From Geosiphon pyriformis uo1 (Eukaryota; Fungi; Glomeromycota), in contig JAAOMT010000312.1 in the NCBI GenBank assembly GCA_016748015.1, positions 46,743 through 110,742 on the forward strand: 64,000 nucleotides of DNA, read 5' to 3'. The notes under the pieces are model-generated. The model was not told the origin of the DNA and ran no database searches. It saw nothing but the letters and a program-made list of their open reading frames with translations. The position numbers and the translations under genes are program-made. Below, one piece after another: positions 1 through 64,000 of the stretch (position 1 is the first letter of the stretch; each line of letters opens with the position of its first letter).

Positions 1-1171
1 TCCTCCATCTTCAAGATAACTGTAGGATTAAAAACCACTCCTGCAATAGTCTCATCACCAGTAACCACACCCAAACCTTCACTCATCACTATATCTACCC
101 CTTGATTCTGTGATGAAAGAGTCACCAATGGCTGACATCCAGAGCTAAGCTGAGAAACCATTGGCTCAGGTGTGTCCAACCTCTTAGTCAGCTTGTCAAC
201 ACACTCTGTGAGGCTGGCAAGACTGTGCTCAAGAGTGGCAAACCTATCATTCAATTCCAAAAACACCAGCAGAGTAGGCTTCATCTTCAAAGAAGAGCCA
301 GCTTTTAACAAAATATTCCAAACAGGAGGAGGAGAGAAAGAAGACCCACCAGCAATTTGTGCCCATAAAACACTACCAAAAGAAACAGGACAAGCAATTG
401 GAGCTAAGCATTTGACGTATATGGTAGTCAGTCTACTTTTATCCAAGTCTGAGAAAGTTTTCCATAATGAAGCACCAAAAAAAACATTCTTTTTCTTACC
501 AGCAGGACAAGCCAATGATGTATGGCCCAATTTCTTATACCCAACACACTTGGCCAAAACAAGACAAGACCAGTACAGAATGGCCTCTTTTAGAACAGAT
601 GTGGTCTTTATGACAGCATCCAATGACTCAGCAGAATCAAAACAAACAGTAGTGCATTTGGCCTGAATATAAGAAACCAAATAACAGTTAATTACACAAG
701 TTTTCCCACCCACTAAAGCAACATAATCTCAAATATCATGTGCATTAATTCTTATTAGCAAAGTGTACAAAAGAGCTTTGTAAACATCTCATGCATTCCA
801 CAATTCTTTGTCCACATCAGATCTAGCAACACACATTGCATCTTTTCCAATCAGAATAAACCATTTTGTCACGACCAAATTAGCATGATCAATCTGTTTA
901 AATTCAACCACTGCTTTTTGCCACCAGAACCTTCTTCTAAAACACCACTCCTCCTTTTTTTTCTTAAAAGAACAGATCTGAAGCCATCACTAAAACTATA
1001 AACTTTAGCAGCTTTCTTTATAACAGCAATACTACAGTTAACAGTGGCTTCATAGTTAAAAATAAAAAGTTTAGATTTGTCATACTGAATTATAAAAAAC
1101 TTTTGACTCTTTTTAGGGATTTTTGGACGAAAGAGAGAAAGAAGTTTTCCAAAATTAAATATTAAAAACAT
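1..1171 (-). mobile_element. Non-LTR (LINE) retrotransposon ORF1-like remnant, runs off window start
   Basis: Minus-strand translation ...KKRRSGVLEEGSGGKK / AVVEF.QIDHANLVVTKWFILIGKDAMCVARSD... / KCVGYKKLGHTSLAC (decayed CCHC knuckle). Same motif string (WQKA.IEF...W..L.GKD) as the ORF1 remnant at 49150-50276. Stops/frameshifts present. Confidence 0.7.
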
Positions 1172-1559
1172 AAAAAAGTATTATATTAAAAAAACAGTTT
1201 TATAAATATTTTTAAAACAATAAATAATATAATATTTTAAGATATTTATATTAAGTTTTTTTATTAAAAAAGCTTATTAAACAGTTTGATTTTAATATTA
1301 TAAAAAAGAATAATAATTTTTATTTTTTTGTTTTTTTGTTTAAGAAAATATAAAAAAAAATTGTGTTTGTTTTTGTAAAATTTTATGTTTTTTTTTTAAT
1401 TATTAATAAATATAGTCTAATTACTATCTAATACAAAAAAACAAACTAAAACTCTTTAATTAAATATAACTCACATTTTTTACATGTGATCAATTACTTA
1501 AACTAATTAAGATTATATTACATATTTATTTAAATCACAATATTAATATTCAAACCAGA

Positions 1560-4500
1560 ATAAAACAAATACTGTTTCTAAAAATCAAAACTAACTTTAA
1601 ATACTTTATTAATTTAAATAAACAAATGATACTGTTTAACAACCAAAATAACACAAAGTGTGACAATACTAAAACTACTCTTATATTACTTATCTGACTA
1701 TTGCTTTTTATATTTGTTCTGAATTTAGATCTAAAATTCTATACTATTATTCTATAATATTTAATAAATTTGCAAACAGATTTTACTATTATTAAAGCAG
1801 CTTTTTTCTTATTTTTAAACATCAATACTGTTTTTTTAAACCAGTTATAACAAAATTTTTATTAATAATCTTATACAAAATTAATATTTAACAAATTTAA
1901 TAAAAAATTTTAAACAACTACTAATGCTAAAAAAATACCAGAACTGATCAAGAACTTCTAACATAAAACTATCTTTTGTACTATATTTTTATGCAAACCA
2001 ATATTACTTTAGCATATAAATACATAATTAGAGAATTCTATTTTACTATACATCAAACATAAAACACCAAAATAATATTTGTTGTAAAGTTTTTTCTTAA
2101 CAGCAACTGACAACCTTTTGTAAACTGTCTTTATAAAATATATATGTAAATTTAAAGATATTTTGTTAATAAACTCAGTATATATATGAAAGTCTAAATG
2201 TTAAAACAAAAACTGTACACAATTAATTAATATAGTGAACAAATAATCTGGTCACAATATTTGTATCAGAATCTGTTTTTTAGTTAATATAATTAACTAA
2301 TTTATAAATATCATACATAAAATAACAAACATTATTTGATACTGTTTGGCCATTAGCTAAGATAAATTTTTTTTAAATATAATGTTCAAGAAACAAATAT
2401 GAATAAGCAGCAATATTAACAAATACATCTGTTTTATTATTGCTCATATTACTTAAATAATCTTTAACTTTTACTTACCTAATTAAAATATTCTTATTTT
2501 TAACTAAATTAACAATATGTTTCTATTTTAATTAACAAATATTGTGAAAATCTGGTTATTGTAATTCTAAATTTAAAGTACATATATTAATTATTGCTTG
2601 GTTGTCTAAATGTATAATCATAAAACAAAACAAAAAAACACACTTCAAAGCCAATATAACTGTCTGTGATTCTACTATTGTAGATAATACCAAATCTTGA
2701 ATTTCTACTCCAATATTCATATTAATATCTAAAAAATAAACTGTTACTCCATAAATTATAAACAAAAAACTTATATTTATTAAAGACTTATTAATATAAA
2801 TAACAAAACTTCTAGACCAAACTTAATGTAAATAGTTCTAAACAGTTATAAAATTATCAGAATTCAAAACTTTAAAAAAATTGTAAACAGAAAGTACATG
2901 TAAAGACTCAAAACAAAAATCAACCATAAATTTAAAAACTACTTTAAACTATTAAAAAACTGAATCTTTTGGATTCAATTTTTTTTACTAACAAAATATT
3001 TTCTAATTTATAACTGTCTTATGCTATCTAAAAGCTTATTACCAAAAGTGATACCAAAGCACTTTAAAAAATTAATTACACTATAATAACAAGAATTTTC
3101 CAAAATAGCCAACATAGAAAACTTGCTAAGATTATAGAAAATACTAAGTAAATTATTAGTTAATAAAATTCTATTGTTCAAAAAATTTTCATCATACTTA
3201 CAAAAAAATTGTTTACTGAGCTAATTTTTAACTTTACAGAAAATTATAAAAGATTTATAAGTGTTTACTCCAAAACTTAAAGATCTAAGAATTGATAATT
3301 AAATAAATATTTAAAAATACCATCAGCATTAGAAAAATTAATTACTAAGACAGTCTTATCTTTTGTTTGCAATTGTTTAAAAAATTTTAGTTTATATAAG
3401 AATAAATAGTATAAAGACTTATTAGAAAAGTCTCTAAGTAAATTAGTCATGGTTTTGAGCCTTTTTTTTATCAAGACATTCTATTTACAACACATATTCT
3501 TTAAGACAAAACTAAACTGTATCTTATAATCAACAATTAGCTATAATACTGCTAACATCAAATAAGAAATTTTTTATTTGTTAAAGTTTTTCTTAAAACC
3601 ATATTGAAAAAAAATCAAACATTTGAATATATTTTAGTCAAAATTGGCTTAAATATATTCTTAGTTAACAAAAAAATTTCTAAATACTTGTGTAATTTAC
3701 ACTTATATGTTATTACAATTAGTATTCTGCCAATAAACAAAGAAGCAACTTTGATTTTTTAATTAATTGGAACAGCCACTGTTTTTTTATTGTTAATTAA
3801 AACATTATTAACAGGAAAAAATTCACTAATAATATTCAAAATATATTGTCTAGATACATGACTACTTTTTATTTAAATTGTATTATTAATAAAAACACTA
3901 GCTACAAAAAAAATGTTCTATCTGAACTAGCTTTCACTTTTTTTGACTTGGTAACAAACTTGGTATTAATACAATATTCACACAAATGCTTATGTCTCTT
4001 GATCTTACACAAAAAAAAATTATAACATATTTTCTAAAGCAACAGTAAAAAAACTTTATCTTAGTCTAACCTATTGTGCATTTTGTATTTATTTAAAAAT
4101 CCAAAATTTGTTATTATCTTATTAATTCTATTTTTATGCCAAAAAACCCAATAAAATTTTTGTACATTTTTATTTGCTTAAATTTTATTACAAATAGATT
4201 CAGCCAACAGAATTATAAGTCTTATACATGTTTTGTAGTACTATTTACAACTTTTTATTCTTTTCTAGAGCATTTTTGACAACTGAATTCACTATAAAAA
4301 TAGGATTCTAAGTAGAAGTGTTCTTAAGCACAGAAAAATTGTTTTTATAAAACATGCTAAACTTACTATAAACAAAAAAAATATGATTTGACAGAATTTT
4401 TGACAAAATTTTTTTTACCTTTTTAATTAAAACAATAAACTTAATATTAATTAATACTTTTTTCTAATTATATGGTTTTAAAATTATAAAAATTTAAGCT

Positions 4501-6060
4501 CTTTTTTAAAACTCAGAAACTGCTTTCAAAACCAAATACTTATTTAACAAATTCAAAAGACATCTCAAAACATTATTATTATAATGCTTTTACAACTCAT
4601 TTGAAATACTAGAAAAACTAACAGTTTTTTTATCTAAAAGACAACCAACTATCTGTTTTAACTTATTAAATCCAATTTTTTTTATTACTTTAGAAAATAC
4701 ATTATTATTTATATAATTTAAAAGTACATATTAGTAAAACCAGAGATTAAACATGTTTTTTAGCATTAAATACTTCTTTATTTAGTTTTTCATAATATTG
4801 TCTATTCTATACTTTATTTTATCTGACTTTAAAACTAATTTATTGCCAATTACCAAATAATTCAGTACTATCTTTTAAAAAAGCTTTTTTATTCTTTTAT
4901 TTATAGTCTTTTTAATAGCTAATGTTTTAATTATTTTTGATCCATAAAACTTAAACTTGTAATATTTTTTTCTAGTTCTAAATAGATAGCCAAAATTTTT
5001 TTTGGATTTTACTCTATATTTAATTAAAAACTGGGTATTAGAAGTTTTAATATTATTAACTTTTGACCAAACTTTCATGAAATATTCAAAATCAGAAGCA
5101 TTTTTAAAAGCAAAAGTCTTAACAATCTTAGAAACTAAAATTTCTAACTTAAAAAATTTTGAAAATTGTTTGTTTCTTAAAGTATTAAATTTATTAAACC
5201 AATGTTTTAAAAATATTTTATTCATAGAATTCACTATTATTTTATGTAAATACTTTCACATTATATCTAAATTATCTTGCTTTTTTGCATTCTAAAATAT
5301 ATATTGAATTAAACACATGTTCAAAAATAAACATTTCTTAAAATGTTTCTACTATAATTTATTAATGTTTTTTATTTCAAACTTCTAACAGTTATAATTG
5401 ACCTGCTTATACATAGTATTTAAACAAATATTCAAAAATTATTTAAGCCAAAAAAAACTAATACAGTTTTGTAATTAATATTAAAATATTTAAACACATT
5501 AGAAATCTCACAACTAATAACTATTAATAAAAAATATTTATTAACAAAGATATAATTAATAGTTTTCTTAACTTTTTTTAAGTTACTTTATATTAGTGTT
5601 TTGGTTGCAGGATTTCTAAAGAGTGAATTATGTAAACCCAAACTAAAACATTTCTTAAAACTAATACTTTTAATCATATTATCTTGATTAAAATTATTTT
5701 TAAGCATTGTATAAAAACCAGAACTAACTGTTCTAATAATAAAAAAGATTACTTTATTAGCCTAACCAAAACAAATATTTATTAAAACACCAGCATAAAT
5801 TTCTAAGATTATGATTAAAAAATTATTACCAAATAAAAAGCAAATTAATAGAAAATAATTTAGAATATTTAATACTTTATACATATGCTAAGCAAATATA
5901 TTATTTATTATAATTGTTATATTTAAACCCAAATAACTAGAATTCAAATTAGACACAAAAACTTTCAAACCAGAAAATTTGTTTTTTATTTATGCTCTGT
6001 ATTGTTTTTTTAGCTTTATCTTAGTCACAAAAAAAACCAAATTGTTAAATTTTTTATGTC
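1560..6060 (-). mobile_element. Heavily decayed LINE ORF2 (endonuclease-RT-RNase H-C-terminal Zn finger)
   Basis: Minus strand: L*IVLQNMYKTYNSVG* (~4200-4255, = LWLVLQDMRKAYDSVGW), FFVASVFINNTI* (~3870-3912, = AFVDDTIW catalytic motif), RNase H-like STIVESQTVILALKCV...LDNQA (ORF 2556-2765), CLMYSKIEFSNYVFIC (~2015-2060). 5' part cut by the LTR at ~6062. Confidence 0.7.
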
Positions 6061-6061
6061 A

Positions 6062-7252
6062 TTATTACTTAAAAAAAATTAAAAAAAATTAAAAATAATA
6101 ATATTATATTATATTAACCAATTATTAAATAACAGTATAAATAGTATAAATTAATAAATAAAATTAGAAAATATAATATGTACATAATAACATATAAAAC
6201 ATACACAAATGTACTCAATTTAATATAATTATAAACAAATAAGCTAAGAAGCATTTACAGTCAAACAAAAGGCCCAATAACTTAGCAATTATTCATTAAT
6301 TAGTTTAAATAAATACAATTATGTATAATTCAAAATATGTATATATACAATAGCTTTCTAACTAAAAAAAAACAAACAGAAAAAGAATAAAAAAAAAAGT
6401 CAATTAAACAAAATTAACAAAAAAAATTAGAAAAATTAGATTATAATTTCAAAAAAAGTTAAAAAGTGTGTTCTTTAAGCTTTGTATTATAATATCTACT
6501 GATACTAAAATCAGTAAAATTAAAGATTTTTTTTCTTTATAATCTAGTTCCTTACAAATAACCCAAAAAGCCATTATTTTCTTTTACTATTACCTTTCTA
6601 TTAATAAAAACAATAGTGAAAATATTTAATACATTAATAAAAACACAAATAAGATCCAACCTTAACAAGATTAAAAACACATTAAAAAAATATTAATTAC
6701 ATAAAATTACTTAGAAACTATTTATAATAATACCTTGTTCAAAATTAACAATTAATTTAAAAATCTAAAATAAATTTTTTGTATTTAAAAAAAATAATCT
6801 TTAATTAAGATTATTTTATAAATACTAATTTTGTTAATTTTTATTTTTTATTTTTAATTCTCTTTAAATTTATTAAAAATAAGATACTATTTTACTATAA
6901 ACAAAAAAATACAGATATTTAATATTAAAGTGAGATAAAAAAAGTATCTTCATAAAAGTTTTAAAGAAAGACACAATTGAAAATATAGAAATACAACAGA
7001 AATTCTTCTTAAAAAACTAATATAGTAACAGCTATTAACAATAATTTTGACAAAAACATTATATCATATACCAAATTTAATAACAAAAACATTTATTAAA
7101 AATAATTATTCAATACCTGCTAAAAAATTAAGAAAAACTTATCAAGCTAATCTTCAAATTCTTAAATAAAAATAATAATAATAATCTATTAAACAGAAAT
7201 TTAGCATAAATTAAAATTGATACTAATTGAGACTAATATACTTATCCTTATA
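6062..7252 (+). repeat. LTR of Gypsy family 'D' (5' LTR, followed by TGGT.. PBS-like sequence at 7253)
   Basis: Inverted homolog of 29076-30272, which is preceded by a PPT. Ends cttatcctta(t/c)a followed by tggttatag. Confidence 0.6.
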
Positions 7253-7279
7253 TGGTTATAGATTATTTTTTCTTAGTGG

Positions 7280-8251
7280 TGTTACCAGTAGAATTTAGCT
7301 ATTAATTAGTATGAAATTACTCTCATAATTCCTATTATTAATTAGCATACATTATTATTTATTTCAATTATCACTTATTATTTAATCAAATTATCAAATA
7401 TTATTACTCAATTAATAATCCGATTTGTATTCTAGAAATTAAGATAATCAAATTACACAATACCCTGAACTATTTAACATAGTCAAAATTCGCCGAAATC
7501 AATAGAAATTGGCCGAAATAATCAATAGTTCAGTAAAATAACTTGTAGTTTGCCAAAATGTATCTTTAGTTCACCCAAATTGTAGCAAAGAGAAAAGTGC
7601 AAATTCAAAGACTAGTACTACAGCAAGTTGTATAAAAGAAGAGCTTCTCTCTTCAAGAAAATGTATTTTCTCATAGTATCTTATCATAGTACTTTACTTT
7701 AGATATCTTAATTGAAACAAATCATCTTTTTACACATTCAAATAAAAATAAAAATATTCGAAAACCAAATCCTTAAATTATTACACTTGAAATTCCTTCA
7801 ACACAACTAACGTTTTGAAATTGATTAGCTACCAATTTCAATAATCTGTTAATAATTCCAGGCCTAAATAAAAAACGTTTCTCTTGACACAATTCTATTT
7901 TTTTTCATTTTTTTTATTTTTTTTTTATTTTTTTATTATAATCATTAGGGTAGCCTACAGATGAGATTCCTGTAGAAGAGTTAACTTTCACAGCAAAGTA
8001 ACTATACATTTTTAGTGAGCTTTCAGACAAGCAATTCCTGGAAAAGAGTTGACATTTACTACAACGTAATTACACAAAGTAACTGGTGAGGAATTGGCTA
8101 TTCCACTTATAAGTCCAGCAGTTCAAATTATAGAAGATAATTTGGAGATAAATTCAGTTACTGGAGGTCTAATTACTTCCTGAGAACGTGAATTCACAGC
8201 AAATCAACATTAACAACATTCAAGAAAAGAGACCAAAAACCTCCAGTAACA
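7280..8251 (+). repeat. 5' LTR of element A
   Basis: TG...CA termini; homologous to 28032-29004, 37268-38204 (minus) and 59275-60254; TATA-like tgtataaaag at ~7629. Confidence 0.93.
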
Positions 8252-8253
8252 TT

Positions 8254-8263
8254 TGGTGCTCTC
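8254..8263 (+). promoter_or_regulatory. Primer-binding site of element A (TGGTGCTCTC)
   Basis: TGG 2 nt after LTR end; same PBS after LTR B (14727, decayed) and LTR F (54960). Confidence 0.8.
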
Positions 8264-8296
8264 CCATAGAAATAACATAGCAACAACAAATTCAAA

Positions 8297-10140
8297 GTGG
8301 CAACCATACCAGACACAACAACTCTAGAGTATTATCAGTTAATTTACACTCACTGCAAGCAAAAATTCAACATTCCAGACGGAATTGAAGTTGTCAAGAA
8401 ATCAGTATACCAATACATTGAAAACTGCATCAACAATTATCTTTTTAGAAACTACAACATTTTAGAAGTTAGAAGCAACCTCTACAATAATTTGGTGCAC
8501 TATTCACAATTGGAAACAGAAGACCTGAACAGTAAAACACTTGCCATTTACTTCCAAGAACTTAATTTCAACATTATTGAGTATTGTAAAGAAAAATACC
8601 CAGTACAGTCCAAATACTCACTTAACTTTGAATTAGAAACAGAAATAAGCAACAAAGGCAAACAAAAAGTGAAACAATATTCAAGAACCACTCCAAACAC
8701 TCCAACACTACCAAAAACAACTGTCAAACACCTGCAAACACCTGAGCAAAGAACCAGTGTCAAATTACCACTTTCTATTACACCATTTCCAATTTCACTT
8801 GCTCAACCACAAACACCAAATTCACTACTTAACTGTTTTTCAAGACCAGAAAATTTTCAGTTATCCAAAAGTCCTATTCAACAGCAGGAACCCATATCAA
8901 CCAGCACCAATATTATTGATTACCTACAAAAAAACAAAAGTGATCATTCAGAGAACTTGGAAAGTAAGGAAACTAAATTAGAACAAGAAGAAACTACAGA
9001 AAATAAAAAAAAAATGACAACTGCTTATATTGTAAAAATCCCAGAATTCACTGATAAAAACAATGATACCAGCCCTCAAGAATGGCTTGATAAAGTACAG
9101 AAAGCAGGAAATACAAATGGTTGGAATGCAGCAAGAATGCTCAAAGCAATCTTATACTTTCTCCAAGAAACTACAGAGGAATAGTTTGAAAACTTAGAAA
9201 AATCATTTGGAAACTAGCAAGCATTCAAAGATGCTTTTTTATAACAATTTACTGACAATAACACCTCTATTACTCTCCACAATTGCTTTTACAATATCAA
9301 ACAAAAAACATCTAAAACTGTTATGACTTATCTTAGAAGATTCAATAAACTTCTTAAACAAATTTAACAATTGGAAACCAATGACTACTATTCCAATGCC
9401 CAGATTCTGGATCAATTTATAGCAGAATTAAAAGACAAACTCATTAAAAAAGTCCATCCACATGCTCCAGAAAACCTAACCACTGCTATTAGACATGCAA
9501 AAAACTATAAAATAGCAATAGAAGAAGCAAATTACACCAAACTTGTCAATTTAGATATTGGAGAAACCAGCTCAACAGTTGAAGAGAAAATAAACCAACT
9601 CACAAAAAAAGGTTGAAAACTATTTCACAAACCAACAACAACAGCAGCAATAACCACAAAGATATCAACTACTACAATGATACAATCAAAACAATTTTGG
9701 ATCACCATCCAACAACTAATCTTAAAATTGTCATTATTGTGGAATCTCAGAACATTAGAAACAAAATTGCAGAAAATTGCAAAGAGACCAACAAAACAGG
9801 AGTAATTAATATTACTCTTCACTACAACAATTTTATTACCAACCACTATTACCAACTTATTATTTACCAAGACCACAAAATCAAAACAGTTACTATCAAC
9901 CAGCTCCACAATCAATGCAGCAACAATATCAACAACTTTTATCAATTCAGCAGTATCAGACACCACCCACTTAACAATATCAAGTACTAGCCAGAAGATT
10001 GGTTCAACATAACCAATTCACACCCCAAAATCAATTCAGAATAACAACAACAGAATCAACCCAAATAACCAGTTGGTTCTCCGAAATTCTGGTTAGCAAA
10101 GACCCAATTACTATCACACTCAACCCAGTTATTTTATAAT
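8297..10140 (+). pseudogene. gag: gag of element A (capsid-like region + CCHC zinc knuckle)
   Basis: ORF 8297-9184 ...KIPEFTDKNNDTSPQEWLDKV...GWNAARML; QILDQFIAELK; NCHYCGISEH*KQNC at ~9728-9775. Confidence 0.85.
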
Positions 10141-10329
10141 GCCTAAAAAATCGGATTTTCAACAACCTGCTCTTTCTGAAGATGAAATTGTAGCACCAAA
10201 ATCAAACTCTTCTAACAATACTATTCTACCAACCCAAATTGCCCAAAATGCCAACCTTTCAGATATATTCCCATTTGAATTTGAAGCAAATAAATCACCA
10301 TTTTTGCTTAGCAATGCAATAATCAATGA

Positions 10330-10690
10330 GCAAAAAGCCATTACTGCTATGTATACTGAAGTTATAGTAAAAGAAAAGCCCATCTGATTAATTCTAGACA
10401 GTGGATCTGCTGGAAATATTATTACATACCAATTAATGCAACAACTTAATTGAAATGTTGACAGACCAGCCCAAACAGTGATTGTTACAGCAGATGGTAT
10501 AAAAAAGACACCAGTAGAAAAAATTGACAACTTTTTATTCACCATTGATGGAATCACCATTCCAGTCAAAGTTTTAGTTATGGATGCACTCTAATACCAA
10601 GTTCTTGTTGGAAATAATTGGCTTTTTAAGGCAAATGCAAACTTGAACTGGGAAACTCAAGAACTAAAAATCTCATATCAAGAACAATAC
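10330..10690 (+). pseudogene. Retroviral-type aspartic protease of element A
   Basis: LILDSGSAG active-site motif (~10388-10414), IVTADG, VLVGNNWL. Confidence 0.85.
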
Positions 10691-11677
10691 ATCATAGTAC
10701 TTGCTACTTGTAATACTTTCAACAAACAATCAAAAAAAGCCCCAGTATTCGAATTTGAGAAAAAGAAAGAAATACCACTTATTAAAACCTATATGGCTCT
10801 TGGATTAACATCCAATTGGGCTGAAAAAACAAAACAAAAATTTTTTGAAGAAACCAGAGAATGGAAGAAGATTTGGTATTTTACATTAGAATCATGAAAA
10901 AAACCATCATACATTCCACTAAAATGCAAAGATTGCAAAAAAAAGCTTTCATCTATGGGAGCCTGTATTTCACCAGAAGAAAAATATGAAACTCGCATTT
11001 GCTACTTCTGCAAAGCATGACATAAAAAATGATTTGGATTCCCAAAAAGAAGTGGAAAATGGGACAACACATTTTATCTTACATGTGGAGATATGTTACC
11101 AAAAGAATACAACTGAATTGATGTTACAATGAGAAGAAGAGTATGTAATCAAACCTGTCAATATGCTCTATCAATTTCGGAAAAAGTTAGAAGAGGAACC
11201 CCATTCAATGCAGTATACAACAGTGCTCTTAACAAACTGTATCACTATCCTTATGATGCTGAAATGATTTTTGAGTTAGCAATGGCATTAATCAATAGAG
11301 CCACCCAAGAAGATATCCACCAAATGAAAGAAGCTGAATACATTGAGTATACTATGGAATTAGCTGGATTTGATTATGAAGATGAAGTAGAAACTTATTA
11401 CCAAATTGCAAGTTATACATATCCAACCAAAAAAGCTCAAATTCAACAATTAGAGCAAATGAACATTTAATTATGTAAAAAATGTGTTATGCTTTGTAAT
11501 AACCAATGGTGTTTAGAATGCTATGCTCTTAGTATTCCCCTGCCAGATGAAAATAATGAAAATGAAATCGAATTTGGAGTATCTGAACTGGTAGAAAAAC
11601 TACCAATCACTCCCATCTATTTTCTTGAAAATCAACTATCTCTACAACTTAAATATTTCAACAACCATGGCCAAGAA

Positions 11678-12073
11678 ATAAAACCAGAAAAAGCCCATGA
11701 AATTGACACAGGATATAACCTCAGATATTCTGGCAAAGACACTTTGGTTTTCCAATCAAAGTCCTTGACAAAAATTAACCTTAAAATTGCTCTTAAAATT
11801 CTACCTAAAGCAATGGTTCAAATTGCATTCAGATCATTATTGGAAAGCAAAGGAATTAATGTTAGAGGAGAAGTTATAGATGCAGGATATATTAGAGACA
11901 TTACTATTATACTACAGAATGAAACAGATAAACCATTCAGTATAGAACATGCTAAAAAAATTACCCAAGCAATTTACCTACTCTTAATCAACATTTCAGG
12001 TTTACAATCAGTTAACAACAGAGAAAAATTGAGAAAAAGTGAGAGAAAAATGCAAGGTTTTGGTTCAACTGGA
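11678..12073 (+). pseudogene. dUTPase domain within pol of element A
   Basis: Five trimeric dUTPase motifs, decayed: DTGYNL, FRSLLESKG, VIDAGYIRD, KITQAI, RKMQGFGSTG. Confidence 0.88.
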
Positions 12074-12529
12074 CAATTTACAGTACTAGTAAACATAGCT
12101 CTCAATGCACAGAATGAATCTCACCAGATTCTTCAACTTCTCTAACCAATCACTATTTCATCTTTTGAAGAACATCACGAAATTTACACTTGCTCAAAAC
12201 CTACCACTATCCAACAAATTTTTGAATTCAATGAACAAATCTGTTTAAAGCATAAAATCTCAATCCCAAATGTTTATATTCCCAAAGGAATGAAAAAATT
12301 TTGAGTTACATTCTATAACCCCAATAACTATCTTATTGTCTTATTGAACAAATTAGAAATTGGAATTATATACAGTAACATTTTTCAAGATGAAAACCCT
12401 CAAATTGTCTCTAATTTCATCGAAATTATAAAACATATACTACTTCCAAATCCAAACATCATTCTTACTACTGAAAACTATTACCTGTAAGAAAAAAAAC
12501 TCTCTCAAATCAACATAGGTCTCTTAGAA

Positions 12530-13861
12530 TCCCAACAACAAAGACAATTAGGACAACTAATAACTGAATTTGCAAATATATTTGCAAGAGACAACAATGA
12601 CCTTGGAAAAACTAATATTGTCCAATACCAGATCCACACAGGAGATGCTCTACCAAAACATCAACAAGCTTATTGAGTGCTATCTGCCAGCCACCAATTC
12701 ATTAGGAAAGAAGTTCAGAGAATGCTCAATAATAGATTGATTCAACCATCAAGAAGTTCTTGGGCCTCATCAGTAGTCCTGGTTAAGAAGAAAAATGGAA
12801 AAATCAGATTTTGTGTTGACTACTGCCAACTGAACAGTATAATAATTGGAGATGCCTATCCTTTTTCAAAAATTGACGACATGCTAGATGCTTTAGGAAA
12901 AGCCAAGTTCTTCTTAACTTTAGACTTAGAAAGTGGATATTGACAAGTCGAAATAGACCCAAAAAATCGGCCCAAAACAGCATTTACTATTCAAAGAGGA
13001 AACTATGAGTTTAATTTTATGCTTTTTGGACTCTGCAATGCACTAACAATATTCCAATGACTCATGAATGTTGTATATAAAAAACTTTTGTGGCAATCAA
13101 TAGTTGTCTATTTTGATAACACTAATGTGTACTCACCAAGCTTTAAAGCTTATCTTATTCACCTGCAAGAAGTTTTTCAATGATTACAAAAAGCAGGATT
13201 AAATTTAAACATTGAGAAATATTACTTTAAAAAAACAAATTTAATCTTTCTTGGACACATTGTTAGCAAAAATGGAGTTAAACCAAATCCTGGAACAATT
13301 AGTGCTGTTAAAAACTTTTAAACATCCAGAAATACCACAGAGCTATAAGAATTTGTAGGATTAGCCTCTTACTATCAGAAATTCATAAAAGAATTTTCAA
13401 AGATTGCCAAACCACTCAAATATTTTACCAACAAAAATGTGCCATATTAATGGACTGAAAAACAACAGAAAGCCTTTGATACTCTTAAGACAAAATTAAC
13501 AACAGCCCCAGTTCTTGCTTACTCAGATTTCAACAAACGATTTCAACTAGCTACTGATGCTTCACACATAGCATTTGGTGCCATCCTATCACAATTAGAT
13601 GAAAATGGCCAGGAGCAAGTCATTGCTTATGCTAATAGAACACTCAAACCAACAGAACTCAAATATAGCACAACTGAATTAGAAGCTTCCACAGTCATTT
13701 GGGCTATTAAACATTTTCAGCAATACCTGAAAAATGGAAAAAAATTTGACATTATAACTGACAATATTGGCCTTAAATGGCTCAATAAAAAAAAAACTAA
13801 ACAAAGTACCAAACAGTCTCGATGGAATGACTTTCTAGCAGACTACAAATATATTATATAC
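12530..13861 (+). pseudogene. pol: Reverse transcriptase and RNase H of element A (RNase H interrupted by element B; resumes at 25692)
   Basis: PSRSSWASSVVLVKKKNGKIRFCVDY, LDLESGY*Q, VVYFDNTNVYS (YxDD), LATDASHIAFGAILSQ; DYKY.I.|HKPGKLH across the insertion. Confidence 0.9.
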
Positions 13862-14724
13862 TGTTATTTATAGAATATAGGAAGTATATTAGCATATGAA
13901 TTAGCCAATCAAAAGTAGCTGTAGTAAATGTGGAATTCCAAAATTTCTCTCAAGAGGAATTGCAAGATTCTAGGAATTTCAGAATTTTTGTACAAAAAAT
14001 CGCAAGATTCCAGAATTTCAGGATTTTTTTCAAGAGAAATTGCAGAATTCCAGGAATTCCAGAATTCCTAGTGTAAAGAATTAAGAAATCTCAATTATAT
14101 ATATATAGCAGTAGTGCTAAAAGCAAAAAGAGACAGAATTCTTTAGTTAGAAATCTCTCAGTTTAGATTTGATCTAAGTAACTTTCTACATTACAAATAT
14201 CAATAAATAATTATTCACTATCTCAATTCACTTTCCTTTATCAACACTTCATGTTGATAGTAATTTATACTTAACTACACTGGAACAATAGCTCTTGATC
14301 ATGGCTATTGATAAGATACTAACTTGCAAATGCCTTGGCTTAATTTTTTTTATCTTTTTTTTATTTTTTTTATTTTTCTTTTCTGTGTTTTGTTGTGTTT
14401 ACTAATCGATTAAGAATTAAGTGCTGAATTATTGATGTTAAAGATTGCCTGGTAAAAGATCCCTGTGAGTGGATAGAGCACATAAAAGAATTACAGATTA
14501 CTTACTAGAGGATTGCCAGCCACCAAGCCAAGAAAAAAATTGACAAAATTGCAATTCCAAGAGACTACTGAAAACAACTATTAAATCTCTGTTCATTATA
14601 TAAAGAACTCCAACTCAAAACCTTCAGATCACCAACCCAACAGAAACTATTATCAAGAAATTGATTGAGCACCAAGTTACGGATTTGTTATTTGCTTTGA
14701 GACCCCAAATAATTACCTATAACA
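13862..14724 (+). repeat. 5' LTR of element B
   Basis: TGTTA...TAACA; CCAAT box, GAATTC-rich repeat array, TATA; homologous to 23969-25691. Confidence 0.9.
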
Positions 14725-14744
14725 TTTAGTGCTTTCTATAAGGT

Positions 14745-17700
14745 ATAATTCTACAGAGAACCAGCACCAACAGCAATTATTCAAAAGTGGCAGAACCAGA
14801 AAACATAGGAGCAAACCATTTATGATTTGCCAAATCTTTGTTTCAATAGTACAGCTAACAATTAGGATTAAACAATAACCATTTCCCAGCAGAATCAGTC
14901 TTCAATTTTTATGTCAACAATAAAATTACAGACTGTTTAAGAGGAACAGTTAACATCAAATCAGCAAGAGAAACCTTTTATACAGAATTATTTCAACATA
15001 CCAGCTTACTAAAAAACCACAGCTTTGTACCAATCATTAAGGAAATCAACCAAACCATTAAAAGATACACTCAACAACAATTCTCTATTACCTACACAGA
15101 CAAAGACAAAGAAAGATTACAAATACCAGCAGTAATGCTTAAAAGAATACAGCTACCAACATAGAAAAAAACAAGAATAAAATTACCAACAAATCCATCA
15201 TATCACTATACACCAAGAAACACCATCAACATTTCAGCAACAGATGCATCCACATCAACCACAACATCAACATTTAGACAATTTCTATTTCAGAGTAAAC
15301 AAAGAAAAGAAGATTTTTTAGGACCATATGGCGTGTATTTTGAAGGATTTAAGTTATAATTGCTAATGCCATCAGGACTTTGATCTCTGCCATCCCAACC
15401 AAATTTCAAAACTGCGAGTTCTTGGAAAATAATGGAATTGGAAGGAGAACAGGAAGAAGAGAAAAAAAAATCTGAAGATTAAGAATTTACTTACCAGAAC
15501 CCAATCTCCAAAAACCCAGAAGTTGAAACTCCAAACCTTCAAACTCAGAAAAATCTAAACTTGGAAAATTCGGAAATCAGAACTCCAAATATTCAAACAC
15601 CACCAAATCAAAACAATCCAAACTCTGAGTTAATTAATCAACAACACTTATCTCCAGTAATCATCATTGATCAACCACCAGTTAAACCAATTCAATAGCA
15701 ACAAATACCACTACAGCAACTATTACAACAGCCATTTCAACTACCACAACAACCCAACTTAGATCCAATAGCATACACACCAATTGTAAAACTTGAAAAA
15801 TTTACTGGTAAAAAAGATAATACTCAAGTGTAGCTAAATAATGTGGAAAAAGCCATCGCAGCCAATGGATGGAATGATGACAGAGCTATGCAAGCTATCC
15901 TATACTTTCTTCAAGATACTGCTGACTCATGGTATCAAAGCTTGATCAACAAGCCTGTCACCTTTAATGTGTTCAAAACAGAGTTTTTAAGATACTTTAG
16001 CAACAACAATAGCATTAATTGATTAGCCAATACCTTTATCACTATTAAACAAGAAGAGACTAAAGCTGTCACCATTGTTACAGGTGATTATTTCTGCTGT
16101 CAAATTAAATAACAAACCCATAACTTGGTGCTCAAAGCTAATTGCAGTTGATATTGATCTGAAGGTTTAGTATCTGAAGGTTTTGGTTGAGTCCTTTGTA
16201 TAATGAACAGAGATTCAATGGTGTCAATAGTAGATGTGTCTTTCCAAGAGTTTTCCCAATTTTTTTCTCAGCATGGTGGCTGGATTTAGTCTGGCAGTCG
16301 TGCTCTTCTGGTAAGTTATCCAATAATATATATAAAATCCTACCCTTATTTCTGGGTCTTTTACCAAACTATTCTTGACATCAATAACTCAGCGCTTAAT
16401 CTTTTAATCAATTAGTATACAACAACAAAATTAAAGAATAAAAGAAAATACAATAAAGAAAAATAAAAGTAAAGAAAGTAAAGAAAATAAGCCAAGACAA
16501 TTTGGTCCGTTAGTATCTCATCAATAGCCGTGATCAAGAGCTATTGTTCCAGCATGGTTAAGTATCAATTACTATCAACATAAAGTGTTGATAGTGAAGA
16601 GTGGATTAAGATATGGAATGATTATTTATTTAATGATTAGTTTCTTGGCTAAGGATTCTGTGATATCGATTCTGTCTTTTCTGTTTCTAATACTACTGCT
16701 ATATATACATAATTGAGATTCCTCAATTCCTTGATTCTTTATAACAGGAATCCTAGAATTCCTGGAATCCTGCAATTCTTTTGAGAGGAATCCTGGAATT
16801 CTGGAATCCTGTAATTCCTCATTGAAAATCCTGAAATTCCTAGAATTCTGCAATTTCTGAGAGAAATTCTGGAATTCCACATTTACTACACTTACTTCTG
16901 ATTGGCTAATAATTATGCTAATATAATTCCTATATTTCTATGAGTAACATCATGTACCTAGAATGCTTCCACAGAAACTTGCACCAAATTCAGGCTATTC
17001 AAGTTGACTATTTTATAGCACCACAAATTTTGAATCAGTTTATTAGAGGATTGCACAGTAGTATCTTCCAATGCATACATCTATTACACCCAACAGACCT
17101 CCAAGCTGCAGTCAACAATGCCAGAGACTTTGAAGCCACTGAACTCAAAGCTAACCATTCCCAAGCCATTAACCTGGTCATAAATAAATCATTTGAATTG
17201 GATTCCAAATTGAAGCAATTCAGTGATTCAATCAATCAGTAATTATAGGAATACTTAGCTGACAATCGCACAATTTATCAGCCACTACAGCAACACCATA
17301 ATTTAGGAAATGCGACTTGTTTCCAAAATCAGTAGTGTCTACTATCATCATCAAATCACCCATGGCAGCCTAAGATGCATGTCTGCCACAACTGTAGTAA
17401 ACAAGACCATATCTGAATCAACTGCCATTCTTATAGCAACCCACAATCAGGAAATCAATACAAAAACCCCGATCACAGATTTCAGACCCCAAACTATTAC
17501 CCAAATCAAGATCAATATCAACCCACTTATCTGCCAATAACGCAGCAGCCAATCTATCAACCACCAGTATATCAAGCTCCAATTTATCAGCTGCAGTCAC
17601 AAGTAATATATCAATTACCACCATCAGTAATCTATTAACCCCAACAAATTCAAACACCATCTCAGAACTTACCTCAAAACAGAACCCACAGACCAAGAAT

Positions 17701-17830
17701 GACACAATAAAGTTGAAGATTGGCAATGGTAATTTACCAACCAATCCCCAGTCTATCCAACCAATCTTTGGGATCATGTCAGCAAAGTACAAAAACCGGA
17801 TATAACCAAAACCTGAGTTCTCAGAACTAT
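14745..17830 (+). pseudogene. gag: gag of element B (interrupted by solo LTR 16076-16949)
   Basis: AYTPIVKLEKFTG...EKAIAANGWNDDRAMQAI; QILNQFIRGL; VCHNCSKQDHI*INC zinc knuckle at ~17381-17425. Confidence 0.82.
16076..16949 (-). mobile_element. Solo LTR (B-like family) inserted in gag of B
   Basis: Reverse complement of LTR B type; TSD ccat/tcat; gag frame continues on both sides (AVTT|YL.CFHRNL). Confidence 0.88.
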
Positions 17831-18019
17831 TTAAGTTTTCTAATTATCCCAGAAAATGCCTCATCCAACAACTTGGAAACAAACCAGAAATCTCTTACCA
17901 ACAATATCCCACCAGCCACTGTCACCAATGACAAATTACTCACAGCTATCTTTCTATTTGAATTTGAAAAACTGTCATTCACACTGTTATTCAGTAGAGC
18001 TGTGTTTGAAGAAAAACCA

Positions 18020-18390
18020 ATTACCATTATGTATACTGATGCTAAAATTAATGGCCATTCCATCAAACTGATCTTAGACAGTAAATCAACTGGCAGCATG
18101 ATTACAAAACAGTTTATGGACTAATTACATTGCTGAGTTGATCAAACTGCCAATGCAAAGATAATTACAGCTGATGGAACCACTAAGACTCCAATTGGTA
18201 AAATAGATAATCTTCCTATAGAAATCAATGGCATTATTGTACTCATCAAAGTTCTTGTGATGGAAGCAACCCAGTACCAAGCACTTGTTGGTAATGACTG
18301 GCTAGTCAAAACAAATGCTGTACTTGACTAGAACATATAAGAATTACAGCTGAGTCAGAACGGTTGACACATACAGATACTTGCTATGTG
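18020..18390 (+). pseudogene. Aspartic protease of element B
   Basis: IKLILDSKSTG, IITADG, ALVGNDWL. Confidence 0.85.
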
Positions 18391-19666
18391 TGGACACTTC
18401 AAACTCATCATCATGCCATCAGCCCCACTTATCAAAGTCAAAAAAGAAAAAAAGAAATCTACCTGGGAAGCCTATTAAGTGTTCTGGGCTAATAAAGACT
18501 CAAATAGCAATGGAGCATTTGGTATCGACAATGAGCTATCACTGATACTCTTTTGGAATGACAAGAGAAAAAAAACACAAAAAGAAGAACCTACCTGGAA
18601 TGCCAACCAAGCCTGGGTAACTGATAATGATCAGGACAAAATAACAACTTGGAAGTGGAAAGAAGATAACAATAAGAAAAAAGAGAAAGAAAAGGATAAA
18701 GGTCCAACACTAATCACCACTTATAGCCCATATGCTTACTCTTCACCACTGCCATCTAACTATCACTGACTGAAATTAGTATGCATAGATTGTGGCAAGA
18801 AATTGTTGTTAATGAGCACATGCTGTGGCAATGATAAGAAATACTCCACAGCAACAAAATTCTATTGTTGCCCATGCATCATAGAATGGTTTGGATGCCC
18901 AAAAAGACAAAAAAAATGGAATAATGAACCTTGTCTTGCATGTGAAACTATTTTGTCTAATAAAAGAATGTGGAATAACATTCCTGGGCAAGGAGGAACA
19001 TGTAACAAGACATGCCAGTATATTATCCTGATAAATAACTGGGTATGCAAAGAAACTCCAATTGACAATGCCTAAAAAAGAGTGTTGTAACAGTTAGAAA
19101 AATATCCACATGATGAACATAAAATCTGGAGAATGGTGAGTGCAAAAGCAAAAGACATCACTACCAGAGAGTTATTAGAAATTAAGAATAACTCACTCTC
19201 ACTGCCTGAATCCGAATATGTCCTCACTCTTGACGTCTTTGGTAACATAGAAAATGATCCAAAAGAATTCCATAAATATTACCAGCAATTAGCACCCACT
19301 AGAGAAGAGCAAGAGCAGTATTTGAAGCAGTTGAATACTCGATTATGTCAACACTGCTTAATCCTATGTAACTTTCAATATTGTAATGAGTGTGATCTCA
19401 TTTACAATCCACCCACACACATAATCTACACAATCTCAGAAGAAAAAGAACTAGTCAGCAGCTGCACATCAGAATTGAAATTAATTTTCAATTCCAATTC
19501 AAACTTTGACAATAATGATGACAAAAACAACAGTTCCAGCTCTGCTCAATGTGGCAATGAAAAATATAGCAAGTCAAACTCTGATTCAAACCCCAAAACA
19601 TATATTGTACTTCTTGATCTCACCAAAGAACAAAAACTCAGATGGTTTAGTGATAATAATGAAGAT

Positions 19667-20062
19667 ATCATACCAGAACACATACATAATACTAATGCAG
19701 GGTTTGATTTGAGATATTCAGAAAAAAATCCCATCAAATTAAAACCCCATTTATGCACTTGTATTGATCTCAAAATGGCACTGGAAATTCTAGCAACAAT
19801 AATGGTTCAGTTAGCATCTAGAAGTAGCTTAGCCAAAAAGGGAATCAACATCAGAGAAGGAATAATTGATGCAGAATACATAGGAAATATCATTGCTATA
19901 TTACAAAATGACTCGAAAAAGACATATATTATAGATTCAAATGAAAAAATAGCACAAGCAATATTTCTACCTTTAGTAAAAATAGCTCAATTAGTATCAG
20001 TGAGAAACAGAGAAGAATTAGGAATAACAGCAAGAGGAATACAAAAATTCGGATCAACAGAT
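19667..20062 (+). pseudogene. dUTPase domain within pol of element B
   Basis: NAGFDL, ASRSSLAKKG, IIDAEYIG, EKIAQAI, RGIQKFGSTD within ORF 19133-20455. Confidence 0.92.
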
Positions 20063-20499
20063 AGAATAGATGTACCAATTAATATGGCAGAAAAAAAAAT
20101 TATTAACAAGGGAGAAATTATCTCCGCCCATCAACCAATTTCCATTCCACCATATGACCAGTACATATTAGTTATAAAGAGAAAAGTAAAGAATCAAGTT
20201 CAGATTTTTGAGGCAGAATCAATACTTTGTGAATCAAGAGAAATTGAATTGGTCAATTTATACATACCAGCAAAGAATCATAGTCACATCAAAATTCTCA
20301 TTTACAACAACATGGAAAATATTATCGAAATACCAAAAGGAATCATTATTGGACATTTAACTACTGAAATTGAAAATCAACTGTCAGATACTATTCCAGA
20401 CTTTCCACAACTATGTGAATATGTGGATATCACATCTCAAACCATATATGGATGAGAAGAATGTTATTTGCTCCAGTCAGAACAATTGGAATAAATAAA

Positions 20500-21870
20500 C
20501 ATAAGAAACTTAGATCCACTACAATGTATGCAGCTCAAAATGTTACTCAACAATTTTAATGACATTTTTGCCAGCAAAAACGAATTTGGCAGAACTGACA
20601 TCATCCAACATTAAATCAAGATTGGAGATGCAATGCCAATTAAACAGAGAGCATACAAAGTACCACCAGCCAGTCATGAGATCATTTGTTAAGAAATCAA
20701 TTGAATGCTTGACAATGGACTAATTCAGCCATCAATGAGCCCATGGTCATTACCAGTGGTACTAATCTGAAAAAAAAATGGAAAAATTTGCTTTTGTGTA
20801 AATGAAGTGACCAAAGGAGATAACTATCTAACACCAAAGATTCAAGAACTGTTTGATGCTTTTGGAGGAAAGAAATGATTCTCGATGCTAAACTTAGACA
20901 GCGGTTACTGACAAGTAGCCATGAAACCAGAAGACAAAGAGAAAATGGCTTTTACAACTCAAGAAAGAAACTTTGAATTTGAAGTAATGCCATTTGGCTT
21001 GATGAATGCACCAGCAACATTCCAATAGCTAATGGAAATTGTATATATCAGACTACTATAGAAATCAGTAATTATATACTTGGATGATATCAATGTGTTT
21101 TCAAAAACATTTGATGATCATCTGCATCATCTCCAACAAGTGTTTGAAAGATTAAAAAGAGCCAGACTAAAGCTAAATATGACCAAATGTTTCTTTGAAA
21201 AAACTGAACTCAAGTTTTTGGGATATGTGGTGAGCAAAGATGGAATCAAAACAAATTCAGACAAGATTAAGATTGTTAAGAACTTTCCAGTACTAAATAA
21301 TTTCACAGAATTGAGAGCATTCTTGTGATTTGCTGGATACTACTGCCACTTTATTAAGAATTTTTTCAAAATAGCTTAACCACTACACCAACTCCAAACA
21401 AAGAACACCAATATGAATAGACAGAAATACAGCAAAAAGCTTTTGATATATTAAGAAAAAAGCTTATTCAAGCTCCAATACTAATCTATTCGGATCATAG
21501 CAAGCCATTCATAATTACAATTAATACATCTGATTAAGCATTGGGAGCAATACTATCACAGAAAAAACCAGATGGAAGAGAACATTCAGTAGCATATGCC
21601 AGCCAAAGCTTGAGTTCAGCTGAAAAGAACTATGGAACACCAGCATTAGAACACTTAGCAATCTATTGAGCAGTTATGAAATGGAAAAAATACTTGAGCC
21701 AAAAGTTTGAAATATATATGAATCACAAAGAATTGACTTCAATCCAAAAGCAAAAATTTGAAGACAATTGTCATGCCAGATAGAAAATAAAACTTTCACT
21801 ATTCAATTATATGGTACATTATAAAAAGAAAAAAACAATGGAAATGCTGACAAATTGTCGTGAATAAGAC
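20500..21870 (+). pseudogene. pol: RT and RNase H of element B
   Basis: [58 protein letters not shown]. Confidence 0.9.
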
Positions 21871-21909
21871 AAATCTAAAAACATTTCAAACCCAAAAATA
21901 TAACAAAAG

Positions 21910-23285
21910 ATGAATATACAAAAATACCAACAACTCCAACATTATATAAATACCCAATTGTTCAAAAAAAAATTATCTCAAAAAAAACAAAACAACATAA
22001 AACAGCAATCAAAACATTTTATTAACCATCAAAATATACTTTACCAGAAAAACAAAAGAAATTCAGATCAACCAACCAGAGTAATCACAGAACTGGAGAA
22101 AGAGACAATACTATTCAACATATATTCAGATTCAATAGCAGGACATTTTCACAAAAAAGCAACCATGAAAAGAACCAAAAAAAATACTATTGGCCATCAA
22201 TATATCCAAACATTATTCAATACATTCAAAGTTGTGATGTTTGTCAAAAAAGAGATAGAGCAAAACTCAATGGACTATTGAGACTGATTAAAGTGAGACA
22301 ACCATTCGACCATATCAGAATTGACTTAGTCGGACCATTAACAATCACCAGCAAAAGCAACAGATATATTGCAGTAGCCATAGATAATCTCACAAAATGG
22401 CCAGAAGCAAAAGCCATTCAAAGAGCAAATGCAGAATCCGTTACTGAATTTGTTCATCAAAAATTGATCTGTTGACACAAATATTCAAAAGAACTATTAT
22501 CAGATCAAAGAACCCACTTTGTGAACAGAACATTGACAGAATTAAGTCAAAGATTTGGAATTAAAAGACCATTGTTATTACCATACCATCTACAAACTAA
22601 TGAATTAGTTGAAAGATTTAACAGAACACTGTGTGAAGCAATTGCCAAGATCAGTTAAAAAAACCAGAACAAGTGGAACTTGTTTATACCATCAGTATTA
22701 TTTGCTTATTGAACAATGAAACAAGACACTACACAAGCAACACCATTTGAATTAGTATACGGTAGAACAGCAACATTACCAGTTGAAATAGAAGTCAATA
22801 CTTATTCAGCAGAACCAATAACTGAAGACAATTTTCAGAAAACATTACTAAGAAGAACATATGACTTGATGGAAACATTAGAAAACAAACAGCAAAAAGC
22901 AGCAGATAACATCCAAAAGTCACAAGAAAAACAAAAAAAAAGACATAATGACCAACTACCAAAGAAACCAGTTAAATTCAAAATTGAAAACAAAGTACTT
23001 CTACATTGTACCAAAGCAGAAAAACAATGAAGTGGAAAATTTGATCCCAAATGGGATAGACCATTTTACATAAAAGAAATTCTTGGAAATGGAGCTTATA
23101 AATTAAGATGGAACAACAAAATCTTAGCCAAAGCAGCACATAGTGATTAACTGAAACCATATTACTATATAGTGTCATCATCCACCAGTAGTATTCCACA
23201 ATTAGGAGTACAGAGAATACTAGTCCAATCAGATAAGATTCCACAAGATCTGGAACCAATCATAATTATTAAAACAAACACGTAA
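21910..23285 (+). pseudogene. Integrase of element B (HHCC, DDE, GPY/F-like module; no chromodomain)
   Basis: IAGHF...CDVCQ; IDLVGPL; KWPEAKAI; LLSDQRTHF; VERFNRTL; TPFELVYGR; PKWDRPF. Confidence 0.88.
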
Positions 23286-23316
23286 AATTGAACAATAAAA
23301 AGAGGATATAAAGACA

Positions 23317-23949
23317 TGGTAGACACAACAGAGAACTTCAGAAAAATGAAAATTACCAACAATATTTGCTCACTAGCACAACAAATTTTTCAACTGATCC
23401 AACAACAAAATATAGAAATTATTATCAATCAACAAATTATTTAATACTGAAATACCAGAAAGATACCCAAATACAAAAGTCAAAAAAAAACAGAAAACAC
23501 TATTGACAAAATGGTTCTAAAAATAAAATTAGCAATAGAAGAACCAACAAGTGTCACCACATATCAAAAGTTGACCAGAGAAATGTGAAAATGGTGAATA
23601 CATAAATTTTCAAGAAACTTTTGTTATTTCCACTTGGAACGACACTTGAATATTCAGAATTTATATACAGATAAAACAAAATGATTATTTGATACAACAA
23701 TACTGCAACAACTGGAAAATTTTGTGAGAAAAAACAATCTAACAATACAAGCAAGAGTCATCTATTGATTGCATGCTGGATTCCAAGACAGACCAGAAAT
23801 TTTACTTAATCCGAAAATGGATTCTATTACCCAATTTAAAGAATTACAGAACAAAATAACTCAAGTAATTCTTGAAAAAGAAGTTCAAAAAATACTCAAA
23901 GACAGAGAATTAGAGTTAGGAGATTTGGGAGATCTCAATGGAGCTTAAT
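23317..23949 (+). pseudogene. Extra 3' ORF of element B (unknown function, env position)
   Basis: ATG at 23317; mostly open frame MVDTTENFRKMK...ELELGDLGDLNGA ending at the PPT. Confidence 0.55.
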
Positions 23950-23968
23950 ATTAAAAAGAAAGGAATAA

Positions 23969-25691
23969 TATTACTCATAGAATATAGAAAGTATATTAGC
24001 ATATGAATTAGCCAATCAGAAGTAGCCATAGTAAATATGGAATTCCAGAATTTTTCTCAAGAGAAATCACAAGATTCCAGAAATTTTAGGATTCTTGTAT
24101 AAGGAATCACAGGATTCCAGAATTCCAGGATTCTCTTCAAAAGAAATTGCAGAATTCCAGGAATTCCAGAATTTCTAGTGTGAAGAATTGAGAAATCTCA
24201 ATTATGTATATATAGCAGTAGTGCTAGAAGCAGAAAAAGACAGAATTCTTTAGTTAGAGATCTCTCAGTTTAGATTTGATCTAAGCAACTTTCCACATCA
24301 CAAATATCAATAAATAATTATTTACTATCTCAATCCACTTTCCTTTATCAACACTTCATGTTGATAGTAATTCATACTTAACTACACTGGAACAATAGCT
24401 TTTGATTACAGCTATTGATGGAATACTAACTTGCAAATGCCTTGGCTTAATTTTTTTTATCTTCTTTTTATTTTCTTTAATTTTTTTTCTGTGTTTTGTT
24501 GTGTTTACTAATCAATTAAGGATTAAGTGCTGTTACTCATAAAATATAAGAAGTATATTAGCATATAAATTAGCCAATTAGAAGTAGCCATAGTAAATGT
24601 GGAATTCCAGGATTCCTCTTAAGAAAAATTGCAAGATTCCAGGAATTTCAGGATTTCCATACAAGAAATTGCAGAATTCCAGAATTCCAAGATTCCTCTT
24701 AAAAGAAATTGCAGGATTCTAAGAATTCTAGGATTCCTGGTGTAAAAAATTGAGGAATTGAGAAATCTTAATTATGTATATATAGCAGTAGTATTGGAAG
24801 CAGAAAGAGACAGAATCTTTTAGTTAGAGACCTCTTGGTTTAGATTTGATCTAAGCAATCTTCCATTTACAAATATCAATAAATAAATATTCACTATCTT
24901 CACTATCAATCCTTCATGTTAATAGTAATTGATACTTAACCATACTAGAACAATAGCTCTTGATTACGGCTATTGACAGAATACTACCTTGCAATTGCTT
25001 TTACTTGTTTCTTTATTTTCTTTTATTTTCTTTTTATTTCTTTGTTATTTCTTTGGTTTTTACTAAATTGATTAAGGATTAAGCACTAAGATACAGACAT
25101 CATAGGGACTGGTAAAAGACCCATAAAACAAGGGTAAAACATTCATAGATTTAAGGATAGCTTACCAGGAAGATTACTGGCCATCACACTGAAAAAAAAA
25201 TTTGATGGAATTGCAATTCTGGAAGACTACTAAAAACAACTATTAAATCTCTGTCCATTATACAAAAAACTCCACAATAAAACCTTCAGATCAACAAAAT
25301 CTTTAGATATTAACACCAAAATACCAACCAAGCACCAAGTTACAGATCTGTTATTTGCTTTGAGACCCCAAATAATTATCTGTAACAGTGCTGAAGTATT
25401 GACATCAAGAATTGCCTGGTAAAAGACCCCTGTGAGTGGATAGAGCACATAAAAAAATTACAGATTACTTACTAGAGGATTGCCAGTCACCAAGCCAAGA
25501 AAAAAAATTGATAGAATTGTGATTCTGAGAGACTACTAAAAACAACTATTAAATCTCTGTTCATTATACAAGAACTCCAACTCAAAATCTTCAGATTACC
25601 AACTCAACAGAAACTATTATCAAGAGATTGATTGAGCACCAAATTACAGATTTGTTATTTGCTTTGAGACCCCAAATAATTACTTGTAACA
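23969..25691 (+). repeat. 3' LTR of element B, split by solo LTR
   Basis: Matches 13862-14724 once 24531-25391 is removed. Confidence 0.88.
24531..25387 (+). mobile_element. Solo LTR (B-like subfamily) inserted inside the 3' LTR of B
   Basis: TGTTACTCAT...TGTAACA flanked by perfect 4-bp TSD GTGC. Confidence 0.9.
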
Positions 25692-25812
25692 ACACCACAA
25701 ACCAGGAAAACTACACACCAATATTAATAGTCTTTCAAGAATGAAACAAGATTAACACCACCAACAATTCCACTACAATTTACCACTACCAACAAAACAA
25801 CAAAACAACAAT

Positions 25813-27197
25813 GGATCCCAGAAATTATAACAACCTTAAAAACTATTTGGAGACTCTTACCATACCAAAAAATTGGTCTCCAAGTGAAAAACATCAATTA
25901 CAACACCAATTCAAACAATATTTTATACATTACAACAAAATCTATTATAAAAATTGTAAAAACCCAAACCAACCACTCAAACTAGTATAAAAAAATGAAA
26001 AAGAAACAATCCTATACAACATGCATACAGATTTATCTTCAGCACACTTGGGAAGAGATAGAACAATTCAAAAAACTCTTGAACATTATTTTTGGCCTCA
26101 CATACAAAAAAACATTTGACAATATGTAGAATCTTGTGATAGTTGTCAAAGAAGAGAAGGAACTTGTCCCACAGAATCTTTAAATCCAATCAAAGTTGGA
26201 CAACCTTTTGACAGAGTTGGAATTGATTTAGTCGAATCATTACCTATTACAACCCAAGGAAATTGTTATATTATAGTGGCAGTAGATTATCTCACCAAAT
26301 GGCCTGAAGCTAGAACCATCCAAAGAACAGATACAAAATCAATAACAAATTTCATCTATAAAGACATTATTTGTAGGCATAAATGCCCAATTGAACTTTT
26401 ATTTGATCAAGGAACACATTTTGTGAACAATTTGATACAAAAAATTTGTGAACAATTCAATATCAAAAGACTTTTATCATCACTTTATCACCTCTAAACA
26501 AATGGACTTGTAGAATGTTTTAACAAAACATTGTGTGAATCTTTAGCCAAAGTCTCAACAGATTTTGAGCAGGAATGGGATATCTTTATTTTATCAGTAT
26601 TACTAGTATACAAAACACTAAATCAAGATACTATGAAACACATACCATTTGATTTTACTTATAGAAGAACAGCAACATTACCAATTAATTTCACAGTGAA
26701 AACATATTTAGTACAACCAATCAATGAAGAAAACTTCCAAGAAACACTCTAAAAAAGAGCCTACACTCTTCTTAATATATTAGAAGGAAAGAAACACATA
26801 GCAGTCACTCATATTGAACACTCTCAAACCCTACAAAAAGAAAGACATGACAACAAATTGCCACCAGTTACCAACGAATTTAAAGTTGGAAACAAAGTTC
26901 TCTTACACAGAACTAAGGCTGAAAAACAATAGAGTAGAAAATTTGAACATAAATGGAATGGACCATTTTATATTTACAAAATTCTAGGCAATAGATTATA
27001 CAAGTTAAGACTTGATGACAAAGTACTGGCAAAAGTTGCACATGGAGATAGACTAAAACACTATCATTTCAAAAACAATCCTGAACCATTAATTCTACAA
27101 ATTGGTACATATTTCTTTTTAGTTAATCCTGAAGATATTCTCCAAAATTTAGAACCAATAGTTATAATAGAACAACAATCAAACTTGAACACTTAAT
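25813..27197 (+). pseudogene. Integrase of element A
   Basis: MHTDLSSAHLG...CDSCQ; VGIDLV; VDYLTKWPEA; DQGTHF; KWNGPFY; no chromodomain. Confidence 0.88.
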
Positions 27198-27431
27198 TTA
27201 ACATTTTTAATAAAATCTCTTCTAAAAATACAAACATAAAAACAAAAATAGTAAATAATTACAAGAAACACTCAAACCCAAAAACAAATAAAAACCCTAT
27301 ACCCAAAAATAATTTCTTTATTCTTTTTATTTAGTTAATTTTATTATGATTATTCTCCAAAATATCCAACAAATATTCCAAAAATTAATGTTAGCCTTGA
27401 AAACACTTTCTAACTTATCCATAACAATTAA

Positions 27432-28020
27432 TGGAAGTCAAATTAATTACATTTAGAAAAAAACCACAGCCCTAGTAGTAAATAATTCTCAGAACTATTA
27501 CTCCTATAAAAAAAACAAGAGGTCACTCTGAAAATAGGTTACCAGAACTTTTGAAGCAAGCACTGAAAAAAAACCTTCTAATTGCTCCTATCAACATTCT
27601 ACCAAATATCACAATTTAACAAAAACTTCTACTATTCCTTAATGAACAAAACAATAAACATACTCTTATATATAGATATTTTCATATTGGAAAAACACTT
27701 TATGAACGAAAACTGGAACTTGAAGCAACCAACATTACTCCTGAGACTATACAAAAACAAATTTACAATGAATTCAAGACAGCAGCTGGACTAACAAACA
27801 CTCACTACAAACTTAAAACAGCATTTAGACTCTATAATTTATTCAATACTTGTGAAAACATCCTACAAAATCCAATACTCCATCCAATAAAGATTCAATA
27901 CATTAGAAAACTTACAGAACTGAAATTTCAACAATTTTCAAACCAGATTACTTCAATTATCTTGGACTACTATCTTAACATTACAGATAGTACTTGAACT
28001 TCAATAGAGCTCAGTCTTAA
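27432..28020 (+). pseudogene. Extra 3' ORF of element A (unknown function)
   Basis: ATG 27432; decayed frame ending ...TAFRLYNLFNTCENILQNPILHPIKIQYIRKLTELKFQQF... at the PPT; homolog at 38205-38810 (minus). Confidence 0.55.
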
Positions 28021-28031
28021 GGAGAAGATTA

Positions 28032-29004
28032 TGTTACCAGTAGAATTTAGCTATTAATTAACATGAAATTACCCTCATAATTCCTATTATTAATTAGCAT
28101 ACATTATTATTTATTTTAATTATCACTTATTATTTAATCAAATTATCAAATATCATTACTCAATTAATAATCTGATTTGTACTCTAGAAATTAAGATGAT
28201 CAAATTACACAATATCTTGAACCATTTAACATAGTTAAAATTCGCCGAAATCAATGGAAATTGGCCAAAATAATTAATAGTTCAGTAAAATAACTTGTAG
28301 TTTGCCAAAATGTATCTTTAGTTCACCCAAATTGTAACAAAGAGAAAAGTGCAAGTTCAAAGTCTAGTACTACAGCAAGTTGTATAAAAAAAAAGCTTCT
28401 CTCTTTAAAAAAATGTATTTTCTCATAGTATCTTATCATAGTACTTTACTTTAGATATCTTAATTGAAACAAATCACTTTTTTATACATTCAAATAAAAA
28501 TTAAAATATTTAAAAACCAAATCCTTAAATTATTACACTTGAAATTTCCTCAACACAACTAATATTTTAAAATTTATTAGCTACCAATTTCAATAATCTG
28601 TTAGTGATTCCAGGTCTGGATAAAAAACGTTTCTCTTAACACAATTCTATTTCTTTTACATTTCTTTTATTTTTTTTTTATTTTCTTATTATAATCATTA
28701 GGGTAGCCTACAGACGAGATTCCTGTAGAAGAGTTGACTTTCACAGCAAAGTAACTATACATTTTTAGTGAACTTCCAGACAAGCAATTTCTGAGAAAGA
28801 GTTAACATTTACTACAATATAATTATACAAAGTAACTGGCAAGAAATTGGCCATTTTACTTATAAGTCCAGCAATTCAAATTATAGGAGATAATTTAGAG
28901 ATAATTTTAGTTACTGGAGGTTCAACTACTTCTTGAAAATGTGAATTCACAGCAAATCAACATTAACAACATTCAAGAAAAGAGACCAAAAACCTCTGGT
29001 AACA
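28032..29004 (+). repeat. 3' LTR of element A
   Basis: Direct repeat of 7280-8251, preceded by purine-rich aaggagaaga. Confidence 0.93.
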
Positions 29005-29075
29005 ATAGTTATACTATAATTAATTTTTACAGTTTTTTAGATTAAGCAATAATATAAAAAATTCTTTAATTTTAA

Positions 29076-32000
29076 TGTAAAGATAAGTATATTAGTCTTA
29101 ATTAACATTAATTTTGATTTATGTTAAATTTTTGTTTAATAAATTATTACTATTTTCTTATTTAAAAATCTAAAGATTAGCTTAGTGAGTTTTTCTTAAC
29201 TTCTTAGTAAGTATTAAATAATTTTCTTTGGTAAATGTTTTTGTTATTGGATTTAATATGTGGCATAATGTTTTTGTAAAAATTATTGTTAGTAGTTGCT
29301 ACTATACTAATCTTTCAAGAAAAATTTTTGTTGTATTTTTATACTTCCAATTGTGTTTTTTCTTGAAGCTCTTACAAAGATATATTTTTTATTTTATGCT
29401 AATATCAGATGTCTGTATTTTTTTGTTTGTAATAAAACAGTACCCTATTTCTAATAAATTCAAAGAGAATTAAAAATAAAAAATAGAATTCAACAAAATT
29501 AAAATTCATAAAATAATCCTGATTAAAGATTATTTTCCAAAGATATAGAGAGATTATTCTGAATTTTTAAGTTAATTAATGATTTTGGTTAAGATATTAT
29601 TACAAGTAATTTCTAAATAATTTTATGTACTTAATATTTTTTTAATGTGTTTTCAATTTTGTTAAGCTTGAGTCTTGTTTATGTTTTTGTTGATATATTA
29701 AATATTTTTACTATTGTTTTTATTTATAAAAAAACAATGATAAAAAAAGATAGTGGTCTTTTAAATTATTTGTGGAGGATCAAATTATAAAGAAAAAAGA
29801 TCTTCATTTCTATTAATCTTAATATCACTAGATATTATAATACAAAGTTTAAAGAGCACACTTTTCAGTTTTTCTTGGATTTATAATTCAATTCTTCTAA
29901 CTTTTTTTTATTTATTTTGTCTAATTAACTTTTTTTTGTTTTTTATTATTTTTTTTTGTCTGTTTTTTTATTGGTTAGAAAGCTATTATATATATACATA
30001 TTTTGAGTTATATATGATTATGTTTATTTTAATTAATTAGTAAATAATTACTAAGTTATTAAATTTTTTATTTGACTGTAAGTGCTTTTTGGCTTATTTG
30101 TTTGTAATTATATTAAATTGGATGTATTTGTATATGTTTTGCACACTATTATGTACATGTTATGTTTTTTAATTTTATTTGTTAATCTGTATTATTTATA
30201 CTATTATTTAATAATTGGTTAATATATTATAATATTATTATTTTTGATTTTTGTTAATTTTTATTGGATAATATTATTTTTCTTTTAAGATTAAGCTCTA
30301 TTAAAATTAATATGCATTTTTTCAATTTTAATATTTAATATACAGATCTGTATACTTATTTGAATTATTTATTCTTATAAGTCTTAAAATTTGTTGTTTA
30401 TAAGTCTTTTAATTTTATTAAGAATATGTTTATTTTATTTGTTAACAATACTTTTTAACAGTATTAAAACAGCATATAAAATTAATATGTTGTTCTAAAA
30501 TGGTGCTTAAAGTTGTTTTTTGTTTTGTTAATTTTCTTGCTATTTTTTTTGGTATAGATTGTTTAAAGGTCTAATTGTGCAGTTATTATAAAGTATATAT
30601 AACAAAAAAAAGCAATTAAGTTTTTTTTTTTTGAGTGTTGTATTTTTTAATAAGCTAGAATGTTTTTATAATTTTATTAATTAATGTGTTAGTGTTTTTT
30701 TATTTTTTGCAGTAAAAGTTAACATAATTTGTGTTTGAGTTATTTTTTTGCATGGCTGAATTTCTTTTTTTATATAATATTTTAGAATTATTAAAAGTAA
30801 TTTTTAATAAAAAATTATTTTATATAGTAACTGAAATAAAAGTTAAGTATTTATAATATCTTCAAATATATTTATAATAAAATAAATAAATAAATATTAA
30901 ATTAAATTATTTTTATATATAAAATTAAAAAAATTATTTAATAATTTGATGTTTCTGATTTTTCTACTATTTTTGAAATTGTTTTTGTTTTTTTTAAATA
31001 TTAATAATAATAATCCAAATATAATTAATTGGATTAATTGTTTTTTAAGTAATGTTTGATAATTACTATTGGCTTTAAGTCTTGTAAAATTTGATTAAAA
31101 AATACAATTGATATATATATTTCTAATTTGAGTGTTAATAGATCAAATAATTATTGTTAATAGTAAATTTTTAATTGGTTATTGTGTACAATTTTCTTCA
31201 AAATTTTATTTCTTAAACATAACTTATATGCTTTATTACTCAAAATATTATAGACATAAAAAGATTTATCTTATTTGTTATTAAATTTTCTACTCTATTG
31301 TTTTTCTGCTTTTGTTTAATATAATAAAACTTTGTTTCTTATTTTGTAGACAATAAGTTGTTCTAAAAGTTTGTTATTATGTTAGATTTTTTGTTGTTCT
31401 TAAGAATACTTAATATTATTAGTTGTGTATTGATGATTGTTTTTTAGTTTATTTAGCAGTTTGTAAATCTGTCTTTTAATAGTTTCTTATAAATTGTTCT
31501 TGTTTATTGGTTCTGTTAGATAGATGTTTATTATTAGTTTTATAGGTAATATAACATTTTTTTTACATATTAATTCAAATGGTATAAATTTTGAAGTGTT
31601 ATGTTTTAGTATTCAATAAGCCAATAAAATTAAGAAAATAAATAAATCTTATTTTTGTTCTATTTTATTGCTTATTTTTGCCAATAATTTGTATAATGTT
31701 TTATTAAATATTCTACCAATTCATTTGTTTATGGATGGTAAAATAACAAAAAAAATTGTTTTATCCTAAAACATTGACTGATTTCAACAAACAAATTGTT
31801 TACAAAGTGGGTTTTTTGATTTAAAAATAGCTTTTTTAGATAACTATATTTACAAATTAAATTTTTATATATAAAATTAGCAACTAATTTAGTGTCTATA
31901 GTTTTAATGGCCCTTGCTTTTGGCTATTTTGTTAAATAATTCATAATAACTGCAATGTATTGATTCCCTCTACTAGTAATAGTTAGTAATTCTACTAAAT

Positions 32001-34153
32001 TAATTCTTATTATATCAAGTAGTTTTCCTATTTTAATAGATTATAATAGTTTGGTTATTTTTAATCCTCTCCTTTTTTAATATATATTGCAATTATAAAC
32101 ATATTAAATAATATTAATATGCATTTTTAATCATTAGTACAGACTAGTTGTCTATTGAATTGTGATTTTTTTTGCAAAGTGTTTTGTATTTGGATCTGTA
32201 TGTATGTTGCAAAAAATAATTTTTTTTTTAGTTTTGGTAATTATTCGGAATAAATTATATTGGTAATATTAATATAGTATATTGTTTTCAATCAAATAAT
32301 ATTTAATTTGTTTTAAATTTTTGTTTGTTCTTTCAATAATAATTTTATTGGTAATTAAAGAATTGTAAAATAATATATTAGGTGTTGATATGTTTTGGTG
32401 TTTATTTTGATTGGATGATAAATAATTCTTGGTGGTTGTGTATTTTTTATTTGAAATAAACAGTTTGTGTTTATGTTTTTGGTGCTCTTTTTATAAATAA
32501 TGTTATATGTGTAGAATTGTAAAATAATAACCCATCTGGTATAAAGTTTTTCCAAAAAAGTTTTTGTTTATCAACCAAGTAAGTTTTTTGTGATCTGTAA
32601 TAATATTAAATAGATCATGTATTAAATATTGTCTAAAATATTTTATGGCTCATATAATTACAAAATATTCTATTTTATAAGCTGTGTAGCTTTTTTTAGC
32701 TATGTTTAGAATTTTGGTAATATATGTAAATATGTGTTTTTTTTATCTTGTTGTGATAATACAGTACCTAGACTTGTTTTAGAGACATCAGTTGTAAGTA
32801 CAAATTTTTTGGTAAAATCGGAATATACTAAGATGAGAACTTTAATAAGCTTTTATTTTAAGTAATTAAATATTTATTCTTGTTTTTTACTTTATTTTTG
32901 TTTTGTATTTTTAGCTAATAATTGATTTAATAGTTAAGCTACTATTGAAAAGTTTTTGATGAACCTTCAGTAATATAAGACAAGTCTTAATAATTCTCAA
33001 AGTTCAGTCAAATTCTAAGGACAAGAAAAATTTTTAACTCTCTTAATTTTTACAGAGTTGGGTTTTATTCTATTTTTTTAATAATATGCCTTAAAAAAAT
33101 GAATTGTGATTTTCTAAAAAAGCATTTTTCGAGATTAAGTTTCAGTTTAACAGCCCAAAGTTTTTTAAAAACTTGTTGTAAATATTTAAGATGCTTCTTA
33201 AATATTGGCAAAAACATATTTATGTTGTTTAAATAAACCATTATAGATTTTTACAAAATTCCAGAATAAACAACATTTATTAATTATTGAAATGTTACAA
33301 AGTATTGGGTAATCTAAATAGCATTATATTAAATTTGTAATTGCTATTTTGAATTGTAAAAGTAGTTTTTTTTCAATTGTTAAGATTCTTAACTATTTGC
33401 CAATATCTACTAGCAAAATTTAGAGTTAAGAACTATTTAAATTTTTTTAGAGTATCTAAAATTTTATTAATTTATAGTAAGAAATAAATATTTTTTTAAT
33501 AACATTATTAAGTTTCTTATAGTTGATACAAAATTAGATTTTCTTATTTTTTTTTATACTAAAACAACAAATAAAAACTATAAGCTTATAAAAAATTGTA
33601 TAAATCTGTTTTTTAATATTCAATTAACTTTTTTTTTTATAAAATTATGTTTGGATAGTAGTACTTAGTAGGCATATTGTTTAATAGATAATCTATTTTT
33701 TGTATAAATCTAATAATAAACCAAGTTGGTTCATTCAAACTTATTTTTTTTGGCCAAAATGTCGAAGTATTTTAAGATAAGTGTTTTTAATTGTTTTTGT
33801 TATAAAGAGTCTAATAATCTAAAATTGAGCTTAATTAACTCTTTACTAATTATTTGGTAGTATTCAATACTTGGTTTTAACAAAATTAATTTAGTTTTAT
33901 AATATAACACTAACTGAAGAAAGTTAAAGATTTCTTGGGATTTATATTAATTAATAATATCTGTGCTCAAATATTTTAGGACCATATTCTTAGGTAAGTA
34001 TATTGTTTGTTTGAATAAGTTGTGAATAGGTATTTTAATTTACAGATAATTATAACATAATATATACAAATTAGTAAGATTAATTGGAAATTATTCACAA
34101 AAAAAAGCATGTGGTTCAAATAAAAGATCTTTTTTTGTTGCTTTTTTGTATGT
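29076..34153 (-). mobile_element. Highly decayed Gypsy element (family D): 3' LTR 29076-30272, 3' region, IN, RH, RT; 5' part cut by LTR at 34154
   Basis: Minus: FASRYWQI...KTTFTIQNSNYKFNIMLFRL (~33300-33420), FVLTTDVSKTSLGTVLSQ (~32760-32810), integrase motifs ~31500-32100, PPT at ~30273-30295. Confidence 0.75.
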
Positions 34154-34600
34154 TGTTACTCATAGAAATTAAAAATTATAATAAACAGATAAAATAGCCA
34201 ATCAGAAATAGGTATAGTAAAAAAAAAATTAAAAGATTTTAAAGAATTTTATATAACATAAATTATATATATATAATGAAAGTATTAAAAACAGAAAAAG
34301 TATAAAAAAAAAGATAATTCAGTTCAGAACAACACTATTTTTCTCTTCAAAAAATAGTTTTTTATAACTTAAAGTAAAATTATACTTATATTAATAAAAC
34401 ATCTATTATTATCCAAATCCATATTACTATTATTTAATTAAAAAAATATTAATTTATTTTACACTATTAACACTCCATGTTGATAAATCCAATATTTAAT
34501 TACACTGAACCAATAATTCTTAATTACAGCTATTAATAAAATACTAATTTATTTTTTTATTTTTTTATTTTATTTTATTTTATTTTTTTGTTGTTTATGA
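34154..34600 (+). repeat. Partial B-like LTR
   Basis: Starts TGTTACTCATAG with agccaatcag box; cut at 34601 by another LTR. Confidence 0.65.
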
Positions 34601-37267
34601 TGTTACAAGTAATTATTTGGGGTGTTGATACAAATAACAAACTCATAACTTAATGCTTAATAGCTGGATAATATTGGTAATATCTAAAAATTTGGTAATT
34701 TGAAGGTTTTGGTTAAGTTTTTTGTATAATAAACAGAGATTCAATGGTTGTTTTAATAGTCTTCCAGAATAGTTATTTTGTCAAATTTTTTTCTTTAGTG
34801 TGATAACTGGTTTATTTTGGCAGTTATGCCCTTTTGATAAGTTATTTTCAGTTTTTGAATTCTTTACCCTTATTTCTAGATCTTTTATGAAGCTATTCTT
34901 GATGTCAAAATACTCAATATTTAATTCTTGTAATCAATTTAGTAAACAGCAAAGAAATAAAACAAAGAAAATAAAAAAAATTAGTATCCTATCAATAGTT
35001 ATGATCAAAAGTTATTGGTCTAATGTAGTTAAGTATTAGATTCTATTAACATGAAGTGTTGATAGAATAAAGATGATTAATATTCTTTAATTAAATAATG
35101 ATAACATAAATTCAAGTGATAATTGATATTTTATTAATGTGTAATTTGATTCCACTACAAATTGTAAAAAACTATATTTTAAAGGAAAGAGTATAAAATA
35201 ATTAATTTAATAATAGATATTAATTCTAAACTAGATTCTTGTATCAATTCTTAGATAGATTTTTTAATAAATTTTTTAATAAATTTTCTAATAAATTCTG
35301 TTTTTTTTGCTTTTAATACTCTTGCTATATATATATATTTCTTTGTTTTATGAGATTTCATATTTTTCTGAGCAATGTGTTCTAATTTACTAATATTACT
35401 TACATTGCTAAGCAGTATGCTCTAATTTACTAATATTGTTTATATTACTAAGCAGTATATCATAATTCACTAGCAATATACATATTGTTAAGCAATATGT
35501 TATAGTTTTTTAATATTGTGTTCACATGTTAAATACTATTATCTTATTAATCTATTTTCTTATCTGTTTTTCTGGCTTTCTTTTTTTGTATTTTTTTATA
35601 AGTAATATTATTTCTTCCTTTTAATATTGAGCTCTATTAAAATTTTTACTTTAAATTAAATTTATTACTTTTTTTTTAATATTGTTTGTTTAATTCTGTT
35701 TTTTATCTTTTTATATTAAGAGTTGTTTATTTTTTCTTACTGGTTAATGATTATTGTTTTCATTTCTCTGCATCAATATTATGCATTATTACAGGTGATT
35801 ATTTGGGGTCTCAAAGCAAATAACAAATCCATAACTTGGTGCTCAATTGATATAATGATTGGTTTCTAAAGATTTTGGTTATCTAAAAGTTTTGGTTAAG
35901 TCTTTTGTATAATAGACAAAACTTCAATAGTGTTTTAGTAGCCTCTTAAAATCACAATTCCAATTTTTTTCTCAGCATAATGGCTGGTAATTTGGCACAG
36001 ATGCCCTTTTGGTAAGCTATCCTTAAATTATTAAACTTTATACCTTTCCTTTGGGGTCTTTTATCAGGCTATCCTTGACGTTAATTACTCAGTGCTTAAT
36101 TTTTTTAATCAGTAATAAATCAACAAACAAAAGAAAATAAAAAAAAAATAAAAAATTAGTATCCTGTCAATAGTCGTGATCAAGAACTATTGTTCTAATG
36201 TAATTAAATGTTGATTTTATCAACATAAAGTGTTGATAAATGAAAGAGTGATTAGATTTTTAAACAAATAACAATAACATAGATTTGAAAAATTGAAGAG
36301 ATATTTTATTTATATAATTTTATTTCGGTTGATAGCAACTATTCTTAAAATGAGAGTTAATAAATAGAGAAGAAAGGGGATTATTCTAAATTAATAAAAC
36401 TTTATTGAATTCTCCAGAAATTCTTGAATTTTCTTGGAATTGCTTTTTTTGTTTTTATTATTTTCACTATAAATATATAATTTATGTTATATGAGATTCC
36501 TTGAATTCCTTAATTTTCTAGCCAAGAATCCTGAAATTCCTGGAATCTTGCAATTCCTTATACAGAAATCCTGTAATTCTGGAATTCTGCAATTTTTTTA
36601 AGAGAAATTCTGGAATTCCACTTTTATTATGTCTATTCTGATTGGCTAATTTATGTACTAATATTTAATTCCTATATTCTATGAGTAATAGCATGTATTT
36701 TGGCATAATATTTTTATTATTATTGCTGAACTATTTTAGTTCCTGTTTTTTTAATAGATCTAAAAGTGCAATATATTGTTTGGGGTTGTAATTAGAGTTT
36801 AAATTATTGTTGTTGTTCATAATAAATGTAGTTAAAACTATTGTTGTCATTATTATTAGAGTCTAAATCAGAATTAAACTTTAATTTTGGTTCTGATGCA
36901 CATTTGCTAATTGGTTTTTCTTCTTTGGGAATCAAATAGATCATGCATAGTAGTGGCTTGTAAATAAAATTACAATTATTACAATAATTAAAGTTACTGG
37001 AAATTAGGCAATGTTTATATAGTCTTGCATTTAACTGTTCCAAATGCTGCTCTTGCTCTTTTTTAGTAAGTACTAAGTCTTGGTAGTGTTTGTGAAATTG
37101 TTCTGGATCACTTAGAATATCAAAAAATATATTTGGATTTAAAATAAAAATAGTTTCAACTGGTTCTGGTAAGTTGTTTTTAATCATTAATATTTTACTG
37201 GGTGAAGTATTTTCAACTTTGACACTTGTTATTTACTAGATTTTGTCTTTATTGTGTGGATAATCAT
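34601..37267 (-). mobile_element. Internally deleted Gypsy element 'E': 3' LTR 34601-35607, PPT, joined directly to Cys-rich/dUTPase-start region
   Basis: PPT gagctcaatattaaaaggaagaaataa before LTR. ORF 36804-37187 homologous to ORF 19133 of B. Frame reaches ..MHNIDA (dUTPase motif 1) then jumps to the 3' end. Confidence 0.72.
35787..36690 (-). mobile_element. Solo LTR (B-like) inserted in element E
   Basis: Perfect 4-bp TSD GCAT; GAATTC-rich array at 36500-36620. Confidence 0.88.
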
Positions 37268-39970
37268 TGTTATTAGAGGTTTTTGGTCTCTTTTTTTGAA
37301 TGTTGTTAATGTCTATTTGTTGTGAATTCATGTTTTCTGAAAGCTAATAAACCTCTGATAACTGAATTTATCTTCAAATTATCTCCTATAATTTGAATTA
37401 CTAGACTTATGAATAAAATAACCAATTCCATGCCAGTTACTTTGTGTAGTTACATTGTAGTAAATATTAACTTTTTCTCAAGAATTGCTTGTTTAGAAGT
37501 TCACTAAATGTGTAGTTATTTTGCTGTAAAAGTCAACTTTTTTACAGAAATCTTGTCTGTAGGCTACTCTAATAATTATAATAAAAAAATAAAAAAATAT
37601 AAAAAAAATAGAATTTTGTCAAGGAAAACGTTTTCTATTCAGACCTGAAATTACTAACAGATTACTGAAATTGGTAGCTAATCAATTTCAAAATATTAAT
37701 TGGGTTTTGAAAATTTCAAGTAAGATAATTAAAGATTGAGTTTTCAAATATTTTTATTTTTATTGATTTGTAAAAATATGTAAGGGATAATTGCTTTTAA
37801 TTAAAATATTTAATAGAAGATAAGATATATTTTTTTGGAGAAAAAAACTCTTCTTTTATGTAACTTGTTATAGTACTAGTCTTTGAACTTGCATTTTTCT
37901 CTTTGCTATAATTTTGACAAACTAAAAATACATTTTGGCAAACTACAAGTTATTTCTACAAACTATTAATTATTTCGGCCAATTTCTACTAATTTCGGTG
38001 AATTTTTGAATATTAAATGGTTTAGGGTATTGTGTAATTTGGTTATTTTAATTTCTATAATTAGGTTATTAATTGAATAGTAAGATTCAATAATTTGATT
38101 AACTAATAAATAATAATTAAAATAATAATAATAAATATTAATTAATACTAGGAATTAGAAAAATAATTTTATGCTAATTAATAGCTAAAATTCTATTGAT
38201 AACATAATTTTTTTCTCAAAACTAAGCTTTGTTAAAGTCCAAGTACTATCTGTAATATTAATATAGTAGTCCAAAATAATTGAAGTGATTTGATCTAAAA
38301 ATTGTTAAAATTTCAGTTTTGTGAGCTTTTCAATATACTGAATCTTTATTGAGTAAAATATTAGATTTTGTAGAATGTTTTCACAAGTATTGAATAAATT
38401 TTAGAGTTTAAATGTTGCTCTAAGTTTATAATAAGTATTTGTTGATCCAGCTGCTGTCTTGAATTCATAGTAAATTTGTTTTTATATAGCTTTAAAAGTA
38501 ATATTTGTTGCTTCCAGTTCTATTTTTTATTCATATAATGTTTTTTCAATATAAAAATATCTATAGATAAGGGTATGTTTATTGTTTTGTTCATTAAGAA
38601 ATAGTATAAGTTTTTGTTGGATTGTGATATTTGGTAAAATGTTAATAGGAATGAATAAAAGGTTTTTTTTAAAGCTTGCTTTAAAAGTTCTGGTAATTGA
38701 ATTCCAGAATAACTTCTTGTTTTTTTTCTATAAAAGTAATAATTTTGCAAATTATTTACTATTGAAACTGTGGTTTTTTTCTAAATGTAATTAATTTAAC
38801 TTTTATTAATTGTTATAGATAAGCCTAGAAGTGTTTTCAAAGCTAACATTAATTTCTAGGATATTTGTTGAATATTTTAGAGAATAATTATGATAAAAAT
38901 GACTAATTAAGAATAAAAAATTTTGAAAAAAATTTGAAAAAAATAAAGAAATTATTTTTGGGTATAGAAGTTTTATATGTTTTTTTTTGGTTTAAGTATT
39001 TTTTGTAATTATTTACTATTTTTGTTTTATGTTTGTATATTATTAAAAAAGTTATAATGCTAAATTTAAGTGTTTTAAGTTTAGTTGTTATTCTATTACA
39101 ACTATTGGTTTTAAGTTTCAGAAAATATCTTTGGGATTAATTAAAAAAAAATATGTACTAATTTGTAAAATTAATAATTCAGGATGATTTCTAGAATAAT
39201 AGTGTTTCAATCAATTTCTATGTACAACTTTTGCTAAAACTTTGTCATCAAGTTTTAACTTATAAGATTTATTGTCTAAAATTTTATGAATATAAAATGG
39301 TCTATCTTATTTATGTTTAAATTTTCTACTCTATTGTTTTTCAGTCTTAGTTTTGTGTAAGAAAACTTTATTTTTAATTTTAAATTTATTGGTGATTGGT
39401 AGCTAGTAGCAGTTTATTGTTATGTCATTCTTTTTGTTAAGCTTGAGAGTGTTCAATATGGGTGGCTACAATTTATTATTTCTTTTCTAATGTATTAAAA
39501 AGAGTATAAGCTCTTTGTTGAAGTGTTTTTTGAAAGTTTTTTTCAGTAATTGGTTGGATTAAATATGTTTTTACTGTAAAATTGATTGGTAATATTGCTG
39601 TTTTTTTATAAGTCAAATTAAATAGTATGTGCTTTGTTGTATCTTGTTTTAATGTTCTGTATACTAATAATACTAATAAAATAAAGATATCTTATTCTTG
39701 TTTAAAGTCAGTTGAGACTTTGATAATTCATATAATATTCTGTTAAAATGTTTTATTAATTTATTTGTTTATAGATAATATGATGAAAATAGAAGTTATT
39801 TAACATTAAACTATTTACAAATTTCTTGTATCAAATTATTTACAAAATATGTTTCTTGATTGAATAAGAGTTCAATTAGGCATTTATGTCTACAAATAAT
39901 GTTTTTATAGATAAAATTTGCTACTGATTTTGCATCTGTTCTTTGGATGACTTTGGCTTTGAACCATTTA
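37268..39970 (-). mobile_element. Truncated second copy of family A (3' LTR 37268-38204, 3' ORF, integrase C-terminal half)
   Basis: Reverse complement aligns to ~26290-29004; breaks at the KW.EAK motif of integrase. Confidence 0.85.
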
Positions 39971-41888
39971 ATAATTAATAAAAATTATGAATTTTAATTA
40001 TAACAATGCTTTTATATACAACATAAATCTTATTACTTGTAAAAAATTGTTAAAATTTTATATTATTGTATAAAAGTTTTTGTATAATACTGTTAACTTT
40101 TTATTTTGTATTTTGTACTTATTTTTATTAGATATTTATAATAATATATTATATATAACTTTGTGTAAAAGCTTATGTTTAGAAATTAATTGCTTAAAAT
40201 TTGTTTAGTTTTTAATAATAATATAATTATTATTTAAAAATAATTAATTTTGTTTGTAGTATTATTATTAATTATTATATTAATATGTAATTAGTTAAAT
40301 TTAATTATAAATTTATTTTAAAAAAATATAAAGTTTTAATAAACAATAATTTTTTTTATAATTTATAATTTATTTGTTTTATTATTAAACAATATTATTT
40401 ATATGCTTAATGTTTGTAAAATATTTGGAATTTTATTTGATATATATTTTTTATATTTATTCTATTTTAATATAAAAGATAATAAAAGTATATTAATAAA
40501 TTTATAATATTGTCTTAATTGGTTTAAATAGCTAATTATATATAATAAATATGTAATTTATATTTAGTTTAAAACACTTGATTGTTATATTGTTTTAAAT
40601 AATAAATAAGTTTTACTTAATAAACTAATAAAAAACAAACATAGTAATTGTTTTTTAAATTTAATAAAAAATATGTAAATATTAAAAAACAATTTTATTT
40701 AAAAATTAAAAACTATTATAATAAAGTTTTTTAATATAAAATATTATTTAAAATAAAATTACTAAATTAAATTAATAAAAAATATTAAAACAAAATATAC
40801 ATGCTAAAGTTAAATTTAATTTATTATATTAATCATATTTAAAAAAAAGTATTTATAATTATATTAAAAACTAATAAAATTTTAATAATATATTTTAATA
40901 TAACATATTTTCGAAAAAATATTATATTATTATAAAATTTTTTTAATAATTTATTTAAATTATTTAAATTAATAAATTAATCAATAAGAAACATAAAATC
41001 TATATTATTATATATATATTAGAATTAATGTTTATTAATTTTTTATTTTTAATATTTATTATTATTATATTTTATTTTATTTTATTTTTTAATTACTTAA
41101 ATACAAATGAATATAGCATTGAATCTGAGTTATATTTATGAACTTTATTTTGTAAATTAAATGTACAATTAAATTTTAAGCTCTAACATATATTGATATT
41201 ATCAAAACAAAATTTCTAAATATTATGTTTTCTTCAACATTTTTGATTTTCATTTTACATATTCTATCATTCTCATACTATATAAAACATCAAATGAATA
41301 TTTGTTTTTGACAGATTTCTACACAACTTTGGGATAAATTGTTTTTTGCATCTATAAGTTTAGTTGTTTTAATTGTAAATTCATCATCCCAAAAAACTGC
41401 AAAAGTTTATATACTTACCAATTTGCTCATCATTATGTCATATAACCGGATTTACTTTTTCTATGAGCAAACAGTAACTAAGCAAATAGAAACTATTACG
41501 AGAATCGAAGGATTGCCTTGCAAAGAGAAAAGCAATGCTCAATTTTTAAAAGCATGAATGATTACAGATTCTTTTAGTCACCTTACACATTCCTTCATAG
41601 TCATCTTACACATACCTTTACAAAACGTTAAAAAAATCTGAGTTCAATTTAAGTAAATTCGAACACCTGGCAATTAAAATAAAACTTTCTGATATAAAGC
41701 TGAAGCATCGCTGCCTCTAATAATTCTCCGTTCTATATTAATTATTTACTATTTTACAAAGCTTTTTAGAACTTAAACAAATAAGTGAAAAGTTCAAACC
41801 TCTTTTGGTTTTATAATGTAGTTAGATTTAACCGTCCGTACAAACAACCCATGTCTGCCATAAATCATCAAATTTTTGCGGGTGAAAT

Positions 41889-44800
41889 TTAAAGGCAAAG
41901 AGGTAAAATATGAAAGGGTCGAACTGGTTTGGTTTCTTCTAGAGCCAAAGCATGCCAGAAACAATCTTTGGTTTGTTGGATCCGATTAGTAGCTTCACAA
42001 GCTTTTCCTAGATAAAACCTAAAAAAAGAATCATCAATGTTTATCAATAATCAAATTGGTGATCAGATTAATTCATAGTTAAATACTAAGCACCATACCA
42101 AGCTTCGGGACAATCCCAACCATTCCCTTTGGTAATACTTTCGAGGACACCTTTACCAAGTTCTATCTCTCCCATAATCAAGTAGGTTCGGCCTAGGTGC
42201 ACTAAACTTGGGACGTGTAGGGTATCCAGGGAGAGGGCTTTATGAAATGAAGTGATGGCCAAAGGGTAATTCGATTGACAGAAATGGTAGAGACCAAGCT
42301 GATAAATCATTATGTTTAGGATTATATTAGAAGTTGAAATCCCTTCCTAATCTTTGCTCTAGTTTTGTTTCAACCCACCTGACACCAAATATCAGGATTA
42401 GCTCCATCAATTTCTTCAGCACATTCTAGAGCTTTTTGTGTTTCCTCTAAATTTCCTAGCCTTCGAAAAGACGATGCTGAAGCAAGCCATATGTCTGCTA
42501 ATGCCTTAGTGGCTCTTTTTCGTCGTTTTCGAACACTCAATGGTAGTTGTGAATAAGTATTAGAAGGTAATATTGATTTAATGGAACCTATACCACTTAT
42601 GGTTGGTGTGGGGCTACGACGAATGGATGAACTCGAATTTTTGGAAGATGCAATAGAAGAAGCATAATTCGCTTTTGGGACCTCTAATATTTTGACCCGA
42701 ATATATTGAGTTTTAATAGATGAATGATAAAAAAGTTTTAATTTTAATCAGTGATAATACCTATTATAATTACCTAATGTGTCCTTACTGTTACCAAAGC
42801 TTTGTACAGATCCATCGGAACTGGTGTTTTCTTCTTTCTTGTGTCGAAAATTAGAAAAGTTACGTGAACTTTTCGTTGAGAGAATCTTCGGGGTTTGTAT
42901 AACTAAGTTTTCATCACTCGTATCTTTTTTACGCACACCAATGCTCTCATAAACAGATCCAGTCGGGGATATGGTATTATCGGGAAAAATTTTCCCGTAG
43001 AGCTTAAAAAGCTCTTGGTGATTCTGAATCGCTGCCTCTGGCCCTTGTGCAAGTTCTAACAGTGAACATCGAGTCATTTTAAAGGAGAAAAATTCTTCTC
43101 CATCATCATTACCGATTGCGGTCAAAGTTTCATAATCAACAGAAAAATCAGCTGTTTCCCATAATGATTTTTTAGCAGCAGCTTCACACGTCTTTAATGC
43201 ACCTTGAATGTCTTTCTTTGAAGAATATAGTAAAGCTAAGAGATGCCAACATGGAATATTAGAATTCTCCAAAACCAAAGCTTGCTGAACAGTGACAATC
43301 GCCTGCGTAATTTCATGGGTGATAGCATATTCAAGAGCAAGTTGATAGTGTGCTTCGAAATATTCTGGATCTATTTCGATTGAGTTTTTAAATGCGGTGA
43401 TAGCTTTTTCATGAAGATTAGGCCTTGTCTCTGAATCAGTGGCTTTGATCAAAATCATATTAATGAATTAGAATGTAAGATCATAGCTTTTTTACTACGC
43501 ATGTATTGATTGAAACCTTCCAACAGATTTTTTGTCCTGACCTTCTATTGCCAATAATTTATAACCTACTCCAACGCATCGCCAGATTTGGGCTAACAGT
43601 TTTGTATCTATTTTTGATTCATCTTCATGGTATAATTTTAATGCTTTTTCAGCATACTCAAGAGCTTTCGTGGACTAAAGATTGATTCAATAATTTAGAT
43701 TTATGGGTGATAATGTCGGGGAACTAAAGAAACTTACGTTTTTCAAATATTTTCCCATGAGATCCACCCCCCTTAATAGTGTACGGACGGCATCTGGCGT
43801 AGTTTCAATTTCGACGGCTTTAGAATCGTAAGGGTTTGAGTTATATAGCGTTTGCTCTATTTCTTTCTTTTGAATCTCTTTTGTTTTCTCTACCATTGCG
43901 ATGTATGCGCTTAAAGCCAATTCAGCTTCCTCATATTCACCCATAGTAATTAAGGTATTGAGAAGATGCCGTAATATTCGTGGCGAATGAAAAGTCATTT
44001 CCGCTGCGCGGTAAAGCATCTGGAAAATTTTCCATCTAGCATGTTCAATCATGCCTTTTCAATGTATGAAGGAGAAGCAGTGCACATGATATCGTTTCGC
44101 GTAAATAGTCGCGCGCTATCCTATCGCGTTTGAAAAAAGACGAACAAGGAGAAAATATATAAGGAAATGCACGATATTTTCTTGCACCCTAACCAAGTAC
44201 AAACTTGATTCTAATCGAAAGGGTTAACCTTAGAGTGCAAGAACAACATCCATCTTGCATTATCCTTTAAATTTTTAATATATTTTCACCTATGTTCCCT
44301 TTAACAAAATATTTCAAAAAATACTCTACCTCGACAACACTTCGCATTTCTGAAGTTTTTCCATAGCCAACTAATGCCCAATCTGACATAACTTGATCAA
44401 CCATTTCCAATACACGCCAATTTACCTCCCCCGCTTTAGGAAAAGAGGTAAGTTTATATAAGACATTTTCATATTGTGTGTGTATCTCAGTCAGCTCACT
44501 ACGAAAGGTGTGAGGCGTCAAAAGTGAGGAACTCCCGCTGATGAAATGCAAAATTAAGGGGAATGAACAAAATCAGGAGATCAAGAAAAATAAGAATTAT
44601 GATAACCCAATAAATCTTTTTCACGCACTTTAGGGAAAACGTTTCAGATATACTTGGAGGTACATAAGTACCCTCTTGATAAGTTTTTGAAAGAAATTTG
44701 ATGAAATTTCGATAAATAATTGCTTTTTTGTTGAGCTGAAATTTGTCCCAAATTGCAGCGTATAATTGATACGTGCGAAAAGCCTCCAGTGCCCCATTGG

Positions 44801-45926
44801 TATCCCTATAAAGTATAAAACACTTGAAGTTAGAAAAATGAGACGAAAATTATAATGGTTTGGAAATTTTATTGACCATGAATTTACCCTACTCGCACTT
44901 TGAGCAACGCAACGCGATATAATGCCTCTTCAGCCCAATAAATTAATTGTTCAGGTTGCTCAGAACTTCTCTGTCCCAATAATTTCACAACCTCATCGTA
45001 ACATCTTATAGCTTGATCTAATTTGCCGATCATCTCCAGAGCTGTCCCTATAATTTTATGTAAATTCATAGGTTAAATATATCGCAATCAGATAAATATC
45101 GCGATTTCCTAACCTTTGATTGTCAAGCCTTGTATTAATAATACAAAACTATATCCGGGAGAAACCTTGGAAGGAATAAAAGAGGCATTCAAAGTATTCA
45201 AACATCTGGCGTAGGCTCCTGTTACAAAATATGCACGTCCAAGTACAATGGAGGCATACTGTTGATTTTTGTATAATTGGAGAAATATAAACAATCCCTC
45301 TCCCACAAAAGAATTAAATGATCAACGGATCAAAAAATAAAGCCGAGAAATATCTGACCTTTTTATCATCACCCTCAGCACACACAATCGCTATATCCAA
45401 TTTCTCAAAAACTTCAGTTATTCTTGATCCATCGACAATCGGCCCAACGGAAATTTGATCAGGATCATCATTATTATAGACTTCAGATGTAGAGGAAGTT
45501 TCGTTCTCGGTTTTTTGGATTGCTAGAACCAGAGATAATTCGGCCAATGCTGTGTGCTCAAGAACTGTGCCAAAGGTTATTAAGATTTTAATTCATACTA
45601 TCTTGAGTATCGCCTATAAAAATAATAGGAATCGTCTATCACAAGTGACAGACAACTCGGCTAAAACATCAAAAGCTTTCAACATGCCTATTCCCTCCGG
45701 CTTATGCTTTCGATACTTGCGCGCCATTTCTTTGATTTCGCTCCAGTTTCCTTTTTAGTAATATTTTATGCAAATAACCGCATGTAATTGAGATAAAAAT
45801 TTAATTTAGCTTTTCAAGAATGCCAATCGGTAACAGAATTATCGCTTATGAGACAGCATCTGCACCTTTGCAACGAGCCTCATCAAGCCTTTTTTCCCAA
45901 AGTTGAGCTTTGACTGGGTTTGGCAT
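41889..45926 (-). CDS. YPP1: YPP1/TTC7-like TPR scaffold (PI4-kinase Stt4/PI4KA complex subunit), multi-exon
   Basis: MPNPVKAQLWEKRLDEARCKG|NWSEIKEMARKYRKH; multiple TPR exons (43458-42748 etc.); ADIWLASASSFRRLG; C-terminus ALALEETKPVRPFHILPLCL*. Short introns, CpG retained, no decay. Confidence 0.85.
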
Positions 45927-46643
45927 TTTTCGAAGTTAGCTTAATAATTTACGCTTAGGAATGACGAATTTTAGCAAATAAAATAGCTGATGATGCAACA
46001 AAAAGATACAAATTTAGAACTCTGGTTTTACAGTTGTTATTGCAACTGCTGTTATTTTTAACCTCGAAAATAATATTTACTTTTGATTTTAAGATATTAT
46101 AATATTTGGTTTTTAAAAAACTGAATTTGTATTATTTATATTTGATAATGAATAAAAATAATTTATAATTGTAATTTTTATAAAAAAAACAAATTTAAAA
46201 TAATGTATATTAAATTAATGTTTAATTTTTTACATAATATAAATTTTATTTTTTAAAAATATGAATTTAATTAGTAAAAATCTTAATTATAAATGAATAA
46301 AATTATGTTTAATATATTATCATTTAATAAAAACAATATAATTTCTTTAATTATTGGTTATTACTTTAATTAATTATGTCTTTTATTAATATTTAAAAAA
46401 TAAAAATATATTAAACTTTTTAATTTTTGAAAATTTTGAGCATTTTTAATATTTTAAGATATAAACGTATATATATATTATTAAAAATTAAAAAAATGCT
46501 ATGTATAATGCATTTATGTACTTTTTTAAAATTAAAAATTCCACCAGAAATTTTGGCCAAGAAAGACTATTCAAGCATTTCCGAAACCATTACCCCTCGA
46601 CAAAGCAAAAAATAAATTGACCCTAAAGTTTAATAAACATGTT

Positions 46644-48066
46644 TCACTTAGGCTTTCTTAATTTAGGTGGTGCATTGATATCAACAACTTTAGCCAAAGT
46701 GCGATTGGGTAAGAAAAGCGCACCATCCCCCCATAAACGCTTAGCAATGATCGCTATATTTCTTGTATCATCGATTCCTGAATGAGGACGTCCTTCGAAT
46801 TGCAAACCATAACGCGCTAACATGCCATCAATGTTAAATTTCTCACAATTATAGAAATGTGCAAACAATGCTCTTAGATCTACCCATGGAAGCGAAAAAT
46901 ATGAAGGCCGTGGGATTCCGGAAATTTTGCATTGTTTGCGAACGAAATCACGTATGTCCCATGGACCTAATTGTGCACTAATAATGAGCTATGATATTCA
47001 GGGCCAAGTAAAATTTATGACAAAAATCATGCATTTACCATCTGTTATGAATGCGCAGCTTTTCCCGTAGAATAGCTAAAGCAAACCAGAGTTACCATGT
47101 TAGTGAATTGACACCAGTTAACAAACAGATCAGAGAGAAAAAGTGCGTGATACTTGATATCGGTGTAGGAATACTTGAAATTCAGTTAGCATTTCGGGAA
47201 AAAGCGGGCTTGCGTCCACAGTGGTCTTAAGAGAAAACAAGAATTTCAACCTTAGAGTGTTTAAATTCGCACCCCATCATAAAACTAATTACCTGCGGTA
47301 TTCCTGTAAGTTTTTTGCAAAACTCGGTCAACTTGGGTTTAACGCTGGGTTTTACATAAGAATGAAAGACGTCAACCTGAAAATAAGAATTTTGATATTA
47401 CACATAAATAAGAATGGACCTTAAGTATTTATTAAACTCAAAATTACTTACGATATTGAAAGTATTGCTCTCTATCAAGAGGACGGGGAATTCTATAATT
47501 TCATGCGAGTAGTTGAAAGTACCCCCTTCTTCACATGTTGCTTCGACATCAAAGCACAAGTAATAGTCAAAGGGTTGAGGCTTTGGATTTCTGGAGCAAT
47601 CGGATAATTAGGAATTTCAGTGGTTCAATTTCTTCACCGGAAAGAAGTTGAAAATTTTAAAAACCTACGGTTTTGAGGATGTGAAGAATTGAGTGATTGG
47701 TTTAGCATCTTTTTCTGTTTCCTGAGTTGATGAGGCTGGGGTGTCACTGACAGGCAACGTACTTGTCTGAGCTGTACTTTCATATTCCTTGAAAACCTTA
47801 GGTGTTACAGGCTCAACTTCTATGTCTCCAATTAGCGAGACATATGCATTGTTCTGCCAAGGCTCTCGTTGTATGTGTGTTAAATAATGTTTCAACCGTT
47901 TCTTTAACACGCTTTTGTGTCCACGTGGGTCCAGGCCCAGCGCGGAAAGTTGAGCTCGCAGGACTTCCACGGAAATAGTGTTGGAGGTCGTATAAGTTGT
48001 TTGCCACGAGGTCATAATTAGGGGACGAACAAACGCTGAGGTCAAGGGCACCTTTCTGAGAATCAT
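46644..48066 (-). CDS. ERI1: ERI1-like 3'-5' exoribonuclease (SAP domain + DEDDh), multi-exon
   Basis: SAP: VEVLRAQLSALGLDPRGHKSVLKKRL; PFDYYLCFDVEATCE...HEIIEFPV; FITDGPWDIRDF; GLQFEGRPHSGIDDTRNIA. Confidence 0.9.
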
Positions 48067-49149
48067 AATAAATATTACGTGAAGAAGTTTTATAAATAAT
48101 TTTATCAATTTAATCAATTATTTTTTTTTCATTTGCAATACCAATCAATTATTTTAAACAAAAAAAATATTCTAACCAATATATATATATTTTAACATTA
48201 TTACTATTTAAGTAAAATGATTTATTCAATCAAAAGTTAAAGTTGATTTTTTTATAAGTAGTTTTAATTCGGCCAAATTAATTAATTATTAAAATAATAA
48301 TGTAATGACAAAATTATATATAATCAAATATATTAACAATTTATTAATTTAATTTTAAAAAATATTATCAAAAAACAATTTCTTTAATATAAGTTATTTT
48401 AATATTTACAGTTTTATTAGACATCAAAGTAAAGGCTATTTATCCAAAAAACTTTTAATAATTAGCAATAATTTTTAAATATTATCAAAATCAACAATAT
48501 TACCAAAAAACAAAAAAGTGCTTAATTATTATTTTATTAATCTAATTTTTAAAATTAAAACTAAATTTGTACATAAATATATAACTTGTTTTGTTTTTAT
48601 AACTGGCAAAAATTAATTGAAATTTAATATATTAAACAATTTAATTAAACCCAATTTTGCAAATGTGTTATTATTGTTATTATTTACAATAAAAAGAAGA
48701 TTATTGTTTACAGCAAAATTAAAATTAGATATTATAATTGGTAATAAAATTAATAAAAACATTAAAAAAGCCAAAAAATTATATATTTTAAATCAAAAAT
48801 AGTAATTTAAAAAATATTAAAAAAAAATTTTTTTTAACTATTTTGGCTTTTAAACTATTTAAATAGCAAAAAATATTGAAAATAAAAAATAACAATATTA
48901 TATTATAGATTAATACAGCCAAAAAAGATAAAATTAATATTAAAATATTTATAAATATTATTAATTTATTTTAAAGTAATAAAAAAATTAAATAAACTTA
49001 AAAACATTTATAAATTATTGTAATTAACAATAATTAATAAATTAATATAAAAATATAATAAAACAATTATAATATAAATAAATTAAATTATATATAATTA
49101 TTATAATATTAATATAATATTAAATAATAATATAAAAATAAAAATAAAA

Positions 49150-50276
49150 TAACTTTTTTTCTTGTTAATCTCTTGATTACAACAAAAACATAAAGTTGCT
49201 AAAAAAATAGCTTTTTTTATTCTTTTTTTTTTTTAGTTATTTCTTTTAACACATCTCTTTTTGTTGTAATAAAATCAGTAAGTTTATCTAATAGTGATTT
49301 TGGTTCTGGTTTGGCTAGTTTAAAGATCTGCTTAAGCATCAAAAAAATGTTTAAAGAATGTTTACTCTTATGATATATTTTATAAAAAGCTAAAAAAACC
49401 TGAAGCTAATAATAGCATAGTTAATTTATTAGCTGATTTTTTAAATCTAAAAGATATTATAAGCTCTATTGTTAAATTTGTAATGTTTTAGGAAAGCAAA
49501 GTTGGTAATATAACAAATAATATTAACAGTTTTTCAAATATAAAAAATATGAAAAACACAATTGCAGAAAAAACCAATTATACAGATTCAAATACTTCTG
49601 CAAATGATAAAAATATAAATAAAAATATGTCAAAAAAGACTTGTACTTAAATATATATATTAAAACACTTATTAAAAACACCTTTATTTAATAATTTAAA
49701 TAATAATAATAATATTTTAATACTTCTATCTTCTTAAGTTTGTTGGCTTTAAGCAATTGCTATTGGTTAAATTATGTGTTTTAAAAAAACAAAATTTTAA
49801 TATAAAATTTTTTGTATTAGATATTGAACTTTTTGCTATACCTAAGAAAACTTCTGGTAATAAATTGATAACTATAAAAAAAATTTTTATTGTGTAGATG
49901 GTTTTAAGAGAGCATTTATTTTCTTAAAATTTTTAGAAATTATTAAGTCATTTTTTATATTTAAATTAAGCTTAAAAAAGACTAAAAAAATAACAATCTG
50001 TAAGAAAATTTTGATTAATAATAATGTTAAAAAGATAAACAGTTATATAAATTAGGAAATAATTGTCAAAAAAATTCTAATAGATCTTCTTAAATTGGCT
50101 GTAAATTTAGTTTTCTCTAAATTTGGTAAAATTGTATTGATTAAGATACAGCTTATTAATCTTTGACAAAAAGCCTTAATTGAGTTTAAATTATCTAAAA
50201 TTGCTGGTTTGATAATATCTAAATAGTTAGTACTTATAGGTAAAGATTTTGTGTATGTAATATTAGCTATTAATAA
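49150..50276 (+). mobile_element. Decayed LINE 5' end/ORF1, cut by LTR at 50277
   Basis: + strand KIQLINL*QKALIEFK...LVLIGKDFVYV, homologous to remnant at 1-1171. Confidence 0.62.
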
Positions 50277-53242
50277 TGTTATGGGTTGGAATAACAAGCT
50301 AATAGATAGCAAAGGAGAACAGAATTGTAAGGTGATGGAAATAATCAAAGAAAATTCAACTTTAAAGAATGAATTGAATAAGTATGGATTCAATGTGTGA
50401 GATCAGTCTCATAAAATATCTCAATCATTATACTTTTCAAAGGATAACCAAAGAATCTAAAGGTAGAGAGATAGTCCATACTGTCAACAAATAATCACAC
50501 CTAGTATAATTCTATGCCTCATGTCAGTGCTCTTAGAATTTAATATCAGGTATTAAATGTACTCTTTAGTCACATTTTATTCAATAATCTTCAAATGCTG
50601 CAATTACATGTTTCAGAAAAAGAGTAGAAAATAACCAACAAGTGATCTTTTATCTTTAAGATGTTCAGATACTTGAAAGTAGGAAAAGGGAAATTAGTGA
50701 TAAGAGAAAGATTGAGATGAAAGTTGTTATTTTATTTATTTAATTTTCTTGATTTTCTTTATGCTTTTCTACAGCTAAGAGATTTATCACTTATATAGCT
50801 ATCAAAAGTGGTCAATAATTAGATCAATGACTAGGTCAATGATCAAGTCAATAGTCAGGTCAATGATCAAGTCAATAATCACTTTCTAAAAATAGGGTGG
50901 CTAATTTATATAATATTAGTGGCTAATATATGTAATAATTAATAAAAAGTATAAGTTTCAACTATAACATCATTTTTTTTAAAGAAATTGAGTTCCAGCA
51001 AAATCAAGCTATTCATGGAGTAATCTATTTGAAGAGTTTTATCTAATTCAAAACTAACTAGTCTGTTGAAGTTTTTTGTGGATAAGATGTATAGCACTTG
51101 AGGCAAAATGAGCTTTGTGTCCAAAAGATTAAATCTTTGTATAAGAATTTTGGCTCTTTTTGCAATAGTCAAAACTCTTGGGACATCTAATCATAAAATG
51201 CTCAAAATTTCTATTTGTATCTCAGAAGTTGTTTTCTTCATGAGCTTTATGTCTTCTATAATTTCACCAAGGCGACCATAGAGTTCTAGTTGTCTTCCAT
51301 ATGACAAGTTTTTGTCTATGGGCAAGATTTCCTTAATCATTTTTCCAATTGTGATGGAAGGTACAAGTATTGTTGCTGTTATGCTTTCTAGCAGATACTT
51401 ATCCATTTTGCTATCAATTCTTTCTTTTCTGGTAGTAGTTTTCTTTGGTCTAATTACAGTATGTATTCCACTATTATTAGTTATGGTGGTTTGTTTTTTA
51501 ATGATCAGAGTAGCATTTGGATAGTTTTTGATCCAATATTTATAAAGAGTATAGAAGACGTTTTGAATGTTTTGATTCAGAAAATAATTGTTCATGTCAA
51601 TTGAAAATACTTCTGTTTTGGGAATAATGCATTTATTTATACTTGATTTTTGCTGATCATTTGAGTCAGTATTATCACAACAGGCAACCAATTAGATTGT
51701 TTATAATATTTCTTGAGTCGTGTATTATGAACAGGACAATCATTGAAGATTGTTCTAGATTAATCTTGAAGAATATAAGAATCATTGTTCAAAACTTTGT
51801 TGATTATAAAGAGTCCTTTCCACCAGCTAGAGAATTTATTACTATAAACATTGTCTCTGTCTGAACAGTATTCCAATACCAAATCACCAACATTTAAAGA
51901 AAGTGTTTTATAGATTTTCTTTTTTTTAAGCTTTTCTTAGAACTGTTTTATCTTTTCAAAAGCAATTATTTGTGCTTCAACTAAGGAGTTAAAAATGGTA
52001 CCAAGTCTTCTTTACAAAATGTCTTTGTAATTTCTTATTGTGATCTCTTCAAAGAGTATTGTCTCAATGTTAGTTTTTATTGATAGTGTTGTCATGCATC
52101 CATAGAGCAGATAAAAAGATTCATAACTTATTATGTCATGATTCACAGTTCTATAAGCAAACAATGCTGAAGACAGTACTTTGTTCCATAAGTTTGTTTC
52201 TTCACTGGTTTTGGCTAGGGTTTTACATAGTATTCTATTGAAACATTCCATTAAGCCATTTGTTTAAGAATAATAAGAAGAAAAAAGTTTATAATGTATT
52301 CCCATTTTTCTACAAAGTTCTTCAACCAGTGTACTAAAAAAAGCTCTTTCTCTATCAGATAAAAGTTCTTTGGAGCAGCCATGATGGCAGATAATATCTT
52401 CATAAATGAAATTGGCTATTGAGACTGCTGTTTGATCTGAAGTGGCTCTTGCTTCTACCCATTTTGTAAGATAGTTGGTAGCTGTAATAATGTATCTGTT
52501 GCCATTAAGAGTTATTATTAAAGATCCAACAACATCTATACCAATTCTGTCAAATGATTAACCAACAGAGATTGGATAGATATTTTCTTTGCAATTGGGT
52601 TTGCCTCTTTTTTGGCAGATGTTACAGGTTTTTATGTATTCAGCAATATCTTTTCCCAAGGTAGGCTAATAATAATGAGCTAAAGTTTTCTGAATTGTTT
52701 TTGTTTTTTTAAAATATCCAGCTAATGGATCAGTGTGTATGTTATATATTACAATTTCTCTTTCTTCAAATCTGATGACTTTCTAAGGGTGGTCAAGATC
52801 TTTTCTGTTTCTTTTATATAATTGATTCTGACAGATCAAATAGAAATTTAATTGTTTGCACAAATGTTCTCTTTGCTATCAAGTGTATTCTGGTGGGTAT
52901 TGTCTTTTACCCAAAAATTCCATTAAGGCAAAGTAGTTGTCCAAGTCCATTATTGTGTTTGTTTGTGAAGGAGTTACTGATAATTAGGTTGGTTTGGTTT
53001 GAGAGGTTGTACTATTACTAGATAATAAATCTAAAGAAAGCATCAGCATTTTGATGATTTGCTCCTTTACAGTGTTGAATATCATAGTCAAATTCATCCA
53101 AATGGAGTATTCAGCAAGTTATTTATTTGTGTTCCAGCTTCTTTTTATTGTGCAGCCAAACCAAGGCTTGATAATCTGTTATTACTAGGAATTTCACACC
53201 AAAAAGATATTAATTCCAGTAACTAGTAGCCCAAACTACTGC
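50277..53242 (-). mobile_element. 3' half of Gypsy family 'F' element (3' LTR 50277-50969, 3' ORF, integrase, RNase H end)
   Basis: PPT at ~50970-50995; ECFNRILC..ALFAYRT; IGIDVVG; HTDPLAG..CNICQ; HCKGANHQNADAF; extra ORF 51691-50970. Confidence 0.85.
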
Positions 53243-54211
53243 TTTTTTTTTTTGTTAACATGTAGCCACACTGGTCTTTTATTAGTTTAGCCACACTCAA
53301 AAAACATGGCTTTTTTATAAAACCAACTCACCCAATAATTTAATTACAAGATATGGCTAACCACTAAGTGGTTATGTCTAACTATACACTAGTATAACCA
53401 GAAAACCTAAGGGGTATCACACTATTACTTAAAGTAATTCTACTACTCAAAACATCAGTCAATATCTCATTACAATTTTTGTATCTATTACTCTTTTTAA
53501 TATTGGAATAGCCACTACCATTATTATTATCTCTTGGTATTTTGTGCATATTGATTATTTGTGATGGGTTTCTCTTGACTTTGTTATCAATATCTACTGA
53601 TTTTTCTCATTTAGTTTGTAACTTGTAGTGTTCTCCCCACAATCTCTTTCTTACTTGAGTTACTGCTTATTTACACACCTTAATTAAAATATTATTGTTA
53701 GCTCTTTAATCAATGTTAGAAAAAGCATTGATTTTTCTAAATTGTTTATTGATTAATTCTTTGCATAGCAGATCTATGGTGGGTGTTGACCAGATGTACT
53801 CATTAGACAGAAAAACCTTCTTGCCAGAGTCTAAGATTTTATGTTTCTCTTTCACAGCCTTTGATAAACATTGCATCCACTCATTTTTTACATCATCTAT
53901 CAGCGTTTTACCCATTTGAGTATTCAAAAAGCATTTTTAAAAGTGTTAATTGGAGTTAGCTATCCACACTGTGTTATCAATGAAGACCAGGTGGTTTACT
54001 GATGCTATTAGGGATTGTGTGTCTGCTTGATTGTCCCACTTTTTCCATTCAGTTGTTAATTTGTATCCTTGGCTATAATTGACTTGTTTTACTTTGCACA
54101 GTAAAGGGTCATAGAAAATCCTCCACATAATAGGTGAGCTTGTCTCCCCTTAATCTAGTTTATCTTGTACTTAATATTCATCACTTAATCCAAACTCAGT
54201 AATGATTCTAT
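53243..54211 (-). mobile_element. LINE 3' fragment with poly(A) tail, inserted into RNase H of F
   Basis: T11 at 53243-53253; RT motifs GETSSPIMWRIFYDPLL and LVFIDNTVWIA (53946-54150); internally deleted. Confidence 0.75.
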
Positions 54212-55575
54212 TGTTATGGTTGAAACTTATATTTCTTATTAATTATCACATGTATTAGCCACTAATGTCATATAAATTAGCCACTCTATTTTTAAAAAGT
54301 AATCATTGACCTGATCAATGACTTGACCATTGACCTGATCATTGACCTGATCATTGACCTGATCATTGACCTGATCATTGACTTGATTATTTACCTAGTC
54401 GTTGACCTGATTATTGACCACTTTTGATAGCTATATAAATAATGAATTTCTTAGCTATAGAAAAGCATGAAGAAATTAAGAAAATAAATAAATAAATAAA
54501 ATAACAACTTTCATCTCAATCTTTCTCTTATCACTAATTTTTCTTTTCCTACATTCAAGTATCTGAACATCTTAAAAATAAAAGATTACTTGTTAGTTAT
54601 TTTCTACTCTTTTCCTAAAACATGTAATTGCAGCATTTGAAGATTATTAAATAAAATGTAATTGAAGAGTACATCTGATACCTGATATTGAATTTTAAGA
54701 GCACCAATGTGAAACATAGAATTATACCAGATGTGATCATTTATTGACAGTATGGACTATCTCTCTATCTTCAGATTCTCTGGTTATCTTTGAAAAGTAT
54801 AGCGACTGAGATATTTTATGAAACTAATCTCGCACATTGAATCCATACTTATTCAATTTGCTCTTTGAAGTTGAATTCCCTTTGATTCTTTTTATCACCC
54901 TACAATTCTGTTCTCCCTTGCTATCTATTAGCTTGTTACTTCAACCCGTAACATAAAAGTGGTGCTCTCTGTGAGGTTGTTAAAATCCACTTTGCTTCCT
55001 ATTGTATGGGTGATTATTCATATCTATTACAACAATCGGAAGAACACTTTAAAGCATACAACAAAAACGATTTAGACTTTATTGAACTCAATCCTTTGCC
55101 CTTTTGCTTGATTTGCTTTCCCATTGAAGAACAATCTAGCAGACAATTCCAAGACTTTTGGAACTGGTTCTTAAACGAGCATTCAACTGAAACCTATACA
55201 GCTTATACAATATATTACTTTGATCAAGCTTATTTTGAAGACAACTTTGAAGAAAAAAACAACAGTATTAATTAGCTCTTATATTCTGCAACCTTTGAAC
55301 AACAGCTCCCTGATTTTGAATATTTGAATTATCAAATCCACATTTGAATTGCTGCTCATCAATTAACAGAAACTCCTTTTGAAACAAAAAAAGAAAACTA
55401 TCAAATCACTCCTGTTTTTGATCTCTTTTCAAGTGAATCAGAACACTCCACACAAACAGTTACATCTGAACCAATGGCTCAAGACCCTCTGCAACAAAAC
55501 ATTCTGATTGCTCTCCAAGGTATACAGACTGCTTTAAGGTGAAAAAACAACACTCCATTACCATTATTCAGAGAT
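54212..55575 (+). mobile_element. 5' end of second family-F Gypsy: LTR 54212-54953, PBS 54960-54976, gag start 55006, truncated at 55575
   Basis: LTR is inverted homolog of 50277-50969; TGGTGCTCTCTGTGAGG; gag ...MAQDPLQQNILIALQGIQTAL..NNTPLPLFR cut by the inverted duplication. Confidence 0.85.
54303..54420 (+). repeat. 12-bp tandem repeat (TCATTGACCTGA)n in LTR F
   Basis: About 9-10 units here, about 5-6 in the other LTR copy (50810-50880). Confidence 0.9.
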
Positions 55576-56480
55576 CTTTAAAAGAAATCCTATATAATGT
55601 GCTTTCCTGCCACAAAATAATTGTTGCTTGAACTCTAGCCTAAATCAAAAGAGGAGAGTGCGACTAAAAATGAATCATCTTTTTTATAAACTTCTCCAAA
55701 ATTATAGAATATCGAAGCAACAGTTCTTTGTATATGCTATGTAAATCTTCAGGGATTAAAATAAGTAAAATAATAAGGGGACGAACATATATCACGTCAT
55801 TATTGATTACTATAGAACCATTCCTCCCCCCCTGGTGAGATATGCAATCAGACATTCCATAATAATGTTATTTCACATTATAATAATATGCTATGCATGA
55901 TGCATAATTATAAATACATGCATTATAAATATATGGCATAATATGACAAACTTGTATAATAAATATGATCAAAAATATACTATGGTGCAAACCATTTATA
56001 GTCATCAAACAATTTATATAATTTTAAATTGTATCTAGTCTTCCAATTTTAATAATATTAAAAAACTAAACTGTAAATATGATAGATTAAGTTTAATTTT
56101 TTGAATTATATTATATTTTATAAAGTTATTAAAGTTTAAAATTAGCCACTTTTATTATAAATCTTTAATTTTCGGATGCCGATCAATCAGATTTTAGCCA
56201 ATCAGCAATCATTAAAGTCACGTTACCACGTAATAAATCATCAAAGTATTATCATTTTCAGAAAGGTTTTCAATTAATATTAATCTAATCATTAGATAAT
56301 TACTTTTTTATAAAAATATAATATCTCTCGGCCTGCATGTCTTCTGCTGGTGACACGGCACCATTAACCATAAATATTTTATTCACACCACTATTATATT
56401 TAGTTGTCATTATTAGGACAGAAATCCAAATATCAATATTGTTCACACCAAATGCCAAAAGAATCGTAAAAGTGCTATAG
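55576..56480 (-). repeat. ~905-bp inverted duplicate of 62101-63006
   Basis: Direct comparison; near-duplicate ORFs 55664-55855(-) and 62727-62918(+) differ by one residue. Confidence 0.95.
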
Positions 56481-56609
56481 TACAAACCATTTATAATCAT
56501 TAAAAATGTAGATCAGTCCGAAATTTTAAATGATGATCTTTACGTGTTTTTATACATGTGTTTTTAATATATTATTTATAATAAAAAATAAAATTTTATT
56601 AAATTTTAT

Positions 56610-58463
56610 ATAATATAAAACCAAATACAGTATTACAAAGTTTGAATTTGCAATAAAATTTTGGAAAAAAATGCACTTATGTCTTATGCTTTTGATTAAT
56701 TTTTCAATTGTATTTTTTGAGCAAGAAAATTGGATTCCAAAGATATTATTTAACATGCACAACAAAAAACTTTTAAAGAATTTTTGATTTTTTCTTTGTA
56801 TTTTTAGCATTTTAATATTAATCTTTTTAATGGCCATTTTCTTCATTTTATTAATATTTGTTTAATTTTTTTAGACAATCTTTGAAGTTTTTTATCTAAA
56901 TATGTTTTCAGAAAAATCATTAATTGTAATTAATTATCTAATCCAAAAGAAGTATTTTGTATTAATGATTGTTTTTTACCTAGACTTAAATTTATTTTGC
57001 TTGCAATTAAAGCATTTTTATTTATAATTTAAATATAATTTCTCAAAAATTGAAATTGTTTTATATTTAATTTGTTTAAAAAAATAGTTTGCTGTCTAAT
57101 AACCATCTTAATTTACACCAAATTACAAATAGCATTGTGCTTTTTTTGATATATTAAAATAGTTTTTTATATTATTTTGTTGTAAATGTAAATGTTCATC
57201 AATTTTAGTTATAAATTTACTGACCATAATTAATTTTCTATTTTCTTTTTTTCTTAGTGGCAAATTTTCATGCTTAACTTATATGTTATATTTAATATTA
57301 TTTGAATAAAAAATGCATTTATTATGAACATAAAAACTTTTTCTTTCTTTCTATTAAGTAAGTTAGAATGTATTCAATTTATAAATTTATTTTCATACTT
57401 TGATATATACTTTTTATGCTCATATATTTTTTTTAAAAATTTTTTTTGAAATTATAAAATGTCATTTTTTTCATATTTATCATAATATAAGCCTTAATGA
57501 TATTGTTAGAATAAATAACCAAAAATTTTGAGCCATCTTATTGCAATCATAAAACTAATAGTTTTTTTTTCATTATTTTAATATTAAGAAACAATTTATG
57601 TTCAATAAATTTTTTAAATGTAATTGAAATGGTATTAAAGTTTTGGTTTCTAATCCAAATATAACATTTTTTTACAATGTTTTTATCATTAATTATTTTA
57701 ATTGTTTTTTAGTGTTTTCTATGTTTTAATATTAAAAGCTTATTATTAAACAATTAATACTTTGCTAAATATCAAATTTTTCATGCTTTTTATATATTAT
57801 TATCAATAAAAATTTTTTGGACAATTTTTAAATTGGCATTAATTATTCCATGTCTATTATTATTATTTAACAAAATAAAATATTCAAAAATAGCTTTTAT
57901 TTTTGATTATATTTAAAGACAATTAATTAAACATGTTGTTTTTCTAAATGTTTTTTTAACTCTTGTTCTTTTTTTATTTAACTAATATATAAATCAATCT
58001 CACTTTTTGAATTGCTTAAAAATTTATTAGATTTGGACTATTGTAAGTTTGTAATTTGAGCATTACTAATATTAAAAAAAGTGGTAATTTTTTTAGTTTT
58101 GGCTACTGCTTTGGTGAATAAATTATTTGGTTTATATTTATTATAATAGGTTAACTTTGGTATTTTTTTTGTTATATAAAAATTTTGCTTCTTTTTTTCT
58201 AAATGATTGTTGTTTTTTTATACTAAATTAAGTTTTTTTAATTTTATATTTATTCTAATTACAGCTTCTATATTTTCTGTATTATTCTATCTACTGTTAT
58301 TATTGTTACTTCACTTTCTATTATTAATATTTAATCTGTTAAATTTGTTTACTTTAATATCATAATTATTTATTAAAGTGGTATAATAAGTTTTTTTATA
58401 TAATCTTTTTGTATTTTTAACTAAATTTTTAGCTTTTTTTTTTTCTTTAGAATGAAATGGTAT
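56610..58463 (-). pseudogene. Decayed DDE transposase (Tc1/mariner/IS630-like, fungal HDE..FY.ND type)
   Basis: Minus: WLKIFGY...GLYYD; VHNKCIFYSNN...LPLRKKENRKLIMVSKFITKID (=HDECIFYSND..PLRKKGNGRSIMVSEF); GVN*DGY*TA; CCAC.IISLE.NFLAQK; HKCIFF.KF.C. Many stops/frameshifts. Confidence 0.75.
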
Positions 58464-58568
58464 TTTTTTATGTAATGTGATATTAATCTAATATGTAATT
58501 GGTGCTTGAACAGAATTAAAAAATTTGAAATATGTAATATTATATAACAAAATTGTATTACAATAAAA

Positions 58569-61500
58569 ATGGCGTTTTTAACTCAGATATATATCTATTC
58601 TTTAAATCTTTTTGGTTTTAATTTAAACTTTAATTTTTGTTTTGTAGTTCTGAATAAAAACCAATCAAAGAAAGCTTCTTCAGCATTAATCAAAGGAAAT
58701 TTTTTATTTGGATTGGTAAAATTATCTGAACTAAAAATTCAGATAACATCAATAAAAATAGTTATTACAAAAACTTTTTTGACTTATGACAAAGAATTTA
58801 GGCAAAAAGTTTAATATTAACAATTAAACAACTAACTCAAAAGAAATTCAATTTTCAAATTAAAGCCAATTTTTTACAGCTAATAAAAAATTTATTGCAA
58901 ATAATTATTAATTAAAAAACTAGTAGGTAAGGATATTTAAGATAGATTTCAATTTTAGTATTACAGCTTAGTTATGATCTCTCATTTTCATATTTAATAG
59001 TTAACAATATGCCAAATTATTTATGAATTTATTATCCAAAGAAGAATATCCAAAATATTATGATGTAATTAAAAAGCCAAAATTCTTAAACATAGTCGAA
59101 ATTAGTACTATATACTTCTTTTTTATTAGTCACTTAACACTTGACATATGTTTTCTATATTATATTAATAAAAATTCGAAAAAATATTATTTATTTATGA
59201 ATTTAATCAGGATTTACAATTGATTTTAAAAATGTCATGTATTTTAATGATAATTCATATATTTTCAAAGATGCTGTTACCAGACGAAATTAGAGATATT
59301 GTTTAGCATGAAATTACCCTTATAAATCTTATCATTAATTAACATATATTATCATTTCAAATTATCACTTAGTACATTAGCAAAATGTTCAAAATTATCA
59401 TTTAATTAATAACCCAATTTGTACATAACACAAATGTAACCTAATTGCGATGATCAATCATGCAATACCCCGAACTATGTAACATTCAAAAAGTTCGCTG
59501 AAATTTGTAGAAATTCGCCGAAATAATTGATAGTTCACCAAAATATCTAATAGTTCGCAGAAATAACTTGTAGTTCGCCAAAATATATCTTTAGTTCAAC
59601 GAAATAGTAGAAAATAGCAAAGTTCAAGTTCATAGAATAGTGTTATGACAAGTTGTATAAAAGAAGAGCTTTTCTCTTCAAAAAAATGTATCTTACTTTA
59701 GATTTATCACTTAGAACCATTCCTACACACACAAAAAGAAATAAATATCAAATAATTCAAAAAACCAAACTCTTTAAATTATTGCACTTGGAAAATCCTC
59801 AAAACCCAACTAACGTTTTGAAATTGATTAGCTACCAATTTCAGTAAACTGTTAGTGACTCCAGACCTGAATAGAAAACGTTTCTCTTGACAGAAGTCTA
59901 TTTCTTTTACATTTCTTTTATTTTTCTTTTCTTTTCTTATTACAATTATTAGGGTAGTCTACAGATGAGATTCTTGTAGAAGAGTTGACTTTCACAGCAA
60001 AGTAACTACACATTTTAGTAAGCTTCCAGACAAGCAATTCCTGGGAAAGAGTTGACGTTTACTACAATGTAACTACATAAAGTAACTGGCATGGAATTGG
60101 CCATTCCACTTATAAGCCCAGCAGTTCAAATTATAGGAGATAATTTGAAGATAAATTCAGTTACTGGAGGTTCAACCACATCCAGAAAACGTGAATTCAC
60201 AGCAAACAGACATTAACAACATTTAAGAAAAGAGACCAAAAACCTCCAGTAACAATGCCAAATTCTTACAAGTAAGAAGTTTATTAGGTCTTTACAAAAA
60301 AATCTGGGTTTTATTTACTTGAATTAATACATTTTATATATATTTTTCATCAAAACAAACTTATTAGAAAATATACAACATTAACAAAAAAAAGCTATTC
60401 AAAATTATAGACTTTAAGACAACTTCAGTTCTTTTAATTAAAGTAAAACCAAAAATCATTCAATTTCAACCTAATTTTCTCAAATCAACATCAATTGATA
60501 TAAGTTTTTTGATTACTGATATAAGTTATTATATATTACATTCTAATAAGTTGTTAAAATATTCAACAATTAAAATTTTTTTTACAGCTTAGAAAACCAA
60601 TTCTAAAATTAGATCATAATTTGGTCGAATACATGATAGGTATTTTAGTTATTATAATTTTTTTTGGTATAATTCATCATTTAAATATTAAATTTAACTG
60701 AAAACTTTTATTACAAAAGATTTTATATATTTTTTAAATCCAAGTAATTTTTTGAAATACAACTTCATAGTCATTAAAAAATTATTTGTGAATTTAAAAT
60801 AAGTATTTACATTATAATAAAAATGATGTTAGTCAAAATTTTCAAAGTTGTTTATTGTTTTTTATCTTTCATAGATTGCAAAAACAGTTTGCAGATTTTT
60901 TTTTCAGATTTAATTAAGTTAATTTTTAATCATAAATACTATTCTTATGTTTTATATTTTTAAGCTTTTAATTATTTCTTTTACCAGATAAAACACAATC
61001 TATTCCTAAAATTTTACAAAAAAAATGTTCAAAACATTGATTATTGAAAAACATATAATATAAAATATTGTAGGAAAATGTTATATTATGTTTAAGATAT
61101 AACATTTGTTTTGAAATTATTATATAATTACTGTAAGTTTAATTTTACAAAACCTATTTATTAGATATTTTGAAGAATTTAATGACAATAATATTTATGT
61201 ATATAAATTTTTATATATAATGGCATTAAAATTTTTTACTACTATTAACAATTGAGAAAATACTCTTCTATATGTCTAAAGTTATATTAATATACATAAT
61301 ATACTATTTAACACTATGAATTATAGAAAGTTTTTTAGCAAAATCTGTTTTGGTTTCTTTTATATAGCATATTCTTAATTAAAAACCAATTGATAATAAA
61401 TTAAAAACTCAAAATAAACAAATTTTTTTTTATTTATATTTTTATTATTATATATTACTATACAATAACAAAAACTAACAAATATCTTTGAAAATTAGCA

Positions 61501-62282
61501 TATATAGAATAAAGTATTTAAAAAAATAATATTGAAAATCAGAATTTTGATTGATATAAATATCATTTAGTCATATATTTTATCTAATTTAATAGTTAAG
61601 TTATATGATTAATTGTTTTTAATTACAACATTATCCCATTTAGTTTCCCCAATCTATTTTGAAAACTTTGTTCTAAGATCTTCAAAAAAAACTTTACATC
61701 TGTCTAAACTAATGTATTTACATAATGAAAACAAACACATAAAAAAAAAACCAACTTTGATAGAATACTATAAAAAAAGATAAATTATCTATAATTTACT
61801 GTAAAGTGCATTTATTAAAAAATTAATTGTATTAATTTTTTTCATAAATTTTGAGCTGTGCCTTTGTTTTAAGATATAAGAGTTAAGATAAGTGATTAAT
61901 CTTTTACAATATCTCTTAATACCAAACATTTTACCCACAATATTACTCTTAAGCTAACAGCCAATTATATTATAGTTATTCTAATTTTTGCTTCAAATCT
62001 GCTGTTTTTAATACCAAAGCTGGTTGTTTTCAATGTTTATTAAGAAAGACACAAGATTACAAATAAAGTGCAAATGATATTCTCAAATTTTTTAACAATT
62101 ACTTATAATACTTTTATGATTTTTTGGCATTTAGTGTGAACAATATTAATATTTGGATTTCTGTTCTAATAATAACAACTAAATATAATAGTGGTGTGAA
62201 TGAAATATTTATGGTTAATGATGCCGTGTCATCAGTAAAAGACATGCAAACCAAGAGATATTATATTTTTATAAAAAAGTAA
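58569..62282 (+). pseudogene. Intron-containing bromodomain + BAH (RSC1/RSC2/RSC4/polybromo-like) pseudogene
   Basis: QQYAKLFMNLLSKEEYPKYYDVIKKP (59010-59080); DLQ..FKNVMYFNDNSYIFKDA|KFLQ across the solo LTR; BAH-like HNLVEYMIG/DFIYI..NP, FKT...IVGKCYIMF, NIYVY..Y...FTTINN*; C-terminal ..GVNNIDIWIS...ERYYIFIKK*; gtaag/ag intron signals. Confidence 0.7.
59275..60254 (+). mobile_element. Solo LTR of family A inside the bromodomain exon
   Basis: TGTTACCAG...CAGTAACA with perfect 4-bp TSD ATGC. Confidence 0.93.
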
Positions 62283-63202
62283 TTATCTAATGATTAGATT
62301 AATATTAATTGAAAACCTTTCTGAAAATGATAATACTTTGATGATTTATTACGTGGTAACGTGACTTTAATGATTGCTGATTGGCTAAAATCTGATTGAT
62401 CGGCATCCGAAAATTAAAGATTTATAATAAAAGTGGCTAATTTTAAACTTTAATAACTTTATAAAATATAATATAATTCAAAAAATTAAACTTAATCTAT
62501 CATATTTACAGTTTAGTTTTTTAATATTATTAAAATTGGAAGACTAGATACAATTTAAAATTATATAAATTGTTTGATGACTATAAATGGTTTGCACCAT
62601 AGTATATTTTTGATCATATTTATTATACAAGTTTGTCATATTATGCCATATATTTATAATGCATGTATTTATAATTATGCATCATGCATAGCATATTATT
62701 ATAATGTGAAATAACATTATTATGGAATGTCTGATTGCATATCTCACCAGGGGGGGAGGAATGGTTCTATAGTAATCAATAATGACGTGATATATGTTCG
62801 TCCCCTTATTATTTTACTTATTTTAATCCCTGAAGATTTACATAGCATATACAAAGAACTGTTGCTTCGATATTCTATAATTTCGGAGAAGTTTATAAAA
62901 AAGATGATTCATTTTTAGTCGCACTCTCCTTTTTTGATTTAGGCTAGAGTTCAAGCAACAATTATTTTGTGGCAGGAAAGCACATTATATAGGATTTCTT
63001 TTAAAGAAATTTTAAATCCTAAATTTTATTTCGTTTGAAATATGATTATAATATTAATAATCAATTTTGTTCTATATAACATTTATATAAAATTGCTTAA
63101 GACAAATTGAAAAAGCTCATCGGGGATTCTTCCACTTTATTCAATTTATAATTTTATGAAAATTGGAAATCTATGCTTTGAAAAGCTTAAAAAAAATCGA
63201 AT

Positions 63203-64000
63203 TCATTCCCGGGGCTCAAAAATGGTCATATGCTTCATCCCAAGTAGTCTTATAGCTTGATATTTATTATTATTCTTTATGTACCGTTCAATACTCACTA
63301 AAAACATTTCAGCTTCTAAATAAGCTTTCCAGCCGCTTTTTGAAGCCAGAAGGACGCTGAAATTACATTCGTCATGCAAGATCATACCTAAATTGAATTG
63401 AACTTTCCCATCCCTTTGCATTTGGATGATAACATAAAAAAATCAATTTATTTATAATTAAGAAAATAGTTTTGTAGTTCAAATATTACACTAGCTTTAT
63501 TCATATTAAATGAAATATTATACATATTTAAAATTTAAATCATGTTTAATTACATTGTTATCAATTGAATTAACATTATTAATTGAATGTTTATTTTGTC
63601 CAACATACATACAATTTTATTTTTCTAATATGAGCGTAAAAATTTTTTAAAATGCTTTTAATAAAAAAGCTAAGATTAAGTACATATTAGATACATTGCA
63701 TAGAATAAAGGTCTATATTTTATACTTGCGACCGTCAGGGTTTTTACCAATTGGTACCTTCATCGGACTATGAAACATCGGCTTGATCATTTTTATCTTC
63801 TCAGATTTTGTCTGGTTGACATTCTTTCTTATGGCAGACTGATAATGAACAGCTCCCTTATCAACAATAACCTGAACAAATACATCACGATTAATTATAA
63901 TGTACAGATAATATCTACGTAATTAATCATACTTACCTTAATTGTGTTCAGAATTTGATAGCACCCTAAAATGGTGCCCCACGAAGTATAACCTTCTGGG
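63203..64000 (-). CDS. 3' exons of an unidentified intron-containing host gene (continues beyond window)
   Basis: Exon-like frames PEGYTSWGTILGCYQILNTIK|gtaagt, ag|VIVDKGAVHYQSAIRK...PDGR and ORF 63203-63421; CpG retained. No recognisable domain. Confidence 0.45.

Follow-up and report, generated by a model that had tools for sequence, protein, structure and literature searches.

A mariner-like transposon family of Geosiphon pyriformis with a bromodomain–BAH gene between its termini, probably a passenger when the family last spread

The window analysed here, a stretch of 64,000 nucleotides from the fungus Geosiphon pyriformis (contig JAAOMT010000312.1), contains at 56478–62599 two decayed genes enclosed by a pair of 27-bp terminal inverted repeats (TIRs). 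The left TIR (56478–56504, plus strand) starts TAGTACAAACC, decayed from TGGTGCAAACC, and the right TIR lies at 62573–62599 on the minus strand; each is bordered by TA (56476–56477 and 62600–62601). The original prediction had drawn this outline, and both its coordinates and the TA borders were confirmed. More than ten copies of the element with unrelated flanks have TA on both sides, and a paralogous empty site (L035/L052) holds a single TA where locus L024 has TA, element and TA, so that the TA is a target duplicated upon insertion. The core pattern of the TIR, 25 bases long, occurs at exactly three sites in the window, compared to zero expected by chance. The third site, 55985–56009, falls within a duplicated and inverted right end of the element, and the same search of the window revealed no terminus in the 105-bp spacer (58464–58568) between the divergent starts of the two genes. 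These starts had been accurately predicted at 58463 for the transposase and at 58569, an ATG, for the second gene (hereinafter gene 2), and the end of gene 2 had been put about 290 bp short of the right TIR, in agreement with the last plus-strand open frame, which ends at 62282. All full copies are units of ~5.7 kb in which the two genes stand head to head between the TIRs, with the spacer as their presumed shared promoter region.

The window copy itself is heavily damaged, with 44% of its C/G sites mutated. It lacks about 265 bp near the left end (~56644/56645), including the transposase C-terminus. Abutting its left terminus is an inverted copy (55575–56479, minus strand, 98% identical) of positions 62104–63007, that is, of the right ~496 bp of the element together with 408 bp of flank; the flank part of this duplicate is found at only these two places genome-wide. 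A solo LTR-like insertion with TG...CA ends, present in the window copy only, occupies 59275–60254 on the plus strand between two copies of a 4-bp duplication, ATGC (59271–59274 and 60255–60258), and matches three other places in the window (7264–8251, 28025–29006 and 37265–38192) at 75–78%. The possibility that 59275–60254 is an intron was rejected on the strength of the LTR-like ends, the 4-bp duplication and the absence of the segment from 18 other copies of the element.

The minus-strand gene (56645–58463, with its Met codon at 58463) encodes a decayed DDE transposase of ~716 amino acids, without introns and with many stops of the C>T/G>A type; the C-terminal ~80 codons were lost from the window copy with the ~265-bp deletion. 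After correction of transitions across copies, a minus-strand frame of 724 codons is uninterrupted. The predicted catalytic residues, D, D and E, lie near positions 57320, 57023 and 56649, and 134 residues, among them a Cys-rich insert, separate D495 from E629 in the corrected reading. The Pfam family DDE_3 matches 13 of 14 intact relatives of this transposase, the best at 3e-9 (one relative, P0040, exceeds the cut-off of 28.6 bits with a score of 30.1), and HTH_33 matches are also seen among the relatives; a real piece of the element's own transposase family scores a weak 20.6 bits against DDE_3. A 55%-identical relative, modelled with AlphaFold (pLDDT 72.8) and searched with Foldseek, has Mos1 (5.5e-5) and the catalytic domain of Sleeping Beauty as its best matches, the latter with TM-scores by target of 0.61–0.65, and a sequence search of the PDB with a profile of the 14 transposases yielded no match. 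The placement in the IS630/Tc1/mariner superfamily that had been proposed from TA targets and DDE motifs is supported by the TA duplication, by DDE_3 in the relatives and by the modelled fold.

Relatives of the transposase are abundant (1972 proteins at E<=0.001), mostly on contigs of 2–4 kb, and no bromodomain or BAH domain adjoins those at loci L057, L058 and L059–L094. The 55%-identical relative is an intact transposase of 713 amino acids with nothing bromodomain-like in the 2.3 kb upstream of it, and in two relatives from soil metagenomes (L071 and L072) the right end directly adjoins the 5' end of the transposase. Related elements with the same ends exist without a second gene.

Gene 2, on the plus strand, has at least eight exons, in which a single bromodomain precedes a BAH domain. 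Exon 1 (58569–58586, ATG...CAG) has an uncertain boundary with exon 2 (58659–58924), which covers the N-terminal region and the first bromodomain helix. The ZA-loop region of the bromodomain is encoded by exon 3 (58999–59100), read in the window copy as SKEEYPKYYDVIKKP, and the rest by exon 4, which the LTR-like insertion splits into a first part (59169–59274, read as NVMYFNDNSYIFKDA) and a last part (60255–60271, ...KFLQ). Exon 5 (60588–60639) is followed by the start of the BAH domain in exon 6 (60714–60798; GDFVYLLDPS... in less-mutated copies), by exon 7 (60875–60917, ...FFFRPDQ), by the BAH core in exon 8 (60988–61096) and by the end of the domain in exon 9 (61151–61254; ...CESSY... in the corrected reading). 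The 3' part (61255–62282) includes the last open frame, 61855–62282; this 3' third matched neither the host gene nor any family. Frames and exon borders were taken from transition-corrected column calls, which depart from each copy almost solely by C>T/G>A and which were used beyond this only for exon-wise local tblastn against the fetched loci.

Domain searches were carried out with single exons, on exon-sized pieces of the least-mutated copies. Exon 3 matches the Pfam Bromodomain family (PF00439, profile positions 12–43) with 23.9 bits in copy L027 and 21.4 bits in L023, around the cut-off of 21.7, and polybromo-1 in a PDB sequence search at 1.7e-24. The BAH profile (PF01426, cut-off 30.8 bits) is matched below its cut-off by exon 6 of copy L026 (15.1 bits, E=0.022, profile 6–32) and exon 8 of L021 (16.4 bits, E=0.0085, profile 55–86), in profile order, and exon 8 also matches the polybromo BAH domain in the PDB at 0.012. 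The PDB sequence matches of gene 2 are polybromo-1, RSC4, RSC2 and BRG1. Exon 2 matched no family, leaving a single bromodomain found in gene 2, and a search with the 145-aa frame that contains exon 2, length-windowed and hence weak as a negative, returned no homologous protein. Pfam searches of the longest raw open frames of the copies gave nothing useful, and a whole-genome search for the BAH family retrieved four host matches and none of the element copies, whose exons are too short and decayed for it.

The genome encodes a single RSC1/2-like gene (L054), the BAH exon of which matches polybromo-1, Rsc1 and Rsc2 at 1e-37 to 1e-26. In tblastn comparisons, exons 3, 4, 6, 8 and 9 of gene 2 are collinear with this resident gene, with E-values to the host BAH of 4e-8 (exon 8), 0.003 and 0.002 (exon 9); no match to the C-terminal part of L054 was found in gene 2. 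Four intron positions are common to the two genes: before GRQ..., at ..IE|WK.. in gene 2 and ..IK|YK.. in L054, after ..FLQ and ..QLK, respectively, and at ..YTIG|D and ..YHIG|D. Together with the Pfam and PDB matches, the collinearity and the shared introns bear out the predicted polybromo/RSC1/2-type architecture. Since the four intron positions are kept, gene 2 derives from a cellular gene copied as DNA. Identity between the two genes is 42% at the amino-acid level and 53% at the nucleotide level, with pS 0.86 (saturated) and pN 0.38 over 143 codons. The saturation of synonymous sites argues against a recent local capture, and these distances show gene 2 to be anciently diverged from the resident copy. 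The suggestion of gene capture therefore holds for a cellular gene taken up as DNA with its introns, and fails for a recent local event.

Gene 2 retains six GT..AG introns, three of which are used in X3 contigs, which come from one public run. In these contigs three exon pairs are joined precisely as expected from splicing: the loose end of exon 5 is connected to exon 6 and that of exon 7 to exon 8, and exons 3 and 4 are spaced without the intron; the RNA label of X3 is a guess, and reading the run as probable RNA rests on the three exact joins. Within the bromodomain, exon 4 carries two frame breaks in 18/18 aligning copies and in the X3 contig, which is gapless over this stretch. The exon is identical in length in the 18 copies, and a host-like reading of it spans three frames, in the third of which the acetyl-lysine Asn motif (...NAMYFN) is kept. 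All exons other than exon 4 are open after correction, with only two length defects in ~700 coding bases. The open exons, the working splice sites and the conserved Asn motif together suggest that selection on gene 2 lasted until not long before the family last spread.

This spread can be followed in the copies. The bromodomain exon matches 60 genomic places, indicating a family of ~60 copies, and transposase DNA matches at least 40; 20 copies of the approximately 60 were read. Elsewhere in the genome, at least 19 collinear copies contain both genes between the same TIRs within unrelated flanks. The arrangement is shared by other copies with TA borders and, as predicted, the host-like gene lies inside the element in every full copy; it is not single-copy. 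Transversions between copies amount to only 0.1–0.7%, C>T/G>A changes affect 19–46% of C/G sites, and ~95% of the differences are C/T or G/A transitions: the family spread in one recent burst and was hypermutated afterwards. Two groups of derivatives, class B (seven copies) and class C (six copies), each share an internal deletion of BAH exons of their own, and the fewest transversions are seen in class B. The derivatives without BAH exons are the youngest movers, and a full copy could have served them in trans. The least-mutated copy lies on contig C689 and its middle is N in the data compared; an intact second gene could exist among the copies outside the 20 that were read.

Other explanations of the locus were also considered. 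One of these is chance juxtaposition, in which, for instance, a one-gene transposon inserted next to a cellular bromodomain–BAH pseudogene and segmental duplication then spread the pair, or two elements were nested with the true boundary between the genes. Rearrangement does occur here, as the inverted copy of right end and flank demonstrates, and yet we regard such an origin of the gene pair as very improbable: the two genes have no terminus between them, they recur in the 19 or more copies with identical TIRs, TA at either side and differing flanks, the empty site shows that what was inserted is the entire unit, and the flank of the window copy is found at this locus only. Still less credence, close to none, is due to a ciliate-type code in which TAA and TAG specify Gln and both genes are intact. 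Among the in-frame stops of the copies TAA is indeed the most frequent; however, TGA stops are present in nearly every one of them, host-type frames of up to 454 amino acids and the 246-aa exon of the resident RSC-like gene can be read through with standard codons, and the predominance of transitions among the differences between copies is matched by the opening of the whole transposase frame upon C>T/G>A correction alone. The ciliate code was rejected on these grounds.

The serious question is whether the bromodomain–BAH protein works as an accessory factor of the element, or did so up to the time immediately before the last burst. Such a protein could anchor the transpososome on acetylated nucleosomes and thereby choose targets, or it could mimic or poison an RSC/PBAF-type remodeler so that the chromatin of the element stays open, an anti-silencing effect; the sampled copies would then go back to a master that was itself defective and served in trans. 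Identity of 42% held at motif positions despite saturated synonymous sites, the scarcity of length defects, the retained and partly used introns and, in every copy, a divergent start of its own 105 bp from that of the transposase all speak for this proposal, as does the guidance of other mobile elements by chromatin readers. We nevertheless consider it unlikely. Both frame breaks of exon 4 are present in all 18 aligning copies and the X3 contig, the youngest movers are BAH-less, related elements do without gene 2 (one of them with an intact 713-aa transposase), and gene 2 may have diverged as a cellular gene in another lineage and been captured late. The earlier idea of a cargo that aids targeting or escape from silencing is not supported. 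The action of the transposase on the TIRs would suffice for movement, and the master of the last burst would already have had both breaks in the bromodomain. Because that master was frame-broken and the BAH-less derivatives moved last, gene 2 was most likely a passenger by the time the family last spread; an earlier function is conceivable. Our preferred interpretation, with a probability of about two in three, is that a cut-and-paste transposon of the IS630/Tc1/mariner kind left a dead copy at 56478–62599 and that its bromodomain–BAH gene was a passenger at the last burst. That a mariner-like lineage long kept a remodeler-type reader as a targeting or anti-silencing factor, with the copies seen here as its last, defective generation, is a tentative extension with perhaps one chance in four.

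Whichever role is assumed, a mariner-like family that is autonomous in build has a near-complete chromatin-reader gene in ~60 copies, a combination for which a full-text literature search found no paper, in agreement with, although not proof of, the original impression that it was undescribed. If gene 2 ever served the element, it would represent a new route by which a DNA transposon reads chromatin or interferes with it, and would join the chromodomain integrases and VANC as an element-encoded chromatin factor. If it was only ever a passenger, the family is a case of gene capture in the IS630/Tc1/mariner superfamily, in an AT-rich and probably early-diverging fungus. For annotation, the ~60 bromodomain-gene fragments in this genome should be treated as transposon cargo and not as host genes.

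Tc1/mariner-type elements are textbook one-gene transposons, and the family described here shares with IS630/Tc1/mariner members such as Mos1, Sleeping Beauty and Hsmar1/Metnase the TA duplication, the short TIRs and a cut-and-paste DDE enzyme. It differs from them in a transposase about twice as long (~716 amino acids), in a distance of ~134 residues from the second D to the E, as opposed to 34–41 in the classic groups (DD34E, DD34D and DD37–41D), and in the presence of a second, intron-bearing gene in place of the single-gene unit. Most known cases of DNA transposons capturing cellular genes involve plant MULEs, CACTA elements and Helitrons. As in Pack-MULEs, CACTA elements and Helitrons, cellular gene DNA with its introns lies between the TIRs, has been amplified and, if the guessed RNA label of X3 is right, is transcribed; in contrast to those systems, the carrier is mariner-like and has kept its own transposase, and the captured piece, with 53% nucleotide identity to the resident gene, still has its own start and a complete pair of domains. 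Rsc1 and Rsc2 are subunits of the yeast RSC complex and polybromo-1 (PBRM1) is a subunit of PBAF. Gene 2 resembles them in the order of a family-VIII-type bromodomain and a BAH domain, and its closest PDB entries are polybromo-1, Rsc2, Rsc4 and BRG1; whereas Rsc1/2 have two bromodomains and polybromo six, gene 2 shows one, in a broken frame, and is multicopy within a transposon. Chromatin modules are associated with other mobile elements as well, through the chromodomain of chromovirus integrases, the host BET proteins used by MLV integrase and piggyBac, and VANC, the anti-silencing protein of Arabidopsis VANDAL21. What these systems have in common with the Geosiphon element is the idea of a chromatin-binding module combined with a mobile element; there is no homology to chromodomain integrases, VANC or BET proteins, and the putative reader of the element is a separate gene of the remodeler-subunit type.

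The element at 56478-62599 is bounded by two 27-bp inverted termini, of which the left (56478-56504; TAGTACAAACCATTTATAATCATTAAA) is bordered by TA at 56476-56477, and the right (62573-62599; the reverse complement of the better-kept version, ...GGTTTGCACCA) is directly followed by TA. A scan of the window with the 25-base core pattern of the terminus returned three sites, compared to none in 100 shuffles, which bears out the TA-bordered inverted termini of the original prediction; the third site, 55985-56009, is part of an inverted copy at 55575-56479. The same scan detected no terminus in the spacer 58464-58568 between the two gene starts, so that the hidden terminal repeat named there as a possible refutation was looked for and is absent. 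The predicted starts of the minus-strand transposase gene (58463) and the plus-strand bromodomain-BAH gene (58569, hereafter gene 2), as well as the position at which the final plus-strand frame ends (62282), were reproduced by our own mapping.

The genome (128 Mb in 792 contigs) was searched for related copies. Transposase-side DNA was found at no fewer than 40 places (82–87% identity), the right ~497 bp of the element at 40 or more, and matches to the bromodomain exon at 60; the 408-bp right flank is present only at the window locus. Twenty copies were fetched for comparison, and all are collinear with the window copy from one terminus to the other, both genes included, the only exception being an insertion (59275-60254) specific to the window copy. 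The fetched copies have TA at both ends and flanks that are unrelated among them. One copy, L024, is inserted in a repeat that is uninterrupted at two other loci (L035 and L052), and comparison of the empty site (...gacTAagagccc...) with the filled one (...tacTA[element]TAaaagccc...) indicates that TA was duplicated on insertion and that the inserted piece was the whole two-gene unit. On the basis of the collinear copies, unrelated flanks, TA borders and empty site, the placement of gene 2 inside the mobile unit holds, other TA-bordered copies with the same arrangement do exist, and the two-gene structure is confirmed as more than a chance juxtaposition. Three loci (L028, L029 and L035) are cut at an identical point, ~74 bases in from the left end, and have 12 outside bases in common (tttattggttaa), reflecting an insertion or else a truncation that they share. 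At the window locus, a 905-bp inverted duplication with 98% identity (55575-56479 versus 62104-63007) consists of the terminal ~496 bp of the element and 408 bp of the unique right flank and reaches up to the TA of the left terminus. Where its inner end was compared, the two copies differ by C>T/G>A, and the duplication may have been left behind by aberrant transposition or repair.

Three size classes occur among the copies: a full-length class A of ~5.7 kb (the window copy, L021, L025, L033 and L035), a class B of seven copies without the sequence corresponding to window 61056-61760, and a class C of six copies without 60820-62049; since the deletion borders are identical within each class, the deleted forms have themselves moved. 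Copies differ from one another mainly by C/T or G/A, which make up about 95% of the differences. A corrected reading was obtained by calling C in columns where copies have C or T and G where they have G or A; these calls served only to establish frames and exon borders and for exon-wise local tblastn against the fetched loci. Each copy departs from the calls almost exclusively by C>T/G>A changes at 19–46% of its own C/G sites, with only 0.1–0.7% transversions; the family therefore inserted as nearly identical copies in a single recent burst, and hypermutation followed. The window copy is altered at 44% of its C/G sites, with no context spared (CpG 62%, CpA/CpC/CpT 38–45%), and the mutation of repeat copies has the look of a RIP-like or deamination-type process acting beyond CpG. 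The least-mutated copy found lies at about 580300-582900 of contig C689 (L020, L045); its middle reads as N across gene 2 and the 5' part of the transposase gene, and its transposase piece is 97% identical to the corrected reading.

In that reading, the minus strand contains one uninterrupted 724-codon frame, with the first Met codon at window 58463 and the motifs ..VVHDECIF.., ..FAFDNSSNH.. and ..FHCELNFIERYWG..; stop-free pieces from actual copies match it at 72–97%. One such piece gave a weak match to DDE_3 (20.6 bits), and a search of 1.8 billion proteins with a profile built from six of them retrieved 1972 at E ≤ 0.001. Among 14 intact relatives, DDE_3 was detected in 13 (best 3e-9, one above the cut-off) and HTH_33 in two. 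A structure model was made of a natural relative, L065 (713 amino acids, 55% identical, mean pLDDT 72.8), for which the best Foldseek matches were the transposase of the mariner element Mos1 (5.5e-5) and the catalytic domain of Sleeping Beauty (TM-score 0.61–0.65 by target). Together with the TA duplication, these domain and fold matches place the family in the IS630/Tc1/mariner superfamily, as had been proposed. A metagenome contig of 32.5 kb and 44% G+C (L057; ENA ERZ25039503 contig_21869) carries five related transposase genes clustered within 15 kb, encoding proteins of 476–726 amino acids that are 34–40% identical to the corrected reading.

Gene 2 comprises at least eight exons in the corrected reading of the plus strand, with GT..AG introns. 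The exons were searched singly, using actual copies as queries. Exon 3 matches the Pfam Bromodomain profile (23.9 bits, cut-off 21.7) and, among PDB sequences, polybromo-1 (1.7e-24), RSC4, RSC2 and BRG1. Exons 6 and 8 match separate parts of the Pfam BAH profile below the cut-off (15.1 bits, positions 6–32, and 16.4 bits, positions 55–86, respectively), and exon 8 also matches the BAH domains of polybromo (0.012) and Rsc2 (0.13) in PDB. The genome-wide BAH search gave four matches only, all of them host sequences; one is the RSC1/2-like gene L054 of contig C663, whose BAH exon matches polybromo-1, Rsc1 and Rsc2 at 1e-37 to 1e-26. Exons 3, 4, 6, 8 and 9 of the element match L054 in the same order at 33–64% identity, and four intron positions are common to both genes; gene 2 is therefore derived from a cellular gene that was copied at the DNA level. 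The exon matches and this collinearity support the RSC-like bromodomain-BAH assignment of the original prediction. The synonymous and nonsynonymous comparison with the resident gene points to an old divergence: across the 143 codons that align, the two genes share 42% of amino acids and 53% of nucleotides, with pS saturated at 0.86 and pN at 0.38. By these values, gene 2 is not a recent copy of L054.

Logan contigs of two public sequencing runs were aligned to the window copy; one of the runs, X3, is labelled RNA as a guess only. Compared with the window, the X3 contigs show 66 A>G and 69 T>C differences, as would a copy that has mutated little. In one piece the end of exon 5 continues into the first bases of exon 6, in another the last bases of exon 7 directly precede exon 8, and in a 1155-base contig the distance between exons 3 and 4 leaves out the 69-base intron. 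The simplest reading of these three exact GT..AG removals is that the contigs come from spliced RNA. The contig with exons 3 and 4 (contig 9) also covers, on the plus strand, the spacer and ~470 bases of the transposase 5' region; its upstream part corresponds to window 57993-58586, skips 58173-58334, and reaches ~570 bases upstream into the transposase gene in antisense orientation, so that gene-2 transcripts may start far upstream, antisense to the transposase.

Whether gene 2 encoded a working protein during the last burst, the latest spread of the family, is a separate matter. In exon 4 the host-matching reading is spread over three frames (KIRKGYHPFMN.., ..FDQGLQLI and FENAMYFN..; the host has KIKRYAYPTMDSFYQDLELMFENAKIYN), and the frame entering from exon 3 stops inside the exon. 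Exon lengths are identical in all 18 copies aligning across exon 4, and the X3 contig is gapless over this stretch. The fewest transversions are found in class B copies, which lack BAH exons, so these are the youngest movers. In two soil-metagenome relatives (L071 and L072, 73–80% identical) the right end directly adjoins the 5' end of the transposase gene and a second gene is absent, and nothing bromodomain-like was detected in the 2.3 kb upstream of the intact transposase at L065. Taken together, gene 2 was not needed in cis and was probably not working at the last burst. The proposal that the cargo aids targeting or escape from silencing is therefore unsupported and, for the last burst, contradicted by the exon-4 frame breaks and the BAH-less youngest movers. 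Pure junk is argued against by the other exons, which stay open in the corrected reading, by the splice sites, which still function, and by the Asn motif, which is kept. Such preservation across a saturated divergence would reflect either long selection on gene 2 inside the element or its late capture from a divergent cellular gene.

Four places in the window (59275-60254, 7264-8251, 28025-29006 and 37265-38192) hold a repeat of ~980 bp that has TG...CA ends. The one at 59275 interrupts exon 4 by itself, flanked by a 4-bp duplication (ATGC), and resembles a solo LTR; those at 7264 and 28025 are in direct orientation with Gypsy-like sequence between them. Open frames with clear dUTPase domains lie at 11471-12142 (1e-14) and 19091-20452 (1e-19), and host-type frames in which TPR repeats and a SAP domain were recognised (42751-43467 and 47668-48117) sit in an island of 32–36% G+C between repeat blocks.

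Full-text literature searches, of limited coverage and hence no proof of absence, gave no report of a bromodomain or BAH gene carried by a transposon. In mechanism and membership the element is nearest to Tc1/mariner elements, with deviations: the enzyme is twice the usual length, with its last D and E ~134 residues apart, making it an outlier in the IS630/Tc1/mariner superfamily. In its gene transfer aspect it is nearest to gene capture by DNA transposons, and in its cargo to Rsc1/Rsc2/polybromo.
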